Source: a bacterium
GTDB taxonomy: Bacteria > Margulisbacteria > Marinamargulisbacteria > JABIPA01
Length of the DNA: 64,000 bases
NCBI GenBank assembly: GCA_018699495.1
Contig: JABIQV010000050.1
Coordinates: 3,712 to 67,711, forward strand
Direction of reading: 5' to 3'
Shown: positions 1 to 64,000 of the stretch, in pieces
Layout: every line of letters starts with the position of its first letter
How positions within the stretch are numbered: the first letter of the stretch is position 1
Notes under the pieces: generated by a model
What the model was told of the DNA's origin: nothing
What the model saw: the letters and a program-made list of their open reading frames with translations, nothing else
Databases searched by the model: none
Made by a program: the position numbers and the translations under genes

Positions 1-609
1 ATGATTGATTTAAGATACAGAGTCGTTCCTGAACGAAAGGTTCGTAAATATTTGAATAGAGGTATTGTGTGTTGTTTGTTAGTGCCAATGCTATACATGG
101 AAAGCTCAAGATTTATAACGGATCGACTCATTGTTCCTAAACCAGTTCAGTTTTTGGGAGGAGTGGCTCAACATTTTCGACTATTTAGTCCTTATGGTTT
201 GTTTGCGGTAATGACGACAAAACGAAAGGAAGTAGTTATACAGGCGAGTTTAGATGGGGAGACATGGAAAGATTACGAATTTAAGTGGAAACCTGGAGCA
301 GTTAATATAGCTCCTAAATGGGCATTTCCTCATCAACCACGATTGGATTGGCAGTTATGGTTTTCGGCGTTGTCTACAATTGAAAATAATTCGTGGATGT
401 ATCATTATTTTGTAAAACTTATTCAAGGGTCGGAGTCTGTTTTATCGTTAATGGGGCCCAGCCCTTTTGGAAATAAAAAGCCAAACTATATACAAGCACA
501 ATTGTACGATTATACATTTACAGAACTAGACGATATGAAGGGGACTGGGTATTGGTGGAAACGAACGTATGTTGGGCCATATTCTCCTACGCTGCAACTA
601 TCGAAATAA
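1..609 (+). CDS. Lipase maturation factor (LMF1/TMEM112) family protein, C-terminal part; gene probably continues upstream of the window
   Basis: Frame is open from base 1. Contains FSPYGLF, KPG...PHQPRLDWQLWF and YWWKR segments that match the conserved C-terminal region of LMF family proteins. Confidence 0.8.
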   Translation: MIDLRYRVVPERKVRKYLNRGIVCCLLVPMLYMESSRFITDRLIVPKPVQFLGGVAQHFRLFSPYGLFAVMTTKRKEVVIQASLDGETWKDYEFKWKPGAVNIAPKWAFPHQPRLDWQLWFSALSTIENNSWMYHYFVKLIQGSESVLSLMGPSPFGNKKPNYIQAQLYDYTFTELDDMKGTGYWWKRTYVGPYSPTLQLSK

Positions 610-627
610 TCTGATAATGGTTTTTCC

Positions 628-2028
628 TTATTTCTGAACCTTAATTCCTTGAACGTAGGTACTTAAGATGTCACGAGAGTCAGTCATAAAGACTAATTTT
701 TTAAGGATTTCGTCAGTAGAATAGGTGGCGATAACGGAATCAGGACCGGTATTTTTGAGGGAGATAATATTGGAATCAAATGCTTTACCAATCTGAAAAT
801 TCCCAATTTTATCGTCCAAGTCAAGAACAGATGCACCTCCTAAAGTTGCACAATAAAAAAGGTTTTCTGTTTGAATAGGTGTTGTTTTTTGATGGAATGT
901 AGGTGACATGAGTAGGTCAATATTAAGATGGGTTTGATAGGCAGATCTCATTTCACTAAACATAGACGTAGAAATTCCACCTGAAAGATCAGTTCCTAAC
1001 CCAATTTTAGAGTAGATTTTTAACCAATTTGAAAGGTTGAACCTTCCACTTTTTAAATATAAATTGGAACATGGACAATGTGAAATACCAATATCATGAT
1101 TCACTAAAGTTTCTTTTTCATCGTCGGACAGATGAATTGAATGAGCCATAATGACAGGTCCTTTAACCGATAGTAGTCCATGTTCTTTATAAACATCTGT
1201 ATAAGTTAACGATGGGTATAAATTTTTGACAGTTTCAATTTCTTGGATATTTTCTGATAAATGAGTTTGTATTCCAAGATCATATTTATGAGCAAGGTCT
1301 GATAAACCTGTCATTAATTTAGAACTACAGCTAATTGCGAATCTGGGAGTAATAATAGGGTGAACTAAATGAGACGAAAGTGACAGTACATCATTTATAA
1401 AATAGTCTGTTTCATTTAGAGAGTCTATCGTTGACTCTAAAAGAGGAGTTGGTGAATTTTGGTCCATATTTACCTTGCCGACGTACCCACGTTGTCCTTG
1501 ACTAACCATTGCTTTTGCAAGAGAAAGACAAGCTTGTCTGTGAATGGTTCCATAGTAACTTGCTGTAGTCGTGCCAGCTTTTAATAAGTGGTGGACGCAA
1601 AAACTCATAATTGAATCCGCGTATGGTTGGTCCGAAAATTTTGCTTCTTCAGGAAAAGTGACTGTTTCAAGCCATTTCAAAAGAGGTAAGCCAACACCTT
1701 TTCCTATATTCATAAGTTGAGCAGCATGAACATGGGTGTCTACAAATCCTGGGCAGATAATTTGGTCGTTTGGAACGTCTAAAATAGTTGAGTAGAGGTC
1801 TTTTACGATTTCGATAGGTTTGTCTAAATATGTATCCGTAGGTGCATTTAAATATGCATGACCTTTTGCAATTTCAATCGAACGAATCGTAGTGTCAGAA
1901 TGAACGTTAAAAATACACTCGATAAATCCCTCGCTATTTACACCAATCCCTCCAGAAAAAGATTGGACGGTTGTTTTATCGAGCGAATGAAAAAATTGTC
2001 CGGTTATTAATAAATGAGCCTTTTTCAA
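628..2028 (-). CDS. guaD: Guanine deaminase (amidohydrolase superfamily, eukaryote-like GDA type)
   Basis: 466-aa ORF. Contains PGFVDTHVHAAQ (metal HxH), ITPRFAISCS, HLSEN, AHSIHL, HCPCSNL and GLGTDLSGG, collinear with guanine deaminases. Confidence 0.8.
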   Translation of the reverse strand: MKKAHLLITGQFFHSLDKTTVQSFSGGIGVNSEGFIECIFNVHSDTTIRSIEIAKGHAYLNAPTDTYLDKPIEIVKDLYSTILDVPNDQIICPGFVDTHVHAAQLMNIGKGVGLPLLKWLETVTFPEEAKFSDQPYADSIMSFCVHHLLKAGTTTASYYGTIHRQACLSLAKAMVSQGQRGYVGKVNMDQNSPTPLLESTIDSLNETDYFINDVLSLSSHLVHPIITPRFAISCSSKLMTGLSDLAHKYDLGIQTHLSENIQEIETVKNLYPSLTYTDVYKEHGLLSVKGPVIMAHSIHLSDDEKETLVNHDIGISHCPCSNLYLKSGRFNLSNWLKIYSKIGLGTDLSGGISTSMFSEMRSAYQTHLNIDLLMSPTFHQKTTPIQTENLFYCATLGGASVLDLDDKIGNFQIGKAFDSNIISLKNTGPDSVIATYSTDEILKKLVFMTDSRDILSTYVQGIKVQK

Positions 2029-2053
2029 AATTAGTTAACGTTAAAAGAGGTGA

Positions 2054-3097
2054 CTATTTTTTAACAAAAGGAACAGACGTTACGTTAGCCTTATAAAACT
2101 TTCCACGAATATCAATTTCAAATTCACCCGTTTCAGCAAGTTCTTTCGAAATTATTGCCATGCCAATCGGTTTTCCAAGAGTAGGGGACAATGTTCCAGA
2201 CGTAACTTCTCCGCCACCCTTTATCTTGTAATGAGGTCTAGGGATCATTCTATCTTCCATTTCAAAACCAATCGTTGTTCGAGTTGTTGTGTTACTTAAG
2301 TTAGCTAAGGCGTCTCTACCGATAAAGTTTTTTTCTAATTTAACTACCCATTTGTATCTTGTTTCTAAGGGGGTAATCGTTTCTGATAATTCTTGTCCAT
2401 AAAGAGGAAGTCCCGCTTCGATTCTTAAGGTATCTCTTGCACCAAGGCCACAAGGTTGAACACCACTTTCGATAATCTTTTCCCAAATTTGACTAATTGA
2501 GTCGTTCGGAACAAGTAATTCAAATCCATCTTCACCAGTGTAACCTGTTCGAGATGCAATTACCGTTACGCCGTCTAAAATTTTATTTTCAACAGTAAAT
2601 CTACCAATCGCTTTAAAGTCTATTCCAAAAATAGTTGAAAGTTTTTCAGCAGCATCGGGACCTTGAATCGCAATGAATCCATTTGTTTTATTAAGGTCCG
2701 TAATTGAAATACCGTCTCTCTCAAGACTGTTCATCCAATTGACCATTTTTTCTTTGTTTCCAGCATTTACAACTAGATAAAACGAATGAGGTAATTTTCC
2801 AATCATAATATCGTCTAAAATACCGCCGTTTTCATTAAGAGCCATTGAATAGACCATGTTATTTTTTTTCGTTTTATCTAGGTCATTGCAACTAATTTGT
2901 TGAAGGAACGATTGTGAATTGTCTCCAGTAATTTCAAAACAACCCATATGAGAAATATCAAACATTCCACATGTTTCTCTTACAGCTTGATGTTCTTCTT
3001 TTAAGCCTACATACCATACGGGCATTTTGAATCCAGAAAAAGGGACCATCTTTGCTTTTAATTTTTCGTGATTTGAAAATAATATTGTTTTATTCAT
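2054..3097 (-). CDS. gcvT: Glycine cleavage system T protein (aminomethyltransferase)
   Basis: 347-aa ORF. N-terminus reads H..L.AKMVPFSGF.MPV.Y...EEH.AVR...G.FD.SHMG, followed by TGYTGEDGFE. Its start overlaps the end of hisC by 8 nt. Confidence 0.9.
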   Translation of the reverse strand: MNKTILFSNHEKLKAKMVPFSGFKMPVWYVGLKEEHQAVRETCGMFDISHMGCFEITGDNSQSFLQQISCNDLDKTKKNNMVYSMALNENGGILDDIMIGKLPHSFYLVVNAGNKEKMVNWMNSLERDGISITDLNKTNGFIAIQGPDAAEKLSTIFGIDFKAIGRFTVENKILDGVTVIASRTGYTGEDGFELLVPNDSISQIWEKIIESGVQPCGLGARDTLRIEAGLPLYGQELSETITPLETRYKWVVKLEKNFIGRDALANLSNTTTRTTIGFEMEDRMIPRPHYKIKGGGEVTSGTLSPTLGKPIGMAIISKELAETGEFEIDIRGKFYKANVTSVPFVKK

Positions 3098-4199
3098 ATG
3101 TTGGCTCCTTTAGATCGGTACACTTAATAAGTGCGTTTATAAATTTTTGATTTTGGGCTCTCGTGCCAATACTTACTCGAATGGCATGCGGTAAGCCAAA
3201 GCTGTTTAAGGGTCTAATAATAACACCTTGTTTGAGCAAGTTTTCGGCTACAGATGACGCATCCCATTCTCCGTGAATAAGAATGAAGTTTGCATGTGTC
3301 TTGATATAGCTTATTTTTAGTTTCTCAAATTCGTTGTAAAGAAAAACCTTTTCTATTTCATTGTTTTTTAATGTTTTTTGAACAAATTCTTTGTTTTTCA
3401 GAGCAATAGTTCCTGCTTTTAGGGCTAAACTATTTACGTTAAATGGCATTTTTAATTTCGATAGAAGAGCAATCAATTCAGGATGGCCAAGCGCATACCC
3501 TAATCGTAGTCCAGCAAGGCCATATAGTTTTGAAAATGTTTGCAAAATACAAACATTTTTGTGCTCGTGTATAAAAGGTAACCCGTTTCCATACGATGGA
3601 TCTGAGGCAAACTCCGCATATGCTTGATCGAGTACCAATAGGCCATTGGGTAGGTTGTTTAATATTTTTTCTATATCTAATTGAGTTAAGAGAGTTCCTG
3701 TAGGATTATTAGGGTTTGCCAAAAATATTAATTTTGTTTTAGGCGTGATAGCGTCTATAAGAGTTTGTATATCGTATTGAAAATTTAGGAGGGGGACTTC
3801 TTGGTAAGTCGCACGAGAGATTGTTGCCACTAATTTGTATATAGAAAATGTTGGAGAAACAGTAAGTACGTCGTCGTTTGGGTTAAGAAAACATTGACCA
3901 AGCATTTGTAAAAGTTCGTCACTTCCGTTTCCAAGAAGAATATTATTTTCAGAAAGCGAATAGGTTCTTGAAATTGACTCTATTAATGGTTCAGATGCGG
4001 TATCTGGATAGCGTTCAAGATCTATAGGTTCATTTTGTAATTGTTTAAGAGTTACTGCTGAGCCAAACGGATTTTCATTTGAGGCTAATTTGGTTACAGA
4101 ATCAACATTATATTTTTTTTTAACAGCGTCTATTGATAATCCAGGAGTATACGACTTGAGGAGGTTTACTGACGGATTTATTAAGTTATTTAGATTCAT
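3090..4199 (-). CDS. hisC: Histidinol-phosphate aminotransferase (class II PLP aminotransferase)
   Basis: 369-aa ORF. Contains LASNENPFG, NPNNPTG and TFSKLYGLAGLRLGY (PLP lysine motif). Confidence 0.8.
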   Translation of the reverse strand: MNLNNLINPSVNLLKSYTPGLSIDAVKKKYNVDSVTKLASNENPFGSAVTLKQLQNEPIDLERYPDTASEPLIESISRTYSLSENNILLGNGSDELLQMLGQCFLNPNDDVLTVSPTFSIYKLVATISRATYQEVPLLNFQYDIQTLIDAITPKTKLIFLANPNNPTGTLLTQLDIEKILNNLPNGLLVLDQAYAEFASDPSYGNGLPFIHEHKNVCILQTFSKLYGLAGLRLGYALGHPELIALLSKLKMPFNVNSLALKAGTIALKNKEFVQKTLKNNEIEKVFLYNEFEKLKISYIKTHANFILIHGEWDASSVAENLLKQGVIIRPLNSFGLPHAIRVSIGTRAQNQKFINALIKCTDLKEPTYE

Positions 4200-4358
4200 C
4201 TTTTAATATTATATCTGACTTCTTACTAAATAAGAATTAGATAAAGTTATTTCTTTTAAATTAATTTTTGACTGTATCTTTCTTGTTTTGGAATTGACTA
4301 CAGTGGTCATCATAATTTTTAGATATACGAATAGTTAGTTTGTTCGGATTACCAATTG

Positions 4359-5456
4359 TTAACGAATCGTTTCCAACTGCTTCCGAATAGAATACTTTCT
4401 AAGCTTCTGTAATGATTTTTCTTCAATTTGTCTGATACGCTCTCGTGTCACTTGATATGTTTTTCCAACTTCGTCTAACGTCCGAGGTCTACCATCATCA
4501 AGTCCAAAACGAAGCTTTATAATCATTTGTTCTCGCTCGTTCAATGTCCCAATAGCCTTATAAATAAGGTCGCGATTTGATTTTTTTACCATCATATAAT
4601 CTGGGCCAGGGATGCTTTTATCTTCAATAAAATCGCCTAGAGAAGCTGTTTCTTCGTCACCAACTGGCATGTCCAGAGAAAGTGGTAATTGAGAATATTG
4701 TTTGACTGCGTCAATTTGTTCTTTGTCCATTTCAGTACGAGCCATCATTTCTTCTTCAGTTGGCTTTCTTCCAAGTTTTTGACTCAATTCTTTGTCTGCA
4801 CGTTTATATTTACAAATGGTCTCTACCATATGAACAGGCACTCGAATGGTTCTGCTATTATCTGCAATTGAACGAGAAATACCCTGTTTTATCCACCATG
4901 TGGCATACGTTGAAAATTTAAATCCTTTTGTATAATCAAATTTTTCTACTGCTCGAATAAGGCCTGCATTTCCTTCTTGAATAAGGTCTAAAAACAAAAG
5001 TCCTTGCCCTATATATCGTTTTGCTATTGAAACAACAAGTCGTAAATTTGCACTAATAAGATGTTGTTTTGCATCCAAGTCGCCTTTTTCAATTCGTTTT
5101 GCTAGGGACACTTCTTCGTCGAAGGATAAAAGTTTAACAAGTCCAATTTCTTTGATATACAGTTTAATTGGGTCTTCGATAGAAGCATTTGCACGTGGCT
5201 TTACTTTTGAAAGTGTTGGTGTCTGTTCTTTTTGGTGTTCATTTTTTTCGTTGATAATATCGACGTCATTATCGTCATCGTCATCAGGCGAAATGTTTAT
5301 TATAGGGTGCTCAATATGAAGTGATTGAGATCGTGAATGGGATAAAACAGAATCTTCAACAGCATGCGTTAGTGCCGGTGTGAATTTAGTGCTTTCGTCT
5401 GTATTTAATTTAGAATGTTTCATTATAATTGTATCTTTCGTTTTGTATTTTTTCAT
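4359..5456 (-). CDS. rpoD: Primary RNA polymerase sigma factor (sigma-70 family), short form without a non-conserved insert
   Basis: Region 1.2 ([11 protein letters not shown]), region 2 ([10 protein letters not shown]...[30 protein letters not shown]), region 3, and region 4 ([20 protein letters not shown]). Acidic N-terminal tract. Confidence 0.9.
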
Positions 5457-5612
5457 TTATTTCAAGCCCCCTAGAAATGATGTTTGAATTTCGAGCCTCA
5501 AAAAAAAAGGCTGATTTTAAATCTTTATTACATAGTTATCGAAACATTTAAAAATAAATTTCAAAAATATTTATTGAGAAAGGGACAAGTTTTTGCTATT
5601 AATGACAATCTA

Positions 5613-7802
5613 ATGCATTTAAATCCCCAACAGAAGCAGGCCGTTTTTCATTTTAGTTCCCCTTTGCTAATTATTGCAGGAGCGGGTGCTGGGAAGACTA
5701 TGGTCTTAACTCATAAGATTGCTGTTCTTGTAAATGAAATGAATATAAATCCTTCAAATATATTAGGAATCACATTTACAAATAAAGCAGCAAAAGAAAT
5801 GAGAGAACGTGTGTCAACATTGTTGGGAAAAGAGGGACGTCCTGCTGACGAGATTCCAACCTTAACGACGTTTCATTCTTTATGCCTAATTATTCTTAAA
5901 CGTTATTTCCATCATTTAGGCTGGTCAAATGATTTTACGATTTTAGATTCGGACGACCAGAAAAAATTATTGAAAAAGCTTCTCCAGGATATGGAGGTTT
6001 CAGAGGACGACTATCCTCTTCATAAAGTAATGGGAGTCATTCATCTGAAAAAGAATCAATTAGTTGGTCCCAATGATTATAGTCTGGAAAAAGATGCGGA
6101 CCCCATAATAGCAACTGCTTATAGAAGGTACCAAAAAGACTTGCAGGCTCAGCAAGGGTTGGATTTTGATGACCTACTATTTTGGGCCGTACAGCTATGT
6201 ATATCATGCCCAACGGTATTACAATCCCTTCACGAAAAATATAGGTATATTTTAGTAGATGAGTATCAGGACACGAATCATGCACAATATGTTTTGGTTC
6301 GGTTGATATCTAGAGGTAATAAGAATTTAGTCGTGGTTGGAGATTTTGACCAGAATATATATTCATGGCGTGGGGCAAATATCAAATATATTTTAAATTT
6401 TCAACGTGACTTTCCTGACGCCGACACTATTTATTTGGAGCAAAATTACCGGTCAACGCAAACCATATTAAATGCTGCAAATGGACTAATTAAAAACAAT
6501 AAAGAACGTAAAGAAAAAAAGCTGTGGACAGACAATCACAAAGGGAGTCCAATTCTCGTAAAGGTTGCTATAGACGAACGTAAAGAAGCAAAGTTTATAG
6601 TAGATAAAATACGAGAATTTAAAAAGGAGTTTTCATATTCTGATATCGCTATTTTAGTAAGAATTAATGCGCTTACTCGGGTTTTAGAGGATGAGTTAAT
6701 GACGCGATCAATTCCTTATAAATTAATTGGCGGACCTTCCTTTTTTGCACGAGCAGAAATAAAGGATGTTTTGGCATATCTTCGGTTGATTCATTCATTT
6801 TCCGATAAGTTGGCGTTAGAGAGAATTATAGGCAAACCACGCCGGGCATTAGGGGATAAGCGCGTTCAAGAGTTATTGCAGTGCGCAAAGAGTTTAGATA
6901 TAGACATTGAAAAGGTGCCGTATCACCCTGAGTTTAGAGTCACCCCCAAAGTAAGGCAGACGTGGATAGACTTTTTTAATACGATGTTAGATTTGAGAGT
7001 TCTTTATGAAAAAGAAGAGTCAGATAAATTGGGTACGGTGATAGAAAAATTGATTAAATCCACAGGATACGACGGCTATTTGAAAACGCAGCCAAAGCAT
7101 CTTGAACGATTGGAAAATCTTTCTGAATTTATAGCCTTTGCAAGAGAAGAGGAAACAGAATTATCTGAATTTTTAAATAAAGTTATGTTGGCGTCGGGTA
7201 CGGAATCGGAAAGTGACGAGTCTGTGACCCTGATGACGCTTCATAATGCGAAGGGATTAGAATTTGGTGTTGTTTTTATGGTCGGTTTGGAAGAGGGTAT
7301 TTTGCCTCATTATCGGTCATTCGATAATAATGCAGAAATGGAAGAGGAACGACGGTTAGCCTACGTAGGAATTACGAGAGGGAAAAAACACGTTGTTTTG
7401 ACTCGAGCAATCGAACGGCAATTATTTGGAAAATTTAAATCTCATAAAAAATCTAGATTTATAGAAGAATTACCGGAAGATACCTATGAACTAGATGGCC
7501 ATGAATTTGAGTCGTCTGTAAGCTCTGGGTTTGGCCTAAACTATCCAAAAGATGGAGGATCTGGTTCGTCTGGGTTTGGGGACTATAAATCCAAAGAGTC
7601 CTTTTATAAGGAACCGTCCTACACACCTAAGTCCGTCAATACGGAAACTTATTCAGTTGGTCAAAAAGTTGAACATAAACAATGGGGGCCAGGCACCATT
7701 TCTAATGTATATGAGCTTTCTGATGGTCAGAAATTAGTGATTAATTTTTCAGGACAATTTAAAACGCTTCTTAGCAAATATGCACCTTTAACGATAATTT
7801 AA
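5613..7802 (+). CDS. pcrA: ATP-dependent DNA helicase PcrA/UvrD (SF1)
   Basis: LNPQQKQAV, Walker A AGAGAGKT, VDEYQDTN, QNYRST, TLHNAKGLEF and YVGITR. The tracked ORF starts at TTG 5484; ATG 5613 lies directly before the conserved N-terminus and is the likelier start. Confidence 0.9.
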   Translation: MHLNPQQKQAVFHFSSPLLIIAGAGAGKTMVLTHKIAVLVNEMNINPSNILGITFTNKAAKEMRERVSTLLGKEGRPADEIPTLTTFHSLCLIILKRYFHHLGWSNDFTILDSDDQKKLLKKLLQDMEVSEDDYPLHKVMGVIHLKKNQLVGPNDYSLEKDADPIIATAYRRYQKDLQAQQGLDFDDLLFWAVQLCISCPTVLQSLHEKYRYILVDEYQDTNHAQYVLVRLISRGNKNLVVVGDFDQNIYSWRGANIKYILNFQRDFPDADTIYLEQNYRSTQTILNAANGLIKNNKERKEKKLWTDNHKGSPILVKVAIDERKEAKFIVDKIREFKKEFSYSDIAILVRINALTRVLEDELMTRSIPYKLIGGPSFFARAEIKDVLAYLRLIHSFSDKLALERIIGKPRRALGDKRVQELLQCAKSLDIDIEKVPYHPEFRVTPKVRQTWIDFFNTMLDLRVLYEKEESDKLGTVIEKLIKSTGYDGYLKTQPKHLERLENLSEFIAFAREEETELSEFLNKVMLASGTESESDESVTLMTLHNAKGLEFGVVFMVGLEEGILPHYRSFDNNAEMEEERRLAYVGITRGKKHVVLTRAIERQLFGKFKSHKKSRFIEELPEDTYELDGHEFESSVSSGFGLNYPKDGGSGSSGFGDYKSKESFYKEPSYTPKSVNTETYSVGQKVEHKQWGPGTISNVYELSDGQKLVINFSGQFKTLLSKYAPLTII

Positions 7803-8062
7803 CTTAATGGACCTTTTTTTAACTGATAAATCCGAACGGATGAAAGAAACGTTTTAATCCCAATAACATTAAATGGATCGTTCCGGGTAGAGAATTTAAA
7901 AAAATCTATATCGGATTTTTAGCCTTTAACCCTCAGAAGCTATTATTACGAGCATAGGTTATCTAAAAAATGACTTAGAATTTTATCCGAATACGGGATC
8001 CTATTGGCAAATTCGAGGGTGACTGTGTTCGTTATTTTATTGGTTTTTTGGTAAAATCATAT

Positions 8063-8088
8063 AAGGAGAAATAATAAGGAGAAATAAT
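8063..8088 (+). repeat. Perfect 13-bp tandem duplication (aaggagaaataat x2) carrying two Shine-Dalgarno copies just upstream of the kinase gene
   Basis: Read directly: 8063-8075 equals 8076-8088. The second AAGGAG lies 8 nt before ATG 8090. Confidence 0.9.
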
Positions 8089-8089
8089 A

Positions 8090-10828
8090 ATGAACATAGG
8101 ACCCATTCAACCATCACATCAACCATCACCGGCATCACCGGCGGGGATCTCCTCGCCATCAACACAGACAAGTCCTCCAGGATATAAACTATCATCCCCT
8201 GACAAAATAAAAGCATTAGCTCACTCATTAAAGGATCTCCAAGATCTCACAGGAAATTGGGCAACTAAAACAAAAAGTAAATTCTTTGGGAGAGGAAAAT
8301 CGTTGAAAGAGCTGGATTATAAAATCAACACTTTTGATAAAGCGATAAAGACTGAAGGCATGACGGAAGATAAAGCAATGCAGCACATTCAGATGTTGAA
8401 GAAGGATGCCGACAGATACTTAAACAGAAATAAGGGGCTTTTTGGAGGATTATTAGGTAAAGATAATGCGGTAAAAACCTTACAAACCCGATTAAATTCC
8501 TACGAAACCAATCATACGACAGCCCATGAAAAAATAGATTCCGTGGATTCGTTTTGCGATAAATTTACGCAGATAGAAGGTCAAGATAAAAATGAAGTGT
8601 TTTATCAAGTACTGGCAAAAGAGTGTGAAAATAGATTTAATGAAGGCCGATTTAATCAATCCTCTCTAGGAGGCGTTTTTGGAGATATGATGAGTATTGC
8701 AGATGCGGAGGTAATGACGTTTCTCGAACCAAAGGCGAATGAGCTCAATACACAAGGATATGACTTAATTAAAGGGAAAATAAGCCCTAAATTTAAAGCC
8801 TTCTTAGAGAGTTTTTCTAAGATAGACCCTTGTGTTAAGGAATTTGTGACTAGAACGAAAGGAACTTCCCGGATGAAAGATCGCTTAACCGTTTGTCCGG
8901 ACGGGTTCGATTTAGTGGGGGATACGGTAGAAGAAGCGAAAACAAATTTTATTCAAAAGCTTAAGGAGTCTTTTTCACCTGAATTTGATAGTTTGGATTT
9001 CAATTCTACAGATGTGTTAACAGCACAGATCAACACCTGTGTAGATAAGCAAGACCACGGGATTTCAAGTCAAAAACGTGAAGCCTTGGAGATCTGTCGG
9101 GACTTTATTAAACCCTCATCTAAACAGAAACAGCTCCGTTATACATTTGATTTAGAAGTAGATGCTTACTTACAATTTAAGAAAGGTAAGATTGGAACAG
9201 AGTCGTTAATTGAGGGCTTATCTGAGATAAAAGATATCGATCAAACAGTGGCCTTGGATTATGTGTTTGGTTATCAAGAACGGGAATATGATTATCAAGA
9301 ACATGGAATGATGGATTCATCATTTAAACCCGCTTTATTACAAGATAAAAAGTGGAAGAAGTTTACAGAGGTCTGGGGACAATTTATAGAAGGAATAAAC
9401 GATCATTCAACGATGGAGCCTTCTGTAAAAGCATATGCGACGGAACGCGCAAAAAAATACCTTGAATCGGCTAAAACAGCACGCGAAAAAGAGATAGGTA
9501 TGAGCAAACTAGAAAAAGAGCAGCAGGTAAAAGATCGAGTCTCCTTAAAAAGAGTCGAACGTTATACCGTTAAAGCACGGTTAACACGATTGGAAAGGTG
9601 TTTTCGAGGAACATCCAATTTTATTGAAAAGACCTTTTTTGCAGATCGATACGCTAAACGAAAAATCATGAAATTAAAAAATACAATTGCGGAATTTGCG
9701 CTTGGGATCGCCAAGAAGGAGAGACCCCCTCGAGCGGATGAGCTGTTAGATGCACTTGACCATATCGAGGACGAAGTAAAGCGATATGGTGAAGAAAATC
9801 CAAAGATAAAAGACTTCTTAGAAGAAGAAGGTCAGAAATTAAAAGAAGAAGTCCGTACGCTCATTGAAAAAGACGGGTATGCCATTAAGATGAGGGAGAT
9901 TACACAAGTTGGAGACAACTCTCATATCACGTTTAATAATGGGGCAGAGCTCGTAATAACGGATCAATTTGCGCAAGGAGGAGAAGGTGTCATTCATCAT
10001 GGCGTTTTGAAGCACGAGGAGAAGGAAGAACCGGTCGTGGTTAAAAAGGTTCTGTTAGGATGGCACGAATACACTATAGGCGTTGATGCGAACAATTCGC
10101 TTCGAGAAGCGATTTCAGCAGCATCGATTGCTCCCCATCCCAATATTTTGCCGATATACTCTTCGAGTATCGTACTGGAAGGTGCAGAAGGGGAAGAAAT
10201 GGATAAACTCATTTTGGTTATGCCTCAAGCAAAAGGAGACGCAGAAAGTCTAGTTAAAGACATGCATAAAGCCCCGTTGGAAGAACGATCTACCCAGGTG
10301 ATCGACTTCGCAAAGCCTGTGTTAAGGGGGCTCGCTCATATGCATCAAGAAGGGCTTGTTCATCGTGACATCAAGCCCGGAAATATTATGATTGATCTGG
10401 ATGGAAAATTACGAATTGCAGATTTCGGAATTACCTGCCGATCAGACGATACGGAGGCGTTAACCTCTCTGGAAGGATCAACGAACTATATGAGTCCAGA
10501 ACACATGACGGCCCATGAAACCAAAAAACAATATTCTAGTAAAGCAGATATTTTTGCATTAGGGGTGATGATGTTTCAGTGCGTAACCGGCGATTCTTTG
10601 TATGAGGCGGCACATCCTATGGCGGACATGAATACAGTAGAGGACTGGGGTATCAAAGCATTTCACAAAACAATTGATTTAGACACAATGAACAGGGTCA
10701 TGAAGCATCCGAAATTAGCAGGGTTAGATATGAAAACAGTTGAAGTGATCAAGCTTTGTCTAAATCCAGACCCAGCTGCTCGATATAGTGCAGACCAATT
10801 ATTAAACATATTAGATTTAACCAGATAA
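8090..10828 (+). CDS. Large protein with a C-terminal Hanks-type Ser/Thr kinase domain and ~600 aa of unassigned N-terminal sequence
   Basis: 912-aa ORF with a strong SD. Kinase motifs: QGGEGV (Gly loop), VVVKKV (Lys), HRDIKPGN, ADFG, SPE. The N-terminus is Pro/Ser-rich (PSHQPSPASPAGISSPSTQTSPPG). I saw no TM segment or PASTA repeats. Confidence 0.85.
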   Translation: MNIGPIQPSHQPSPASPAGISSPSTQTSPPGYKLSSPDKIKALAHSLKDLQDLTGNWATKTKSKFFGRGKSLKELDYKINTFDKAIKTEGMTEDKAMQHIQMLKKDADRYLNRNKGLFGGLLGKDNAVKTLQTRLNSYETNHTTAHEKIDSVDSFCDKFTQIEGQDKNEVFYQVLAKECENRFNEGRFNQSSLGGVFGDMMSIADAEVMTFLEPKANELNTQGYDLIKGKISPKFKAFLESFSKIDPCVKEFVTRTKGTSRMKDRLTVCPDGFDLVGDTVEEAKTNFIQKLKESFSPEFDSLDFNSTDVLTAQINTCVDKQDHGISSQKREALEICRDFIKPSSKQKQLRYTFDLEVDAYLQFKKGKIGTESLIEGLSEIKDIDQTVALDYVFGYQEREYDYQEHGMMDSSFKPALLQDKKWKKFTEVWGQFIEGINDHSTMEPSVKAYATERAKKYLESAKTAREKEIGMSKLEKEQQVKDRVSLKRVERYTVKARLTRLERCFRGTSNFIEKTFFADRYAKRKIMKLKNTIAEFALGIAKKERPPRADELLDALDHIEDEVKRYGEENPKIKDFLEEEGQKLKEEVRTLIEKDGYAIKMREITQVGDNSHITFNNGAELVITDQFAQGGEGVIHHGVLKHEEKEEPVVVKKVLLGWHEYTIGVDANNSLREAISAASIAPHPNILPIYSSSIVLEGAEGEEMDKLILVMPQAKGDAESLVKDMHKAPLEERSTQVIDFAKPVLRGLAHMHQEGLVHRDIKPGNIMIDLDGKLRIADFGITCRSDDTEALTSLEGSTNYMSPEHMTAHETKKQYSSKADIFALGVMMFQCVTGDSLYEAAHPMADMNTVEDWGIKAFHKTIDLDTMNRVMKHPKLAGLDMKTVEVIKLCLNPDPAARYSADQLLNILDLTR

Positions 10829-10845
10829 AAAGCCCGTATAATCGA

Positions 10846-11733
10846 TTAAATCGATTCAAATAGTTGTGCACGACCAGAATCAAGATCACGACCCATCTGT
10901 GTGCAATTGTTTAGAAACCAAGAAACAGCCGATAACTTAATAGGGGAATCATTCATATTCAATGTTTGATTCTCAACATTCACAACAACGGACGTCTTTT
11001 GGATACTATTTTTTTCAGTATACGTTAATGTGTGGACGGATAATTTTGCAGAATAGACAGTGTCAGAGTGCGTACAATATTGATTGGTTAACAAGAGCGT
11101 TTTATTTGCCGAAAGGTTTTGTTGTTTCAATATAGACCCTACGACATCAAATACTTGCTGAAGAGATTCTGTACGTTTTTCTTTTCGACGAAACGTTTTA
11201 AGAACATCCAAAATATGAGTTAAAGAATCGGCGACATGAGAATTCTTATCCGAGGGGACTGATTTCCAACATATATCGGAAATATTATCACATCGAAGGT
11301 CTTGATGATGGACATTGAGAAATTGAAGGATTCGTTCGATAGGGGGGTCGATGGTGTCTTCTAGGTTCTGAGCACCAATCATCAGACGGTGGTGGCATGT
11401 TTTTTCGATCCAGCTATTGAGTCGAAAAAATAAACGCTTTAAATCTTTAGATTGAGCGCGTTTTCCGTTGCATAGAAAAAGGGAATCTTCTAAAGAATAA
11501 TCAAAGAGAAACGTAGTATCTAGATTGGATTCTAACCACACAAAGTGTGTGTCACTAAATTGCATAGCATATAGAATCGATGTGGGTTCTATTTTGTGAG
11601 GAACACTCAATGCCTGAGAAATTTTTTGAGGAAATAATTGGTGTAGAGACGACAGCCACGATACATCATGTTTTTTTAATTGCTGCCATATTTCTTGAGT
11701 TAAAAGTTGATTAATATCAATGGAATTTTTCAT
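10846..11733 (-). CDS. Hypothetical protein (295 aa), no recognisable domain
   Basis: Long uninterrupted ORF that fills the gap between the kinase gene and the binding-protein gene. No motif recognised. Confidence 0.55.
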   Translation of the reverse strand: MKNSIDINQLLTQEIWQQLKKHDVSWLSSLHQLFPQKISQALSVPHKIEPTSILYAMQFSDTHFVWLESNLDTTFLFDYSLEDSLFLCNGKRAQSKDLKRLFFRLNSWIEKTCHHRLMIGAQNLEDTIDPPIERILQFLNVHHQDLRCDNISDICWKSVPSDKNSHVADSLTHILDVLKTFRRKEKRTESLQQVFDVVGSILKQQNLSANKTLLLTNQYCTHSDTVYSAKLSVHTLTYTEKNSIQKTSVVVNVENQTLNMNDSPIKLSAVSWFLNNCTQMGRDLDSGRAQLFESI

Positions 11734-11764
11734 ATGTAGAGAATATTATGGTATCATAAAATTT

Positions 11765-12838
11765 ATGAAAAATCGATTTATTATGATTGTTATTGCGTGC
11801 ATCATGATAGCCCATAATTCGATTGGTTCGATTGAAAATAACCAATTGCCCATTAAGATTGGAATGTCCATGGCATTATCGGGTCCGGCAGGTGATTTAG
11901 GACAGCGACTATTAAAAGGCATTCAACCCGTCATTCAACGCGTCAATCAAGAGGGCGGGGTAAAGGGACGCAAAATTCAACTGATCATAAAAGACGATCA
12001 ATATAAACCAGATCTCACGGTAAAAAATACAATTAAAATGTTAAAACATGATCAAGTGGATCTTTTTTTCTCGTTTGTTGGCACGCCAACAGTGTCCAAA
12101 GTAGCACCGTTATTTTTAAGTTATGATCGTATGCTGTTTTTTCCCTTTACAGGAGCAGAAAACCTACGCTTGTCCCCTTTAGACGGACACATTTATCACA
12201 ATAGACCGAGTTACTGGGTGGAAACGAAAACAATAGTGGATTACTTAGTTACTCAAGGTAAAAAAAAGATTGCTATTTTTTTTCAGCATGATAGTTTTGG
12301 ACAAAATGGTCGGGTTGGGGTTATCAAAACATTAAAAAAATACCAATTAGAACCCACACTATCAGTCAATTATAGGCGGAATCAATTTGATGTCGAACAA
12401 GCTCAAGAAGTAGCGGATATGATCCATGATTCGCAATCCGATGCGGTGATTTGTATTGCGAATCATTCAGCTTCTGCGAAGCTAATCAAAGCTATCCGCG
12501 AAACAAGTCGTATCCCTATTGCCAACGTATCGTTTGCGGATCCTATCGAACTCGTGTCGATGCTTATAGCCGATGACAAATCGTCAGACAAAGAACACTA
12601 TGTATCTCAATTGATACATTCGATTGTCGTTCCATATGACAAGGTTATCCAAACAATCGGACATTTTGATCCTATTAGATATGAAGGATATGCAAACACA
12701 ACATTGTTAACCCAACTATTGGATAAAATATCCTCACCAATTTCACAATGGACACCACAAGATGTGCAGAAACAGTTGAGGCCATCCGATCACTCATTTA
12801 TCATTCACTACCAAGATGGTAGTTGGAAGCCTATCTAG
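11765..12838 (+). CDS. Type-1 periplasmic binding protein (Leu/Ile/Val-binding, ANF-receptor-like), orphan with no ABC partners nearby
   Basis: Signal-like N-terminus MKNRFIMIVIACIMIAHNSIG. IKIGMSMALSGPAGDLGQ...VNQEGGVKGRKIQLIIKDDQYKPD is typical of LivK-like proteins. The tracked ORF starts at 11720; ATG 11765 gives the signal peptide. Confidence 0.8.
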   Translation: MKNRFIMIVIACIMIAHNSIGSIENNQLPIKIGMSMALSGPAGDLGQRLLKGIQPVIQRVNQEGGVKGRKIQLIIKDDQYKPDLTVKNTIKMLKHDQVDLFFSFVGTPTVSKVAPLFLSYDRMLFFPFTGAENLRLSPLDGHIYHNRPSYWVETKTIVDYLVTQGKKKIAIFFQHDSFGQNGRVGVIKTLKKYQLEPTLSVNYRRNQFDVEQAQEVADMIHDSQSDAVICIANHSASAKLIKAIRETSRIPIANVSFADPIELVSMLIADDKSSDKEHYVSQLIHSIVVPYDKVIQTIGHFDPIRYEGYANTTLLTQLLDKISSPISQWTPQDVQKQLRPSDHSFIIHYQDGSWKPI

Positions 12839-14743
12839 ATGAAAAAATCATTAGCCAAACAAATCTATTATAAGGTTTTAGTCATTTTACTGGCGTTATG
12901 CTGTCTGATTTGTACAGTAATCGGTATTTATCTCGATCGCACACTCAGTCAAGATAATATAGCCAAGGCGTCGATGCTAGCCACCACGATTGCAAATAAT
13001 TCTGCTGTGGATATGGTACGTCTGGATATTGCAGAACAGCAGGATTTGCTCAACGCTTATGCGAAAGCGGACGATATAGAGTATATTTACATATTAGATC
13101 AACATAAGGCGTTGCTACTTCATACGTTTACACCGATTCCTCCAGCAGTAATTCTCGAACAAGGGACCCTATTTAACATTAATAAAGAGCCACGAATGAT
13201 TGAGTCACTTCAAGTAATCGAAGTAAATCATCCGATATTACAAGGCGCATTAGGTTGGGTGTTTGTTGGAATGAATAAACGCGTCATTCAAAAACGTATG
13301 ATAGAGGTGATTGTCCAAATATCTGTGATATGTCTTCTATTAGGGCTGGTATCGTTATTGATCATGAAGCGTTTCATACGATCTATAACATTTCCACTAA
13401 ACGAACTCTGTCATATCACCCAAGAAAGCAGAGAAAATCAATTCAAATTAACGTCTGACCATATCCATAAACTGGAAGAATTTCAGAAAGATGGTAGTGA
13501 AATTGGCACATTAAGTAAGGAATATCACAATTTGTATACCGAACTAAAAACGTATATTAAAGAATTATCCGAGCACTTAACAGAACGAGCGACTCTTCAG
13601 AAGGAATTGGCTATTGCTCACAAGATTCAAATGAGTTTACTTATTAAAAAACCGGAAATGAATCATTCAAAGGCACTCACTTTTAGCACGTTTATTAAAA
13701 CAGCCAAGGAAGTCGGCGGCGACTTCTATGATGTGATTGAAAAGAATAAAGTCGTATTCGTTATGATAGGGGATGTGTCTGGGAAAGGCGTCTCAGCGGC
13801 ACTCTTTATGACGGCCGTTCTAACGTCTATTCGAACAGCAATCCAAGAGATGGATGATCCATCCGATATCATAACAAGCGTGAATCAACATATTAGTAAA
13901 GAAAGTTCAACGATGTTTGTTAGTGTATTTTTGGCCGCTATAGAAGTGGAAACAGGTGTAACACAATTTGTAAATGCTGGGCATTTATCCCCTATTTTAT
14001 GGAAGGATCGTCCCGAACAGCTTCCATTAACAGGGGGACAATTAATGGGCATAGATCCGTACTTCTTCTATGAATCCAAAACTGTGATATTGAAAAATAA
14101 TCATCAACTCATTTTGTTTACAGACGGCATAAATGAATCAAGTAATGAAGCAGCTGAATTCGGAGGACAGGAGAGGATCATAGGCTGTTTAGATACGCTC
14201 ACCAAAGACACGACCGAAAAAACATTAAATACGATATTAGAAACCTGCGATAATTTTGCTAGCGAGACGGAATACCATGATGATCGGACTATTGTCGTGA
14301 CCCAATTTAAAAAAACGTCAATCGAATTGCCTAATCCACTCTCTTTTTATATCGAAAATGATATCGAGGAATTAATCAAAGTACAACAGGTCGTTCAGAC
14401 AGTTTGTGACGCGTATTCTTTATCAGAAAACATGGCATATACACTTAATTTAATCATAGAAGAATTAGTGGCTAATACGATTTATCATGGATATACCCAT
14501 CATAAAAAAGAGCATATATTCATTGAGATGGATAGTCAGGACACTCAAATGGTATTGACCATCCACGATACAGGTGTTCCATTTAATCCATTATTATATG
14601 TTCCCGAGGAGACAGCTATCTCTATCCAAGATAAAAGAGCCGGTGGGTTAGGTATAAAATTAATTCAAAAACTCTGTGATTCCATAACCTATAATCGAGA
14701 AGAGGATAAGAATATTGTTCAAATAACAAAGGAGAAGGTATGA
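12839..14743 (+). CDS. Membrane sensor with fused PP2C/SpoIIE phosphatase and RsbW-like HATPase kinase domains (TM, extracytoplasmic loop, TM, HAMP-like, coiled coil, PP2C, HATPase)
   Basis: Two hydrophobic segments (about aa 11-31 and 154-176). PP2C Asp motifs GGDFYD, GDVSGKG, FTDGI, HDDRT. C-terminal N-box EELVANTIYHG and G-boxes HDTGVPF and GGLGIKL. The ATG directly follows the upstream TAG. Confidence 0.85.
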   Translation: MKKSLAKQIYYKVLVILLALCCLICTVIGIYLDRTLSQDNIAKASMLATTIANNSAVDMVRLDIAEQQDLLNAYAKADDIEYIYILDQHKALLLHTFTPIPPAVILEQGTLFNINKEPRMIESLQVIEVNHPILQGALGWVFVGMNKRVIQKRMIEVIVQISVICLLLGLVSLLIMKRFIRSITFPLNELCHITQESRENQFKLTSDHIHKLEEFQKDGSEIGTLSKEYHNLYTELKTYIKELSEHLTERATLQKELAIAHKIQMSLLIKKPEMNHSKALTFSTFIKTAKEVGGDFYDVIEKNKVVFVMIGDVSGKGVSAALFMTAVLTSIRTAIQEMDDPSDIITSVNQHISKESSTMFVSVFLAAIEVETGVTQFVNAGHLSPILWKDRPEQLPLTGGQLMGIDPYFFYESKTVILKNNHQLILFTDGINESSNEAAEFGGQERIIGCLDTLTKDTTEKTLNTILETCDNFASETEYHDDRTIVVTQFKKTSIELPNPLSFYIENDIEELIKVQQVVQTVCDAYSLSENMAYTLNLIIEELVANTIYHGYTHHKKEHIFIEMDSQDTQMVLTIHDTGVPFNPLLYVPEETAISIQDKRAGGLGIKLIQKLCDSITYNREEDKNIVQITKEKV

Positions 14744-15048
14744 CGATTCAAATAGAAAAACAACTCGGGCAATACATGGTGACAATTTCAGGCCGAATAG
14801 ATGCTCAAACGGCGCCAGATATTCAAAAAAAGGTAGATACACTCCTCACAGAAGATCTACCAGTTATTACGTTCCATTTGGGCGATGTGAATTATATTTC
14901 CAGTGCAGGGTTATCGATATTTCTGCGCCTGGCCAAACAAGCAAATATGTTTAATGAGAGGGTGGTGTTAAAAGGCTTGAATGATATGCTCAAATCTCTT
15001 TTTAAGATATCTGGAATTGAACATTTTTTTGACTTTTCAGAACGCTAA
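14740..15048 (+). CDS. STAS-domain anti-sigma-factor antagonist (RsbV/SpoIIAA-like)
   Basis: 102 aa. Contains the DVNYISSAGLSIFL motif with the conserved phosphorylatable Ser. ATGA start/stop overlap with the upstream gene, and the RBS aaggag lies within it. Confidence 0.85.
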   Translation: MTIQIEKQLGQYMVTISGRIDAQTAPDIQKKVDTLLTEDLPVITFHLGDVNYISSAGLSIFLRLAKQANMFNERVVLKGLNDMLKSLFKISGIEHFFDFSER

Positions 15049-15183
15049 AGAATCCAGTTAGTCCTATTTTGAAATTAAAGTCATTACTATATTGAACAAA
15101 ACATGGCATAACGGCAGACGACTAAATTATCCCAAACACAAACAATTGAAACAAATATAATAACCTGTTAAATTTAAAAGGTT

Positions 15184-16761
15184 ATGTTTAGTTCTATTCA
15201 GCCCTATTCCAATTTCACACCATTTTCTCCAGTAAATTGGGATGTTCTCATCCCTGAAAACCATGGGGCCCCTTTTCTTTTATCTAAAGAAGCCATTCAA
15301 AAAATATTTCCCGAACAAAACCTTTTTAATAAGTTAAACATAGTCGGGCAATCGATGGGAACATGCTACGATGAAAATGGTCTATTATCCCAAGCAACCA
15401 TAATCGGACAACTAAAAAAAGATAATGCAACCCACCTGCTCATCCGAATACCCGCACATACGCTATATAAAAATGGTCAATTAGTTCATTCTAACGATAC
15501 GCTAAGCTCAAATTGCCTAACTTTTTCTCACACAAAACTCAGCAAACCTGTACCTCTCACAAAAATACTAGCCGCAGAAAAAACGACCCTAGAAGATTGG
15601 GCGATAGTCCTCACAGCCCCCACACAAGCACTCGCCTCTGTAAGCACAGAAATGCTAAAATATCAGGGACCACCTATAATGATGTACAGAGAAAACGACA
15701 GCCTGATGTGCTGTGTAGGAACAGACCTGCCTCCTCAAACAGGATCAGCTATATCCAGCATAGCCAACTATCCCTCGCAACCTGGCCTAAGCGGAGCGCT
15801 CCTATTGGGTCCTCGTCCAGCAATGCATACAGCCACATCACGAGACCAAAGCACAAAAACCGGCATATTTTTAGATGAATTGCCCCTTCAATTCCAAACA
15901 CAAGAGGTATGGTTCAATACTCCTCCAGAAGTCCCATTAAACCTCCCTCTATGCTACGAGACTATTGCAGTAGAAGAATCTTTGTCATCAGCTGAAAAAG
16001 AACTATACAAACTACTAATCCCAGCAGACCCTCCCTTCTCAACGATAATGACCCAAAATGAAAATGCATTCCTTAAGATCGGTTTAGATGACCTCAAAGA
16101 AGCGATAGGAAAATGCATAGAAAGATTACCTAGTTCTGGTGAATCCAGAACAGAGGTACTGATCGAGAATCTCAAACCAACTATCAAGCGTCCAAATGAG
16201 TCAGAAAACACCCTAAGGTTCGGAACCAGAAACGGAAAAAGCGTGATATTAGAGTGGTTGGGTAAAAAAAAAGGTGGCGCATTAGCCCACATGATTATGT
16301 CCAAATCCACACTGTATAATTTCAAACTCTTATCACTACTCATTAGCTTAATTACAAAACAATCAGTATCACTCCGACACCTTGAAAAAGATGGAGCAAC
16401 TGCCTTAATGATAATCACTACCGACAATCAAGACCATCGCTACCTACTATTACGAGAAAACCCAGATAAAAAACTCGAAATACAAATACTCAAACTAGAG
16501 AAAAAACGCTTCCCAAATAAAACACCTTCTTTTGATCTTGATACAACAGTCACCATTCGAAGAGATACAACCTATAGATACCAATTGGCCTGTAATAAAC
16601 AAGACACAGGAATCAGATTTGATGGAAAAGGAGAGTCTGTCTGCCTAGATCCGAACGAATACGGTGACGATTTTGCTAAACTACTCCAAAAGCCTTCCTA
16701 TAACCCCTCAACTAACCTCTTAGACTTTCTAAAACAATGTTTAATAGAAGGATGTAATTAA
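15184..16761 (+). CDS. Hypothetical protein (525 aa); the N-terminal third has a candidate trypsin-like H/D/S arrangement
   Basis: Long ORF in a C-rich coding strand. QPGLSGALLLG resembles the GxSGxxL nucleophile motif, with upstream His (ATHLLIRIPAH) and Asp (EDWAIVL) candidates. Otherwise unrecognised. Confidence 0.6.
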   Translation: MFSSIQPYSNFTPFSPVNWDVLIPENHGAPFLLSKEAIQKIFPEQNLFNKLNIVGQSMGTCYDENGLLSQATIIGQLKKDNATHLLIRIPAHTLYKNGQLVHSNDTLSSNCLTFSHTKLSKPVPLTKILAAEKTTLEDWAIVLTAPTQALASVSTEMLKYQGPPIMMYRENDSLMCCVGTDLPPQTGSAISSIANYPSQPGLSGALLLGPRPAMHTATSRDQSTKTGIFLDELPLQFQTQEVWFNTPPEVPLNLPLCYETIAVEESLSSAEKELYKLLIPADPPFSTIMTQNENAFLKIGLDDLKEAIGKCIERLPSSGESRTEVLIENLKPTIKRPNESENTLRFGTRNGKSVILEWLGKKKGGALAHMIMSKSTLYNFKLLSLLISLITKQSVSLRHLEKDGATALMIITTDNQDHRYLLLRENPDKKLEIQILKLEKKRFPNKTPSFDLDTTVTIRRDTTYRYQLACNKQDTGIRFDGKGESVCLDPNEYGDDFAKLLQKPSYNPSTNLLDFLKQCLIEGCN

Positions 16762-16873
16762 GGACTTGGAGGAACCGGGGCACAGTAAATTAAGAAACGT
16801 CTTTCAAAGATATTATGACAACTTTAGGAATCCGCCATTTCAATTATGAGAATTAACAATTAAACAAAGATAG

Positions 16874-16948
16874 CCCTTTTCTCCTACTCTTGATACAACA
16901 GTCACCATTCAAAGAGATAAAATCTATAGATTCCAATTAACCTACACT
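16874..16948 (+). pseudogene. Relic fragment homologous to the 3' region of the 15184-16761 gene (remnant of a lost paralog)
   Basis: 16888-16938 matches 16536-16586 at 47 of 51 nt. In the homologous frame it reads PFSPTLDTTVTIQRDKIYRFQLTYT, against PSFDLDTTVTIRRDTTYRYQLACN in the intact gene. A stop codon lies immediately upstream (16871-16873). Confidence 0.65.
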
Positions 16949-16962
16949 TGTTTGTTCGTTTG

Positions 16963-18123
16963 TTATTTGAAGATTTCCGATAAAATAAGGGTTGAAACAG
17001 CGGTTTCAGAGTGAAGAGGGGTTAGTTGTTCAAGTTGATGTTTTTGACGGTTTTTATCATTAAAAAAGTTTAATACAACATCCGCTATAGATGTTTTATC
17101 AAATAGTTGAGCAATTTCTGTTACAACGTTCGTTTTGCTAAGTAAATTTGGAATTGAATAGCATTTATTTTGTTTTTTTAAGAATGAAATAAATAATGAG
17201 GTAAGTACTTTTCCTATACCAGGAAGTTTGAAAAATAGACCTATTACACCATCGAAAATTAACTCTTCTGGATTGTTTAAGGGAATTAAGACAAGCATCG
17301 GGACCTTCATGTACATGGCTTCAGCCGTATTAGACCCAGGGATGGTGATAAGTATTTGGCTTTTTGATAAAAGGCCTAAAGAGTGTTCGTGTCGAATAGA
17401 TAGTATGTTTGTTTCGAAAAGACTAGAAAACTGATTTTTAAGCGCATTGATTTCTTTTTCCTTAATAAACGGAGAAACTCCAATACATAGGTTTAAAGAC
17501 GAATTTGATTTATGAATTATGTCGACAGCTTCGCAAATTAAAGGTGCCAAAAGCTTAAAATGCCTCGGCCTAGACCCACAAAAAAATAAAATATCAAACT
17601 CTTTAGAGTCAGAGGACTTAAGATCAACGCTAGCTTTTATTGAAGAAAGGTAATTATAAACGTTATCTTTCATTAAATCTCCATGAATCGATCGTTTGAA
17701 AACCTTCGTGTACCCAACGTTTGAAAACGCATCATTTTCTGTATACGCGTATTTTGGTATACCTAGTCTAAACCCAAAGAAATTGGCATACATAGGATCC
17801 CCACCAAGAAAAAGAACAGACGCCTTGTCCGAAGAAAAATTTACGAGTTTATGAATCGCATTTTTCGAAAAAGGAGAAAAAACCAACTGCATCGATTGTT
17901 TGGGAGAAAAAACCTTACTTACATTTGGAAAGGTAGAAAGAATATCAATCTCTCGCCCAGTCGAGTATTGGCAGGGCGTTAAAAAAACGACGACTTGGAA
18001 GGAAGGATTTTGTTTATAAACAGACGCTAAAATGGGACGAACCCAAGTAGCAATTTCTCCAGGTCCATTTGTAAAAATAAATAGTGTCAAAGGCTTATTT
18101 GATATGTTTTGGTAGTTGCTCAT
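16963..18123 (-). CDS. Lipid-A-disaccharide synthase-related protein (LpxB-like GT-B glycosyltransferase)
   Basis: 386 aa. N-terminal LTLFIFTNGPGEIATWVRPI resembles the LpxB-related family seen in cyanobacteria-like lineages. Overlaps the 3' end of manC by 29 nt. Confidence 0.55.
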   Translation of the reverse strand: MSNYQNISNKPLTLFIFTNGPGEIATWVRPILASVYKQNPSFQVVVFLTPCQYSTGREIDILSTFPNVSKVFSPKQSMQLVFSPFSKNAIHKLVNFSSDKASVLFLGGDPMYANFFGFRLGIPKYAYTENDAFSNVGYTKVFKRSIHGDLMKDNVYNYLSSIKASVDLKSSDSKEFDILFFCGSRPRHFKLLAPLICEAVDIIHKSNSSLNLCIGVSPFIKEKEINALKNQFSSLFETNILSIRHEHSLGLLSKSQILITIPGSNTAEAMYMKVPMLVLIPLNNPEELIFDGVIGLFFKLPGIGKVLTSLFISFLKKQNKCYSIPNLLSKTNVVTEIAQLFDKTSIADVVLNFFNDKNRQKHQLEQLTPLHSETAVSTLILSEIFK

Positions 18124-19144
18124 ATAAGGCTTTAACCTGTTGATCGCTGGTAATGGGAGCGACTAAAAGCGCGTCCTCAGTTTGAATTACCATATGGTCG
18201 TCCATATCTATAAGAGAGACGACCCCTTTTTTCGAATATACAAGGTTATTATGACTATTCATACCAACATAATTGCCTTTAATCGCATTCCCATTCGCGT
18301 CCTGCTGCCAAACGCTGGGTAAGGAGGACCAACTACCAACATCACTCCATGAAAATTGGCCAGAAATCATTTTAATATTTTGCGCTTTTTCTAAAATTCC
18401 ATAGTCGATAGATAGCGAGTCGAAAGACTTAAAAGACGAAACAAATGTAGGGCTATCTTGGGTAAGGTGTTTAAGAGAGAGCAACGTTTCATATTGTTTT
18501 GGTTGATATGTTTTTATTGCTGAAAGAATTTGAGATGTTGTCCATATAAACATTCCAGAATTCCAAAAAAAGGACTTTTTTTCTAAATAAGACAGAGCAA
18601 TTCGTAATGTTGGTTTTTCGTGAAAACTTAAAACGGGTCGTCCGTTTTTAACAGATGACTTAGCCGTGGTGGATGCCGTTTCTATATACCCATAACCAGT
18701 ATGTGGAGACGTCGGCTTAATTCCTATCGTAATAAGAGCGTTCTCTGAATTAGCGACTGCAATTCCCTCATTAATAGTTTTGATAAATAGATCATTGTCT
18801 TTAATAAAATGGTCAGCAGGTAAAACAACCATTGTTGCATTAGGATCTTTTTTGGAGATTTCTTGAGCCGCCCAACCGATACAAGGTAACGTATTTTTTC
18901 CTTCAGGTTCATATAAAAAATTAATTGGAGGTAAATTAAGTGCCTCAAATTCGGATTTTTGATTTTTATTTGTAACTACCCACAGATTTGTATTTGTTAG
19001 TAGAGGAGTCAGTCTAGAAATGGTTTGTTCTAAAAGTGAGTCGTCCCCAATAATTGGTAAAAATTGTTTTGCTCTCTTTTCTCGTGAAAGAGGCCAGAAT
19101 CGTGTTCCAATTCCCCCTGCCATTATTACGATATGGTGACTCAT
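18095..19144 (-). CDS. manC: Mannose-1-phosphate guanylyltransferase (NTP-transferase family)
   Basis: IMAGGIGTRFWPLSR..RAKQF and VLPADH motifs. The tracked ORF starts at TTG 19150; ATG at 19144 is the likelier start. Confidence 0.8.
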   Translation of the reverse strand: MSHHIVIMAGGIGTRFWPLSREKRAKQFLPIIGDDSLLEQTISRLTPLLTNTNLWVVTNKNQKSEFEALNLPPINFLYEPEGKNTLPCIGWAAQEISKKDPNATMVVLPADHFIKDNDLFIKTINEGIAVANSENALITIGIKPTSPHTGYGYIETASTTAKSSVKNGRPVLSFHEKPTLRIALSYLEKKSFFWNSGMFIWTTSQILSAIKTYQPKQYETLLSLKHLTQDSPTFVSSFKSFDSLSIDYGILEKAQNIKMISGQFSWSDVGSWSSLPSVWQQDANGNAIKGNYVGMNSHNNLVYSKKGVVSLIDMDDHMVIQTEDALLVAPITSDQQVKALYEQLPKHIK

Positions 19145-19317
19145 TAACAAAATTATATCATATAATTAATCTTAAAAATTTGGTAAAAAATGGAGAGGTC
19201 ATGTCTTAGAAAAAGTTTTAAAATAGGAGTAACCTAGAAATCATAGAATACTTAATGTAAAATCCTAATGTTTCTGATTTTTTAGGTTGGAAATAAATAT
19301 TATTATTAGGGAAAATA

Positions 19318-20940
19318 ATGAGCACTGAAAAAAAATTAAAAATGTCTATCGTTTACCAAATTGGTAAGTACTTATGTTTTACTTCTTTTGCCATTTTAGT
19401 TTTATCGCTTTCTTATGGCTGTTTTCCAAAACAAACTACTGACGAAAAAGGGCGCGTGTATCTTGGGGTTTCCCAAAAACATTTGCCAAGAGACATATCT
19501 CCTTATAAAAATTACGACAAGAAAGTATCTATTTCTAGTTGGCATTTAGATTGGGAGCAAAAATTTCCAAAAGTTAGAGTTAGTGAGTTACTTAAAAAAG
19601 GTATTGTTTCACATATCGTTTGGGAGCCATGGATTTGGAATGATTCCGAAGCGTTAAAACTGAAGGCTATCATAAAAGGCGAATGGGATCAGTATATAAA
19701 AGAATGGGCTGTTCAGATTGCGAATCTTGAGTATCCAATATTTATAGATTTTGCGCCAAATTTTAATAATCAAGATATTCCATGGTCAGTGTTTCAAAAT
19801 TATAAACGACCGCAATCCTATAAAAATGCCTATCGCAGAGTGGTTGATATCTTTAGAGAAGAGGGCGCAATAAATGCAATTTGGGTGTGGAGTTATTCAA
19901 ATCAAAACTCACCTGACACACGATGGAATAATCCTAACAAAGCCTATCCGGGTGATGATTACGTCGATTGGATAGGGGTGACGGGGTATAATCGTGGGAA
20001 TATAAATAATCATCACTGGGAAGGGTTTGAAGACCTTTTTAAACAAGGTGTAAAGCAGGCTAAATTGAGATATTCGTCGAAACCGGTGATGATTTCTGAG
20101 GTAGGAACTGTAAAAAATGGTGGGGATAAATCCGAATGGTTTGCCTCAATTCCTTTGTACTTGAATTCTACATTGAAAGATGTGAAATGTATTATATATG
20201 CAGATTATAGTGACGATATTTATAATTGGAAAATTGATAGTACCCCTAGTGCAGAACTTGCGTTTAACAGTTTGATAAAGGAGCCAATTTTTGAATCATC
20301 AGTAGACGATATAAATCATGTTAAACCGCGTCAGTTCAAAGAAACTCAAATTCAAATATCTAATCTTGTAAAACCTAAATTTAACGAAGCTATCCATATA
20401 GATGGAAATTATGGAGAGTGGGAACCGGTAATAGCTCATGCGATTAATAAAATTGGAAATGTTTATACTGGCGCAGAGTTTTGGACAGATTCGTCTGATA
20501 GTTTACTTAATATTAAGTTAGCAGGGGACGAGGATACATTATATTTATATGCTGAATACAAGGACGATGATTTGGTTATAGGTACCGCCGAAGACAGAAA
20601 CCAAGACAAAATATTAGTCTATTTTTCTTGGGTTACCGATGAAGGTGCTTATGAAGTAAAATCTATTGTTCTTAAATTTGGGCATAAAGTTAGAAACGCT
20701 AGGACTGGAAGAAATATTAAAGATGCAGAAATTGTTCATACGACTCAGCAGAATAGGACGAGACTAGAAGCAAAAATTCCGTGGGAAAGTTTAAGGTATT
20801 CATTTTCTTCAGGAAAAGAATTGGGCCTTAATATTGGGTATTATGATTATGAGGAGTCGGGCTCTAGTAGACACATTCTTTTTGGGAATCATTATTTTAA
20901 AGATTATCCTCATAAATGGCCTCGAGTTAATTTAAATTAG
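19318..20940 (+). CDS. Secreted or membrane-anchored GH26-like (beta-mannanase family) protein with a C-terminal CBM9-like domain
   Basis: N-terminal hydrophobic anchor. NAIWVWS, YPGDDYVDWIGVTGYN and KPVMISEVG are collinear with GH26. C-terminal IHIDGNYGEWE...LEAKIPWESL resembles CBM9-type modules. Confidence 0.6.
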   Translation: MSTEKKLKMSIVYQIGKYLCFTSFAILVLSLSYGCFPKQTTDEKGRVYLGVSQKHLPRDISPYKNYDKKVSISSWHLDWEQKFPKVRVSELLKKGIVSHIVWEPWIWNDSEALKLKAIIKGEWDQYIKEWAVQIANLEYPIFIDFAPNFNNQDIPWSVFQNYKRPQSYKNAYRRVVDIFREEGAINAIWVWSYSNQNSPDTRWNNPNKAYPGDDYVDWIGVTGYNRGNINNHHWEGFEDLFKQGVKQAKLRYSSKPVMISEVGTVKNGGDKSEWFASIPLYLNSTLKDVKCIIYADYSDDIYNWKIDSTPSAELAFNSLIKEPIFESSVDDINHVKPRQFKETQIQISNLVKPKFNEAIHIDGNYGEWEPVIAHAINKIGNVYTGAEFWTDSSDSLLNIKLAGDEDTLYLYAEYKDDDLVIGTAEDRNQDKILVYFSWVTDEGAYEVKSIVLKFGHKVRNARTGRNIKDAEIVHTTQQNRTRLEAKIPWESLRYSFSSGKELGLNIGYYDYEESGSSRHILFGNHYFKDYPHKWPRVNLN

Positions 20941-20952
20941 ACCAAGGTACTA

Positions 20953-21252
20953 ATGTCAGTTCACCATCAATTAACATTATCTTTTATTTCAATATTTTTG
21001 TTTTGTGTGGACATATTTTTGATTAATCGGATTCAAATTTTTAGCCGAAATTATAATGGTGATGATATGTTTGTGAACCAAGTTAAGCAAATTTTGGGGC
21101 AACTGAAGTTTTCTCATATTATTATTTATACGGGGGTATATACTGCCGTTTTAATTTTAGGCAGCTTATTTTCTTTGATTTTCTCATTTTTGATTACTAT
21201 TCAGTTGATTTCATTGGCTGTTAATATTGGATTTTTGAAAAAACTTTCTTAA
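20953..21252 (+). CDS. Small hydrophobic hypothetical protein
   Basis: 99-aa ORF with two or three hydrophobic stretches, 12 nt after the preceding gene. No homology recognised. Confidence 0.35.
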   Translation: MSVHHQLTLSFISIFLFCVDIFLINRIQIFSRNYNGDDMFVNQVKQILGQLKFSHIIIYTGVYTAVLILGSLFSLIFSFLITIQLISLAVNIGFLKKLS

Positions 21253-21262
21253 TAAAAATTGA

Positions 21263-21282
21263 GAAACATTGGTCAATGTTTC
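21263..21282 (+). terminator. Perfect 9-bp hairpin (gaaacattg / caatgtttc) 11 nt after a stop codon; no U-tract
   Basis: Inverted repeat read directly. The lack of a T-run weakens an intrinsic-terminator call. Confidence 0.25.
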
Positions 21283-21461
21283 AATGTTTGACGAATCCTT
21301 AATTTGGGAAATATATCTATTGCTTAAAAGAAAACCACGTTTTATTTTTTTAGCTATTCTATTCATTAAAGGGGTAAACTATTTTTAAAATAATATCCGT
21401 ACCACAAAATTCAAAAAGTTCTAATGTAAATATTCCTAAAATTGTTCACAGACCAATTGGA

Positions 21462-22664
21462 ATGAGTATAGACGATAAGAAACACAACTATTACAGCACT
21501 CGAAAAATAACTTTAGAAAGAGTTAAATTAATTCTAAGGCATGCCTATTCCCTTCAAGAAGAAGCTCCAAAAACAGAGTTGTCGTTTAGTTCTATTTTTT
21601 TGTCATGTGTACGGCCATTAAACGATCTCGATGCCCAAACGATGATGAGTAAAGAAGAACAGTTAAACGAGATGAAATTTCTTCTTGAAGAGCTAAAAGA
21701 AAATCTTACAAAAAAGAATTTATTAAATGAAGATATTGTTTGGCCAAAAATAGAATCTGTGAAAACACGAACTCAAATGGCTGAGATGGTTTTTAGACTA
21801 TGTGAAAAAGATACATCGGGAAAAATATTTTTAGCTTTTTCAGATATTTTTCTTAAAAAGGTATTTTTGGACGTTCTGAAAAGAGATTGGTCCATGATTT
21901 CTTCTGAAGCAACGAATCGAGGTTCTGTCGGGGAGCAATTCAGAGGACGAAATATAGAGTTGGACAATATTCCCAACTTAGACGAATTGGACCAAGGTTT
22001 TTTTAATCCTAATAGTTGGACTCTCCCAGAAGATGTGGAAAGTATATGTAAGCAAAAATCCTTGAAAGATCTTGGTAGTCAGTTGAGAGAATTGAACAAA
22101 AAACAAATGGAAAATGTGGAAAGTTTTATAGGTGAAAAACTTGTACAAGTAAGGGCATCGTTTTTTGAAAAAGAAAAGTCAAAAGTAGTAGATCCTGAAG
22201 CATTTGAACTTACGTATAAAACGAAACCAAAAGTGAATTTATTAGTTCCATCATGGCATATCGATTCTTTTTCAAATAATCCAAGATTACATAGTTTAGA
22301 AAAGCCTGTTTATGTAGTCTCTTATTTTGATAAAAAAGACGAAGAGGGGACCGAATATGTAAGACTCCCTTATTTTAATATGGGTTTAGATAATATCGAT
22401 GCAACGTTGAGGGTTCGAGCGATTATTGAATCTTTTTTAAGAGATCCAGGTAACGAGAGTTTAATTGAACCTTATATTCATCAAACTCAATCGGAAGTCG
22501 TGTCTAAAAATTTACCTTATGCTTTTTATCATCGAAGTCCCGTTCAAAAAGATGATCCAGTAGAGAGAACGTGTTTGGTATATGCCACGGAAAATGGAGA
22601 CAGTCACCATCCGTTTATAGGAGCGAATATAGATGGATTTATTTATAAAGAACTTGGGCGTTAA
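21462..22664 (+). CDS. Hypothetical protein (400 aa)
   Basis: Long ORF with no competing frame. No motif recognised. Confidence 0.55.
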   Translation: MSIDDKKHNYYSTRKITLERVKLILRHAYSLQEEAPKTELSFSSIFLSCVRPLNDLDAQTMMSKEEQLNEMKFLLEELKENLTKKNLLNEDIVWPKIESVKTRTQMAEMVFRLCEKDTSGKIFLAFSDIFLKKVFLDVLKRDWSMISSEATNRGSVGEQFRGRNIELDNIPNLDELDQGFFNPNSWTLPEDVESICKQKSLKDLGSQLRELNKKQMENVESFIGEKLVQVRASFFEKEKSKVVDPEAFELTYKTKPKVNLLVPSWHIDSFSNNPRLHSLEKPVYVVSYFDKKDEEGTEYVRLPYFNMGLDNIDATLRVRAIIESFLRDPGNESLIEPYIHQTQSEVVSKNLPYAFYHRSPVQKDDPVERTCLVYATENGDSHHPFIGANIDGFIYKELGR

Positions 22665-22914
22665 AAATTTTAGTTTGAAAGTCTAAGTTATTTATTTCAA
22701 TTAATTTGCTAGGCATCAAAATTTTGTCATATTCTCAAATTAAATATACATCTCTACACCATAATCATTAAAATTCAAATAACATTTCAAAACAAAATTT
22801 TAAAACCAAGCAATTTTCATGATATCATTCAAAAAAATGAAAGGTCTTCGTCAAAAAAGGCAAAGATCGTTGTAAGTCAAAATGGTTCAAATTCAAACAT
22901 TTACCCATTTAGTT

Positions 22915-23010
22915 TTACAAGAGGGAAATTGAGTGAAAACCTCAGCTGTCCAGCAACCGTAGAGTGGTGACTATTAAAAAAATAGGTAAAACGCAGTCGG
23001 AATGCCTCCG
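22915..23010 (+). promoter_or_regulatory. Cobalamin (B12) riboswitch
   Basis: AGAGGGAAAUUGAGUGAAAACCUCAGCUGUCCAGCAACCGUAGAG matches the conserved core (GGGAA...GGUGAAA.CC...GC.G.CC.GCAAC.GUA). A variable hairpin follows, then a B12-box-like GCAGUCGGAAUGCC. It lies directly 5' of a TonB-dependent receptor gene. Confidence 0.7.
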
Positions 23011-25071
23011 TTTTTTATAAGGGGTCTATACCCCAAAAATACTCGATCATCTAGGAAAGTGACGTGTACAATTAATAAACTAATAATTGAAAGAAATCCT
23101 TTTATATGGGTTTGTTTTATTTTAATCATTTTAATATTTTTGATATCCAATTCTGTTGTGGCAGAGGACGATTCTTCAAAATACCCTCAACGAATATATA
23201 TCAGAAATAAGATATCAATTGGGGATGGAACGACATCATCCAAAAAAAAATATGGTTCCAAGCAAATTCTAACAGACGATATCCCCTTGATTATCAAACC
23301 AAGAAAAAAGACAGAATATTCAACTTACTCAGAGTTTTCAAAAACAGTTTCCGATCATCACAAAGTAAATAAGTCTGTAGAATCGATAGTGAAATGGGCT
23401 CCAAGTGTCGTGTTAACAGAATTTGGAGCTGAGGGGCAGTCAAATGTTGTACAAATCCGGGGATCGTCAGCATCTCAAGTTCCAGTGTTTTTTGATGGAT
23501 TTTCTATGTCAGGGTTTTCTGGACGTACAGATTTAACACTTTTTGATACAGAGTCTTTGGAAACAATTGATGTTGTTCGAGGAATGACATCTTCAATTTA
23601 TGGACCAGGTGCTTTGGGTGGCGTTATTTCTTTACGGTCGGTAAGCCCTAAAAATATTGAGTCGGTACTTCGGATAGGTTCTTTTTCTTCTCATTCATTA
23701 AGTGTTTTGACTCCTATCAATGAAATTGGGGCAAGTCTATTTTTAAAACGGGCGTACGCAAAAAATGACTATGTGTATTTAAATGATAGAGGAACCCAGT
23801 TCGAGGAGGGGGACGACTATTTTGATACTAGAAAAAATAGCGATGTTTTATCAGAGTCATTGTTTTTCAAAATGGAACTATTGAAAGCATTCAAAGTGAG
23901 TTTGAAATTGAATCGTTTTGATAAAGGGAGTGCTGGGACAATTACTAACCCTTCGTTTGAGGCAAGAGAAGTCGGGACAAGCTTTTTTTCTTCTCTCAGT
24001 TATTCTCAAAATCACTTAAATTTGACATCATTTTATTCAGGAAATGAAAAAACGTTTTCTGATCCTTTAGGAGAATTTAATGGAGCTGCTTATTCGGTTA
24101 CACATGTGGATAGGAAAGGCGGCGTTAAGTTTGCCTCCGATTCATTATTTGGTGTAAATACGATCAACTATTCCCTTGGCACGATTCGAGAGTTTTTAGA
24201 AAGAGGGGACGGGTTAACGTCTATATACAGAAATCAATATGACGCTACGGTTGAGTGGAACCCACGGCCCTTTTTTTCTGGGGTATACTCAAATTTTTCT
24301 GCTCAGTTGGGTAAGGTGTCGGACAGTGCCCCCTTAGCCGCAATTCATTTTTCAAATCGATTTATTAAAAAAGGATTCCCATTCATTTTTCGTGTATCTG
24401 TAGGAACAGGTTATAGATTCCCTAGTTTATCTGAAAAATATGACCGGTTTGGATTCTTATACCCAAATCCAGATTTGAAACCAGAAAATGGAATCGAAAC
24501 AGAAGCTTCTGTAACTTACTCTACGAAACGTTTCAGAATGGATGCCATCGTGTTTTATAGAGATATGACAGATTTGATTGAATTCGATTTCGCCTCGAGC
24601 TTCATGATGAAGTTTAAGAATATAGGAAAATCTCAGATAAAGGGTCTCGAGATTATTGCAGCTGGAAATAATTTTGGATTTGATTGGGAATCTCAACTTA
24701 CTGTAACTGAAGGAATTGATAAAACAGACAATTCGGCAAGATATGATAATAAATTATTGATTCCTAAATACGTTGCTTTAACAAAAATATCAAAAAAATT
24801 AACGGAGTCATTGACTGTATACGGAGAATCTTATTTTGAAGATCGCGGACATTTGGATAAACAAACATCCGTAGATATCGATGATAAATCCGTCGTATCT
24901 GTCGGAGGATCGTTCAAGATAGGGACTTCTTTTTTTAAAGAATACGTTGTGCCAAAATCAACGTCTGTTGAATTCAAGGTGAGTAATATATTTGATGCGT
25001 TAAATCAAGATAGATTTGGATTCCCACTTCCCGGAAGAAAATGGGAGGTAGGGTTGATAACTAAATTATAG
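23002..25071 (+). CDS. btuB: TonB-dependent outer-membrane receptor, probably the cobalamin transporter
   Basis: Signal peptide ...LIFLISNSVVA. Plug motifs VQIRGSSASQVPVFFDG and GALGGVISL. C-terminal beta-barrel ending in an aromatic-rich strand. B12 specificity is inferred from the upstream riboswitch. The start is uncertain (ATG 23002 inside the riboswitch, or GTG 23059). Confidence 0.8.
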   Translation: MPPFFIRGLYPKNTRSSRKVTCTINKLIIERNPFIWVCFILIILIFLISNSVVAEDDSSKYPQRIYIRNKISIGDGTTSSKKKYGSKQILTDDIPLIIKPRKKTEYSTYSEFSKTVSDHHKVNKSVESIVKWAPSVVLTEFGAEGQSNVVQIRGSSASQVPVFFDGFSMSGFSGRTDLTLFDTESLETIDVVRGMTSSIYGPGALGGVISLRSVSPKNIESVLRIGSFSSHSLSVLTPINEIGASLFLKRAYAKNDYVYLNDRGTQFEEGDDYFDTRKNSDVLSESLFFKMELLKAFKVSLKLNRFDKGSAGTITNPSFEAREVGTSFFSSLSYSQNHLNLTSFYSGNEKTFSDPLGEFNGAAYSVTHVDRKGGVKFASDSLFGVNTINYSLGTIREFLERGDGLTSIYRNQYDATVEWNPRPFFSGVYSNFSAQLGKVSDSAPLAAIHFSNRFIKKGFPFIFRVSVGTGYRFPSLSEKYDRFGFLYPNPDLKPENGIETEASVTYSTKRFRMDAIVFYRDMTDLIEFDFASSFMMKFKNIGKSQIKGLEIIAAGNNFGFDWESQLTVTEGIDKTDNSARYDNKLLIPKYVALTKISKKLTESLTVYGESYFEDRGHLDKQTSVDIDDKSVVSVGGSFKIGTSFFKEYVVPKSTSVEFKVSNIFDALNQDRFGFPLPGRKWEVGLITKL

Positions 25072-25114
25072 AAGGTATGAAAACCGTATAGAAAAAAGAG
25101 TAAAAGGCGAAAAA

Positions 25115-26278
25115 ATGAAACTAAAAAATGAAATACTAAGAAAATGTACGACAAGTGTACTCTCAATTGCAATAGCATTATCAATTACGGGCTGTTCTCA
25201 GCTAATCGATTTACTTGAAAATGACGACGATATTGAAAATCCGTCCTCGGAAACGGAAACAGTTAACGCATACGTAATCGGTGCTCCTTGGGGAATGGGC
25301 GAAACACCTAACGGTTATGTTGGCACGTTATCAACGTCATCCACCGGAGATAGTGTTGTTAATAAAACGTATTTTGAAATTTCAAAGACGGCAAATAAAG
25401 CAAAATTAGACGATGATTTTTTGTATGTTCTACATTCAGGAAGTAATTCGTTATATAGGATTGATACACAAGCAACAGACGAAGAAAATAGGTCAAAAGA
25501 ACTGTCTTTAGGTACTAACTTAAGTCCGTGGGGTTTTGTAATTAACAACGAAACCGCATATATCACAAATAATACGGCTCATTCAGTTACTGAAGTATCC
25601 TTATCAGGAGATATGTCAGTTGTACGTACCTTCGATTTGCCATCGGGATCAGATTTAACGCCTCCTGAAGGTGAAGTTACCTATGCTTATCCTCAAGATA
25701 TCGAAATTATTGATAATAAACTTTATGTTGCTTTGACCAATCAAAATAGCAGCAGGTTCCCCGTAGGACCTGGAAAATTAGCAATAATTGACTTGGACAC
25801 AAATGAAACAAGTTTACTCGACCTTACGTACTCGAACCCTGCATCCTTTGCTTATTCTGATTTATATCCAACATTGTTATTTGTAATTGAAACAGGAACC
25901 GTATGGCCCGCTGATAATTTGGCAAAATTGGAAGTAATAGACACAGAGACAAACGAAATTATTACAGAAGAAATGATTGAATCGGATTCGTCTGTTATAG
26001 AAATTGGGCCTGAAGGAACTATATATGTAGCTTCCGGTTATGGACGTGTCGATTTGTATAAATATACATTTGAAAATAATTTACTTTCATCATCGGATAT
26101 TTTTAATATCGATAGTTTTGGAAATCCAACAGATATAGAAATAGATGACGAAGGAACTATATATGTGTCTGATTCGTCAAACCATAAAGTATTTGTTAAG
26201 CGTCAATCGGAGTCAGCTTTTTCTTCCTATATAGTAAATGATGCTCCCATGGATATCGTATTGACTACTATTGATTAA
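25115..26278 (+). CDS. Lipoprotein with predicted beta-propeller repeats (YncE/NHL-like)
   Basis: Lipobox LSITGCS. Repeated motifs of the type P.DIEI.D..LYV / GTIYVSDSSNHKVFV. Lies 43 nt downstream of btuB on the same strand. Confidence 0.7.
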   Translation: MKLKNEILRKCTTSVLSIAIALSITGCSQLIDLLENDDDIENPSSETETVNAYVIGAPWGMGETPNGYVGTLSTSSTGDSVVNKTYFEISKTANKAKLDDDFLYVLHSGSNSLYRIDTQATDEENRSKELSLGTNLSPWGFVINNETAYITNNTAHSVTEVSLSGDMSVVRTFDLPSGSDLTPPEGEVTYAYPQDIEIIDNKLYVALTNQNSSRFPVGPGKLAIIDLDTNETSLLDLTYSNPASFAYSDLYPTLLFVIETGTVWPADNLAKLEVIDTETNEIITEEMIESDSSVIEIGPEGTIYVASGYGRVDLYKYTFENNLLSSSDIFNIDSFGNPTDIEIDDEGTIYVSDSSNHKVFVKRQSESAFSSYIVNDAPMDIVLTTID

Positions 26279-27713
26279 CAAAAAGCTCTTGGAAACAAAG
26301 AAACGTTGTCATGTATTAAATTTTTTAGAAGGTGACTTAACACTTTCTGAGTTTTTGGAGGCATGTAATGAATCGGCTTCTGACGTCTATTTTGGTCCAG
26401 ACAATCAGAATAACTGGATGCCAAGTAATAAAACGAAGGCAATAGGCAAAAAAAATGAAATATGGATTTTAAGTTTAGATTCCGATTGTAGACAGTTTTC
26501 TTTTTTTCTACCGATTCTTTGTTTAACTCAATTAGGGTGTCAAGTAAGAGAAGTAAAAATGGACCCTGATAATTTGGAAACGTTTGGAAAGTTGATGGAA
26601 GCCGGTTGTGAAAATATTTTTGCAATAATCTTAAATCCTTTTTTTAGAGCTGATGTATCCATTTTAGGAAAGGTCCAAACTATTTGCAGTATTTTAAATA
26701 TGGTTCCTTCGTTAATTATTGGAGGCCCTAGTATTAGGACTTGTGATGTCGAAAAGCACTTTTCAAATTACAACGGGACTATTTATTTTTGTAGCCAAAG
26801 TTTAAAGGCCGTTAAGATGATTGATGATAAATTTGAAGGTCATAACCCGATGGTATTTGGTCCAAACTCGCTAAATGTAGAAGGTCAATCAGAAATAGGT
26901 CAGCCTATCAAAACGATTGAACCGAATTTTAAAGGGATTAAACCAGAAAAGTATAAAATCGAAGTAAAAACCTGTTGGCCATTAATCAACGATAAATCGT
27001 TGTATCAAATGCATTTGAAATATAGAGGCAACTTTTTAAATGATTTAAAAAATAATGTCGAAAAAGCGGTAGACTTAACGGAAAAAGTAGGCAAGGTAAA
27101 ACAACTAATAGAGTCAAAAAAATTGATATCAGTAGAAGGCTATTCATTGATTCTTGATGTAACGTCAAAAAAGAATTCCATTTTTTTGAAAGACGGAAAA
27201 GATCCCTTTTTAACGTTTCCACGGCAACAGAATACTCCAAATAAATGTTTATCTGACTATATTGATAACGATCATTCAAAGATGGGTATTTTCGTGGTCA
27301 GTTCTGGAAAAACGTGGATAGAGGCAGCACGTCAATTTTTAATAGAGAAAAAATACACGGAGTTTATGATTTTACAGGCTTTAGTAATGCAAACGGCAGA
27401 AGCTGGGGCGGAATTTATTCACGATGAATTAAATCGTAGACAAGAACGACCATCAGAAAGTGATAGTGCATCAAAAAAAGCAACAAAAAAGGAAAGGACG
27501 CTCCTCGATGAGGCATATGTATCGTCGGTTCAAGGAAAAAGATATAGTCCAGGGTACAGTGCGTGTCCTGATTTACAGCTTCAAGTTCCATTGTTTTCAT
27601 TGTTTAAAGGTGTGACAACGATTACGTTAACAGAAAGCCTTATGATGAATCCCATTAACTCGGTGTCTGGATTCGTTTTTTTTAAACCTGGGTGCGACTA
27701 TTTTTCAATATAA
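26271..27713 (+). CDS. Stand-alone C-terminal half of methionine synthase: cobalamin-binding-like Rossmann domain plus AdoMet reactivation domain
   Basis: EIWILSLDSDCRQF...LGCQVREV...PSLIIGGPS is collinear with the MetH B12-binding domain, but DxHxxG reads DSDCRQ. The C-terminus KRYSPGYSACPDL...ITLTESLMMNPINSVSGFVFF..GCDYFSI matches the MetH activation domain. TTG start overlaps the upstream stop by 8 nt; the start is uncertain. Confidence 0.7.
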   Translation: MINKKLLETKKRCHVLNFLEGDLTLSEFLEACNESASDVYFGPDNQNNWMPSNKTKAIGKKNEIWILSLDSDCRQFSFFLPILCLTQLGCQVREVKMDPDNLETFGKLMEAGCENIFAIILNPFFRADVSILGKVQTICSILNMVPSLIIGGPSIRTCDVEKHFSNYNGTIYFCSQSLKAVKMIDDKFEGHNPMVFGPNSLNVEGQSEIGQPIKTIEPNFKGIKPEKYKIEVKTCWPLINDKSLYQMHLKYRGNFLNDLKNNVEKAVDLTEKVGKVKQLIESKKLISVEGYSLILDVTSKKNSIFLKDGKDPFLTFPRQQNTPNKCLSDYIDNDHSKMGIFVVSSGKTWIEAARQFLIEKKYTEFMILQALVMQTAEAGAEFIHDELNRRQERPSESDSASKKATKKERTLLDEAYVSSVQGKRYSPGYSACPDLQLQVPLFSLFKGVTTITLTESLMMNPINSVSGFVFFKPGCDYFSI

Positions 27714-27924
27714 GTTTAATGGGGAATGTCACAAAAAGTTATTTTATCTGTTCTATAAAACTTGAAATAAGATTAATTTAAATAGTCTTTATCTTTAGAT
27801 TAGTTGTCGAGAATAAAATAGAATGATTTCAATTTACTCAATATATTCAAAAATAATCCTAAAAAAATAAGTATGATACAATAAAAAAAATTCCAATTAA
27901 AAAAAGGTCTAAGGAGATTTAAAA

Positions 27925-28419
27925 ATGGCTGACTATTCTTTCGATATCGTTTCAAAGGTTGATACCCAAGAAATCGTTAATGCGGTTAATCAAGCGTCTA
28001 AAGAGCTAGGGCATCGGTATGATTTAAAAAACTCCGATTCTACAATCGAATTTAAAGAAAAAGATAACGTGATTCATTTGGCTTCGCAGTCCGACTTTAC
28101 TCTTAAAGCCGTTCGAGATATTTTATACCAAAAATTAATTAAAAGAGATGTTTCTTTAAAGTCATTCGAAGAAGAAACGATAAGTAAAGCAACGGGGGAC
28201 ACGGTTAGACAAGATTTAAAGGTTATTCAGGGAATACCTCAAGATAAAGCTAAAACGATTGTTGCTGATATTAAAAAGTCTAAATTAAAAGTTCAGATTG
28301 CTATTCAGGGAGATCAAATTCGTGTATCTGCAAAGAAAAAAGACGAATTGCAATCAGTTATCCAAGAAGTTAAGACAAAAAATTATCCGTTCTTTGTAGG
28401 GTTTACTAACTATAGATAG
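27925..28419 (+). CDS. yajQ: YajQ family (UPF0234) nucleotide / cyclic-di-GMP-binding protein
   Basis: MADYSFDIVSKVD.QE..NAV.QA.KE...RYD.K, and the C-terminal KKSKLKVQIAIQGDQIRVS..KKDELQ, are collinear with E. coli YajQ. Strong SD aaggag. Confidence 0.9.
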   Translation: MADYSFDIVSKVDTQEIVNAVNQASKELGHRYDLKNSDSTIEFKEKDNVIHLASQSDFTLKAVRDILYQKLIKRDVSLKSFEEETISKATGDTVRQDLKVIQGIPQDKAKTIVADIKKSKLKVQIAIQGDQIRVSAKKKDELQSVIQEVKTKNYPFFVGFTNYR

Positions 28420-28461
28420 GTCAACTAGGTAAGTGATGACGTGTTTGTCCTTAAATGAGAG

Positions 28462-28484
28462 TCGAAACGACTGACTTCGATTTT
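28462..28484 (+). terminator. Weak intrinsic-terminator candidate after yajQ
   Basis: tcgaa(9 nt)ttcga stem followed by TTTT, 43 nt after the stop codon. The stem is only 5 bp. Confidence 0.3.
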
Positions 28485-28594
28485 AAGAGGATATAGACCC
28501 TGGTTATTAAATCGAATTGTTATTTATTCAGAAGAAATTATCGTATTTTTTGATCTTGGATTCTAAAAATTATAGCATTCGATTCCTGCTTCAC

Positions 28595-28622
28595 TTGTGT
28601 TTAAAAATTTGTATGGTATAAT
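28595..28622 (+). promoter_or_regulatory. Sigma-70-type promoter candidate for the Rrf2-suf operon
   Basis: -35 TTGTGT (28595-28600), 16-nt spacer, extended -10 TGgTATAAT (TATAAT at 28617-28622). Confidence 0.5.
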
Positions 28623-28633
28623 TTTTAAAAAAT

Positions 28634-28660
28634 TAAACTAGTATGACTCATGCTAGTTTA
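28634..28660. promoter_or_regulatory. Imperfect 27-bp palindrome just downstream of the suf promoter; candidate Rrf2 operator
   Basis: tAAACTAGTATGAcTCATGCTAGTTTa. The half-sites AAACTAGTATGA and AAACTAGCATGA agree at 11 of 12 positions. Confidence 0.45.
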
Positions 28661-28743
28661 GATTTTATGGTAAGTTCACTCAATAAAAGATGGGCTTAAA
28701 TTAGCGTATAAATGGTAGAAACAGAAGGACGTATGAATAAAAG

Positions 28744-29172
28744 ATGAAATTAAATATTCGCTCAGATTACGCAATTCGAATAATCTTTAGTCTATCTAAT
28801 TCTGACGAAGGTAAAACAATGCCCGTTTTATCTGATGAATTATTAATTCCATACAATCATTTGACTAAAATAGTTCAGGCGTTGGCCAAAGCTGAGATAG
28901 TTCAAACTCGACAAGGAAAATTTGGCGGTATATATTTAGCAAAAACGCCAGAATCTATCAGTTTCAAAGATGTTATTACCTTGATGGAAGGTCCAATTAA
29001 ATTGTCAGATTGCATTACAGATGCTTCATTTTGCGAGTTAAAGGCAAGTTGCAAAATAAAGGGCGTGTTTGGCAAGTTACAAAAGCAAATTAACGAATTA
29101 TTTGAGAACGTGAATTTTTCCGATTTGAATCAATCCGAAGTAGAACAAATAAAAGAAGTTGAGGTAGTTTAG
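28744..29172 (+). CDS. Rrf2-family transcriptional regulator (IscR/SufR-like role)
   Basis: N-terminal [14 protein letters not shown] winged-helix signature. Three clustered Cys (C..x..C.....C) near aa 90-103. Heads the suf operon, and its stop overlaps the sufB GTG by 1 nt. Confidence 0.8.
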
Positions 29173-30632
29173 TGAAAAACGAGTCAGTTTTAAGTAAAAA
29201 GAAGATACAAGAGATGGCAGACACATCTTATAAATATGGGTTTAAGACAGATATTGAATCTGAAACTGCCCCAAAAGGCTTAAGTGAAGAAGTCATTCGT
29301 ATGATTTCCAAGAAAAAAAACGAACCTGAATTCATGTTAAAGTTTAGGTTGAAAGCATTAAAGCATCTTTCAAAAATGACGGAACCTGAGTGGTCAAATC
29401 TTAAGTATCCTAAAGTTGATTTGCAAGATATTTCCTATTATTCAGAGCCTAAGGTAAAGAAGAAACTGGATAGTTTGGATGATGTTGATCCAGAAATATT
29501 AAGGACATTTGAAAAATTAGGGATTCCCTTAACAGAACAAAAAAAATTAGCAAATGTGGCTGTAGATGCAATATTTGATTCTGTCTCTGTTGCAACGACA
29601 TTTAAAGACAAACTACTAAAAGTAGGGGTTATATTTTGCCCGTTTTCTGAAGCACTTGAGAAATATCCAGATATTGTTAAAAAATATTTAGGGACGGTTG
29701 TTCCTCATACGGATAATTATTTTGCATGTGTGAATGCAGCTGCGTTTACTGAAGGGTCATTTGTTTATATTCCTAAAGACACGTTATGTCCTATGGAACT
29801 TTCAACTTATTTTAGAATAAATACAGAAGAAACGGGTCAATTTGAACGAACATTGATTGTTTGTGAAGATAATAGTTACGTAAGTTATCTAGAAGGCTGT
29901 ACGGCTCCTCAGTTTGATACAAATCAATTACATGCTGCAGTTGTAGAGTTAGTTGCTTTAGATAATGCAGAAATTAAATATTCAACGGTTCAAAACTGGT
30001 ATGCAGGAGATCCTGTGACTGGAAAGGGCGGTATTTATAACTTTGTTACAAAACGTGGCAAATGTCAGGGAAAGAAATCTAAAATTTCTTGGACACAAAT
30101 TGAAACAGGGTCCGCTATTACGTGGAAGTATCCAGGTTGTGTATTGATAGGAGAGGGTTCAATCGGAGAATTTTATTCTGTTGCATTGACCACTCATAAC
30201 CAGCAAGCAGATACCGGAACAAAAATGATTCACATTGGTAAAAATACAAAAAGTACGATTATTTCAAAAGGAATTTCTGCAGGGAAGTCTCAAAACACAT
30301 ATCGTGGACTCGTTCAAATGAACAAATCAGCGAAGGGTGCAGACAATTTTACGCAATGTGACTCAATGTTAATTGGAGATAAATGCGGTGCACATACCTT
30401 TCCTTATATAGATGTAAGAAATGCATCGTCGACGTTGGGGCATGAAGCCGCGACTGTAAAAGTAACAGATGAACAGCTGTTTTATTTTCAACAACGCGGA
30501 ATATCAGCAGAAGACGCATTGACGACGATTGTTAACGGTTTTTGTAAGGATGTATTTAAAAAATTACCGACAGAGTTTGCTGTAGAAGCAACTCAATTAT
30601 TAGGTCTTAGATTAGAAGAGTCTGTAGGGTAA
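29172..30632 (+). CDS. sufB: Fe-S cluster assembly protein SufB
   Basis: 486 aa. [34 protein letters not shown] and GHEA...V.DEQLFY..QRGI are conserved SufB blocks. Confidence 0.95.
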
Positions 30633-30647
30633 GGAAAAGGAATTATT

Positions 30648-31397
30648 ATGTTAGAAATTAAAAATGTTGTTGCATCGATAAATGGAGTTAAAATTTTAAA
30701 GGGAACAAGTTTGACAATCAAACCTGGCGAAGTTCATGCTGTAATGGGGCCAAACGGTTCAGGAAAAAGTACATTATCTAAATTGGTGTCTGGGCATCCG
30801 GACGTTGAAATTGAATCAGGAGATATTTTATTTAATGGCGAGAGTATATTAGATGATGATCCTGATATTCGTGCCTTAAAAGGTGTATTCATGGCGTTTC
30901 AATACCCTGTAGAAGTACCGGGTGTTCAAAACGGAAGTTTTTTAAGAATGGCATATAATGCGAAACGAAAATATAAGGGACTAGATGAAGTCGATCCAAT
31001 GGACTTTGAAGAGCTTATTCAAGAGAAATTAAAATGGGTTGGAATGAACGAAAGTTTCTTAGACAGACCTCTTAATCAAGGATTTTCAGGTGGAGAGAAA
31101 AAGAGAAACGAAATATTACAGTTAGCTGTTTTAGAGCCTATGCTTTCTATTTTGGACGAGACGGATTCTGGATTAGATATTGATGCACTTCGAACAGTAT
31201 CTGAAGCAGTAAATAGAATGATAACTAAAGAGAGAAGCTTTTTAGTTATCACGCATTATCAACGATTGTTAAATCATATCGTTCCAGACGTTGTTCATAT
31301 TTTTTCAGAAGGAAAAATCATTAAAACGGGTGATAAAACATTGGCTCTTGAAGTTGAAGAAAAAGGATATGACTGGTTGTTACAGCCAGTTAGTTAA
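30648..31397 (+). CDS. sufC: Fe-S cluster assembly ATPase SufC
   Basis: Walker [10 protein letters not shown], signature FSGGEKKR, Walker [14 protein letters not shown]-loop ITHY. Confidence 0.95.
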
Positions 31398-31406
31398 GGA
31401 AAAAGC

Positions 31407-32612
31407 GTGAAAATAATAGATTTTCAAGAAAAAATTCATAACGACAAAACAGATATGTGGCGTTTTACGAATTTTTCAAAATTAAAAAAAGCGACGTTTT
31501 TGGAAGAAAATGAATCAGAATTGTGCGATATAGAGTCTAAAATTGAATCAATCATTGAAGACCATAAAGCAGCGAATCGGTTTGATGATTTTATAGTTAT
31601 TATTGATGGGCAAGTAGATAATTCGTTATCCGGTGTCCAGAACGTTTCTGTAGACTTTGTTGAATTTGATTCGTCTGAAAATTTTGTTGATTCTATAGTA
31701 ACGTCTGATTTAATATTAGATTCTTCAAATAAAACATGGTCTAAAAAGCAGATTGTGTTGAATTTGGAACCAGACACTGAATCAACCGATAACGAATGTG
31801 TTCAAAAACGAATCAAATTGATTATTGTTTCAACAGGGAATAATAATTCCGTAAATATTCATATAAATTGTCCTGAAAAATCAGAATCGGCATGGACACT
31901 ATTAGAAGTTTTTCCAGAGCAATCAAGTTTTATTCAGAACCATCAACTTACCGTTAATCAATTAGATGGCAGTAAAGTTAATATTGTTTATTTAAAGTCT
32001 TTAGGTCAAGACAATCTATCCGATTCGTATCACTTTTTAAGTTCAAGGATTAAATTAGGTAAAAATTGCAAGTTGAAGACGCTTGATTGTATGGAAAATT
32101 CTAGTTTTACTCGTCATAAATTGTGTGTTGATTTTGACGGTGAAGACTCCACTGCAGATTTATTTGGAATTGGATTGTTTAAAGAAGAAACTGCTCAACA
32201 CACGCATATCCAAATTAACCATCGGGTTAAAAATTGTACAAGTTCTCAGCTATATAAACATATGCTATTCAACCGCGCTTCTGCTGAATTTGCGGGCTTA
32301 GTGTCTGTTAGCGAAGGAGCTTCTGGAACACTGTCAAATCAATCGAACCCGAATCTTGTTTTTTCGGATGATGCGAGAGCTTATTCAAGGCCGCAATTAA
32401 ATATATTGAATGATGATGTTCAGTGTAATCATGGGGCGACTGTAGGTCAAATCGATGAGCTGTCTCTCTTTTATTTGAAGAGCAGAGGAGTTTCTGAAAA
32501 AGAGGCAAAACTTGTGTTGTTAAAAGGGTTTATAGAAGACGTGTTTAATGACTTTTCTGAATGTGAGCAAGAAAAGAGTTCGTATTTGGAAGAATTACGT
32601 AAAGTTTTATAG
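31407..32612 (+). CDS. sufD: Fe-S cluster assembly protein SufD
   Basis: Position between sufC and sufS. The C-terminal block CNHGATVGQIDE..LFYL.SRG. is typical of SufB/D. GTG start. Confidence 0.85.
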   Translation: MKIIDFQEKIHNDKTDMWRFTNFSKLKKATFLEENESELCDIESKIESIIEDHKAANRFDDFIVIIDGQVDNSLSGVQNVSVDFVEFDSSENFVDSIVTSDLILDSSNKTWSKKQIVLNLEPDTESTDNECVQKRIKLIIVSTGNNNSVNIHINCPEKSESAWTLLEVFPEQSSFIQNHQLTVNQLDGSKVNIVYLKSLGQDNLSDSYHFLSSRIKLGKNCKLKTLDCMENSSFTRHKLCVDFDGEDSTADLFGIGLFKEETAQHTHIQINHRVKNCTSSQLYKHMLFNRASAEFAGLVSVSEGASGTLSNQSNPNLVFSDDARAYSRPQLNILNDDVQCNHGATVGQIDELSLFYLKSRGVSEKEAKLVLLKGFIEDVFNDFSECEQEKSSYLEELRKVL

Positions 32613-32613
32613 A

Positions 32614-33843
32614 ATGTTTGTGAAGGAAAAAAGTGTTACAACGTTGAATAAGAAAATGGATTTTCCTGTTTTGAATACGACAATGCGAGGAAACAGGTTA
32701 GTTTATCTCGATAATGCGGCAACAACTCAAAAACCAACATCGGTTTTAGAAGCGATGAACCATTTTTTGACAAAAGAAAATGGAACCGTGAATCGGGGCG
32801 TTTATTACTTGAGCCAAGAAGCAACAAAAAAATGTGATGACTCTAGAAAGAGCCTTAAAACGTTTCTAAATGCCAAATCTGAAAAAGAGATAATTTTCGT
32901 TAAAGGTACCACGGAGGCAATAAATTTGGTGGCCTATAGTTATGGCGAACTCATGAAGCCAGGTGACGAAATTCTAATTACAGAACTTGAACATCATGCA
33001 AATATTGTTCCGTGGCAGCAGCTGTGTTTAAGAAGAGGTTGTATTTTAAAAGTGGCTCCAATTACTGACGATGGACACTTGGATATAAATGCATATAAGA
33101 AGTTGCTTTCGGAAAAAACTAAATTAGTTTCCTTTTGCCATATTTCAAATAGTATTGGAACAATCAATCCTGCTAGAGAGTTAGTTAAATTGGCTAAAGA
33201 AGTCGGTGCAAAAGTTTTAATCGATGGAGCACAAGCTGTTTCTCACCTTAAAGTGGATGTTCAGGATTTAGATTGTGATTTTTATGCGTTCTCAGGACAT
33301 AAATGTTTTGGGCCGACAGGTGTGGGTGTTTTATATGGAAGAGAAGATTTACTAGAAAAAATGCCGCCGTTCATGACTGGTGGCGATATGATTGAGACCG
33401 TATCCTTTCAATCTTCATCGTTTGCAGAATTGCCACGAAAATTTGAAGCAGGGACCCCAGCGATTGTAGAAATTATTGGGCTTGGTGAAGCTGTAAAGTA
33501 TATGAATACGCTTGATTACAAAGAGATTCAAAATTATGAACAGAAACTTTTAGAAGCCGCTCAAGAAAAATTGAATGAATTAGATATTACATTGATAGGT
33601 CCGACACATACCAAAGCAGCAATTGTTTCGTTTGTAATGAATGCCGTGCATGCCCATGATGTTGGAACAGTCCTTGATATGGAAGGGGTTGCAGTTAGGG
33701 TAGGTCATCATTGTACGCAACCTCTGATGAAACGCTACAACGTATCGTCAACAATTCGAGCATCATTTTGTTTTTATAATGATATGGAAGATGTTGATGC
33801 GTTGATTAACGGGTTGAAAAAAGTAAAAGAGTTTTTAGGATAA
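32614..33843 (+). CDS. sufS: Cysteine desulfurase SufS (group II)
   Basis: YLDNAATTQKP, HHANIVPWQ, SGHKCFGPTGVGVLYG and RVGHHC motifs. ATG 32614 lies 1 nt after the sufD stop; the tracked ORF start at 32548 overlaps sufD. Confidence 0.92.
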   Translation: MFVKEKSVTTLNKKMDFPVLNTTMRGNRLVYLDNAATTQKPTSVLEAMNHFLTKENGTVNRGVYYLSQEATKKCDDSRKSLKTFLNAKSEKEIIFVKGTTEAINLVAYSYGELMKPGDEILITELEHHANIVPWQQLCLRRGCILKVAPITDDGHLDINAYKKLLSEKTKLVSFCHISNSIGTINPARELVKLAKEVGAKVLIDGAQAVSHLKVDVQDLDCDFYAFSGHKCFGPTGVGVLYGREDLLEKMPPFMTGGDMIETVSFQSSSFAELPRKFEAGTPAIVEIIGLGEAVKYMNTLDYKEIQNYEQKLLEAAQEKLNELDITLIGPTHTKAAIVSFVMNAVHAHDVGTVLDMEGVAVRVGHHCTQPLMKRYNVSSTIRASFCFYNDMEDVDALINGLKKVKEFLG

Positions 33844-34296
33844 ATGATGGATAATGCACGATTAAAAAACATGTATCAAGAAATGATTTTAGAACACAAT
33901 AAAAGTCCAAGAAATTTTGGGCCTCTTGACTGTCATACACATTACGGACATGGCAAGAATCCTCTTTGCGGGGACGATTATGAGTTCTTTTTGGACATAA
34001 AGGACGATGTTATTGAAAGCATTGGGTTTACAGGCGATGGATGCGCAATATCAAAGTCTAGCGCGTCGATGTTAACTACAATGGTCAAAGGGAAGCAGAT
34101 TGGAGAGTCGCGAAAACTTTCAGAAACGTTTTTGGATTTTATTTTAAATGAAGGCTCCAATGAATCATTAGGAAAACTTAAGATATTTGAGGGCGTAAAA
34201 CAGTTTCCAGTTCGTGTGAAATGCGCGACCTTATCGTGGCGAGCCTTAGAGCAAGCCTTACTAAATACAAAACATATTGCTTCAACAGAAGCATAA
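33844..34296 (+). CDS. sufU: SUF-type NifU/IscU-like sulfur-transfer/scaffold protein (SufU)
   Basis: LYQE.IL.H.K.PRNFG, NP.CGD and GDGCAIS..SASM motifs. The ATG directly follows the sufS TAA. Confidence 0.85.
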   Translation: MMDNARLKNMYQEMILEHNKSPRNFGPLDCHTHYGHGKNPLCGDDYEFFLDIKDDVIESIGFTGDGCAISKSSASMLTTMVKGKQIGESRKLSETFLDFILNEGSNESLGKLKIFEGVKQFPVRVKCATLSWRALEQALLNTKHIASTEA

Positions 34297-34307
34297 GGAG
34301 AACCGTT

Positions 34308-34874
34308 ATGACAGAAACAAAAGCAATTACTATATCAGCAGAAATTACACCAAATCCTAATACGTTAAAATTTAAGGTAAACAAAACGTTAGTAGAAACA
34401 GGAGCCTATGATTTTCCAGCTAAGGAATTTTCAGAGTCATCTATCTTGGCCTCAGAATTGTTTGCAATAGATGGGGTTTCTGGAATTTTAATTTCAAAAG
34501 ATTTTGTATCGGTCAGCAAGAGAGTTAATATTGATTGGACGGATTTAGTTGAGCCAGTAACGCAGACAATTAAGTTGATTGTTGGTGATAATGAACACAT
34601 TATTGACCCCGAATATTTAACTGAGCATACAGGTGAATCGGACGATAGTGAAACGGTTAAAAAAATTAAAGAGATTTTAGAAAATGAAATCAAACCTGCC
34701 GTTGCTATGGACGGGGGAGATGTGAATTTTTCTAAGTTTGAAGACGGAATCGTTTACTTGGCACTGCAAGGTGCTTGCAGCACATGTCCTTCTGCTACGA
34801 TGACTTTGAAAATGGGGATAGAAGCTCGGCTTAAAGAAGAGTGTCCGGACATCGAAGAAGTCGTTCAAATTTAA
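34308..34874 (+). CDS. nfu: Nfu-type Fe-S cluster carrier (Nfu_N plus NifU C-terminal CxxC domain)
   Basis: TPNPNTLKF N-domain. C-domain I.P.VA.DGGDV......DG.VYL.LQGACSTCPSAT.TLK.GIE. ATG 34308 has the SD aaggag; the tracked ORF start at 34221 overlaps sufU. Confidence 0.85.
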   Translation: MTETKAITISAEITPNPNTLKFKVNKTLVETGAYDFPAKEFSESSILASELFAIDGVSGILISKDFVSVSKRVNIDWTDLVEPVTQTIKLIVGDNEHIIDPEYLTEHTGESDDSETVKKIKEILENEIKPAVAMDGGDVNFSKFEDGIVYLALQGACSTCPSATMTLKMGIEARLKEECPDIEEVVQI

Positions 34875-34879
34875 AACCA

Positions 34880-34970
34880 TTCCAAAAGCATCCATTTTGG
34901 CACTCGTGCCTCGCTCACATATAGGTATATGCTTCACGAAACACGAGAACCAAACGGAAAGCTTTTGAAA
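34880..34970 (+). other. ~91-nt nested imperfect stem-loop immediately after nfu (structured RNA or complex terminator candidate)
   Basis: Four collinear pairings read directly: 34880-34889 with 34961-34970 (9 of 10), 34896-34900 with 34950-34954, 34903-34908 with 34942-34947, and 34918-34923 with 34926-34931. The T-rich tract 34991-34998 lies about 20 nt downstream. Confidence 0.45.
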
Positions 34971-35038
34971 CGCTTTTTGGCGCGACTATTTTTTTTGTTT
35001 AGATTCGTCGTTTAAAATAGGACTTTTTTAAGATGTTC

Positions 35039-35419
35039 TTATTCATTAATGTCTTGACTCATATCAGAGTTAGAATCATCTCGTTCAATATTGTTTACTT
35101 GAGGGGCATCTCCTTTTTCCATTTCGACCAGTTCATTTGTAGCTAGGTCTTCGTAGTTTTGATTCGTTTCAACATGTCTACATATATAGTAAAGAGCAGG
35201 CAAAATGTAATTTTCCGAAACGGGTGCATGGAAATGGTGCCGTTTTTTTAGGTCGTCTTCATTATCGATTCGTTCGTCCGATGAAAAGTTATAGGCTAAT
35301 TCTATAGATAAGTTTTGAAGAAATAAAATTTTAATAGTTAGCATCATTTCGGCGACAAAGCCTAACGCCATAATTGGTTTTTTATGACGAATACCTTCTT
35401 CAAAGCTAAATGAAATCAA
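35039..35419 (-). CDS. Hypothetical protein with an acidic C-terminus
   Basis: 126-aa ORF from a TTG (ATG alternative at 35371). No RBS or homology recognised. Isolated within a 1.2-kb low-coding stretch. Confidence 0.3.
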   Translation of the reverse strand: MISFSFEEGIRHKKPIMALGFVAEMMLTIKILFLQNLSIELAYNFSSDERIDNEDDLKKRHHFHAPVSENYILPALYYICRHVETNQNYEDLATNELVEMEKGDAPQVNNIERDDSNSDMSQDINE

Positions 35420-35802
35420 TGAAGTAGCAGCAAGAAGGAAAAATCTTCTAAGGCCATTGAATTTTTCTATTGACTCGGTTGTTTTTCATATAGTCATACG
35501 CATCGTGTCCGAATAGTCTCCCTCTAAAGACTCTAATAAGGGTCTGTATTTAGTTCAAAAGATTCCTTCATAACCGAATCCGAATAATTTCCGTCCTCTT
35601 CTTATTCTACAGTGTATCCATTAGGCGTTCGAAAAATAATAGGCTCGAGGTGTAAATTACTAATTTCTACATTTGAAGTGGTAATTGGTACCGATGTGTT
35701 CGTAGTGGCTATGATTTTATACATTTGAAAATGTTCCTTTTTAACTTTGATATTAAAAGATAAGAGTTATCGAAAAAATAATAGATTAATTTCATTTTAT
35801 TT

Positions 35803-35826
35803 AAACTAAACTAAACTTAACTTAAC
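35803..35826 (+). repeat. Pentanucleotide microsatellite (AAACT)x3 (TAACT)x1 TAAC
   Basis: Read directly in the 680-bp gap upstream of mtaB. Confidence 0.9.
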
Positions 35827-36098
35827 ATACTGTAAGTTCCGTAGTATTTCGTGTAGGAAGGACGACAAATGAGTAAGGTGATGGATAGAATTATTAATGA
35901 ATAAAAAAGAAATTAAATGAGTACGAATACCTTATTCTAAAACTAGAACAAGTAGTTAAAGAGGAAAAGTAGGCGTCGTTGAAACTTAGACAAATGTCTA
36001 AATTGGTCGTAAATAAAGAATTATCAAATTTACCAGGTATGTTGGAGTATAACCATGTGGTAATATTCACCTGAAATTATGTAGAAAAACTACGTAAA

Positions 36099-37643
36099 AT
36101 GAGTAAAGAAATCAATAACATGAAAAAACAAACAACAATAAGTTTTTATACCCAAGGCTGTCGGTTAAACCAATCAGAAACTGCTGTTCTTGAGAACCAG
36201 TTTAAAATGCCTGATTTAGACTCCCATTTGTCCTATAAAAAAAACTTATCCGAAGAGATTAGAAATGAAGACCCAGTGTTTTTAAGTGTCCCAGTTACGG
36301 ACTCAGCAGATATTACGGTAGTAAACACCTGCACAGTGACAGAAAGAGGCGACACAGACACTAAAAAGTTAATCAAAAAACTAACAAAACTAAATCCATC
36401 GGTAAAAATTGCCTTAATTGGCTGCCAAGCGCAGGTTCACAAAGAAAAACTGTTAGAGTGGCCAAATGTTCATTGGGTTATCGGAAACGCTAGTAAAATG
36501 AACCTAAAGAAAATTTTAGATGAGCACTACAGCGATCGAGAGCAAGAAAAAGGTATAACTGATTTAAAAGAGACATCTGATGTGATCAACGAAGCCGATG
36601 ATTCGATGACGATTGAGTCTGAATTAGGCAAAAAAGATGAACCATTGAGTACTGATGAAAAGCATAAACAACCTCAAGTAATCGTCCCAAAAATAACAAG
36701 AGAACCTTTCACTATCCCCAATCCAGGTATCGACTCCTCGCATGTGAGAGCGAACATAAAAATCCAGGACGGTTGCGATTTCTATTGTGCCTTCTGTGTT
36801 ATTCCCTTCGCAAGAGGTCCTGCTAGAAGTCGAGTCTTCGAAGATATCTTCAAAGAAGTTGATTCACTTGTTGAATCAGGTCACAGGGAAATAATCATTA
36901 CTGGAATTAATTTAGGAACCTATTCCGACTCAAATAAGTCGTTCTTAGACGTATTAAATCGACTAGAGTCCTACGAAAAATTGGATCGAGTCCGTATATC
37001 CTCCATCGAACCAACAACGATAGATGACGACGTCGTTCATCTAATGAAAACAAGTAACAAACTATGCAACTATTTCCATATTCCTCTTCAAAGTGGATCT
37101 GACCCAGTTCTGGAAGGAATGAAACGTAAGTATACACTCGCCGAATTTGAATCATTTTTATCATTTGTACACAAAAGTAATCCTGACGCTTGTTTAGGAA
37201 CGGATGTAATTGTTGGGTTTCCAGGTGAAACAGATGAAGAGTTCGAGAATACATATACCTATTTAAGAGATTCAGTACTTAATTATTTCCACGTTTTTAG
37301 TTATTCAGAACGTAAATTCGCAAGATCCAAACGCATGGATGGGCAAGTTCATGGAGCAAAAATAAAAGAACGAAGTTTCAAATTACGTAAACTTAGCCAC
37401 AGGAAAAAAATGCAATACTTTAGCCGATTTTTAGGTCAAACGACGGAAGTACTCGTCGAGCAACAAAAAAAAGGGTATTGGGAAGGCTTAACAGAAAACT
37501 ATATACGTGTCCGGTTTAAAGTAAATGAAACTGAATTAAATAAAAACGCCATCGAAGATGGACAGTTAAAAAATAAGATGGTCATGGTAAGATTAGTATC
37601 CTTAAATGAAGATATGGAAAAAGTTGAAGGTGAATTGATATGA
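36099..37643 (+). CDS. mtaB: Radical-SAM methylthiotransferase, MtaB-like (ms2t6A37 tRNA modification), with acidic insertions
   Basis: UPF0004 N-domain (YTQGCRLNQSE, VVNTCTVT, GCQAQ), radical-SAM CDFYCAFC, TRAM-like C-terminus. Longer than the ~430 aa I recall for this family, because of the insertions. Confidence 0.8.
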   Translation: MSKEINNMKKQTTISFYTQGCRLNQSETAVLENQFKMPDLDSHLSYKKNLSEEIRNEDPVFLSVPVTDSADITVVNTCTVTERGDTDTKKLIKKLTKLNPSVKIALIGCQAQVHKEKLLEWPNVHWVIGNASKMNLKKILDEHYSDREQEKGITDLKETSDVINEADDSMTIESELGKKDEPLSTDEKHKQPQVIVPKITREPFTIPNPGIDSSHVRANIKIQDGCDFYCAFCVIPFARGPARSRVFEDIFKEVDSLVESGHREIIITGINLGTYSDSNKSFLDVLNRLESYEKLDRVRISSIEPTTIDDDVVHLMKTSNKLCNYFHIPLQSGSDPVLEGMKRKYTLAEFESFLSFVHKSNPDACLGTDVIVGFPGETDEEFENTYTYLRDSVLNYFHVFSYSERKFARSKRMDGQVHGAKIKERSFKLRKLSHRKKMQYFSRFLGQTTEVLVEQQKKGYWEGLTENYIRVRFKVNETELNKNAIEDGQLKNKMVMVRLVSLNEDMEKVEGELI

Positions 37644-38944
37644 AAAAAGTATTTGTTGAAACATACGGCTGTCAAATGAATGTGTATGACACAGAACTTG
37701 TACAAACAATTTTGACAAAAAATGGTTATGAAGCTGTTAAAGAAGAAACCGCAGCAGATATTGTTATGCTCAACACATGCTCAGTACGAGATAACGCAAA
37801 CAGAAAAATATATAATCGTGTCCATGAAATACGTCGTGGGCGGAAAAGCCCAGTTCTTGTAGGCATTTTGGGTTGCATGGCCACAAACTTTAAAACAGAT
37901 TTATTAGATAATAAAGCCTTAAAAATAGATTTTATTGCAGGTCCTGATAGCTACAAGCATTTACCACGACTAATTAGCGAAGCTTCTGGCGGAGAAAAAA
38001 CGTTCGATGTCACGTTAAGCGAATTTGAAACATATTCAGACATTGATCCCACAAGACAAACCGGTCCAAATGCATGGATTGCTATTATGCGTGGCTGTAA
38101 TAATTACTGCACATTTTGTGTCGTTCCTTATACAAGAGGCCGAGAAAGAAGCCGGTCTCCTGAAAATATTGTCGAAGAAGTAGAACGTTTGGTAGCAAAT
38201 GGCTATAAGCAAGTTACGTTACTTGGCCAAAATGTGAACTCCTATTCTCACGAAGAGACGTCGTTTACCAATTTAATGGATAAAGTAAGCCAAGTAAAAG
38301 GAATTGAACGAATTTTTTTCACATCGCCTCATCCTAAAGATTTCCCAACAGATCTCTTAAAACTTATGGCTGAACGAGACAATATTTGTAAACAAATTCA
38401 TATGCCTCTTCAAGCTGGAAGTTCACGTATCTTAAAGAAGATGAATAGAACATACACAAAAGAAGAGTTCTTAGGCTTAGTCGATCATATTCGGTCTATT
38501 ATGCCCGATGTTCATTTATCTACAGATATTATTCTAGGTTTCCCAACCGAGACAGATGAAGAGTACATGGAAACAGAAGAGGTATTAAAAAAAGTAAGAT
38601 TTGATACCGCCTTTATATTTAAATATTCGGAACGACCAAATACAACAGCCGAGCGTTTATTTAAAGACGACGTATCGGAAGAGCAAAAAAAGCATCGTAT
38701 TATACGGTTAAATGCAATTCAAAGAGATATTCGATTAGAAAAAAATCGCGAAAAAATTGGTAAAGATCAAGAAATATTAGTAGAAAAAATTGGGTCAAGA
38801 AGAGATCCTAATGAAATACAGGCAAGAAACGAAGGTAATACCGTTGTAATTTTACCTTCAAATAAAGATATTTCGGTAGGAGATCTTGTTATGGTTAAAA
38901 TAACAGATGCAACGCCAGATGTTTTAAGAGGAGAATTCGTATGA
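37640..38944 (+). CDS. miaB: tRNA-2-methylthio-N6-dimethylallyladenosine synthase MiaB
   Basis: VETYGCQMNVYD, LNTCSVR, GCMA, CNNYCTFCVVPYTRGRERSR and a TRAM domain. ATGA overlap with mtaB. Confidence 0.88.
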   Translation: MKKVFVETYGCQMNVYDTELVQTILTKNGYEAVKEETAADIVMLNTCSVRDNANRKIYNRVHEIRRGRKSPVLVGILGCMATNFKTDLLDNKALKIDFIAGPDSYKHLPRLISEASGGEKTFDVTLSEFETYSDIDPTRQTGPNAWIAIMRGCNNYCTFCVVPYTRGRERSRSPENIVEEVERLVANGYKQVTLLGQNVNSYSHEETSFTNLMDKVSQVKGIERIFFTSPHPKDFPTDLLKLMAERDNICKQIHMPLQAGSSRILKKMNRTYTKEEFLGLVDHIRSIMPDVHLSTDIILGFPTETDEEYMETEEVLKKVRFDTAFIFKYSERPNTTAERLFKDDVSEEQKKHRIIRLNAIQRDIRLEKNREKIGKDQEILVEKIGSRRDPNEIQARNEGNTVVILPSNKDISVGDLVMVKITDATPDVLRGEFV

Positions 38945-40296
38945 CAAATAATGAACAGGTTTTAGAAAAATTATCAGTAATTATCGACCCAGACTTGGAT
39001 AAAGATATTGTTACGTTAGGTTTCATTAAAAAACTTAAGATTGAAAAGGGTAATGTATCATTTAGTATTGAACTTACGACACCTGCGTGTCCTGTAAAAG
39101 ATATGTTCAAAAAAGAAGCTGAACGGGTGGTTAAGGAATTGGATTGGGTAGAAACTGTTGAAATAGAAATGACAGCTCAACCAATTAAACAAAAACCAAG
39201 TCAAATGAAGGGGCTTGAAAGGGTTCGTCATATTATTGCAGTAGGAAGTGGAAAAGGCGGAGTGGGGAAGTCTATGGTCGCAACTAATTTAGCCTTTAGT
39301 CTTTCAAAAACGGGCGCAAAAGTTGGTCTATTTGATGCTGATGTTTATGGACCTAGTTTGCCGACGATGGTTGGTTTTGAAAACATAAGTTTAAAAATGG
39401 AAGGGGCGTTTATTGAGCCTCTCGACTATGAAGGCGTAAAGCTAATGTCTTTTGGTTATGCAACGGAGAGTTCTGGCGAATCTGGTCCTGCAATAATGAG
39501 AGGACCTATGGTTTCTCAAGTTATTCAGCAATTGTTAGGGAGTACCGATTGGGGCGAGTTGGATTATCTAATACTAGATATGCCTCCAGGAACCGGCGAT
39601 ATTCAGTTAACGATAGGTCAACAAGTACCAGTAACTGCAGCAGTTATTGTTACAACGCCTCAGCGAATCAGTTTTGTAGATGTGGTTAAAGGTATTCAGA
39701 TGTTCGATGAGCTGAAGATACCAACCATCGCAGTAGTAGAAAACATGGCTTATTTTAAATGTAATGATTGTAGTAAAAAACATCAAGTTTTTGGAAAAGG
39801 CGCATTAAATAGTCTATCTGAAGAGTTTGGGTTTACTCAATCCTTTCAATTGCCTATGCAATATGAAGTCTCTTATTATTCGGATAACGGACAGCCCTTA
39901 GTTTTAGCAGAACCAGACAATGAAGTTACTCAATTATTTGCAGAGTTATCGGAAGCGGTCGTTCGTGAAGTTAGTAAATTAGCCTATGTCTCGGACGTCA
40001 AGGTTGAGTTAACGGCACCAAAAAAAGGGGTTGTTGAAGTAAAAAAAGGGGATGAAACAGCATTGTTGTCGTCTGCTGGGCTTAGACTCTCCTGTCGGTG
40101 TGCCTACTGTGTGGACGAATTGTCTGGGAAACAACGAATTGAAAAATCGACGATAAAAGCTGATATTCATCCTGTTGATATTAAGAGAGTTGGAAATTAC
40201 GCATTTGGTATTAATTGGAATGATGGGCATACGTCTCTTTATCCAATTAAAGCAATAGAGGCGCTAAGTCAAAAGCCTGAACCGGTATTGAATTAG
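38941..40296 (+). CDS. mrp: Mrp/ApbC/NBP35-family Fe-S carrier ATPase with N-terminal DUF59 and C-terminal DUF971-like domain (HCF101-type architecture)
   Basis: DUF59 (DPDLDKDIVTLGFI), deviant Walker A GSGKGGVGKS, CP-x-C-like NDCSKKH region. The C-terminal LSCRCAYCVDELSG...NYAFGINWNDGHTSLYP is typical of DUF971. ATGA overlap with miaB. Confidence 0.85.
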   Translation: MTNNEQVLEKLSVIIDPDLDKDIVTLGFIKKLKIEKGNVSFSIELTTPACPVKDMFKKEAERVVKELDWVETVEIEMTAQPIKQKPSQMKGLERVRHIIAVGSGKGGVGKSMVATNLAFSLSKTGAKVGLFDADVYGPSLPTMVGFENISLKMEGAFIEPLDYEGVKLMSFGYATESSGESGPAIMRGPMVSQVIQQLLGSTDWGELDYLILDMPPGTGDIQLTIGQQVPVTAAVIVTTPQRISFVDVVKGIQMFDELKIPTIAVVENMAYFKCNDCSKKHQVFGKGALNSLSEEFGFTQSFQLPMQYEVSYYSDNGQPLVLAEPDNEVTQLFAELSEAVVREVSKLAYVSDVKVELTAPKKGVVEVKKGDETALLSSAGLRLSCRCAYCVDELSGKQRIEKSTIKADIHPVDIKRVGNYAFGINWNDGHTSLYPIKAIEALSQKPEPVLN

Positions 40297-40391
40297 GCTA
40301 TTTCCTAATTCAATATTAAAACGTCAACAAATACTAAAGGTAGGCTGTATCAATTTTTTTTCTCTCAATAAATTTGAGGATTTTATGTTTT

Positions 40392-41369
40392 TCAAATAGG
40401 CGGTTTTGCGTCCAAAAAGTTAAATACAGGAGCCAGAACATCAGCTATTGACGAGTCATTGATCAAGTCAAAAGCGGGTTTTAACGTCAATAGCTGATTC
40501 ACTGTGCGAGGTCCGATAATTACCCCATCTAATTCTGTTCTAAAGTAGGCCCAAAGCAATATAATCACTTCTGGGTCCAGTTTGAAAGGCATGCAAGCGG
40601 CACTAAATGATGATACCCATTTTTCACGGGCTATGTTTTTTAATAGAGGATGACTTTTTCTAATATCTTTTTTTCCTATCTTTTTGGTATCAAAGCCTGG
40701 TAAAAGTAATCCTTGCTCAAAAATTCCTGTTCCAATATTTATACACTTAGTTTCATTTTTGAGTAATTGAACCATTTTTTGTTCATTCATAAATGGGCTG
40801 TAATGCAGTTGGTTTACAAAATTGTAATATATTTCCTTAAAAAATGGTAATGACGTCAAAATAATTTTATAAGTCAGGTTGTTGAGACCAAAATGTTCAA
40901 TGATTTTGTTGTTTTTTTGTGTAAGAAGGAATTCGTATGGTTCAGAAAAAGAGGACGTTAACACGGGCCAGTGTAGTTGGTAAAGGTCGATAAAGGTTGT
41001 CTGCAGTATCTCCAATGTTTTTTCCAAATCTGAGTTTAAAATTGACGGGTCTGTGGACTTAATAACTGTTCCATTCTCCCAAATGAGACCACCTTTTGAT
41101 GATATAAATACTGAATTTAGGCACGAATTGAATGTTTTTCTCAAAAGGTGAAGGGCTTCGCCATTTCCATAGAAGTATGCAGAGTCGTAGCGTCTTATTC
41201 CTATTTCGTAGGCACGTTCTAATACGTCAATAGATTCTCGTTGGTCACTAAATCCATATCTGTACCCAGCAAGACTCCACGTACCCATCCAAAAGAAATT
41301 TTGAATTTTTTCCTTATGAGATAAAGAGAGCATGGAGCTTTTTTTTAATAGTTTTTTATAGTTTGGCAT
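40392..41369 (-). CDS. Aldo/keto reductase family oxidoreductase
   Basis: GTWSLAG..YG, YDSAYFYGNGE and DLYQLHWP motifs; 325 aa. Confidence 0.75.
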   Translation of the reverse strand: MPNYKKLLKKSSMLSLSHKEKIQNFFWMGTWSLAGYRYGFSDQRESIDVLERAYEIGIRRYDSAYFYGNGEALHLLRKTFNSCLNSVFISSKGGLIWENGTVIKSTDPSILNSDLEKTLEILQTTFIDLYQLHWPVLTSSFSEPYEFLLTQKNNKIIEHFGLNNLTYKIILTSLPFFKEIYYNFVNQLHYSPFMNEQKMVQLLKNETKCINIGTGIFEQGLLLPGFDTKKIGKKDIRKSHPLLKNIAREKWVSSFSAACMPFKLDPEVIILLWAYFRTELDGVIIGPRTVNQLLTLKPAFDLINDSSIADVLAPVFNFLDAKPPI

Positions 41370-41478
41370 AAAATTTGCATATATATCTTACATAAGTTGC
41401 TTCTGCGGTCTTAAGAAACGTTGAACCGAGCAGTACACTTATACAAGTCTAACAGAGTATAGATGGGATTAAAAAATT

Positions 41479-41949
41479 ATGAGAACGGTTAAGATGGTTT
41501 TGATAGTTGGAATACTTATAGCGAGCTCAACATTTGCAGCTTATAAGAATCCTCAATACATAGCGGCAAGCGAACAGCTTAGGGCGTTAGCTAGAGAAGA
41601 AAGTAATAATCCTGGCAGATATTCAATGAAGGAAATTAAACAAAGACGACTGCCTTACCTAGAGATAGTTCAACAAACCTATATGTTATCAAGTGATCAA
41701 AAATATTCAACGCGTCGTAGTGCTCCGAAACAATCGGCTCATGTAGAACAACGAATGGTTGTTTCTAGACAGGTTGATATAAAGGATTCAAGCAAAAAAC
41801 AACAGTACCTTTCAACGAAACCTAGTAATTCTTCTTTTCAAAATATAGTAAAGAAAACACAACCTAATTCAAGTGAATTTAAAGTTAAAAGAAGCATGTT
41901 TACTAGCTTGTTTTCTAAAACGAAATTAGACAATACCAAAGATTTATAA
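41479..41949 (+). CDS. Secreted hypothetical protein (156 aa)
   Basis: N-terminal signal-like MRTVKMVLIVGILIASSTFAA. Polar, low-complexity remainder. Confidence 0.5.
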   Translation: MRTVKMVLIVGILIASSTFAAYKNPQYIAASEQLRALAREESNNPGRYSMKEIKQRRLPYLEIVQQTYMLSSDQKYSTRRSAPKQSAHVEQRMVVSRQVDIKDSSKKQQYLSTKPSNSSFQNIVKKTQPNSSEFKVKRSMFTSLFSKTKLDNTKDL

Positions 41950-42066
41950 TTACATCTTGTAAGACTCATACTTAAGACGTACGTTGGCGAATGTTGGGGG
42001 ACTCTGCATAAACTGCAACCATTGGTAATGGTTCAAAATAAATATAATATTTCAAAAACGGCAAAT

Positions 42067-42116
42067 TTTTTACAAAAATGTTAATATTAAATATATTTTA
42101 TTACATTTTTGTAAAA
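42067..42116. promoter_or_regulatory. Perfect 14-bp inverted repeat (ttttacaaaaatgt N21 acatttttgtaaaa) upstream of bioA; candidate operator
   Basis: Arms 42067-42080 and 42103-42116 are exact reverse complements. Two further direct TGTAAAA copies lie at 42127 and 42146, before ATG 42161. Confidence 0.5.
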
Positions 42117-42160
42117 CGCTTCCTCTTGTAAAAATTTATCCTTACTGTAAAATTGATTTC

Positions 42161-43432
42161 ATGAAAAAAGAAATGATGAGACGAACAGAGCATATATGGT
42201 ATCCATATACCCAAATGGGGGATAATTTTTCGCCTAAACTGGTGGAAGAAGCAAAAGGGGTCAATTTAAAAATCAATGGACAATGGGTAATCGATGGAAT
42301 TTCTTCATGGTGGTCCGTACTACATGGATATAATCATCACTCTTTAAATGATGCTCTCAAAATTCAAATTGATAAGTTTTCTCATGTGATGATTGGCGGT
42401 CTAATTCACGAACCCGCAATTGAGTTAGCAAAGAGTCTTTCTTCTATTTGTGGTGGGTTGTTAAACAGAGTATTTTTTTCAGATAGTGGCTCGGTAGGGA
42501 TTGAAGTTGCTATTAAATTAAGTATTCAATATTGGATGAACAAAAAGAAGCCAAATAAAACTAAAATGATATGTTTTAAAAAGTCCTATCACGGTGATAC
42601 AACTGGAGCAATGTCGATCAGTGATCCAGAAGACAGCATGCATCATATTTTTTCTCCTATTTTAATGAAGCATCATTTTTTTGAGGCGCCATCTTCAGAT
42701 CCTGATATAAAACAAGGACAGTTAAAAACGTTAGATGTATTTTTGAGCAAAAGACACGAGGAAATAGCCGCTATAATAATTGAACCTTTGGTACAGTGCG
42801 CAGGAGGGTTTAATTTTTTTGAAGCAGATTACCTGGATGACCTTCGTTATTTATCAGATAAGTATAATGTTTTATTAATTTACGATGAAGTGGCGACGGG
42901 GTTTTGTAGGACCGGTTCATTTTTTGCCTATCATCAATCTAAAACTGAACCAGATATTTTGGTATGTGGTAAAGGGTTAACAGGAGGGTATTTGGGACTT
43001 GCTGCCACAATTACCTCAGATAAGGTATTTAGAGCCTTTTACGAAAAATCTAAGCCGGAGAAGGCCTTTATGCATGGGCCTACCTTTATGGGAAATCCAC
43101 TTGCATGTAGTTTGGCTATCAAAAGTATCGAATTAGCTACTAAAAATAACTATTCGGACAAGTTTTTAAAGATTCAGAAAATATTGGAAGAAGAATTGGC
43201 TGGATTTACGCACTCATTAATTAAGGGGATTAGAATTAAGGGAGGTATAGGTGTTATTGAGGTTCACAATAAATCTGATATCGAAGGGTTCGGTGACTAT
43301 TCATTTAATAGAGGGGCTTGGCTTCGTGGCTTTGAGTCGTTTATTTATACGATGCCTCCAGCCATTATAGAAGAACATGATGTAAGAAAAATCACCCGAA
43401 TTATGAAGGACTATTTTTTGGGAAAAAAATGA
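42161..43432 (+). CDS. bioA: Adenosylmethionine-8-amino-7-oxononanoate aminotransferase
   Basis: HIWYPYTQM, SWW..LHGYNH, FFSDSGS..VE.A.K, DEVATGF.RTG, CGKGLTGGY (PLP Lys); 423 aa. Confidence 0.85.
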   Translation: MKKEMMRRTEHIWYPYTQMGDNFSPKLVEEAKGVNLKINGQWVIDGISSWWSVLHGYNHHSLNDALKIQIDKFSHVMIGGLIHEPAIELAKSLSSICGGLLNRVFFSDSGSVGIEVAIKLSIQYWMNKKKPNKTKMICFKKSYHGDTTGAMSISDPEDSMHHIFSPILMKHHFFEAPSSDPDIKQGQLKTLDVFLSKRHEEIAAIIIEPLVQCAGGFNFFEADYLDDLRYLSDKYNVLLIYDEVATGFCRTGSFFAYHQSKTEPDILVCGKGLTGGYLGLAATITSDKVFRAFYEKSKPEKAFMHGPTFMGNPLACSLAIKSIELATKNNYSDKFLKIQKILEEELAGFTHSLIKGIRIKGGIGVIEVHNKSDIEGFGDYSFNRGAWLRGFESFIYTMPPAIIEEHDVRKITRIMKDYFLGKK

Positions 43433-43586
43433 GATAAAAAGAGAAACGGGTATTGAATTTTAACGTTACCAGCTTTGCCAGGGTTCAATAAAATTGACCT
43501 CAAAATGGAACAAATATAGAAAATATGTTTGTTGAATAATTAATCTATTTTAATATTTATTATTTCATTATATAATCCAAAAAAAT

Positions 43587-45251
43587 ATGGATGTATTCAA
43601 AATAATTTACACCGCGTTCGGCGGGCTTAGTTTGTTTTTTTACGGAATGAGAAACATGACCGATGGATTACAAGCTTTGGGTGGAGATGTAATAAAACGT
43701 ATCATTGGGTCGCTAACCTCTAACCGGTTTTTGGCAGTACTGGTAGGATTAGGGGTCACTACGATAGTTCAAAGTTCGTCCATCACCACAGTTATGACCG
43801 TTGGGTTTGTAAATTCTGGGTTAATGTCGCTTACCCAAGCTATTGGTGTTATTTTTGGAGCGAATATAGGAACGACTATCACAGGGTGGATAATTTCGAT
43901 AAAAATTGGAAAGTATGGGCTCTTAATGATAGGTCTTTCTTTATACCCAACTTTATACGCTAAATCCGAAAAATGGAGACAAATAGGACGCGTTGTATTT
44001 GGAATCGGATTAATATTTTTTGGTTTGCAGTTAATGAGTGGCGCATTTAAACCTCTCCGTACTTATCCTGCATTTATTGAAAGTCTTCATTATTTTTCTG
44101 GGCATAATTATATGTCTTACGTGTATTGCATCATCATGGGCTGCCTATTGACGATTATCATTCAGTCGTCGTCTGCGATGTTAGGAATTACTATCGCATT
44201 GGCAGCTTCTGGAGTTATCGAGTTTCATACGGCAGCAGCTTTTGTGTTAGGTGAAAATATTGGAACAACAATCACAGCTTTATTAGCCGGGATAGGTGGA
44301 AATATTAATGCAAAACGAGCGGCAAAAGCTCATGCTATCTTTAATTTATTCGGTGTTGGGATAATGGTAGCCATATTTCCTTATTATGTTCAGTTTATAG
44401 AGTGGTTGATTCCAAATGCTGCAAATTTTGTGAATGAAGCAGGGGAGCGTCCTTATATCGCGTTTCATATTGCATCTGGACACACAATATTTAATGTAGC
44501 TGCAACTTTAATCTTTTTACCGTTTTTAAAGCAGTTTTCAAATTTGATAGTTAAATTAACTCCAGAAAAGGTGAAAGAGGAAGACTCTAGCTTTACGTTA
44601 CTTGGAAATAAAAATTCATTTTTACCAGCAACGGCAATTATTCAAGCTCAACAGGAACTTTTAAAATTTAAAGATGTTGTAAATAGTATGTTTGATGTGA
44701 CACGAAGCATATTTGAAACGCCTAATAATGATGACGAAGCGATTAAGAAAATTAAAAGATATGAGCAAATTACAGACAATATCGAAAGAGAAGTAACCGT
44801 ATATATGTGTCAGGTTATGGAAAAAAGATTGTCACCGGACCAGTCGGCCCAGGCTCAATCAATTGTGAGAGTTGCTGATGAGTTGGAGAGTTTAGGGGAC
44901 TATTTAGAAAAGTTAGTAATGTCTACAGTAAGGTTGAAAAATGAGGGGGCTTTGAAGGGCGCTTTAAAGGAAGAATTTTCGTTATTGTTAAAAGAAGTTG
45001 AAACGTATTTTGAGGCTGTGTCGTCATGTATAAACGAACCGTCTAACTTAGAAGAACTTTCAATATACAAAACGTCAGATGAAATTAAAGCCAAAATAGA
45101 CGAAATAAGAGAAGGGCATGTGGAACGAATTAGTAAAAAAGAGTATTCACCTTTAACAGCGTTGACCTATTCAGATATGGTAGTTTCATTAAGAAAAATT
45201 AGAAGTCATACACTTAATATTGCTCAGGCTTATACGAGTAAAACTGCTTAA
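43587..45251 (+). CDS. Na+/phosphate cotransporter family protein with a PhoU-like C-terminal domain
   Basis: Duplicated GANIGTT.T and GENIGTT.T motifs in a polytopic N-half. The C-half is helical and PhoU-like. Confidence 0.85.
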   Translation: MDVFKIIYTAFGGLSLFFYGMRNMTDGLQALGGDVIKRIIGSLTSNRFLAVLVGLGVTTIVQSSSITTVMTVGFVNSGLMSLTQAIGVIFGANIGTTITGWIISIKIGKYGLLMIGLSLYPTLYAKSEKWRQIGRVVFGIGLIFFGLQLMSGAFKPLRTYPAFIESLHYFSGHNYMSYVYCIIMGCLLTIIIQSSSAMLGITIALAASGVIEFHTAAAFVLGENIGTTITALLAGIGGNINAKRAAKAHAIFNLFGVGIMVAIFPYYVQFIEWLIPNAANFVNEAGERPYIAFHIASGHTIFNVAATLIFLPFLKQFSNLIVKLTPEKVKEEDSSFTLLGNKNSFLPATAIIQAQQELLKFKDVVNSMFDVTRSIFETPNNDDEAIKKIKRYEQITDNIEREVTVYMCQVMEKRLSPDQSAQAQSIVRVADELESLGDYLEKLVMSTVRLKNEGALKGALKEEFSLLLKEVETYFEAVSSCINEPSNLEELSIYKTSDEIKAKIDEIREGHVERISKKEYSPLTALTYSDMVVSLRKIRSHTLNIAQAYTSKTA

Positions 45252-45292
45252 ATTTCCTCCTACATTCTAACAAGGTTCATTTAATGACAGGT

Positions 45293-46414
45293 TTACGTAT
45301 CTTGGTGAGTTTCGTACATCTCTAGAGACCCCATGGTTTCAACCATTTCTGGATATTTAAGTCTCATTTTATCTGCAAAAATATAGTCCAAATGTCCAAT
45401 TGATCGAGGAGAGTATCCTAGTATTTTTTCCCAGACATCAAAGCGTTCCATGCAAAAATACAAGACGGTTTGAGAATCTAAAAACGAATTTAATTTTTTC
45501 ATAAATGATTTGTACATGTTTAATCGAAGTGGTTTTACATACCGTATTTTTCCATCTGGCCCTAAGATCATTTCCTGTGAATGAATATATGATTTGGGAA
45601 AGTTAAGCGCTATTTTTTGTTTCATTTCAGGGTTGAATCGGAGAGACCCAACGGACACCCAAGCAAGACTTTTAGGTGAAATAGTATCAAAGATTTGATC
45701 AATAAGCTCGTGGTAATCGGCTTCCCATTCTGGGTAGTAAATCATTGGATCAAAATGAAGGCCTATCGGATAACCGGCAGCCTCTACCTTTTTCATGGCT
45801 GCCAAACGTTTTTGAAGAGAGGCTGTTTTATGTTCTTGCTCATCAATTATTTTTGCAGGATTGATAGACCATGAAACAACTGTTTTATTACCATGGTCTA
45901 AGTCCAAAATGGTATCAACACAGTCAGATTTTGTTTTTAGTTCTAACACTGCATTTGGTAAGTTTTTAAATGCCATAATGAGCTCGCTAGCTTGATTAAT
46001 GTCTTTTTCAAGAGCAAGAGAGTCACCAAGTTCCCATGTTCCTATTCTAAAGAAGCGCCAGGGCTGTTCTTCTAACCGTTGCTTGACTTCCTCGATAAGT
46101 GACTGAGTATTCCCTACGGCACTCATTGTACCGTTCGTTAGATAATTTTGAAGAAAACAATATGAACAGTCGAAAGGACAATTTGTCACTGATTTGAGTA
46201 CTTTGACATTACAGCATACATACTCGCTGCCTATTGTTGCACAGGTATCAAAACTAGTTCCTTTTTTTTCTTCAACGTACAAGGCCTTTTTTCCTTTTCT
46301 ATAGTCTTTTTCCATCGGTTTTTTTGTCGTCACGATGATGGAGTCTTTGCCTAACTTTTTTGCTAAAGAAGGAGTTTCTGCTGTAATTGGAATGGATAAT
46401 TGTTGTTTTGTCAT
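45293..46414 (-). CDS. splB: Spore-photoproduct-lyase family radical-SAM protein
   Basis: CPFDCSYCFLQNY (CxxxCxxC), RIGTWELGDSLALE, AVLELKTKS, VSWSINP..I...EH.TASL..RL.A..K...AGY..G.HFDP and KIRY.KP are collinear with SplB. Confidence 0.8.
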   Translation of the reverse strand: MTKQQLSIPITAETPSLAKKLGKDSIIVTTKKPMEKDYRKGKKALYVEEKKGTSFDTCATIGSEYVCCNVKVLKSVTNCPFDCSYCFLQNYLTNGTMSAVGNTQSLIEEVKQRLEEQPWRFFRIGTWELGDSLALEKDINQASELIMAFKNLPNAVLELKTKSDCVDTILDLDHGNKTVVSWSINPAKIIDEQEHKTASLQKRLAAMKKVEAAGYPIGLHFDPMIYYPEWEADYHELIDQIFDTISPKSLAWVSVGSLRFNPEMKQKIALNFPKSYIHSQEMILGPDGKIRYVKPLRLNMYKSFMKKLNSFLDSQTVLYFCMERFDVWEKILGYSPRSIGHLDYIFADKMRLKYPEMVETMGSLEMYETHQDT

Positions 46415-46415
46415 G

Positions 46416-47459
46416 TTAGATGGCCTCCAATAGTGAAATTAATTTTTTTTGACAAGCTGGATCCTTTAGGGATGTTAGACAGTTATTTAGATCGGTTTTA
46501 GATTTCACGTTAAAGGTTAAAGAAAATCCGGGTGTTTCGCATCGTTCATCCCATTTAATGTTCGTATCGTTTGGTAAATTTAAGTCATCAACTTTTTCTT
46601 CTATGACCTTGTTGTAGTCATAAAGTGTTTTGTATCTCAATTTTTTTAGTTCATTTTTAAACAACGCTATATCAAGAGTGAAACCTGTGTCTTTTTTTGT
46701 TTCAGGAGCACTTGTTGGTTGAACGGTGTCAAACCCTTCCGTTTCCATGTGGCTGATAAATTTTTCCATTGTCCATGAATATTGAATCAAACAATCATTG
46801 ATAGTTTGGACCCATTGAATAAAAATGCTAGCAGAAACGGGAGTTTTCGTATTTATTGAAAGCACATAATCCATGATTTTTTTGTCAATTTGAGAAATAA
46901 GTTGAATTTGCTTGAGAGAGAATTTTTTTGAATGGCAATATGATAATAGCTCATCGGATAAGCGTGTCAATTTTTGAAGTTTTTCTGGGCGATGATTGAA
47001 TGCTTGAAGATTGAGTAAAGGATATATTTCTTTAAAAAGAGACTCTTTTGATAGTCTTTCATTATTAACAAAGTCCTCAAAAACCCACGAAATATAGTAG
47101 ATTTTTTCAACAGCAGTCAGATCGTGAGAATAATTTTGAAGTTGAAACTTCAAGCAGTCTAAAAATGAATATCCTGATAATTCAATACAGGATAACTGTT
47201 CTGTTTCGGTGTCTATGGACAACAGTTGTTTATCCAATTTGTTGATGTCACTGTTATTACGAAAAGGGTTAGTTAGAGTCTGATATCCATTTTCAGTTTT
47301 ATATACCCATATGACATCTATATCAGTGTGTTCAAATTTGGTGTCAGGTGGCGTTTGATTCATTTTTATGTGATTAAGCATGTGTATGGGTTTGCAAATG
47401 AATGATGACGTGTTGGAATACAGGTCTTCTTTCTGAAGTTTGATAATTTTAAATTCCAT
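46416..47459 (-). CDS. Hypothetical protein (347 aa)
   Basis: Long ORF ending 1 nt before the splB start, so co-oriented and tightly packed. No firm motif. Confidence 0.55.
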   Translation of the reverse strand: MEFKIIKLQKEDLYSNTSSFICKPIHMLNHIKMNQTPPDTKFEHTDIDVIWVYKTENGYQTLTNPFRNNSDINKLDKQLLSIDTETEQLSCIELSGYSFLDCLKFQLQNYSHDLTAVEKIYYISWVFEDFVNNERLSKESLFKEIYPLLNLQAFNHRPEKLQKLTRLSDELLSYCHSKKFSLKQIQLISQIDKKIMDYVLSINTKTPVSASIFIQWVQTINDCLIQYSWTMEKFISHMETEGFDTVQPTSAPETKKDTGFTLDIALFKNELKKLRYKTLYDYNKVIEEKVDDLNLPNDTNIKWDERCETPGFSLTFNVKSKTDLNNCLTSLKDPACQKKLISLLEAI

Positions 47460-47486
47460 AATAAAAAAGAATCATAGCTTTAATAC

Positions 47487-48554
47487 CTAAAAGAATGAAG
47501 GATAATTACCTTTTTTAGACGAGGTATATAAAATTTCAATGACTCCAGAAATTGGCATTAAACAATATTTTGAAAAAATAAGTTTAGTATTCAGACAATA
47601 GTTTCCAATTTTGACCTTTTTAAACGTAACAAAAATATTGGTATCTATTTTTGATGTAGCAATTTTTGACACAGAAATTTGAAGAGGATCGTTTTTATGA
47701 ACAAATCCTCGTTTTTGTTGTTGATCCGGAATTAAATCCGTTGAGGCAGTTCCTAATTTAACTTTTTCGTTCACTATTTTGTTTGAATGAACCCAAATTG
47801 GATCCAGTAGGATTTTGTTGTTTTTATAGATACCTTCAATTTCTTCTAATTTTTTATTTCTGAGAACATATTTGATGGACCCAACCTGGGTTCCTTTTTC
47901 TACAATTTTAGATTTTAGGTGGCCAACATGGTGAAGTATTTTCCGATACGAAACAAAATTTTTATTTCTTTTCAAATAGAAAGGAAAGTTAAGGATTCGT
48001 TTGTCCGAACCTTTTGCCTCGTAGTTCCATTTTAATATACAGTCTTCTTTAGGAAAGTCGTCATGAATAATATTAAAAAAAAGTAGCGCCTCAGGAAGGG
48101 TCAAATGTTGTAAAGACATTATTGGAGTTAAAGAAATGGATTTAGAAGTGGTGGTCATCACGTCTAATAAAGATTGATGCGCTTGCAGAGAGAGTTTTAA
48201 TTCATTTTTAAAAACTGCTTCCTGAGAGAATTCGATTTTATCGTGTTCTTTATTCCATAAATCTTCGGATGAAGAGGGATCTTCTTCAAGAAATTTCGGG
48301 TCGTCAAACAGTATGATTCCAGAGATTTCGTTCCCAAAATTAGAGATTTCGTTATTTCTGTCCACCTCCGAACGAATCTTTTTTTTTGATTTAGAAGATT
48401 TAGATGTTGCACCTGGTTCTGCACGTGAGGTCGCCTGTAAGGATCGGAGGGAAATGGGTGAAATTCTCATAATGAAAAGTCTACGTCTTAGTTGAAAGTT
48501 TCTCAAGAGAGTGACTTTTCTTTCGATATAAATTGAGAAAAATGTTGCATGCAT
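47487..48554 (-). CDS. Hypothetical protein (355 aa from ATG 48554; alternative ATG at 48470)
   Basis: Long ORF 27 nt upstream of the 347-aa gene on the same strand. Basic/Ser-rich N-terminal region. No motif recognised. Confidence 0.5.
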   Translation of the reverse strand: MHATFFSIYIERKVTLLRNFQLRRRLFIMRISPISLRSLQATSRAEPGATSKSSKSKKKIRSEVDRNNEISNFGNEISGIILFDDPKFLEEDPSSSEDLWNKEHDKIEFSQEAVFKNELKLSLQAHQSLLDVMTTTSKSISLTPIMSLQHLTLPEALLFFNIIHDDFPKEDCILKWNYEAKGSDKRILNFPFYLKRNKNFVSYRKILHHVGHLKSKIVEKGTQVGSIKYVLRNKKLEEIEGIYKNNKILLDPIWVHSNKIVNEKVKLGTASTDLIPDQQQKRGFVHKNDPLQISVSKIATSKIDTNIFVTFKKVKIGNYCLNTKLIFSKYCLMPISGVIEILYTSSKKGNYPSFF

Positions 48555-48603
48555 CGTGTACTATATTAGTTGCTCTTAAAAATCACATTTAGTACACTTA
48601 TCT

Positions 48604-49149
48604 ATGATGAATACTAAATTAGTTAAACGAATTTTATTTGGCCTTACTTTAACTTTAGCCGTGGTATTGGCGCGATTAATACCACACGCACCTAATTTCA
48701 CACCTTTGTTAGCAATGACAATATTTTGTGCCGTTAGTGTAGAGGATAAAAAATGGGGATTATTAATGCCTTTAATAGCGATGGGAATAAGTGATATTTT
48801 CTTAGGCTGGCATGCTTCAATGATTTTTGTTTATGGCGCTATTATTTTAGTAGGTGTACTAAGTATATTTCTTTGTAAAAGCCAGAAAATATCATCGGTT
48901 GCTATGGCAACGTTGATCAGTCCATTGGTTTTTTATGGGGTGACTAATTTTGGAGTTTGGGCTGTCACATCGATGTATTCTAAAACATTTATTGGGTTAT
49001 ATATGTCATATATTGCGGGGCTTCCTTTTTTGAAAGTATCAATGAGTAGCACGGTCTTGTTTTCCTGTATTTTATTCGTACCATTTTTTATGCTAAAGCA
49101 GTCGAACATCAGAGAAAAATTATCTGAACGGTTTGTTTTAATTCGCTAA
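48604..49149 (+). CDS. Small polytopic membrane protein (about 5 TM)
   Basis: 181 aa, hydrophobic throughout. The RLIPHAPNFTPL N-terminal motif recalls an uncharacterised membrane-protein family. Function unknown. Confidence 0.6.
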   Translation: MMNTKLVKRILFGLTLTLAVVLARLIPHAPNFTPLLAMTIFCAVSVEDKKWGLLMPLIAMGISDIFLGWHASMIFVYGAIILVGVLSIFLCKSQKISSVAMATLISPLVFYGVTNFGVWAVTSMYSKTFIGLYMSYIAGLPFLKVSMSSTVLFSCILFVPFFMLKQSNIREKLSERFVLIR

Positions 49150-49411
49150 TATTTTTAAATTGGATCTACTCGGTTTTTGAAAAACGTCACTCGTTTTCAT
49201 TGGATCTATTATTCTATAGTTGTTTACTTGTCATAAAACAGGGACCGGTTTATTTATCGTTTATAATAGCTTTTTGACAACTAAGTTTATCCGTCGAGCG
49301 GAATAAGCAACGGACCCTTTTAGACTAGGAACTAGTGAACAAGAGACTAAGACGATAGATGCAGAGAGGTTGCTAAGCAGCACCTTTGAAAATTAGAGTA
49401 TCGGTTGGTGT

Positions 49412-50161
49412 TTAAAGACGAACTTCTTTGCCGGGGTTTGTGTAAACGGTAAACTTTTTATTTCGAGAAAATCCTATTAACGATATGTCGTTAGCAATAG
49501 CATATTCGTATGCAGCTAAGGTCGGAGCAACCCGCGAGATAAATCGAGAGATTCCTAGACGATAGCCTTTCATAACTAAATCAACAGAAAGTTTGGCCGA
49601 AGAAATTAGAATGGGGGTATTACAAAGATTTTTGTCTACTTTGAGACCTCTCCAAATTCCTAATGCTTTGCATACGGCTTGTTCTCCGCTTAAATCCTCC
49701 CCAAAGGCAATAATTGAGTCAGTATCAGCAATCGCAGCACTTTCCGTGATTGCCGTTTGTTTAAACAACATTGCTTTTTCTTGGAAGTAGGCCGTTAACA
49801 AAAATACCTGACTTCTTGTGATAATGAAGTCCTTTTTCTCTGCAGACTTTGAAGATGTCTCGTTTTCTACATTGTCTACAGTAGAAGGCCTGTCTATAGT
49901 TGATTTGGGAGCCTCTATATTAATGGTATAGTCAGGTGAAAAGTCACTAATGGTCAAGCAAGTATCTTTATCAATCAGTCCCTCATAAAGTAAATAACCG
50001 ACACAAAGTTCTTTTTGTTTTGCCCCTGTCGAATAAAGTGTTCGGATATAATTTCCATTAAACGATAATCCAATTTTTGTCTCAGAGCAGAGACAATCAC
50101 CAAACTTTTTAATTTTGTCAAAATTTTGAACACGTTGAACGTCTAGTTTAGTTACCCACAT
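49412..50161 (-). CDS. FdhD-like protein lacking the catalytic Cys loop
   Basis: N-terminal (GLSFNGN...LCVGYLLYEGLI) and C-terminal (ILISSAKLS...ISLIGFSRNKKFTVYT) blocks are collinear with FdhD. No G-C-G-x-C-G loop, and the GRH..LDK motif reads SGEQAVCK. Confidence 0.6.
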   Translation of the reverse strand: MWVTKLDVQRVQNFDKIKKFGDCLCSETKIGLSFNGNYIRTLYSTGAKQKELCVGYLLYEGLIDKDTCLTISDFSPDYTINIEAPKSTIDRPSTVDNVENETSSKSAEKKDFIITRSQVFLLTAYFQEKAMLFKQTAITESAAIADTDSIIAFGEDLSGEQAVCKALGIWRGLKVDKNLCNTPILISSAKLSVDLVMKGYRLGISRFISRVAPTLAAYEYAIANDISLIGFSRNKKFTVYTNPGKEVRL

Positions 50162-50163
50162 AG

Positions 50164-51186
50164 TTAGTTTATCTCCACTATAATTAATGTTTGGTCATCA
50201 GCGATTTCGTCTGTTGCCCCAAATGATTGAACACTTTTGTAAATTAACGTCTCGGCTTCGCTCACTGGCAATAATTTTGTTTCGATAGAAATTTGATGGA
50301 GACGGTCGATTCCAAAAAGCTCGTCAGTTGAATTTTTAGTTTCTAAGAGGCCGTCGGTATATAAAAAGAGCCTGTCTTTTGCTTCAAGTTGCACGTGGCT
50401 TTGCTCATATTCTTCATCTTCATACATTCCTAGAAATAGTCCACCAGTTTCAAGTTCTATAATTTGTTGGTTTCGAATAATGTATGCGGCAGGGTGTCCT
50501 GCTTTTGAGTAAGTTAATAGTTTGGTATCCAAGTTGATACTAACGTAAAACGAGGTGACGTATCGGATATGAGAGTTTTTAATATAGGTGACTAAGTTTT
50601 GGTTTGCTAGTTTCAACACGTCAGATGGTTTCGATGTCGTCTTACTTACTTCATTTATAATTCCTGAGGCCAATGCCATAACTAAGGCAGATGACAGTCC
50701 ATGCCCAGCAACATCTCCAATAACGACTCCTAATACACGGTCGGATTTTTCTTGGTATTGCATAACACCTGGGATACTTGATTTAGAAGTAGAACCGGTC
50801 GTTCCTGAAAGGAAAAAGGAATAAAAATCGCCGCTAACACTGCTTGCAGGAAGGCATTTTTTAGAAATGCATACACCTTCAATGTCTGTGTCGTATACGC
50901 TTAGTAACCCTTGTTGAACACGTTTAGCCATTTTAAGTTCATTATTATAGTCTTCTAATAAAGTATCGAATTGAGCATCTTTAGTGACCGAAATTGTTGG
51001 GTTTTTTAGGGGTGATGGCATCTTTTTATCGTTTAAAAACAGGATTCCAAAACATATTAAGGCAGTTACTATGCTTGTATAAAAATAGAGTAGAGCAGAC
51101 GCATTAAAATAGAGTAAAAAACATTGGCTCAATATGAGAAGCGCCAAAATTAAGTGAAGCCATGATGGTTGTTTATTTTTCGACAT
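50164..51186 (-). CDS. Membrane-anchored PP2C/SpoIIE-family protein phosphatase
   Basis: Two N-terminal hydrophobic segments. PP2C motifs SGDFYSF, GDVAGHGLSSAL, YTDGL and ADDQTLI. Confidence 0.85.
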   Translation of the reverse strand: MSKNKQPSWLHLILALLILSQCFLLYFNASALLYFYTSIVTALICFGILFLNDKKMPSPLKNPTISVTKDAQFDTLLEDYNNELKMAKRVQQGLLSVYDTDIEGVCISKKCLPASSVSGDFYSFFLSGTTGSTSKSSIPGVMQYQEKSDRVLGVVIGDVAGHGLSSALVMALASGIINEVSKTTSKPSDVLKLANQNLVTYIKNSHIRYVTSFYVSINLDTKLLTYSKAGHPAAYIIRNQQIIELETGGLFLGMYEDEEYEQSHVQLEAKDRLFLYTDGLLETKNSTDELFGIDRLHQISIETKLLPVSEAETLIYKSVQSFGATDEIADDQTLIIVEIN

Positions 51187-51418
51187 TAAAAATAAGTTTA
51201 ACTTAAATTGGAGGTAATAAGAATGATTAAATGGTTTATAGCGTACGAGTGATTGTTATGGGACCAATTTGATACTTAATTAAGGATATCTATTGAATGT
51301 GTAAGTTGATTACTATTGTGTATATTAGGTTGTTCGCTATTGCATAAACAAGCGATATATCTTAAAATTTTTGCCTACCTATTTAGACTGATAAAATAGG
51401 TGGAGTCTAATAAATTTG

Positions 51419-51492
51419 GGCGGCATGGCCAAGTGGTAAGGCATGGGTTTGCAAAACCCTGATCCCCAGTTCGACTCTGGGTGCCGCCTCCA
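51419..51492 (+). tRNA. tRNA-Cys (anticodon GCA), CCA encoded
   Basis: Acceptor GGCGGCA / TGCCGCC, anticodon loop TTGCAAA, T-arm CCCAG TTCGACT CTGGG, discriminator U, 3' CCA. Confidence 0.92.
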
Positions 51493-51775
51493 AATTCATA
51501 TCCAAAACCACAAGGTTTAAAATCACAAATATTAAATTTTTTTCGGACGTGTATTACCTTGTCTTATATAAAACCCAGTCGAGGTTTTTCAATCTTTATA
51601 ATTCGTTATACGACTGCCTATTTTATTGCTTAGTGAGCAATATACTGTTCGTATTATCCTTTTTGAATGTAAAAACAACGATATTTAATATAAATGAAAT
51701 TTTTTAATAAACGATACGATAACTAAATGAGACTAATTTATTAAAAATATTAATAATCTTGGAGAATCATTACTT

Positions 51776-52402
51776 ATGGTATATAAAATATTATCTTTAA
51801 ACGATCGATTAGGTGAAAAGTTCAATAGCGGTGTGAATGATATGCAATTTGAATTGGAGTTTAGGCTCCCCAAAAAGAATACTAACGACGGAGCTGGAAT
51901 ATCCTCATCGTCAAATATGGGTAAATTGGACCACTTAAAAAGCGAAGGGTATGATGTAGGCCATGGTATTCATTTAGACCCCTTCTCCTTTATACACACG
52001 CTAGGAGATTTACCATCAGTACAACCATTAGGTGAAATTATCGCTATGGAGGGGAATGGTCTACAATTTCCAATGGATGGTAATTTCTCCGGAAAAGAGT
52101 CCGATTTTTTCGGTTTACCTAGTGATGAAATAGAGGATGGAGAAAGAGAAGTGCATGTTGTAAGTAATGCTTTTATGGATTTTATGGATTTAGGATCCTT
52201 TTCCGATACACACCCGCTAGGATATTTACCAATGCCTGCAATAATTGAAGAACGAGGCGTTATAACGCCTCCCATAACTCAGGGAGGGGATGAAGAAAAC
52301 ATGTGGAGAGACACAGAAAGTCAAGACACTACAATGTCTGCGACAGAGCCGGAACAGGATGGGTCAGGGTCTTTTTGTATCTTTGATATGGACGGTTTCT
52401 AA
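51776..52402 (+). CDS. Acidic hypothetical protein (208 aa)
   Basis: ORF with upstream ggag. Rich in D/E/G/F (DFMDLGSFSD, ends FCIFDMDGF). No homology recognised. Confidence 0.45.
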   Translation: MVYKILSLNDRLGEKFNSGVNDMQFELEFRLPKKNTNDGAGISSSSNMGKLDHLKSEGYDVGHGIHLDPFSFIHTLGDLPSVQPLGEIIAMEGNGLQFPMDGNFSGKESDFFGLPSDEIEDGEREVHVVSNAFMDFMDLGSFSDTHPLGYLPMPAIIEERGVITPPITQGGDEENMWRDTESQDTTMSATEPEQDGSGSFCIFDMDGF

Positions 52403-52833
52403 CCAGAATAGTGTAGGGTAATCTTCTGAATAGCGTTTAGTCTTAATTGTAACAAAGAAGTATCTCCGTATAGATAGACATGCTAACTGTTTTAGAGAAG
52501 AGTTTTATTAAAAGTGACAACCTTGTAAAAAAAATTCCTAAATTATGTACCGGAGTTGTACAAAGTCACAACAAGATAAAGCCCTAATAACTTAACGAAT
52601 AGCCGATTAAATCAAAAAGGTATAGTCCTCTTATTAATTAGCAGAAAAACAGCCCCAGTTATGATAAAGTGACGATGAATAAAGTTATTTAATACGTCAG
52701 AATCTCGAAATAGATTAACCCTCCATTCATTTAAACGAATCGGTTGTCCCCACATGAATTCCCTGGGGAACAACCAAAAATACCACCGTTAGGAAAAAAT
52801 AAGGTCAATCTAATCTTATCGACACTAGATGCG

Positions 52834-54123
52834 CTAGAAAACTCTATTGAAGATCATATCGACATGATTTGTATACTTGTCGAAATTAAAAACAGATTCA
52901 AGATCTTTATCAGAAAGTACATCCGTAATTCTACTATCACTTTTAATTTTTTCATCAAACATAACCCGTTCATCAAACGCGGCATGAGCATTACGTTGAA
53001 CGATTCGGTAGGCATCTTCTCTCAAGATTCCCTTGTTAACAAGTTTCAACAACAGTTGTTGAGAAAAGAAAACGTTATATGAACGGCGAATATTTTCGGC
53101 CATCGCTTTTTCGTTAACTTGCATATCTTTAATCACACGATTCATGATACTGAACATATAATCTAATGTAATTGTCGCGTCTGGAAAAATAATTCGTTCG
53201 GCAGACGAATGACTAATATCACGTTCGTGCCAAAGGTTTTGATTTTCCATTGCAGTTACCGCATATCCACGAATCGTTCGAGATAATCCGGTCACACGTT
53301 CACAGAGTATGGGATTCTTTTTATGAGGCATTGCGGAACTACCTTTTTGTTTTGCTGAAAAAGGTTCAAGTATTTCATTGAATTCCGTTTTTTGTAGTCC
53401 ACGAATCTCGGTCGCAAATTTTTCCAAACTTCCAGCAATAATTGCAAGCGTAGTTATAAATTCTGCATGACGGTCTCTTTGTAAAATTTGAGTAGACGCA
53501 TCCGAAACGGTTAACCCTAGTTTCGTGCACACTTTTTCTTCTAGTATAGGGTCAATATTAGAATAATTTCCAACGGCTCCAGATAGTTTTCCAACATTTA
53601 TTGACGCGGTTGCAGCGACAAGTCGTTTTCTGTTTCGCTTCATTTCCGAATACCATACAGAAAGTTTTAGTCCTAACGTCGTAGGTTCTGCGTGAACCCC
53701 ATGAGTTCGACCCATCATTAATGTTGTTTTATGAGCATAAGCTTGTTTTTTTAACGATTCTAAAAATGAATCGACAGAGGTCAACAGCACTTTAGCAGAA
53801 TCTTTCATAAGTAAGCTAAACGCAGTATCTACAATATCAGACGAGGTTAATCCCATGTGGACGAATCTAGAGCTTGGCCCAATGTTTTCAGCCAAATTAG
53901 TTAAAAAGGCGATCACATCGTGATGAATTTCGGCCTCGATTTTACTTATTCTGTCTACATCGAACGCAGCTTTTTCTTTTATTATGTCGACGTCTTTTTT
54001 AGAGATATTTCCAAGTTCTTGATGCGCTTCGCATGCTGCAATTTCAACATCAAGCCATTTTTGGAATTTGTTTTTTGGTTCCCAGATTGGAAGCATTTCT
54101 GGAGTGCTATATCGTTTAATCAT
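52834..54123 (-). CDS. purB: Adenylosuccinate lyase
   Basis: MIKRYSTPEM..IW....KF..WL.VE, GLTSSDIVDT and SSAMPHKKNP (fumarate-lyase signature); 429 aa. Confidence 0.95.
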   Translation of the reverse strand: MIKRYSTPEMLPIWEPKNKFQKWLDVEIAACEAHQELGNISKKDVDIIKEKAAFDVDRISKIEAEIHHDVIAFLTNLAENIGPSSRFVHMGLTSSDIVDTAFSLLMKDSAKVLLTSVDSFLESLKKQAYAHKTTLMMGRTHGVHAEPTTLGLKLSVWYSEMKRNRKRLVAATASINVGKLSGAVGNYSNIDPILEEKVCTKLGLTVSDASTQILQRDRHAEFITTLAIIAGSLEKFATEIRGLQKTEFNEILEPFSAKQKGSSAMPHKKNPILCERVTGLSRTIRGYAVTAMENQNLWHERDISHSSAERIIFPDATITLDYMFSIMNRVIKDMQVNEKAMAENIRRSYNVFFSQQLLLKLVNKGILREDAYRIVQRNAHAAFDERVMFDEKIKSDSRITDVLSDKDLESVFNFDKYTNHVDMIFNRVF

Positions 54124-54181
54124 GCGCTAAATTTTAGAGAGTAACAGGGGATAATGCAATAGGGATTCAAGTATAAACCGG

Positions 54182-55285
54182 TTAGACAGAAATCTGAGCA
54201 TATTGTGTGGGCACAGTTTCTTTAATCTTGAACAGTGGAAATGAAGTAAATTGAAAATTAATTCCAACTTTTTCACCAACTTTATACTCATTAGCCGTAT
54301 AATCAGCTAGGGTCAAGTGATGTCCTGTACTCGTTTTGACTGTATATATACTGATACTTCCCATAAATTTAATGTCCATGATTGTAATTTCAATGTCACT
54401 TGTTGGATTAAAAAATATTTGATTTGCACGTATAAACAGGTTCAACTTTTTCTCTCCAATCAAATTAGCAGGGAGGGGGGCTTCATGAATTTCATTTTCT
54501 ATTTTAATGACATTGTTATTTAGCACTGTCACAGGGTAAAGAGATCCTTCTCCCGTAAACAATGCGATATCGGTAGTACTTGGTGCATAATATATGGTTT
54601 GAGGGTCTGCGATTTGATGAATATTATTATCGATAATCACTGCGATAGTCGTCGCATGCGAGTATGCAGATGCCAATGAATTTGTAGATAGAACAAATGC
54701 AAACTTATGCTTTTTAGCTGTTTTTTTGAGTAAGGTTAAAATATCGTTTCTTGGCGCAGTGTTCAAGGAATCTAAAATCGAATCGATTAAAATTAATCGG
54801 GGACCTTTTATCAGTTTTGATGCTAATTTTAAGATGATTTGTTTTTCACAAGTTAAATCACTTATGAGACTTTTTTGTCTTGACTTTAATCCAGACCAAC
54901 TTAACCAATAGTCTAATTCAATTTTTTTTTCGACTAAAAAAGAAATACCAAGTGATGATGAAAGATAGTTTTGAACTGTAAGAGAAGGGTCGTCAATACC
55001 ATCCTCTAGAACCTGTATATCATTTTTTTCTAGTTGGTTTAGAAATGATAAATGAGTTGTTTTTTTTATAGGCAATAGCTCTGAATTATCGTCACCATCG
55101 AGACGATAAAATAACCGTTTAAATAGGCCTTTACGATCAGTGGATAACATTGTCGGTTGCTTTGCCGACTCGATGGAATCATTAATTTTTTGAAGCCATT
55201 CTGTTCTATCTTTAGGTTGAGGCCCAATTAGAAAGGTAAGTGTACCTTCCTGAATACAGGCCTCAATAGAGTCAAAATTAATCAT
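54182..55285 (-). CDS. ABC-ATPase-like protein with a TOBE-like C-terminus and degenerate catalytic motifs
   Basis: Collinear with PotA/MalK-type ATPases. Walker A reads GPQPKDRT, the signature LSGGQ reads LTCEKQ, Walker B reads LILIDSILDS, and the H-loop region reads STNS. Confidence 0.6.
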   Translation of the reverse strand: MINFDSIEACIQEGTLTFLIGPQPKDRTEWLQKINDSIESAKQPTMLSTDRKGLFKRLFYRLDGDDNSELLPIKKTTHLSFLNQLEKNDIQVLEDGIDDPSLTVQNYLSSSLGISFLVEKKIELDYWLSWSGLKSRQKSLISDLTCEKQIILKLASKLIKGPRLILIDSILDSLNTAPRNDILTLLKKTAKKHKFAFVLSTNSLASAYSHATTIAVIIDNNIHQIADPQTIYYAPSTTDIALFTGEGSLYPVTVLNNNVIKIENEIHEAPLPANLIGEKKLNLFIRANQIFFNPTSDIEITIMDIKFMGSISIYTVKTSTGHHLTLADYTANEYKVGEKVGINFQFTSFPLFKIKETVPTQYAQISV

Positions 55286-56683
55286 TTAAATAGAAAGAGA
55301 TCCTACCATTTTTTTTGGATCAACCCATTTATCGAATTCCGATTCTGAAAGATAACCAAGAGACAACGCCGCTTTTTTCAGAGTAGTTTCTTCTTTGAAT
55401 GCTTTTTTCGCTATTTCGGCCGATTTATCGTATCCAATATGAGGGTTCAACGCTGTGACCAACATTAACGAGTTTTTTAAATTTTCTTCTATATTTATAG
55501 TGTTTACTTCAATTCCATTTACACAATGTTCCAAAAAGCTTTTTGTTCCGTCACTAATAAGACGAATTGATTGAAGAATATTATAAATAATAACCGGTTT
55601 ATAAACATTCAATTGAAAACTACCAGAAGCACCGGCAAATCCTATCGTCGCGTCATTACCCATAACTTGCACGGCGATCATAGTTATTGCTTCGCATTGG
55701 GTAGGGTTAACCTTTCCAGGCATGATACTAGATCCTGGCTCGTTTGCTGGAATTGATAATTCTCCAAATCCACACCTAGGTCCAGATGCGGACCATCTGA
55801 TATCGTTACCAATTTTAAAGAGTGCAGCAGCAATGCATTTTAAAGCGCCACTAAGCTCTACCATAGCATCATGTCCAGAAAGAGCTTCAAATTTGTTTTC
55901 GGCACTTTTGAATTGCATGCCAGTTAGTTCAGAAATTTTAGAAGATACATCCTCTGAAAATCCTTCAGGGGTATTTAATCCAGTCCCTACAGCAGTTCCT
56001 CCAATTGCAAGTTCAGAAAGGTAAGGAATACAGTTTTTTAACCGTTGGATTCCATGATCTATTTGAGTAACATAGCCAGAAAATTCTTGACCAACGGTAA
56101 GAGGGGTTGCATCCATAAGGTGTGTTCGTCCAATTTTAACTACATGTTTAAATTCAATCGCTTTTTTCTGAAGTCCTTGCCTAAATTGGTCAAGTACTGG
56201 AAATAATGTTTTATGCAAAGTAAGTACAGTTGCGATATGCATCGCTGTTGGGAAGGTATCGTTTGAGGATTGAGATTTATTCACATCGTCATTTGGATGA
56301 ACCGGTGATTTTGATCCCATGACACCGCCAGCAATTTCGATAGCTCTATTAGAAATCACTTCGTTAACATTCATATTTGTTTGAGTGCCGCTTCCTGTTT
56401 GCCAAACGGAAAGAGGAAAGTGTTCTGACAGATGTCCAGAAATTACTTCATCAGCTGCCTTTATAATTAGCGTTAACTTCTCATCAGATAGTAATTTTTT
56501 TTCATTGTTAACAAGCGCACATGATTTTTTTAAGTATCCAAATGCCTGGATGAATTCTGGAGGAAAGGTTTCGATACCGATATCAAAGTTTTTCAAACTA
56601 CGTGTTGATTGAGCGCCATAGTATTTTTCATTTGGAACATCTATATTCCCCATTGAATCTGATTCTATTCTAACTGTACTCAT
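55286..56683 (-). CDS. fumC: Fumarate hydratase class II
   Basis: [16 protein letters not shown] signature, [21 protein letters not shown]; 465 aa. Confidence 0.95.
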
Positions 56684-56813
56684 TTAAATGCTCCTAAATT
56701 GATCTTAAAATTATTGATTTAATCATGACAAAAAATAAAGGAAAAGTGAATATCTAAAGTGTTTCTTTTGTTTAGTTGATGATTACACGTCTTTTAACTA
56801 ATATAGTATTGGT

Positions 56814-58094
56814 ATGTTAAATTCAATGTTAATATTGGCAGAATCTTCTGATGATTACTCTGTTCCTAAGTTCATTATAGAAAATATGGAAACGTCGTAT
56901 GATGTTTTACGTATAAACGATAAAAATGAGTTTTTTTCAACGTTTTCGACAATGTCTCATAAACTACGAGTTGTGTTGATGAATGAGAACCTTTTTATGG
57001 GTGAGAATACGCAAACCCAGGAAGAAGTTGAACGCCAGATAATTGACGCAATTAAGCAATTGAAGATAATAAATTCTTTACCAGAGATAATTGTTATTTC
57101 CGCGGCTAAAGACATAAAATATGCAGTAAATTGTTTTAAAAATGGGGCCTACGATTTTTTTTCTAATCCCTTGAATCCAGAGAAAATCAAACTTGTCTTA
57201 GAGTCTATTTTAATGAGATCTTCCTATTTAAATAAAATTGAGCAAATGAAAGAGTCTTTGATGTTCAAAAAAGAAGATTTCCAGAAGCGCCAAGAGCTCC
57301 TTCATTCTTTAATTATTAAACGGAGAGCAGAAGGTGAATTATTGAAATCTGATGAAATTATTTCAATATTTTTTTCAAAAAATAGTCGGGGACTGTCTAG
57401 CATAAAAGAACTTGAATCTTATCTAACTATAATGAATGAAAAATATTTAAGTTCTGATAATAAAGAAACAATTTTGGTTGTCGAGGATGATGATATTTTA
57501 CTGGATAATTTGAGACTCTTTTTGTCGGATAAATATAATGTTTTGTTGGCTGAAGATGGAGGTAAAGCAAAAGAATTGATTCGAAATAATTCAATAGATT
57601 TGATTTTACTAGACATTTATTTACCAGATGTTAATGGCGTCGATTTAATTGACGAAATTCAAGGGCAAATAAATGATGCTGAAATCATTGCAATGTCTGC
57701 TTACCAAGAAATTGAAATGGCAGCAGTTATGATGAGGAAAGGCGCTTGTGATTATTTATCAAAACCATTTTATGAAATTGATTTAATGAATACAGTGTCC
57801 AGGGCGCTTCAAAAAAGATATTTAAACTTGGTCGTTCCAGAAATTCAGAAATGTATGCTTGAGAAGAACCTTTCGAAAGAGGAAAAAATTCAATTGTTGA
57901 ACCAGTTAATTAAAGATAAATTAAAAAATTCAGAGCCTATGTATATAAAAGATGTCTATCATTTTTTTCCTGAACTGAAAGAAATTAATATTCCCGAAAC
58001 TGTCCCAATTCCCCAAAGTGTAATAGATTCGGATATTACGTTATTTATTGACAATCTAAGTAAAAATTTAAATAAAATTCCAGACATTAAATAA
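56814..58094 (+). CDS. Tandem-receiver protein: degenerate N-terminal REC plus canonical second REC; no recognised output domain
   Basis: REC2: ILVVEDDD...DLILLDIYLPDVNG...AMSA...YLSKP. REC1 has Asn at the phospho-acceptor position (VVLMNENLF). Confidence 0.7.
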   Translation: MLNSMLILAESSDDYSVPKFIIENMETSYDVLRINDKNEFFSTFSTMSHKLRVVLMNENLFMGENTQTQEEVERQIIDAIKQLKIINSLPEIIVISAAKDIKYAVNCFKNGAYDFFSNPLNPEKIKLVLESILMRSSYLNKIEQMKESLMFKKEDFQKRQELLHSLIIKRRAEGELLKSDEIISIFFSKNSRGLSSIKELESYLTIMNEKYLSSDNKETILVVEDDDILLDNLRLFLSDKYNVLLAEDGGKAKELIRNNSIDLILLDIYLPDVNGVDLIDEIQGQINDAEIIAMSAYQEIEMAAVMMRKGACDYLSKPFYEIDLMNTVSRALQKRYLNLVVPEIQKCMLEKNLSKEEKIQLLNQLIKDKLKNSEPMYIKDVYHFFPELKEINIPETVPIPQSVIDSDITLFIDNLSKNLNKIPDIK

Positions 58095-58175
58095 ATTCGT
58101 GTGTGTGTTGATTAAATACATACAACAATATTTATTTTTAGCATTGGCGTTACTGTAGCTCACCCATTACCTAAA

Positions 58176-59681
58176 TTATAAGTGGATATTAAGAGTTGAG
58201 AGTTTTTTAGTGTAAATATCTAAAACATCGATAGAATGATTATTTGTATTGGCGATATAGATTTTAGACCCTATTTTTGCGAATGACTTAGCGCCATTTA
58301 AGTTATGGTTACGAGACCCGTCAGTCCTATAAAAATCTTCACTATATTTACTTCTTTTTTTTATTCGAGATATTGAAGAAAACTCAGAATCAAGAATGTA
58401 AAAATAGTTAGTATCCGAAATAATATCTGACGAATAATACGGAGATATATCTTGTATGGTGAGTGTTAATGACGGTGGTTTAGTTGATTGATTTGAGTTT
58501 AAATAAGTGGCCTTTTTTTCTACGGAAAAAAGACGAGTTTTTTTTGAATCAAGAATGTGTAAATTGTTTTCCGAAACATATAAAGCCGTTGGATAGGAAA
58601 CGGTGTTTTTTGTTTCAAATGCATCGGTTAGTTTTAACGTCGCCAGGTTAATTTTGTAGAGTTCGCCGACGATAGGACACGTAATATATATATGTTTGTC
58701 ATAGATTTCAATATCATATGGATAAAAAATATCCGATTCTCCAAAGCTAATATTTGCAGACGTGAAAGACGGTTCCAGACTTGTTACATGGTTCGTATCA
58801 AAATTAGCAATACGAATCAATTTATTATCTGAATCAGCAATATACAAAAGATTTTCATTTAAAACAGTTCCTCTAGGGCCAAAGAATTTTGAATCATTAA
58901 AATTTCCATTTAATAATCCGATTTCCCCACTTCCAATTATTTTCACTATTTCGCCTTCTGTTGAAGTGACGATAATCCGGTTGTTACCGGTATCAGAAAT
59001 AAAGAGTCTGTTATTAACGCTATCGGCAGAGATATGAGACGGGTAATTTAACGTGCTTAAAGGGTTTGAATAATTTTCTATTTCATAAGTGGGTGGCACT
59101 ATCATTCTTTTTTTAATGTAATGAGGTAGTTTTTTTTCTATTATTGATTCTATTGTTGAGAGGGAAGGGATGTTTAGTAGATGGGTAAGGAAATAGCCAG
59201 TCGGATCAATTAGTAAAAATTGTGGGTTTTGATCATTTAACCTTAATCTAGATAATGAAGTCGAATTACTTGAATATCCGATAAGAAAGTCTAAGTTATG
59301 TTGTTTGATGGATTCCAATATCGTCCGTTTAGCATTATTTTCTCTTGTAGGCTCTGGGAAAATACCAATAACAGTAACTTCTTCCGGATAGAGATTAATG
59401 AATGACGAAATTTGGTTTTTATATTGATTGTAAAGAAGATTATCTCTATCAAAAAAAATAACAACTATTAGTTGGCCATAAAGAGACTTTAAGTTCACGT
59501 CACTTTGAGTATTTACAAACGTAATGGAGTCGAGAAAGTCGTAGGCTTTATTGGTCGGTATTACTTCAGACACTGAATTTGAAATATTACCTTCAGACGT
59601 GATGGAATATAAAGACGTCGACGTATATACGATGAACAAAAAACAAAGTAAAAGTGACTTAATTAAATATGTATGTTTCAT
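58176..59681 (-). CDS. Secreted thioredoxin-fold (redoxin-like) plus NHL-repeat beta-propeller protein, without a CxxC
   Basis: Signal peptide. Redoxin-like layout (LKSLYGQLIVVIFF...VTVIGIF...PQFLLIDPTGY), with DRDNLLYN where CxxC is expected. NHL-type repeats (FISDTGNNRIIV, YIADSDNKLIRI, YIANTNNHSIDV). Confidence 0.7.
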   Translation of the reverse strand: MKHTYLIKSLLLCFLFIVYTSTSLYSITSEGNISNSVSEVIPTNKAYDFLDSITFVNTQSDVNLKSLYGQLIVVIFFDRDNLLYNQYKNQISSFINLYPEEVTVIGIFPEPTRENNAKRTILESIKQHNLDFLIGYSSNSTSLSRLRLNDQNPQFLLIDPTGYFLTHLLNIPSLSTIESIIEKKLPHYIKKRMIVPPTYEIENYSNPLSTLNYPSHISADSVNNRLFISDTGNNRIIVTSTEGEIVKIIGSGEIGLLNGNFNDSKFFGPRGTVLNENLLYIADSDNKLIRIANFDTNHVTSLEPSFTSANISFGESDIFYPYDIEIYDKHIYITCPIVGELYKINLATLKLTDAFETKNTVSYPTALYVSENNLHILDSKKTRLFSVEKKATYLNSNQSTKPPSLTLTIQDISPYYSSDIISDTNYFYILDSEFSSISRIKKRSKYSEDFYRTDGSRNHNLNGAKSFAKIGSKIYIANTNNHSIDVLDIYTKKLSTLNIHL

Positions 59682-59844
59682 AGTTTTCCAAAATTTAATA
59701 ACTAGGGACTATATCAATGATTCCTCGACTTTTTAAGATGGAATTTAATATTTGGTATAACCTTAACTAATATAATACCACGTTGCTTGCTTTAGCGTAT
59801 TTTATTATTATATAAAGACGATCTCGTTATATTAAGGATAATAA

Positions 59845-60081
59845 ATGAAAATAAATGGAGCTAGTAATGATCAATCCATTTCTTCTTCAGAAGAAATGGC
59901 CAAAAAAAATTTAGAGGGCGTAAAAGAAATTTTAGCAGGGACGATTAATGGGTTTCTAAAGCAGGCGACAGAAGATACAAAAAAGAAAACAAAGAAACTA
60001 CTCTTAATGGCTGAAGAAGAGTTTGAAAAACTAGGTGATGAAACCGAAGCAGAGAATGAAAGTGAACGTGACGATGAGTAA
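59845..60081 (+). CDS. Small acidic hypothetical protein (78 aa)
   Basis: ORF with upstream aagga. Its stop overlaps the next ATG by 8 nt, suggesting coupling. Confidence 0.4.
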   Translation: MKINGASNDQSISSSEEMAKKNLEGVKEILAGTINGFLKQATEDTKKKTKKLLLMAEEEFEKLGDETEAENESERDDE

Positions 60082-60484
60082 TAATTATATTGACATCAAT
60101 CACTTAAACGAAGCGAGTAAAAAATATCAACGTGTTTTTGAAAAGACAAATTTAGTTAAAGCTGATCCTTTTGGCTTAATTAAAGATGTATTTAATTCTC
60201 TAAATAAAAGTATAGAAAGTATCGTTATTTCGAATTATTCTTCAAGTTTCCATGTTCAACGCTATTATACGTTAAAAATAACTACTCATGAAATGGAATT
60301 GGTTGAAAAAAATGAGACAGTTAAAAACATCATTAACTGTAATTTAGATACCAAAGAAATCACATTAAACCAACAAAAAATGCCTGTTTTTTTCTATAAG
60401 TCTTTTTCGTTACGAATAAAAAAAATTTTTAACGATATTAAATCATTAAAAGCATTGGTTTATGAAGAACATAGAGAGCGGTAA
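60074..60484 (+). CDS. Hypothetical protein (136 aa from ATG 60074)
   Basis: ORF in the operon leading to tlyA. The tracked start at 60035 overlaps the previous ORF more deeply. Confidence 0.45.
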   Translation: MSNNYIDINHLNEASKKYQRVFEKTNLVKADPFGLIKDVFNSLNKSIESIVISNYSSSFHVQRYYTLKITTHEMELVEKNETVKNIINCNLDTKEITLNQQKMPVFFYKSFSLRIKKIFNDIKSLKALVYEEHRER

Positions 60485-61367
60485 CTTTTCTATAGATAAT
60501 TCAGGAAATGACAGAAAGTCCGGATTCAAGAACGAAGGATTAACAGGAAAGAGTGGGAATAAATTTCTCGAAAATATTTCTTCGCCGACTTTTTTCAGTT
60601 CCAGTAAGAATAACCCTAAACAAAAGATTCGAATCGACGAACTAGTTCATAAGCTAAACCCCGAAATAAGTTTAGAGAAATGTAAAAAATTAATTATGGC
60701 CGGTCAAATTCGGTCCGATAGCCAACCTGTGGATAAGCCAGGTACACGTGTGAAGCAATCTGCTTGTGTAGAGATAATCGGGATTAAAAAATACGTTAGC
60801 CGTGCAGGTTACAAACTAGAAGGTGCATGGAAAGAGATTAACTTTTCGATAAAAGGAAAAATTGCTTTAGATATAGGTATTTCAACTGGTGGATTTACAG
60901 ATTTTTTACTACAGAAAAATATTTTTCATGTTATTGGTGTGGATGTTGGTCAGGGAATTACAGACAACAAAATAAGAAATAATGAACGATGTACATTATT
61001 AGAAAAAACAAATGCTAGAAATTTGACCCTAGAGACAGTAAGGCCGATTACTAAACATTTGGGTAGAGAAATTGATCTCGTTTTGATGGATGTTTCATTT
61101 ATAAGTGTATTAAAAATTATTCCGGCTTTAATTAAGTGTGTGTCTAAAACAGCGGAATTTGTCATTATGGTAAAACCACAATTTGAAATAGAAAAGCACA
61201 GAGTTCCTAATGGAGGTGTTTTATCGGCATCCGATTCAGAAGATGTCTTTAAGACTATGCGTCAACGATTTGTTAGTTTTGGATTTGAAATTAAGGGAGA
61301 AGGAAACGCAGGCATAAAGGGAACGAAAGGTAATCAAGAGCGGTTTTATTGGATGGAAATGAAATGA
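60462..61367 (+). CDS. tlyA: TlyA-family rRNA 2'-O-methyltransferase (S4 plus FtsJ-like) with a ~55-aa N-terminal extension
   Basis: S4-like IRIDELV......SLEKCKKLIMAGQI. YVSRAGYKLEGA, ALDIGISTGGFTDFLLQ, DVG and DVSFIS motifs. Confidence 0.85.
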   Translation: MKNIESGNFSIDNSGNDRKSGFKNEGLTGKSGNKFLENISSPTFFSSSKNNPKQKIRIDELVHKLNPEISLEKCKKLIMAGQIRSDSQPVDKPGTRVKQSACVEIIGIKKYVSRAGYKLEGAWKEINFSIKGKIALDIGISTGGFTDFLLQKNIFHVIGVDVGQGITDNKIRNNERCTLLEKTNARNLTLETVRPITKHLGREIDLVLMDVSFISVLKIIPALIKCVSKTAEFVIMVKPQFEIEKHRVPNGGVLSASDSEDVFKTMRQRFVSFGFEIKGEGNAGIKGTKGNQERFYWMEMK

Positions 61368-62044
61368 AATTGATTGTTGTAGGACTCTTTTTTTGGGCTC
61401 AGTCGGTTATTTTTTGTATTAAAAACCTCCCTATTTTTTTTAAACATCCTTATTTGATTTACATAGATTTTTGGCTATTTATTTATTATTTTTTTAATTT
61501 TTCACAAGAAAAACATCTAGTGGAGATGAAACAAGCATGTAATAAAAAAGGATGGTCGTTTAACGATGATACGTCAGACTTTACCTATGGAGAGACGCCA
61601 TATTTTACGATAAGAAATATATTAAAATCTGTATCGCCCACTGCAAATGACACGTTCGTAGACCTAGGATCTGGGAAGGGGAGATGTGTTTTATTTGCAG
61701 CCTGTTATTTCGGGCTTGAGGCCGTTGGCGTGGATATGATTCCTTCGTTCCGGATTTTGTCTTCAAAAGTTGTGAATCGGTTATCTTTGACATCGATAAA
61801 TTTGGTAGAATCAGATTTTGAGGCCATTAATTTTGATAATTATTCGATTATTTATATTTGTGGCACCTGTTTTGGAAAAGAAACGTGGGACATCATTCAT
61901 TCAAAATTGGGGGCTGTGAAGACCGGGACTAGGGTTGTTTCTGTTACGTATTCTCTTCAATCCAGTAACTTACGAATGGTATCCGCTTCGGTGGAGCGGT
62001 TTGAATGGGGACTCGATAAAGTATATATCTATCAATGCGGGTAA
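61364..62044 (+). CDS. Membrane-anchored class I SAM-dependent methyltransferase
   Basis: Two N-terminal hydrophobic segments. SAM motif I FVDLGSGKGRCVL, and later acidic and IIYICG blocks. ATGA overlap with the tlyA stop. Confidence 0.65.
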   Translation: MKLIVVGLFFWAQSVIFCIKNLPIFFKHPYLIYIDFWLFIYYFFNFSQEKHLVEMKQACNKKGWSFNDDTSDFTYGETPYFTIRNILKSVSPTANDTFVDLGSGKGRCVLFAACYFGLEAVGVDMIPSFRILSSKVVNRLSLTSINLVESDFEAINFDNYSIIYICGTCFGKETWDIIHSKLGAVKTGTRVVSVTYSLQSSNLRMVSASVERFEWGLDKVYIYQCG

Positions 62045-62291
62045 TTTTAAACGTTTAGTTTTCATAAGGTTTTGTTCTTAGGTATCTTTTTTTTGGAGCG
62101 AATGCTTTTTAAGCGATGAGTCCTTGGTTTCTGATCTTTTTTGCGATTTGAGATCTACTAGTCATCGTTTAAATTGATGTCTCTCATGTCACGGATGGCT
62201 ATTGTTAAATAAAATATGAGAGTAAAAAAAATATACATCTGTTCATTGCCTTATTCTTACCTATATAATCTATTAAAATAATAAACTTAAT

Positions 62292-63914
62292 ATGATTAAA
62301 CAACTACGAATTTCTAATTTTCTAACGATCACCAATGAAGACATTGATTTTAAACCAGGGTTTTCCGTTTTTACGGGGGAAACAGGTGCTGGAAAATCAA
62401 TATTAATAGAGGCATTAAGCATTGTTCTTGGCGCGCCTGCAAATGAGTCTTTTATTAAAATTGGGAATACAGAGTCTTTTGTAGAAGGACAGTTTGAATT
62501 GTCCGAAGAAAATTCGAAAAAATTTGAAGATTTAACGTTTGGTGAAACGTCGATTACTGTATTTAGGCGAATTTCAAATAATAAACCAAATATAATTAGA
62601 GTCAACCAACAAACTTGTTCATTGAAAAAGTTAAGAGAGTTAGCGGGGTCGCTTTGTCAGGTCGTAAATCAACATGAACAACTTGAACTTTTTGACAGAA
62701 ATTTCCAGCTTGATTTGGTAGATGCTTATTCTGCTTTAGAAATTAAAGGGCCTCTTTTGACTTATAGACATTCATTTCAGAGATGGCAGGATTTAAGAAA
62801 AAAAATGTCAAATTTGGGCGCAAGTAAAGAAGCTATTATTAAAAGAATGGACTACTTAGACTTTCAAATAAATGAAATCGAGTCTTATTCATTTGAAGAA
62901 CACGAAGAAGGGCACCTTGATAATCGACTAAAAGAACTAAATAATCTGGAGACACTAAAAGGCAGTCTTAGACAGGCTCAGTCCAAAGCATCTTCGGCTT
63001 ACTCACAATTAGGTGCAGTAGAAAATAGTTTGGACCCATTAGCTCAATCTGGATTTATTTCTGATGAAATAAATGAGTATATAAAAACAGCAATGGTGTC
63101 CTTAGAAGAAACGCAAAATATGTTCTCGAAAAAATCCTATGAACTTATGCAAGTGGATGAATCTGATTTGGAAAGAATTGAAGAACGAGTCAAATTAATC
63201 TTTGACACCAAATCAAAGTATCACTGTAAAACGTTGGCGGATCTTGCAATTTTTAGTCAGGCGCTTATGGAAAAAAGGAAAGCTTACGATAGTAGTCTAA
63301 AAGACTATAATTTATATGAGCAAGAAAAGTCAGACTTAGAATCAGATATGATGCTTCAACAAAATATTCTTTTTGGAATTAGACAAAAAGCTGTTGAATC
63401 GTTTCAGTATAAAATTAAAGTCGATTTAATAAATCTGGAATTTCAGTTTGTAGAAACACGGTTCGAGGTATTTTTAGAGGCAGGGAAATTTGACAAAAAT
63501 GCTGGAATGTCGTGTAATTTCTTAATCTCGACTTTACCAGGACATGAAGTTAAGGAACTGAGTTCGGTATTATCTGGGGGAGAAATTTCCAGGCTACTTC
63601 TTTCTATTCATAAAGTTGTGCAAGGGGTATCTGGAAAAAGTGTATTAGTTTTTGACGAAATAGACACCGGCATTGGTGGCGTTACGGCAAAAAAAATGGG
63701 TGAAATGATGAGTGATCTCAGCAAAAAATGTCAAATTTTAGCGGTCACTCATTTACCTCAAATTGCTTCGCAAGCGGAGCATCATTTTTTGGTTAAGAAA
63801 AGGGTGTCTGAAACGGATTTTTCGACATCAATACAAGAATTAAATAAAACAGAAAAAGAAGACGAATATTTGAGAATGAATGGCCATATCGATTTTGCGG
63901 CCGTGCGAAGATAA
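62292..63914 (+). CDS. recN: DNA repair protein RecN (SMC-like ATPase)
   Basis: Walker A GETGAGKS at the N-terminus, long coiled coil, C-terminal LSGGEISR and VLVFDEIDTGIGG. Confidence 0.9.
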   Translation: MIKQLRISNFLTITNEDIDFKPGFSVFTGETGAGKSILIEALSIVLGAPANESFIKIGNTESFVEGQFELSEENSKKFEDLTFGETSITVFRRISNNKPNIIRVNQQTCSLKKLRELAGSLCQVVNQHEQLELFDRNFQLDLVDAYSALEIKGPLLTYRHSFQRWQDLRKKMSNLGASKEAIIKRMDYLDFQINEIESYSFEEHEEGHLDNRLKELNNLETLKGSLRQAQSKASSAYSQLGAVENSLDPLAQSGFISDEINEYIKTAMVSLEETQNMFSKKSYELMQVDESDLERIEERVKLIFDTKSKYHCKTLADLAIFSQALMEKRKAYDSSLKDYNLYEQEKSDLESDMMLQQNILFGIRQKAVESFQYKIKVDLINLEFQFVETRFEVFLEAGKFDKNAGMSCNFLISTLPGHEVKELSSVLSGGEISRLLLSIHKVVQGVSGKSVLVFDEIDTGIGGVTAKKMGEMMSDLSKKCQILAVTHLPQIASQAEHHFLVKKRVSETDFSTSIQELNKTEKEDEYLRMNGHIDFAAVRR

Positions 63915-63933
63915 ACTTTAGGAGGAAAATGGC

Positions 63934-64000
63934 ATGTGTGGAATAGTTGGTTATATTGGGTCAAAAGACATAGAAACAGTTTTATTAGTTGGTTTGGAAC
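63934..64000 (+). CDS. glmS: Glutamine-fructose-6-phosphate aminotransferase, N-terminal 22 codons (runs off the window)
   Basis: SD ggagga, then ATG 63934 giving MCGIVGYIGSKDIETVLLVGLE. This is the Ntn class-II amidotransferase start typical of GlmS. Confidence 0.7.
   Translation, partial: MCGIVGYIGSKDIETVLLVGLE

Follow-up and report, generated by a model that had tools for sequence, protein, structure and literature searches.

The inputs to bacterial partner switches are, as a rule, cytoplasmic or of the stressosome type, and a linker mechanism has been described for RsbU-family phosphatases. The closest described systems are HsbR of Pseudomonas aeruginosa and CrsR of Shewanella oneidensis, REC-PP2C-kinase proteins with an adjacently encoded STAS protein (HsbA and CrsA, respectively), whose target RpoS is encoded elsewhere (PMC6482189). 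In the chlamydial Rsb system, according to two reports, a membrane PP2C (RsbU) with an extracytoplasmic sensor domain drives STAS phosphorylation, and the operon holds no dedicated alternative sigma factor (PMC11619594, PMC4552016). On the side of signal perception, a binding protein docks on a PAS/Cache-like receptor domain in LuxP-LuxQ, TorT-TorS, HptA-HptS, CBP-ChiS and BasB-BasT, BasB being itself a Peripla_BP_6 protein (PMC8050422), and the periplasmic protein YfiR exerts control over YfiN (PMC4887326).

The locus analysed here lies on 64,000 nucleotides of bacterial DNA (GCA_018699495.1 JABIQV010000050.1:3712-67711, hereafter "the window") and probably encodes a binding-protein-dependent partner-switching sensor (Table 1). 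It looks like an undescribed route by which an external signal enters a familiar bacterial switch: we found no publication on a binding-protein-gated PP2C partner switch, in line with the novelty claimed in the original prediction. The three genes of the module are packed for translational coupling, as had been proposed: the stop codon TAG of the binding-protein gene (12836-12838) abuts the ATG of the sensor gene (12839), and the sensor and STAS genes overlap in ATGA (14740-14743), the STAS start codon being preceded by a good Shine-Dalgarno sequence (AAAGGAG). Pfam profile searches recovered the expected domain make-up, with matches to Peripla_BP_6, SpoIIE, HATPase_c_2 and STAS.

Table 1. Features of the module and its surroundings; positions are counted from the first nucleotide of the window, residues refer to the encoded protein.
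Feature	Position	Strand	Description
Binding-protein gene	11765..12838	+	357 aa, Peripla_BP_6, presumed extracytoplasmic ligand receptor or co-sensor
Membrane sensor gene	12839..14743	+	634 aa: TM1, sCache_3_2-like domain, TM2, linker, PP2C, RsbW-type Ser kinase domain
Sensor TM1	12875-12931	+	residues 13-31
Sensor external (periplasmic) domain	12935..13294	+	residues 33-152, weak Pfam sCache_3_2
Sensor TM2	13307-13363	+	residues 157-175
Sensor cytoplasmic helical linker	13364..13624	+	residues 176-262, motifs read from sequence
Sensor PP2C/SpoIIE phosphatase domain	13715..14308	+	Pfam SpoIIE 4.5e-40, residues 305-490
Sensor HATPase_c_2 (RsbW/SpoIIAB-type) Ser kinase, potential anti-sigma domain	14354..14731	+	Pfam 1.5e-23, residues 506-631
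Single-domain STAS gene	14740..15048	+	102 aa, Pfam STAS 4.7e-14
X295, divergent partner gene	10846..11733	-	295 aa, conserved across related loci
Eukaryote-like Ser/Thr protein kinase gene	8090..10828	+	912 aa, Pfam Pkinase 6.7e-40
Sigma-70-family (RpoD-like) gene	4359..5456	-	365 aa, regions 1.2-4

The first gene product was correctly recognized as a LivK-like type-1 binding protein with a signal peptide (Peripla_BP_6, 4.7e-36; hydrophobic stretch at residues 5-23). Despite a Pfam match that spans only profile positions 1-212, it is predicted to adopt a complete Venus-flytrap fold, its AF2 model comprising both lobes (pLDDT 93.3). The top Foldseek matches of the model were 4KV7 (TM 0.78) and 3LOP, the former also being matched in a profile search of the PDB (1.2e-65); both are structural-genomics entries for which no functional paper was found. 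LivJ/LivK-type ABC binding proteins share fold and Pfam family with this protein, but unlike them it is encoded outside an ABC operon, and throughout its subfamily the linkage is to membrane proteins of the sCache_3_2 type. The only ORFs in the 64 kb that combine Walker-A and LSGGQ motifs encode SufC and a RecN-like protein, no LivHM-type permease or LivGF-type ATPase genes were detected in the window, and the JGI gene calls contain no ABC transporter gene within 10 kb of the module; motif scan and gene calls thus agree with its description as an orphan. A role as a liv-type ABC substrate-binding protein finds no support, given the missing LivHM/LivGF genes and the rarity of ABC ATPases near its relatives (see below). 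Judging from the genes, the binding protein is exported, has no transporter and is predicted to be translated together with a membrane sensor of the dimer type.

The binding-protein subfamily comprises at least 542 loci in species-representative genomes, and gene neighbourhoods were counted in the best 80 of these. An ABC ATPase motif occurs within 7 kb at only one of the 80 loci. A same-strand ORF lies downstream in 78, starting between -56 and +151 nt from the binding-protein stop codon, and 68 of these 78 neighbours match Pfam sCache_3_2 (E ≤ 1e-3), while an HMM of the sensor family matches the ORF next to the binding-protein gene at 76 of the 80 loci. Viewed from the sensor side, a binding-protein gene is situated directly upstream, with an overlap of a few bases, in five of five cases (P0002, P0005, P0006, P0012, P0058). 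Close spacing of the two genes is conserved among relatives, and the full trio recurs in divergent lineages. A placement of the relatives in liv-type ABC operons, together with an adjacency unique to this genome, had been named beforehand as evidence against the proposal; neither was observed, the binding-protein gene mostly lying directly upstream of the sensor module, and gene linkage therefore upholds the binding protein as the partner of the sensor. The external-domain family is encoded almost always beside this binding-protein subfamily.

In 36 of the 80 relatives the partner has an output of a classical signalling type, among them HisKA/HATPase_c (12), SpoIIE (7), GGDEF/EAL (5), Sigma54_activat (3) and MCPsignal (1); PP2C is the output in 8 of the 80 overall. 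PP2C versions with STAS and RsbW-like genes nearby are found in several phyla (L011, L014, L015, L017, L018, L019, L022, L045; also L008). The input pair can thus be regarded, from its distribution, as a probable swappable cassette across many phyla. In a further 42 of the 80 loci the partner is a stand-alone, sensor-like sCache membrane protein of ~250 aa with no output domain, and an MFS transporter (MFS_1) comes next in seven of the eight such loci checked; the pair may therefore serve transport too, besides signalling. Extended to the window, these loci would suggest that the pair is chiefly an aid to transport, in that the binding protein hands a solute to its membrane partner, the sensor reporting a transporter-like flux, or that it serves an unlinked transporter and is merely co-expressed with the sensor. 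We consider this very improbable here, since no MFS, ABC, TRAP or TTT gene adjoins the module, and both the signalling outputs of the 36 relatives and the conserved tight overlap of the binding-protein and sensor genes speak for a sensory partnership.

The sensor has the topology originally described, with two TM segments, flanked by Lys/Arg on the cytoplasmic side, around ~120 external residues. What had been taken for an external loop is, by sequence comparison, most probably an sCache_3_2/YfiN-like sensor domain: it shares the motifs HTFxPxxP and PILxGxxGxVxVGM with its family, and the family HMM ties it to the neighbours that match sCache_3_2. Its own match to sCache_3_2 (PF17203) is weak: neither the whole protein (E 0.0096) nor the isolated domain (E 6e-4) reaches the gathering score (16.4-20.3 bits vs. 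a cut-off of 28.4). The N-terminal 245 aa match NCBIfam DgcN/YfiN (1.2e-9 over residues 7-245) and a model named "HK_near_YfiR_like", as well as, weakly, CHASE8. No Response_reg (REC) match was obtained in the sensor, whose N-terminus consists of TM, sCache_3_2-like domain and TM. The linker contains a HAMP-like segment (FPLNEL...SEIGTLSKEYHNL) and a coiled-coil lead-in to the phosphatase (ELAIAHKIQMSLL). Pfam HAMP is not matched in residues 169-264, even at E ≤ 10, but HAMP is found at the equivalent position in 28 of 36 relatives and additionally in L092; the HAMP-like linker of the original prediction has no profile match of its own.

The same matches to DgcN/YfiN and "HK_near_YfiR_like" raise the alternative that the binding protein acts in the manner of YfiR, i.e., as a periplasmic repressor or co-factor that needs no ligand (or responds to redox state or stress) and keeps the sensor in a single state, the true signal being whatever removes or changes it and not a small solute bound in its cleft. 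The gene order, periplasmic partner before sensor, is that of yfiR-yfiN, and YfiR is reported to repress YfiN by periplasmic binding (PMC4887326); moreover, two C-terminal segments present in the rest of the subfamily have been lost in the clade of the window protein. We nevertheless judge this reading unlikely. The model shows a complete and confident two-lobe Venus-flytrap fold, the LivJ-type cleft-lining loops GTPT and FPFTGA are invariant across phyla in the subfamily, which fits a conserved small ligand, and no YfiR or YfiB homologue is present here.

The cytoplasmic half of the sensor is, on alignment, an apparently intact PP2C phosphatase followed by a putative RsbW-type Ser kinase. All four metal-binding Asp motifs of the PP2C domain, GGDFYD(293), GDVSGKG(311), TDG(428) and DDRT(481), align with those of Rv1364c (PDB 3KE6), so the domain is complete, as claimed. 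The reading of the kinase boxes needs amendment in one of them: the N-box (E..N) and G2 (GGLG) align with SpoIIAB and are kept, but G1 reads DTGVP instead of DxGxG, the second Gly being replaced by Pro (DDA occurs in some close relatives). The STAS protein (NCBIfam ant_ant_sig, 1.7e-19) retains the phosphorylatable residue assigned to it, as S55 (codon 14902-14904, motif YISSAGL) aligns with the phospho-Ser of RsbV (6M36_B) and SpoIIAA, and the motif is kept in the STAS proteins of related loci. The PP2C, HATPase_c_2 kinase and phospho-Ser STAS features of an RsbU/RsbV/RsbW-type switch are hence all present. Fused PP2C-kinase proteins, cited earlier as existing, are far from rare (>4,000 matches).

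In the binding-protein-dependent switch that we favour, the binding protein, liganded or unliganded, would dock on the external domain of the sensor, comparable to LuxP-LuxQ, TorT-TorS and YfiR-YfiN. The signal would pass through TM2 and the HAMP-like/coiled-coil linker to a PP2C dimer, as in the linker mechanism of RsbU-family phosphatases, and PP2C activity would be switched against that of the fused HATPase_c_2 kinase. The net outcome would be the phosphorylation state of STAS S55 and with it the choice of binding partner.

Two candidates can be named for the output. On the one hand, the module might be a conventional sigma switch, with the fused kinase domain doubling as an anti-sigma factor that sequesters a group-1/2 sigma-70 encoded outside the operon, e.g., at 4359..5456, and unphosphorylated STAS freeing the sigma factor. 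The original statement that there is no sigma factor is right for the operon, which holds no target sigma factor gene, but not for its surroundings, as a gene with RpoD as best match is located 6.3 kb upstream. It is also a weak argument in itself, because HsbR and CrsR sequester RpoS from elsewhere, their fused kinase domains binding a factor encoded outside the operon (PMC6482189), and because of this nearby RpoD-like gene; furthermore, the primary sigma factor is reportedly under the control of Rsb proteins in chlamydiae (PMC4552016). However, L001-L007, L091 and L092 show no synteny between the sigma gene and the module. Strict conservation among the neighbours is seen for X295 and, in many cases, a Ser/Thr kinase, and it would be unusual for a housekeeping-type sigma factor to have an anti-sigma domain tethered to the membrane. 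We therefore regard a sigma switch as possible but rather doubtful.

On the other hand, STAS might act on X295 and/or the Ser/Thr kinase, in a lineage related to Candidatus Marinamargulisbacteria/UBP8. X295 is transcribed divergently, its start codon being 31 bp from that of the binding-protein gene, and it adjoins this gene in the divergent arrangement at all 10 of 10 loci. The protein is cytoplasmic, lacks TM segments and Pfam matches, and is rare (15 representatives among 1.84 billion proteins); its BLASTP matches are neighbours of the module in L001 (2e-23) and L002 (5e-10). Its AF2 model (pLDDT 67.5) shows two repeats, each of about five strands and a helix, with no fold match in the PDB. 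X295 may be a lineage-specific component of the module, or its output. The Ser/Thr kinase, with its kinase domain at residues 630-906, recurs as a neighbour of the module and may be linked to it: a Pkinase gene adjoins the module in L003, L017 and L091, and in the first two of these it belongs, together with X295 and STAS, to a single run of genes in the same direction. X295, the recurrent kinase and the RpoD-like sigma gene were all absent from the earlier description of the locus.

If the favoured reading is correct, the PP2C/kinase switch gains a defined, ligand-addressable input. As the same pair is found on many outputs across phyla, one ligand or docking solution would annotate hundreds of orphan "Leu/Ile/Val-binding proteins" together with their sensors, and ligands could be screened with the cassette transferred to a reporter kinase. 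X295, with its strict linkage, and its kinase neighbour would provide a lead to a non-sigma STAS output in a poorly known phylum. It is tempting to speculate, though we give this wider view less credence than the sensor function itself, that the pair is an undescribed phylum-spanning two-protein input device of at least 542 loci that can be exchanged among histidine kinases, GGDEF/EAL proteins, sigma-54 activators, MCPs, PP2C switches and MFS transporters, and that in the Marinamargulisbacteria-related lineage it drives a sigma-independent switch whose output is the new 295-aa family and to whose STAS protein the Ser/Thr kinase is also cross-wired.

Among described partner switches, HsbR-HsbA and CrsR-CrsA resemble the module most, having a PP2C and then an RsbW-type kinase in one chain and an adjacent STAS gene, and REC-SpoIIE-HATPase_c_2 proteins (P0060, P0076, P0098) share ~30-32% identity with the cytoplasmic half of the sensor. 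They receive their input, however, through a REC domain in the cytoplasm that a phosphorelay supplies, whereas the window sensor has a two-TM sCache_3_2-like domain and a dedicated binding protein. They are closer than Rv1364c of M. tuberculosis, the comparator chosen originally and the sole PDB sequence match to the sensor (3KE6, 3.4e-9), which likewise fuses PP2C and anti-sigma kinase but is cytoplasmic and PAS-regulated, with the STAS domain fused in and no binding protein. The chlamydial Rsb system shares the membrane PP2C, the external sensor domain and an operon without a dedicated alternative sigma gene, but its kinase RsbW is separate from RsbU (with RsbV1/2); direct binding of metabolites is assumed for the RsbU sensor domain, which is not known to have a binding-protein partner. 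YfiR-YfiN (DgcN) has a homologous TM-external-TM-linker module, and the gene of the periplasmic regulator lies directly upstream in both; the YfiBNR system differs in its YfiR partner, YfiB and GGDEF output, as opposed to a Venus-flytrap partner, no YfiB, and PP2C plus kinase. With LuxP-LuxQ, TorT-TorS, HptA-HptS, CBP-ChiS and BasB-BasT the module has in common a transporter-independent (or dual-use) binding protein encoded beside a membrane receptor, and the conserved gene adjacency of such receptors is likewise seen in the window pair (76/80 and 5/5). The four receptor classes distinguished in the 2021 review, made up of chemoreceptors, sensor kinases, proteins with GGDEF/EAL domains and also Ser/Thr kinases, do not include a PP2C/partner-switch output; a dedicated periplasmic binding protein acting on such a switch would, if confirmed, add a fifth receptor class to solute-binding-protein signalling.

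The three genes proposed to form a ligand-gated partner-switching module were recovered exactly where they had been placed in the original prediction, and encode a binding protein, a membrane-bound sensor with a PP2C phosphatase and a kinase in one chain, and a STAS protein (see table). Profile searches assigned the domains that had been read from the sequence, HAMP excepted, with SpoIIE covering residues 305-490 and HATPase_c_2 residues 506-631 of the sensor (Pfam), and the STAS protein was classified as 'anti-sigma factor antagonist' (NCBIfam). The predicted tight junctions are visible in the DNA, where TAG is directly followed by ATG (12836-12841) and an ATGA overlap is found at 14740-14743; an AAAGGAG motif lies just 5' of the STAS start codon. 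The binding-protein and sensor ORFs share a frame, with a single TAG between them. A read-through fusion of the two was considered and rejected, as the corresponding genes of relatives overlap out of frame and the membrane topology of the product would be wrong. The shared frame is therefore regarded as a coincidence and not as a read-through signal. A search for promoters and terminators between 10700 and 15400 was uninformative, with fewer promoter-like sites than in shuffled sequences and no convincing terminator. The only Rfam match was one tRNA. PADLOC gave no defence-system match for the module, and only generic kinase-domain similarity for a neighbouring Ser/Thr kinase.

Hydropathy analysis agreed with the predicted topology, i.e., a signal-peptide-like N-terminus on the binding protein and two transmembrane segments in the sensor (residues 13-31 and 157-175) enclosing an external domain of 120 residues. 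No transmembrane segment was detected by this method in the STAS protein or in X295, a 295-aa protein encoded divergently beside the binding-protein gene. The sensor N-terminus gave weak but full-length NCBIfam matches to DgcN/YfiN (1.2e-9, residues 7-245) and to the model 'histidine kinase near YfiR-like protein'.

Coordinates of the module, its neighbours and corresponding features in related loci (L numbers)
Feature	Location	Strand	Evidence
LMF1_C (lipase maturation factor C-terminal domain)	1..609	+	1.8e-46
RpoD-like sigma-70-family factor, 365 aa	4359..5456	-	regions 1.2, 2, 3, 4
Eukaryote-like Ser/Thr kinase	8090..10828	+	Pfam
X295	10846..11733	-	divergent ORF, 295 aa
Binding protein	11765..12838	+	ORF, Peripla_BP_6 4.7e-36 (Pfam)
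Sensor	12839..14743	+	ORF, SpoIIE 4.5e-40, HATPase_c_2 1.5e-23 (Pfam)
STAS protein	14740..15048	+	ORF, STAS 4.7e-14 (Pfam)
525-aa ORF	15184..16761	+	
Second PP2C/SpoIIE protein, 340 aa	50164..51186	-	SpoIIE 5.4e-47
tRNA	51419-51489		Rfam
426-aa protein	56814..58094	+	REC domain, residues 220-328
Half-size X295 paralogue, 149 aa	60035..60484	+	X295 family HMM, E 1.3e-15
TlyA-like S4+FtsJ methyltransferase	60462..61367		
DOT1-like methyltransferase	61349..62044	+	
Ser/Thr kinase genes in relatives	L003:2564-4024, L017:1309-5649, L091:6867-10547		
100-aa ORF of UBP8_UBA817	L011:2517-2819	-	X295 family, N-terminal 73 positions only
Stand-alone sCache loci	L020 (e.g. L020:6905-10383), L024, L034, L039, L053, L059, L072 and about 35 others		

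The residues expected of a partner switch are largely in place. All four Asp motifs of the PP2C domain align with those of the Mycobacterium tuberculosis fusion protein Rv1364c (PDB 3KE6), and S55 of the STAS protein, the predicted phosphorylatable Ser, falls in alignments on the Ser that is phosphorylated in RsbV and SpoIIAA; the YISSxGL motif is also conserved in STAS proteins encoded at related loci. The assignment of RsbW-type kinase boxes stands for the N-box and G2, which align with SpoIIAB, but G1 deviates and reads DTGVP. Similarly, the HAMP-like linker can be recognized by eye from its Pro and (D/S)EIGxL signature, but it has no Pfam HAMP match even at E<=10; sensors of relatives do carry a Pfam HAMP domain at the equivalent linker position. 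The Pfam match of the binding protein covers only profile positions 1-212 (the first lobe-and-a-half), as a degenerate protein would; this reading was rejected, since the AF2 model (pLDDT 93.3) and Foldseek show a complete two-lobe type-I fold. Its nearest structures, by profile search and Foldseek, are 4KV7 from Rhodopirellula and 3LOP from Ralstonia, both deposited by structural genomics, and two C-terminal segments common to most relatives are absent from the clade of the window protein.

The original prediction would have been refuted if orthologues of the binding protein normally belonged to liv-type ABC operons and its position next to the sensor were unique to this genome; the comparison of related loci did not refute it. 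Seen from the sensor, a Peripla_BP_6 gene lies immediately upstream in all five relatives inspected (P0002, P0005, P0006, P0012 and P0058; 26-37% identity), and the two genes overlap by a few bases. Seen from the binding protein, at least 542 loci encoding relatives were found when each species was represented by one genome. Among the 80 closest, 78 have a same-strand ORF whose start lies -56 to +151 nt from the stop codon of the binding-protein gene, with a Pfam sCache_3_2 match in 68 of the 78. An HMM built from the N-terminal 180 residues of the window family matched in 76 of the 80 loci, 73 times immediately downstream, whereas an ORF with Walker-A and LSGGQ motifs, the signature of any ABC ATPase, was found within 7 kb in a single one. 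Within the window such ORFs are limited to SufC and a RecN-like protein, as expected from the predicted lack of an ABC transporter. The linkage to a sensor module, together with the near-absence of ABC ATPases, identifies the binding protein not as a stray liv gene but as a member of a subfamily dedicated to an sCache_3_2-type membrane partner.

The output side of these partners varies widely. The 36 long partners among the 80 closest loci carry HAMP (28), PAS (21) and HisKA/HATPase_c (12) domains, while SpoIIE occurs in seven (three with a fused HATPase_c_2), GGDEF/EAL in five, sigma-54 activator domains in three and an MCP signalling domain in one. The PP2C versions are found in genomes of UBP8, Thermodesulfobacteriota, 'delta proteobacteria', Lysobacterales and Vulcanimicrobiota, with STAS genes and RsbW-like genes (fused or separate) nearby. 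This range of outputs on the same input pair is consistent with a published proposal in which a shared coiled-coil linker allows N-terminal sensor modules to be exchanged among PPM phosphatases, histidine kinases and diguanylate cyclases (PMC12143880). Stand-alone TM-sCache_3_2-TM proteins of ~250 aa, encoded after the binding-protein gene, make up the other 42 partners. Unexpectedly, an MFS_1 transporter of ~440 aa followed next in 7 of 8 such loci checked; these trios occur in Binatia, Latescibacterota, Bryobacterales, Gemmatimonadota, and alpha- and gamma-proteobacteria, and may represent MFS transporters dependent on, or regulated by, a binding protein.

The original prediction missed several other genes, X295, the Ser/Thr kinase and the RpoD-like sigma gene among them. 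X295 has no Pfam or NCBIfam family match. It is homologous to the ORF in the same position in the related loci L001 (2e-23) and L002 (5e-10), and its family has only 15 members among 1.84 billion representatives in an exhaustive HMMER search; a metagenome scan with an alignment of seven sequences gave three loci. In all ten loci with readable context (the window, L001, L002, L003, L017, L091, L092, L094, L095 and L096) the gene stands back-to-back with that of the binding protein. The start-to-start gap is 20-60 bp in the six gene-called loci (the window, L001, L002, L003, L091 and L092), and 31 bp in the window (11734..11764), so that each promoter must lie within the coding region of the opposite gene, an arrangement implying that transcription of the two is coupled or that they interfere with each other. 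X295 and the STAS gene are part of one co-directional run in L002, L003 and L017, either directly or with a Ser/Thr kinase gene between them. The strict linkage of X295 to the binding-protein gene makes it the most specific candidate partner of the module in this lineage. Its AF2 model (pLDDT 67.5) consists of two repeats, each of about five strands and a helix, and had no meaningful Foldseek match in the PDB (best E 0.04, TM below 0.2). The window also encodes a half-size paralogue with a 'YIDINHL' N-terminal motif and one repeat, matching family HMM positions 166-293; it overlaps the start of the TlyA-like methyltransferase gene, which is followed by that of the DOT1-like methyltransferase. 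In UBP8_UBA817, the 100-aa ORF beside the binding-protein gene may be an X295 remnant or a mis-assembled copy, and the related locus L006 has no X295-like gene.

The Ser/Thr kinase gene is adjacent in four of the ten X295 loci (the window, L003, L017 and L091), and in L003 and L017 it shares a co-directional run with X295 and STAS; the first ~620 residues of the kinase encoded in the window matched nothing. The neighbourhood had been described as free of sigma factors, but the RpoD-like gene sits 6.3 kb upstream of the module (best NCBIfam match RpoD, under that model's cut-off). It was rejected as a part of the module, not being syntenic in relatives, and is kept as a candidate target only. 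The second PP2C protein is soluble, adjoins an FdhD gene, has no family match in its N-terminal 148 residues and could act on the same STAS protein. No family was assigned to the 426-aa protein outside its REC domain. The 525-aa ORF directly 3' of the STAS gene, with no significant family match and no homologue in related loci, is probably outside the module.

Relatives of X295 are annotated as Candidatus Marinamargulisbacteria, and the closest species-representative locus is that of UBP8_UBA817 (40% identity in the binding protein); UBA6595 (NCBI name bacterium UBP8_UBA6595) has been placed in Marinamargulisbacteria (PMC6349859). The window, whose protein is deposited as MBT6120370.1, probably derives from this lineage. 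LpxB-like and TonB-receptor genes near the module indicate a diderm envelope and hence a periplasm. The eukaryote-type LMF1_C and DOT1-like domains, and related contigs rich in ankyrin repeats (L006), hint at a host-associated lifestyle.

Fused PP2C-kinase proteins are common (>4,000 matches, dCache-HAMP and REC forms among them), and receptors assisted by binding proteins are well known. A 2021 review of solute-binding-protein signalling distinguishes four receptor classes, none with a phosphatase or partner switch (PMC8050422). Our literature searches, with most subscription journals outside their scope, returned no mention of Peripla_BP_6 together with SpoIIE, and nothing relevant on partner switching, RsbU or PP2C combined with binding proteins. 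The claim that no binding-protein-gated partner switch has been described thus holds for the literature searched, and a prior description is possible.

The module is real and conserved. Sequence comparison establishes how it is built, that its catalytic and phospho-acceptor residues are intact, that its genes are translationally coupled, and that binding protein and sensor module are very strongly linked in evolution. A binding-protein-gated partner-switch mechanism is plausible. The binding protein would dock on the external domain of the sensor, by analogy with LuxP-LuxQ, TorT-TorS and BasB-BasT (PMC8050422), and with YfiR, which acts on YfiN (PMC4887326), whose sensor module is homologous to the N-terminus of the window sensor. 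Docking would alter PP2C activity, the change being relayed by the second transmembrane segment and the helical linker. The fused kinase would counteract the phosphatase, and the output would be the phosphorylation state of S55. Rv1364c had been named as an example of a fused phosphatase-kinase, but HsbR/CrsR, a REC-PP2C-kinase fusion with an adjacent STAS protein, fits better and is the best architectural counterpart of the module. There, RpoS is sequestered by the kinase domain, and phosphorylation governs whether the STAS protein binds to FlgM or to HsbD (PMC6482189). By this precedent, a sigma gene missing from the operon does not mean a sigma-less output.

What the first reader, a model, noticed from the sequence alone, without database searches (positions are those of the whole stretch)
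26271..27713. Stand-alone half-MetH (B12-binding fold without the His ligand, plus reactivation domain) as the last gene of the B12 uptake operon
The C-terminal ~130 aa match the MetH AdoMet/reactivation domain closely (YSPGYSACPDL, LTESLMMNPINSVSGFVFF). The middle matches the Rossmann cobalamin-binding domain, but the DxHxxG His-on motif reads DSDCRQ. No homocysteine or folate barrels are present. The placement behind a B12 riboswitch, with btuB, implies expression when B12 is scarce. Inference: it acts as a cytosolic corrinoid receiver, chaperone or reductive-methylation module, not a methionine synthase. I am not aware of a described role for such a protein in uptake loci.
Basis: partly seen in the sequence, partly recalled or inferred. 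Interest (0 to 1): 0.65.

Follow-up and report, generated by a model that had tools for sequence, protein, structure and literature searches.

The report
MetH-derived B12-handling protein in uptake operon
The last gene of a vitamin-B12 uptake operon encodes the cofactor-holding and repair half of methionine synthase without its catalytic half and without the usual histidine ligand. It belongs to a small, undescribed family that always sits beside B12 importers, so it is a candidate bacterial cytoplasmic B12 receiver or activator.

Summary
ORF 26271-27713 (480 aa) has a complete MetH activation (AdoMet) domain covering about 240 aa, not 130. In front of it lies a very divergent MetH-type B12 Rossmann domain. 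No Pfam hit supports that domain; a homology chain through relatives and an AlphaFold/Foldseek match to MetH Cob+Act fragments do. DxHxxG reads D72-C73-R74-Q-F-S77, so His is replaced by Arg. SxL is also lost and GG is kept. There is no cap, homocysteine barrel or folate barrel.

The gene overlaps the stop of a BtuG-like beta-propeller lipoprotein gene. That gene follows a BtuB-like TonB-dependent receptor and a sub-threshold AdoCbl-II-type riboswitch.

Relatives at 22-34% identity form a clade apart from true MetH in an unsupported NJ tree. The two loci whose record or protein name gives a taxon are Marinamargulisbacteria. In every locus examined the gene lies directly behind a TonB receptor (sometimes with the lipoprotein between) or beside BtuFCD-like genes. 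Five further loci show cobalamin-riboswitch hits. Most relatives keep GDxH; His was apparently lost twice.

Best reading: a cytoplasmic post-uptake corrinoid acceptor and reductive-methylation module held in the His-off state. This is inferred, not shown. A trans-acting MetH reactivase is the main rival. I could not check whether the genome has MetH.

The parts
22907..23015 (+). Cobalamin riboswitch-like element (AdoCbl-II / class II type) in the 5' leader of the operon. Its conserved 3' box GGAATGCC contains the first ATG of the receptor ORF.
   Evidence: RF01689 scores 26.1 bits (gathering score 36.5), E 0.012, over the full model. The conserved cores GGGAAAT..GTG.AA..CC..CTGTCCAGCA.CCGT and AGTCGGAATGCC are shared with equivalent elements in L002, L005 and L013, with compensatory changes.
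23002..25071 (+). BtuB-like TonB-dependent outer-membrane receptor. The true start may lie downstream of 23002.
   Evidence: Plug and TonB_dep_Rec_b-barrel domains. The best PDB relative is E. coli BtuB, E 1.2e-20 over residues 123-682; other receptors reach only 3e-7 and only on the plug. The best NCBIfam hit is TonB-B12, far below its equivalog cut-off.
25115..26278 (+). Beta-propeller lipoprotein (lipobox ITGC), BtuG-like.
   Evidence: NHL repeat hit. A profile of four homologues hits B. thetaiotaomicron BtuG1, BtuG2 and BtuG3 chains (8blw_B 2.4e-7, 8bmx_D 1.7e-5, 3dsm 4.5e-5, 8okv_B 5.6e-4). Those PDB codes are confirmed as BtuG in PMC10404256. Homologues occupy the same operon position in L001, L011/L012 and L008.
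26271..27713 (+). Cap-less Cob:Act 'half-MetH' gene of 480 aa. Its TTG start overlaps the lipoprotein stop by 8 nt.
   Evidence: The orthologue has ATG at the homologous overlapping position.
26271..26456 (+). N-terminal helical pair (residues ~4-34), conserved in the family, followed by a clade-specific insertion (residues ~36-62). This is not a four-helix cap.
   Evidence: AF2 secondary structure, family alignment, and no PF02607 hit.
26457..26840 (+). Divergent MetH-type B12-binding Rossmann domain (residues 63-190).
   Evidence: hhalign chain, beta-alpha pattern in the AF2 model, and the Foldseek match to MetH Cob+Act fragments. Identity to the orthologue is 71%, equal to the Act core.
26481..26501 (+). 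S-D-C-R-Q-F-S, the counterpart of G-D-x-H-x-x-G. The cobalt-ligating His is replaced by Arg74.
   Evidence: The loop with its flanks (residues 63-88) is 88% identical to the orthologue.
26958..27710 (+). MetH activation (AdoMet-binding / reactivation) domain, residues ~230-480.
   Evidence: PF02965 at 103 bits. PDB sequence hits 1msk, 6bdy, 1k7y and 3bul.
27540..27557 (+). R-Y-S-P-G-Y, the RxxxGY AdoMet/cobalamin-face motif. Y429 corresponds to E. coli Tyr1139.
   Evidence: Aligned with E. coli RPAPGY. G422, R424, G428 and Y429 are invariant in both alignments. Coordinates verified by translation.

Best explanation
The gene encodes a cytoplasmic two-domain protein descended from the C-terminal half of methionine synthase. 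A B12-type Rossmann domain has no cap, and the AdoMet (activation) domain sits over it. This is the arrangement MetH adopts only during cofactor loading and reductive reactivation.

The gene is co-transcribed with a BtuB-like outer-membrane receptor and a BtuG-like lipoprotein. A cobalamin riboswitch precedes the operon, so the protein should be made when B12 is scarce.

The most likely role is a post-uptake corrinoid acceptor and activator. In this model it takes up imported corrinoid in the Rossmann pocket under the Act domain. After one-electron reduction by a flavodoxin- or ferredoxin-type donor, it methylates the cobalt with AdoMet. It then holds or hands on methylcobalamin.

In this clade Arg replaces the His ligand. 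Any bound cofactor would therefore stay His-off, the state that favours Co(II) to Co(I) reduction and excludes catalytic turnover.

Shown here: the domain anatomy, the family, the conserved operon context and the riboswitch-like leader. Inferred: corrinoid binding by this variant, the methylation chemistry and the hand-off.
For: Anatomy:
- The Act domain is complete.
- The whole-length AF2 model matches MetH Cob+Act fragments in the reactivation conformation.
- The Rossmann domain is homologous to MetH B12 domains through intermediates.
- RxxxGY and the universally conserved Tyr are intact.

Conserved context:
- At 22-34% identity the gene still directly follows a TonB receptor in L002, L005, L007, L009/L010, L013/L014, L015 and L017.
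- It follows receptor plus lipoprotein in the window, L001 and L011, and lies beside BtuFCD-like genes in L016.
- Cobalamin-clan riboswitch hits lie upstream of the receptor in the window and five other loci.

The protein itself probably binds corrinoid:
- Most family members keep GDxH, T/S-x-L and GG.
- Known stand-alone reactivators such as TM0269 are Act-only (1j6r).

His is dispensable for the family's job:
- It was lost apparently twice, as SDCR here and GNTQ in P0091.
- The Rossmann domain nevertheless stays as conserved as the Act core, 71% against 71%, and the ligand loop is 88% identical.

Published MetH work fits:
- Apo-MetH and its Cap:Cob:Act fragment sit in the Act-on state with a preformed, open pocket, and they load cobalamin His-off and base-off (PMC10567725).
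- H759G is constitutively His-off, adopts the reactivation conformation and binds flavodoxin strongly (PMC10293825).
- Reductive methylation first gives five-coordinate His-off MeCbl (PMC12272874).

The N-terminus is hydrophilic, without an evident signal peptide, and AdoMet is cytoplasmic.
Against: - There is no biochemical evidence of any kind.
- In this clade three of the four B12-signature elements are changed: His to Arg, Gly to Ser, and SxL to I-x-N. PF02310 does not hit, so corrinoid binding may have been lost.
- No reductase gene is linked in any locus.
- A full-length MetH can already load and methylate its own cofactor, so the need for a separate module is unexplained.
- The AF2 model was built from an alignment rich in MetH sequences, which biases it towards the MetH arrangement.
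- The gene content of the rest of the genome is unknown.
Confidence: 0.42

Rival explanations
1. It is a trans-acting reactivation factor. The Act domain repairs oxidised cob(II)alamin on a separate core MetH, or another corrinoid methyltransferase, that lacks its own activation domain. The degenerate Rossmann domain serves only as scaffold or docking surface. Co-expression with uptake genes would keep scarce cofactor active during B12 limitation.
For: Separate activation proteins are known: TM0269 (1j6r), and the statement that PF02965 'can be a separate protein' (PMC5764234). The family also occurs split into a 146-aa Rossmann protein plus a 248-aa Act protein, and stand-alone Act proteins fall in the same clade. 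In the window's clade the B12 signature is largely eroded.
Against: Most family members keep a full GDxH...T/SxL...GG signature, which a pure trans-reactivator does not need. None of the loci examined carries a metH core nearby; all are uptake loci. The Rossmann domain is under constraint as strong as the Act core.
Confidence: 0.25
2. It is a cytoplasmic corrinoid store or sink without chemistry. The Rossmann domain binds B12 and the Act domain acts only as a lid. This lowers free B12, keeps the riboswitch on and pulls uptake forward, which amounts to hoarding.
For: The operon context is conserved and the predicted regulation switches it on under B12 scarcity. In MetH the conserved Tyr of the Act domain caps the upper face of the bound cofactor (PMC10567725).
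Against: The AdoMet-site motifs (RxxxGY, FPRQ, QTAEA, and the C-terminal P473/Y477/F478 in P..YF) remain invariant or nearly so across a family that is only 22-34% identical. That argues for retained AdoMet chemistry rather than a passive lid.
Confidence: 0.1
3. It is a pseudo-enzyme. This His-less clade has lost corrinoid binding and acquired another role, such as a regulatory or protein-binding function, or a function on AdoMet alone.
For: There is no PF02310 hit and no direct profile similarity to MetH B12 domains. DxHxxG and SxL are both changed, and clade-specific insertions occur at residues 36-62 and 391-419.
Against: The operon position is unchanged relative to the His-containing relatives. 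The segments that form the cofactor loops in MetH are the most conserved parts of the domain between the two orthologues, at 77-88%. Rossmann-type domains of B12-dependent radical SAM enzymes and the corrinoid iron-sulfur protein bind cobalamin without His (general knowledge; not tested here).
Confidence: 0.1
4. It is simply the C-terminal half of a split methionine synthase that works catalytically with a separately encoded Hcy+folate half.
For: Split and fragmented MetH genes exist: P0059 behind S-methyl_trans and Pterin_bind ORFs, and the three-part MetH of Phaeobacter (PMC5764234). The rest of this genome could not be searched.
Against: Careful alignment does not restore a His ligand. A constitutively His-off MetH (H759G) sits in the reactivation conformation rather than the turnover states (PMC10293825). 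There is no cap domain. No N-half gene is present in any family locus, and the family forms a clade apart from MetH. Repression by B12, as predicted from the riboswitch, would be the wrong sign for a B12-dependent synthase.
Confidence: 0.05

Closest known systems
C-terminal half of cobalamin-dependent methionine synthase MetH (Cap:Cob:Act; E. coli 649-1227 H759G in 1K7Y/1K98, 3BUL/3IVA; T. thermophilus 8SSD/8SSE)
   Same: It has the same two core domains in the same order, and the predicted mutual arrangement matches (Foldseek E 1e-18 to 9e-20, TMq 0.63-0.69). RxxxGY and the capping Tyr are kept. Like the engineered H759G fragment, it has no His ligand and should be fixed in the activation-type state.
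   Different: It is a natural stand-alone protein with no four-helix cap and no Hcy or folate half. It is only 16-17% identical over the structural alignments. SxL is lost. It is encoded in a B12 uptake operon rather than as part of metH.
Stand-alone MetH reactivation protein TM0269 of Thermotoga maritima (PDB 1J6R)
   Same: The activation-domain fold exists as a separate polypeptide (Foldseek E 5.8e-6). This is a precedent for reactivation working outside the MetH chain.
   Different: TM0269 is Act-only (~200 aa) and, from general knowledge, lies next to the core metH gene. The protein here carries a Rossmann B12-type domain and lies next to btuB.
Human B12 trafficking chaperones MMACHC/MMADHC, which process cobalamin and load it onto MTR
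   Same: The proposed logic is the same: a cytoplasmic protein receives incoming cobalamin after transport, processes it and loads it. MMADHC's role in loading MTR is described in PMC12272874 and PMC13376404.
   Different: There is no sequence or fold relationship. The analogy is functional and hypothetical.
Bacteroides BtuB-BtuG(-BtuH) corrinoid uptake loci
   Same: The layout is riboswitch, then TonB-dependent BtuB, then a surface beta-propeller lipoprotein. The lipoprotein profile hits BtuG1-3.
   Different: The searches turned up no report of a MetH-derived cytoplasmic gene in those loci. The lineage here is different; the two named relatives are Marinamargulisbacteria. Conservation of BtuG's B12-binding residues was not tested.
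RamA / DUF4445 ATP-dependent reductive activators of corrinoid proteins
   Same: They serve the same general purpose, returning Co(II) corrinoid to the active methylated or Co(I) state, and act as separate proteins (PMC5764234).
   Different: The fold and mechanism are unrelated (ATP-driven, Fe-S). No such domain is present here.

Membership tests
Cobalamin-dependent methionine synthase MetH (EC 2.1.1.13) | Homocysteine-binding barrel (PF02574) | tested here: not met
   No hit at E <= 0.1. The protein is only 480 aa.
Cobalamin-dependent methionine synthase MetH (EC 2.1.1.13) | Methyltetrahydrofolate (pterin)-binding barrel (PF00809) | tested here: not met
   No hit.
Cobalamin-dependent methionine synthase MetH (EC 2.1.1.13) | Four-helix cap (B12-binding_2, PF02607) | tested here: not met
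   No hit. The AF2 model shows only two short helices and a hairpin before strand 1.
Cobalamin-dependent methionine synthase MetH (EC 2.1.1.13) | His ligand in DxHxxG (E. coli His759) | tested here: not met
   The motif is D72-C73-R74-Q-F-S77. The only His in residues 63-190 is H163, outside this loop and not conserved in the orthologue.
Cobalamin-dependent methionine synthase MetH (EC 2.1.1.13) | Methionine synthase activity | not testable with these tools
   Needs an enzyme assay.
Met_synt_B12 activation domain (PF02965) | Score above the Pfam gathering cut-off over most of the model | tested here: met
   103.1 bits against a cut-off of 25, model positions 18-257 of 273.
Met_synt_B12 activation domain (PF02965) | RxxxGY motif with the conserved capping Tyr (E. 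coli Tyr1139) | tested here: met
   R424-Y-S-P-G428-Y429 aligns with E. coli RPAPGY. G422, R424, G428 and Y429 are invariant in the 58- and 13-sequence alignments.
Met_synt_B12 activation domain (PF02965) | AdoMet binding and methyl transfer to cob(I)alamin | not testable with these tools
   Needs ITC or UV-vis assays.
B12-binding Rossmann domain (PF02310, MetH type) | Pfam hit at the gathering cut-off | tested here: not met
   No PF02310 hit even at E <= 10 for residues 1-245. Relatives P0003, P0077 and P0083 do hit, at least weakly.
B12-binding Rossmann domain (PF02310, MetH type) | Homology to MetH B12 domains | tested here: met
   Direct hhalign fails. The transitive chain holds: 94.6% probability, E 6.9e-8 to the family, and the family to MetH at 99.6%, E 5.5e-24. 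The fold agrees.
B12-binding Rossmann domain (PF02310, MetH type) | Signature DxHxxG ... SxL ... GG | tested here: not met
   Only Asp and GG are kept. His becomes Arg, Gly becomes Ser, and SxL becomes I-x-N.
B12-binding Rossmann domain (PF02310, MetH type) | Corrinoid binding | not testable with these tools
   Needs spectroscopy on purified protein.
Cobalamin riboswitch (Rfam clan CL00101) | Score at or above the family gathering score | tested here: not met
   There is no hit at gathering level. RF01689 scores 26.1 bits against 36.5, E 0.012 in an 8-kb search.
Cobalamin riboswitch (Rfam clan CL00101) | Conserved core and helices, position in the 5' leader of a B12 transport gene, recurrence in orthologous loci | tested here: met
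   The full model is matched in the leader of the receptor gene. Clan hits lie in the same place in L002, L005, L007, L011 and L013, at E 3e-5 to 1.3e-3. The cores are shared and pairs change in a compensatory way.
BtuB (TonB-dependent B12 receptor) | Plug plus 22-strand barrel, with BtuB as the closest characterised relative | tested here: met
   (BtuB 1.2e-20 over the full length; the next receptor 3e-7, plug only).
BtuB (TonB-dependent B12 receptor) | NCBIfam equivalog cut-off (TIGR01779 / NF007926) | tested here: not met
   103 bits against a cut-off of 600, and 89 bits against 836. TonB-B12 is the best family but far below its cut-off.
BtuG surface lipoprotein | Lipoprotein beta-propeller encoded next to btuB and related to BtuG | tested here: inconclusive
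   The lipobox, the adjacency and the profile hits to BtuG1-3 are present. However, the hits cover only some blades, and generic NHL/YncE propellers score as well or better. The AF2 single-sequence model was unusable (pLDDT 43).

The most novel reading that the evidence does not exclude
This family would be a bacterial cytoplasmic B12 trafficking enzyme, a MetH-derived counterpart in function to human MMACHC/MMADHC. It would receive corrinoids as they emerge from the uptake pathway and convert them by reductive methylation with AdoMet to methylcobalamin. It would then deliver the cofactor to client enzymes. The His-less variants (Arg74 here, Gln in P0091) would hold five-coordinate, His-off methylcobalamin ready for hand-off. 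The conserved neighbouring Cys73 could conceivably act as a transient thiolate ligand, as in BtuM and MMADHC, but this is untested.
Probability: 0.3. Interest if true: 0.8.

Novelty: new variant of a known kind. Interest (0 to 1): 0.62.

Why it matters
How bacteria handle B12 between the inner-membrane transporter and the enzymes that use it is largely unknown. In humans a dedicated chaperone chain does this job. A protein that keeps only the cofactor-loading and repair half of methionine synthase, and is inherited together with the B12 import genes, is a concrete candidate for that missing step.

It is directly testable: express it, then test corrinoid and AdoMet binding, MeCbl formation, and transfer to apo-MetH.

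The natural His-to-Arg and His-to-Gln variants are evolutionary counterparts of the H759G mutant used to trap MetH in its activation state. They could therefore be useful for studying that state.

The finding also suggests that BtuB-BtuG-type surface capture systems may exist outside Bacteroidota.

The case is limited to uncultured aquatic lineages, and it rests on gene context and homology only.

Tried and rejected
1. Direct detection of the B12 domain failed. Pfam at E <= 10 on residues 1-245 gave nothing relevant. hhalign of the two-sequence N-terminal profile against MetH B12 domains gave 0.3% probability. Homology was established only through intermediate relatives.

2. Rfam at gathering threshold found no riboswitch in the window. 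The element appears only at the E-value threshold.

3. A second word-indexed protein search with the family profile returned mostly MetH fragments and few family members. The exhaustive representative search was what revealed the family.

5. The window's other ORFs were scanned for MetH core, MetE, BtuCDF and B12 enzymes. None was found.

6. I asked whether DUF6580 (48604-49149) is a BtuM-like transporter. It has no NCBIfam or PDB sequence hit and no riboswitch in its 50-nt leader, so the idea was dropped.

8. I asked whether Arg74 could salt-bridge the Act-domain residues that receive His759 in MetH (Glu1069 and Asp1093; PMC10293825). In the alignment the aligned positions are W349 and M373, so nothing supports this.

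9. Terminator after the gene: neither the pattern scan nor the inverted-repeat search found one. 'Last gene of the operon' rests on relatives, where the next gene is on the opposite strand or differs.

10. Literature searches for this arrangement found no description. The Margulisbacteria papers do not mention B12 or TonB, and mention methionine only within a figure-legend abbreviation.

11. RNAalifold on four leaders recovered only part of the Rfam structure, because MAFFT misaligned the GGGAAA core by one base.


Full report
**What is at 26271-27713**

The ORF is real. It runs on the + strand, starts at TTG and encodes 480 aa. It is 100% identical over 474 aa to NCBI MBT6120380.1, 'hypothetical protein HOH45_02820 [bacterium]', on a 69.8-kb MAG contig. 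A MAG named SI072_bin107 carries an orthologue with 65% identity.

The start codon overlaps the stop of the upstream gene by 8 nt. The orthologue has ATG at the homologous position, which supports this start and suggests translational coupling. GC content is uniform across the region at 0.31-0.36.

**Domains**

Pfam finds only PF02965, the MetH activation domain. It scores 103 bits against a cut-off of 25 over residues 245-480, which is model positions 18-257 of 273. The RxxxGY motif (R424-Y429) and the C-terminal D-Y-F-S-I align with E. coli MetH. Y429 corresponds to Tyr1139, the universally conserved residue that caps the cofactor and tunes the Co(II)/Co(I) potential (PMC10567725).

Residues 1-245 have no relevant Pfam hit, even at E <= 10. 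A two-sequence profile of this region shows no significant similarity to MetH B12 domains.
- BLASTP against a relative that does carry PF02310 (P0003) aligns residues 130-480 at 31% identity.
- A profile of the relatives' N-termini links the two sides. Window N-terminus against the family gives 94.6% probability, E 6.9e-8, over residues 14-186. The family against MetH B12 domains gives 99.6%, E 5.5e-24.
- An AlphaFold2 model (pLDDT 83.4, pTM 0.81) shows a beta-alpha Rossmann pattern at residues 63-185. Over its whole length it best matches MetH Cob+Act fragments: 8sse at E 9e-20 and TMq 0.69, and also 3iva, 1k7y and 3bul. The model's alignment was rich in MetH sequences, so this last point is not fully independent.

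In the correct register, DxHxxG corresponds to D72-C73-R74-Q75-F76-S77. His is replaced by Arg and Gly by Ser. SxL reads I-x-N, and GG is kept. The only His in the domain, H163, lies far from this loop and is not conserved in the orthologue. There is no Hcy barrel, folate barrel or four-helix cap. Before strand 1 there are only two short helices and a clade-specific hairpin.

**Surroundings**

- *Leader (22907-23015).* This stretch matches the full AdoCbl-II riboswitch model at 26.1 bits, below the gathering score of 36.5, with E 0.012. Nothing reaches gathering level.
- *Receptor (23002-25071).* This is a TonB-dependent receptor whose best solved relative is E. coli BtuB, at 1.2e-20 over the full length. 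Other receptors reach only 3e-7, on the plug alone. Its best NCBIfam family is TonB-B12, far below the equivalog cut-off.
- *Lipoprotein (25115-26278).* This is a beta-propeller lipoprotein. A four-sequence profile hits B. thetaiotaomicron BtuG1, BtuG2 and BtuG3. Generic propellers score as well, so I call it BtuG-like only.
- *Downstream.* A 211-nt AT-rich gap follows, then yajQ. No terminator was detected.
- *Rest of the window.* It holds no MetH core, MetE, BtuCDF or B12-dependent enzyme.

**A family, not a one-off**

An exhaustive profile search of 1.84 billion cluster representatives found a set of 390-470 aa proteins with one architecture: a short N-terminal helical pair, a Rossmann domain, a linker and an Act domain. 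It also found ~250-aa Act-only relatives. In an NJ tree of the Act domain, without support values, these form one clade apart from full-length MetH and MetH fragments.

Two relatives are named as Candidatus Marinamargulisbacteria (L005; P0091 = RAP32245.1). Every 90%-identity cluster I looked up has only 1-5 members.

The gene context is strikingly constant at 22-34% identity.
- The gene directly follows, and often overlaps, a TonB-dependent receptor in L002, L005, L007, L009/L010, L013/L014, L015 and L017.
- It follows receptor plus a homologous lipoprotein in the window, L001 and L011/L012. L008 is cut at the lipoprotein.
- In L016 it lies beside BtuF/BtuC/BtuD-like genes.
- In L017, and probably L005, the two domains are separate, translationally coupled genes in the same position.
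- Cobalamin-clan riboswitch hits lie just upstream of the receptor in L002, L005, L007, L011 and L013, at E 3e-5 to 1.3e-3. All are slightly below gathering scores, and L009 gave none. The leaders share the conserved cores and show compensatory changes.

By contrast, a canonical B12+Act hit (P0059, GDVHDIGKN) lies behind S-methyl_trans and Pterin_bind ORFs, so it is a broken or split metH.

**State of the His ligand in the family**

Most members keep G-D-x-H, T/S-x-L and GG, so the family as a whole looks like a genuine corrinoid binder. The window protein and its orthologue have S-D-C-R. P0091 has G-N-T-Q. P0094, which groups with them, keeps G-D-V-H.

His therefore seems to have been lost twice, with different replacements. 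Yet the window's Rossmann domain is as conserved against its orthologue as the Act core, at 71% each. The segments that form the cofactor loops in MetH are 77-88% identical. This pattern suits a job that needs the pocket but not His ligation.

**Mechanism**

Published MetH work shows four relevant points.
- Apo-MetH and its Cap:Cob:Act fragment rest in the Act-on (reactivation) arrangement with a preformed, solvent-open pocket.
- They load cobalamin His-off and base-off, with the conserved Tyr as lid (PMC10567725).
- H759G is constitutively His-off, adopts the reactivation conformation and binds flavodoxin strongly (PMC10293825).
- Reductive methylation first yields five-coordinate His-off MeCbl. 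Re-binding of His is what returns the enzyme to turnover (PMC12272874).

A cap-less Cob:Act protein is thus hard-wired for loading and reductive methylation, and a His-less one cannot leave that state.

Combined with the conserved uptake-operon context and the predicted induction under B12 scarcity, I consider a cytoplasmic post-uptake corrinoid acceptor and AdoMet-dependent activator the most likely function (confidence about 0.4). The N-terminus is hydrophilic without an evident signal peptide. The anatomy, family and context are shown here. Corrinoid binding by this variant, the chemistry and any hand-off are inferred.

**Rivals**

- *Trans-acting reactivase for an Act-less MetH (0.25).* This fits the precedents of separate activation proteins and the eroded signature here. 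It does not explain why most relatives keep a full B12 signature, or why no metH gene is ever adjacent.
- *Passive store or sink (0.1).* This is disfavoured by the strict conservation of the AdoMet-site motifs.
- *Pseudo-enzyme that no longer binds B12 (0.1).* This is possible for this clade.
- *Catalytic half of a split MetH (0.05).* This is unlikely. There is no His after proper alignment, no cap, no partner in any locus, a separate clade, and regulation of the wrong sign. It cannot be excluded without the rest of the genome.

**Novelty**

Both domains are well known, and stand-alone activation proteins are known too. The new elements are a distinct, cap-less Cob:Act family fixed as the terminal gene of riboswitch-controlled btuB(-btuG-like) operons, and natural His-less variants within it.

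I found no description of this in four targeted literature searches. Where the sources name these proteins at all, they call them hypothetical or auto-annotate them as methionine synthase; most carry no name.

I rate it a new variant of a known kind. Interest is moderate to high because it offers a testable candidate for the unknown cytoplasmic step of bacterial B12 handling.

Noticed in passing
window 25115-26278; L001 1685-2848; L011 6865-7995; L008 47-1189: A conserved ~380-aa beta-propeller lipoprotein lies between the BtuB-like receptor and the half-MetH gene. Its profile hits Bacteroides BtuG1, BtuG2 and BtuG3 structures. This suggests BtuG-type surface capture of B12 outside Bacteroidota, although generic NHL/YncE propellers score similarly.
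   Followed up: partly
L017 7564-8004 and 8001-8747; L005 5413-5889 and 5693-6583: In some relatives the family is split into a ~146-158-aa Rossmann protein (GDSH or GDTH kept) and a ~250-aa activation-domain protein. The genes overlap and sit behind the same TonB receptor. In L005 a frameshift cannot be excluded.
   Followed up: partly
window 22995-23005: The first ATG of the receptor ORF (23002) lies inside the riboswitch's conserved 3' box GGAATGCC. In L005 an in-frame ATG inside the annotated receptor ORF lies in the same box. This hints at translational control by sequestering the start codon. The true receptor start was not determined.
   Followed up: no
P0026-P0033, P0038 (816-aa proteins): There is a group of MetH-like proteins with pterin-binding, cap, B12 and activation domains but no homocysteine-binding domain. 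They also carry a PF03599 (CdhD) hit. They may be another split or variant methyltransferase architecture.
   Followed up: no
L018 4239-7395: A canonical B12+Act ORF (P0059, Anaerolineae MAG) lies behind three short ORFs carrying S-methyl_trans and Pterin_bind. This is a fragmented or frameshifted metH. A second S-methyl_trans+MTHFR gene lies at 10488-12365.
   Followed up: no
window 21462-22664: A 400-aa ORF directly upstream of the riboswitch leader has no Pfam or NCBIfam match.
   Followed up: no
window 48604-49149: A small protein of family DUF6580 (181 aa). I considered it as a possible BtuM-like inner-membrane B12 carrier, but no NCBIfam or PDB sequence match was found and its 50-nt leader has no riboswitch.
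   Followed up: partly
window 8090-14743: This is a cluster of a 912-aa Ser/Thr protein kinase, an unannotated 295-aa ORF on the opposite strand, a periplasmic-binding-protein-like gene, and a SpoIIE phosphatase fused to an HATPase_c_2 anti-sigma-type kinase. A second SpoIIE phosphatase lies at 50164-51186.
   Followed up: no
window 1-609: An ORF at the window edge matches the C-terminal domain of eukaryote-type lipase maturation factor (LMF1_C, E 1.8e-46). This seems an unusual family to find in a bacterium.
   Followed up: no
window 27925-28419; L009 1880-2377: A yajQ (DUF520) gene lies just downstream of the operon here and near the operon in a distant relative. L002, L005 and L009 also share nearby Mg-chelatase-like genes, and L002 and L009 share ATP synthase genes. 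This residual synteny suggests the loci come from related lineages.
   Followed up: no
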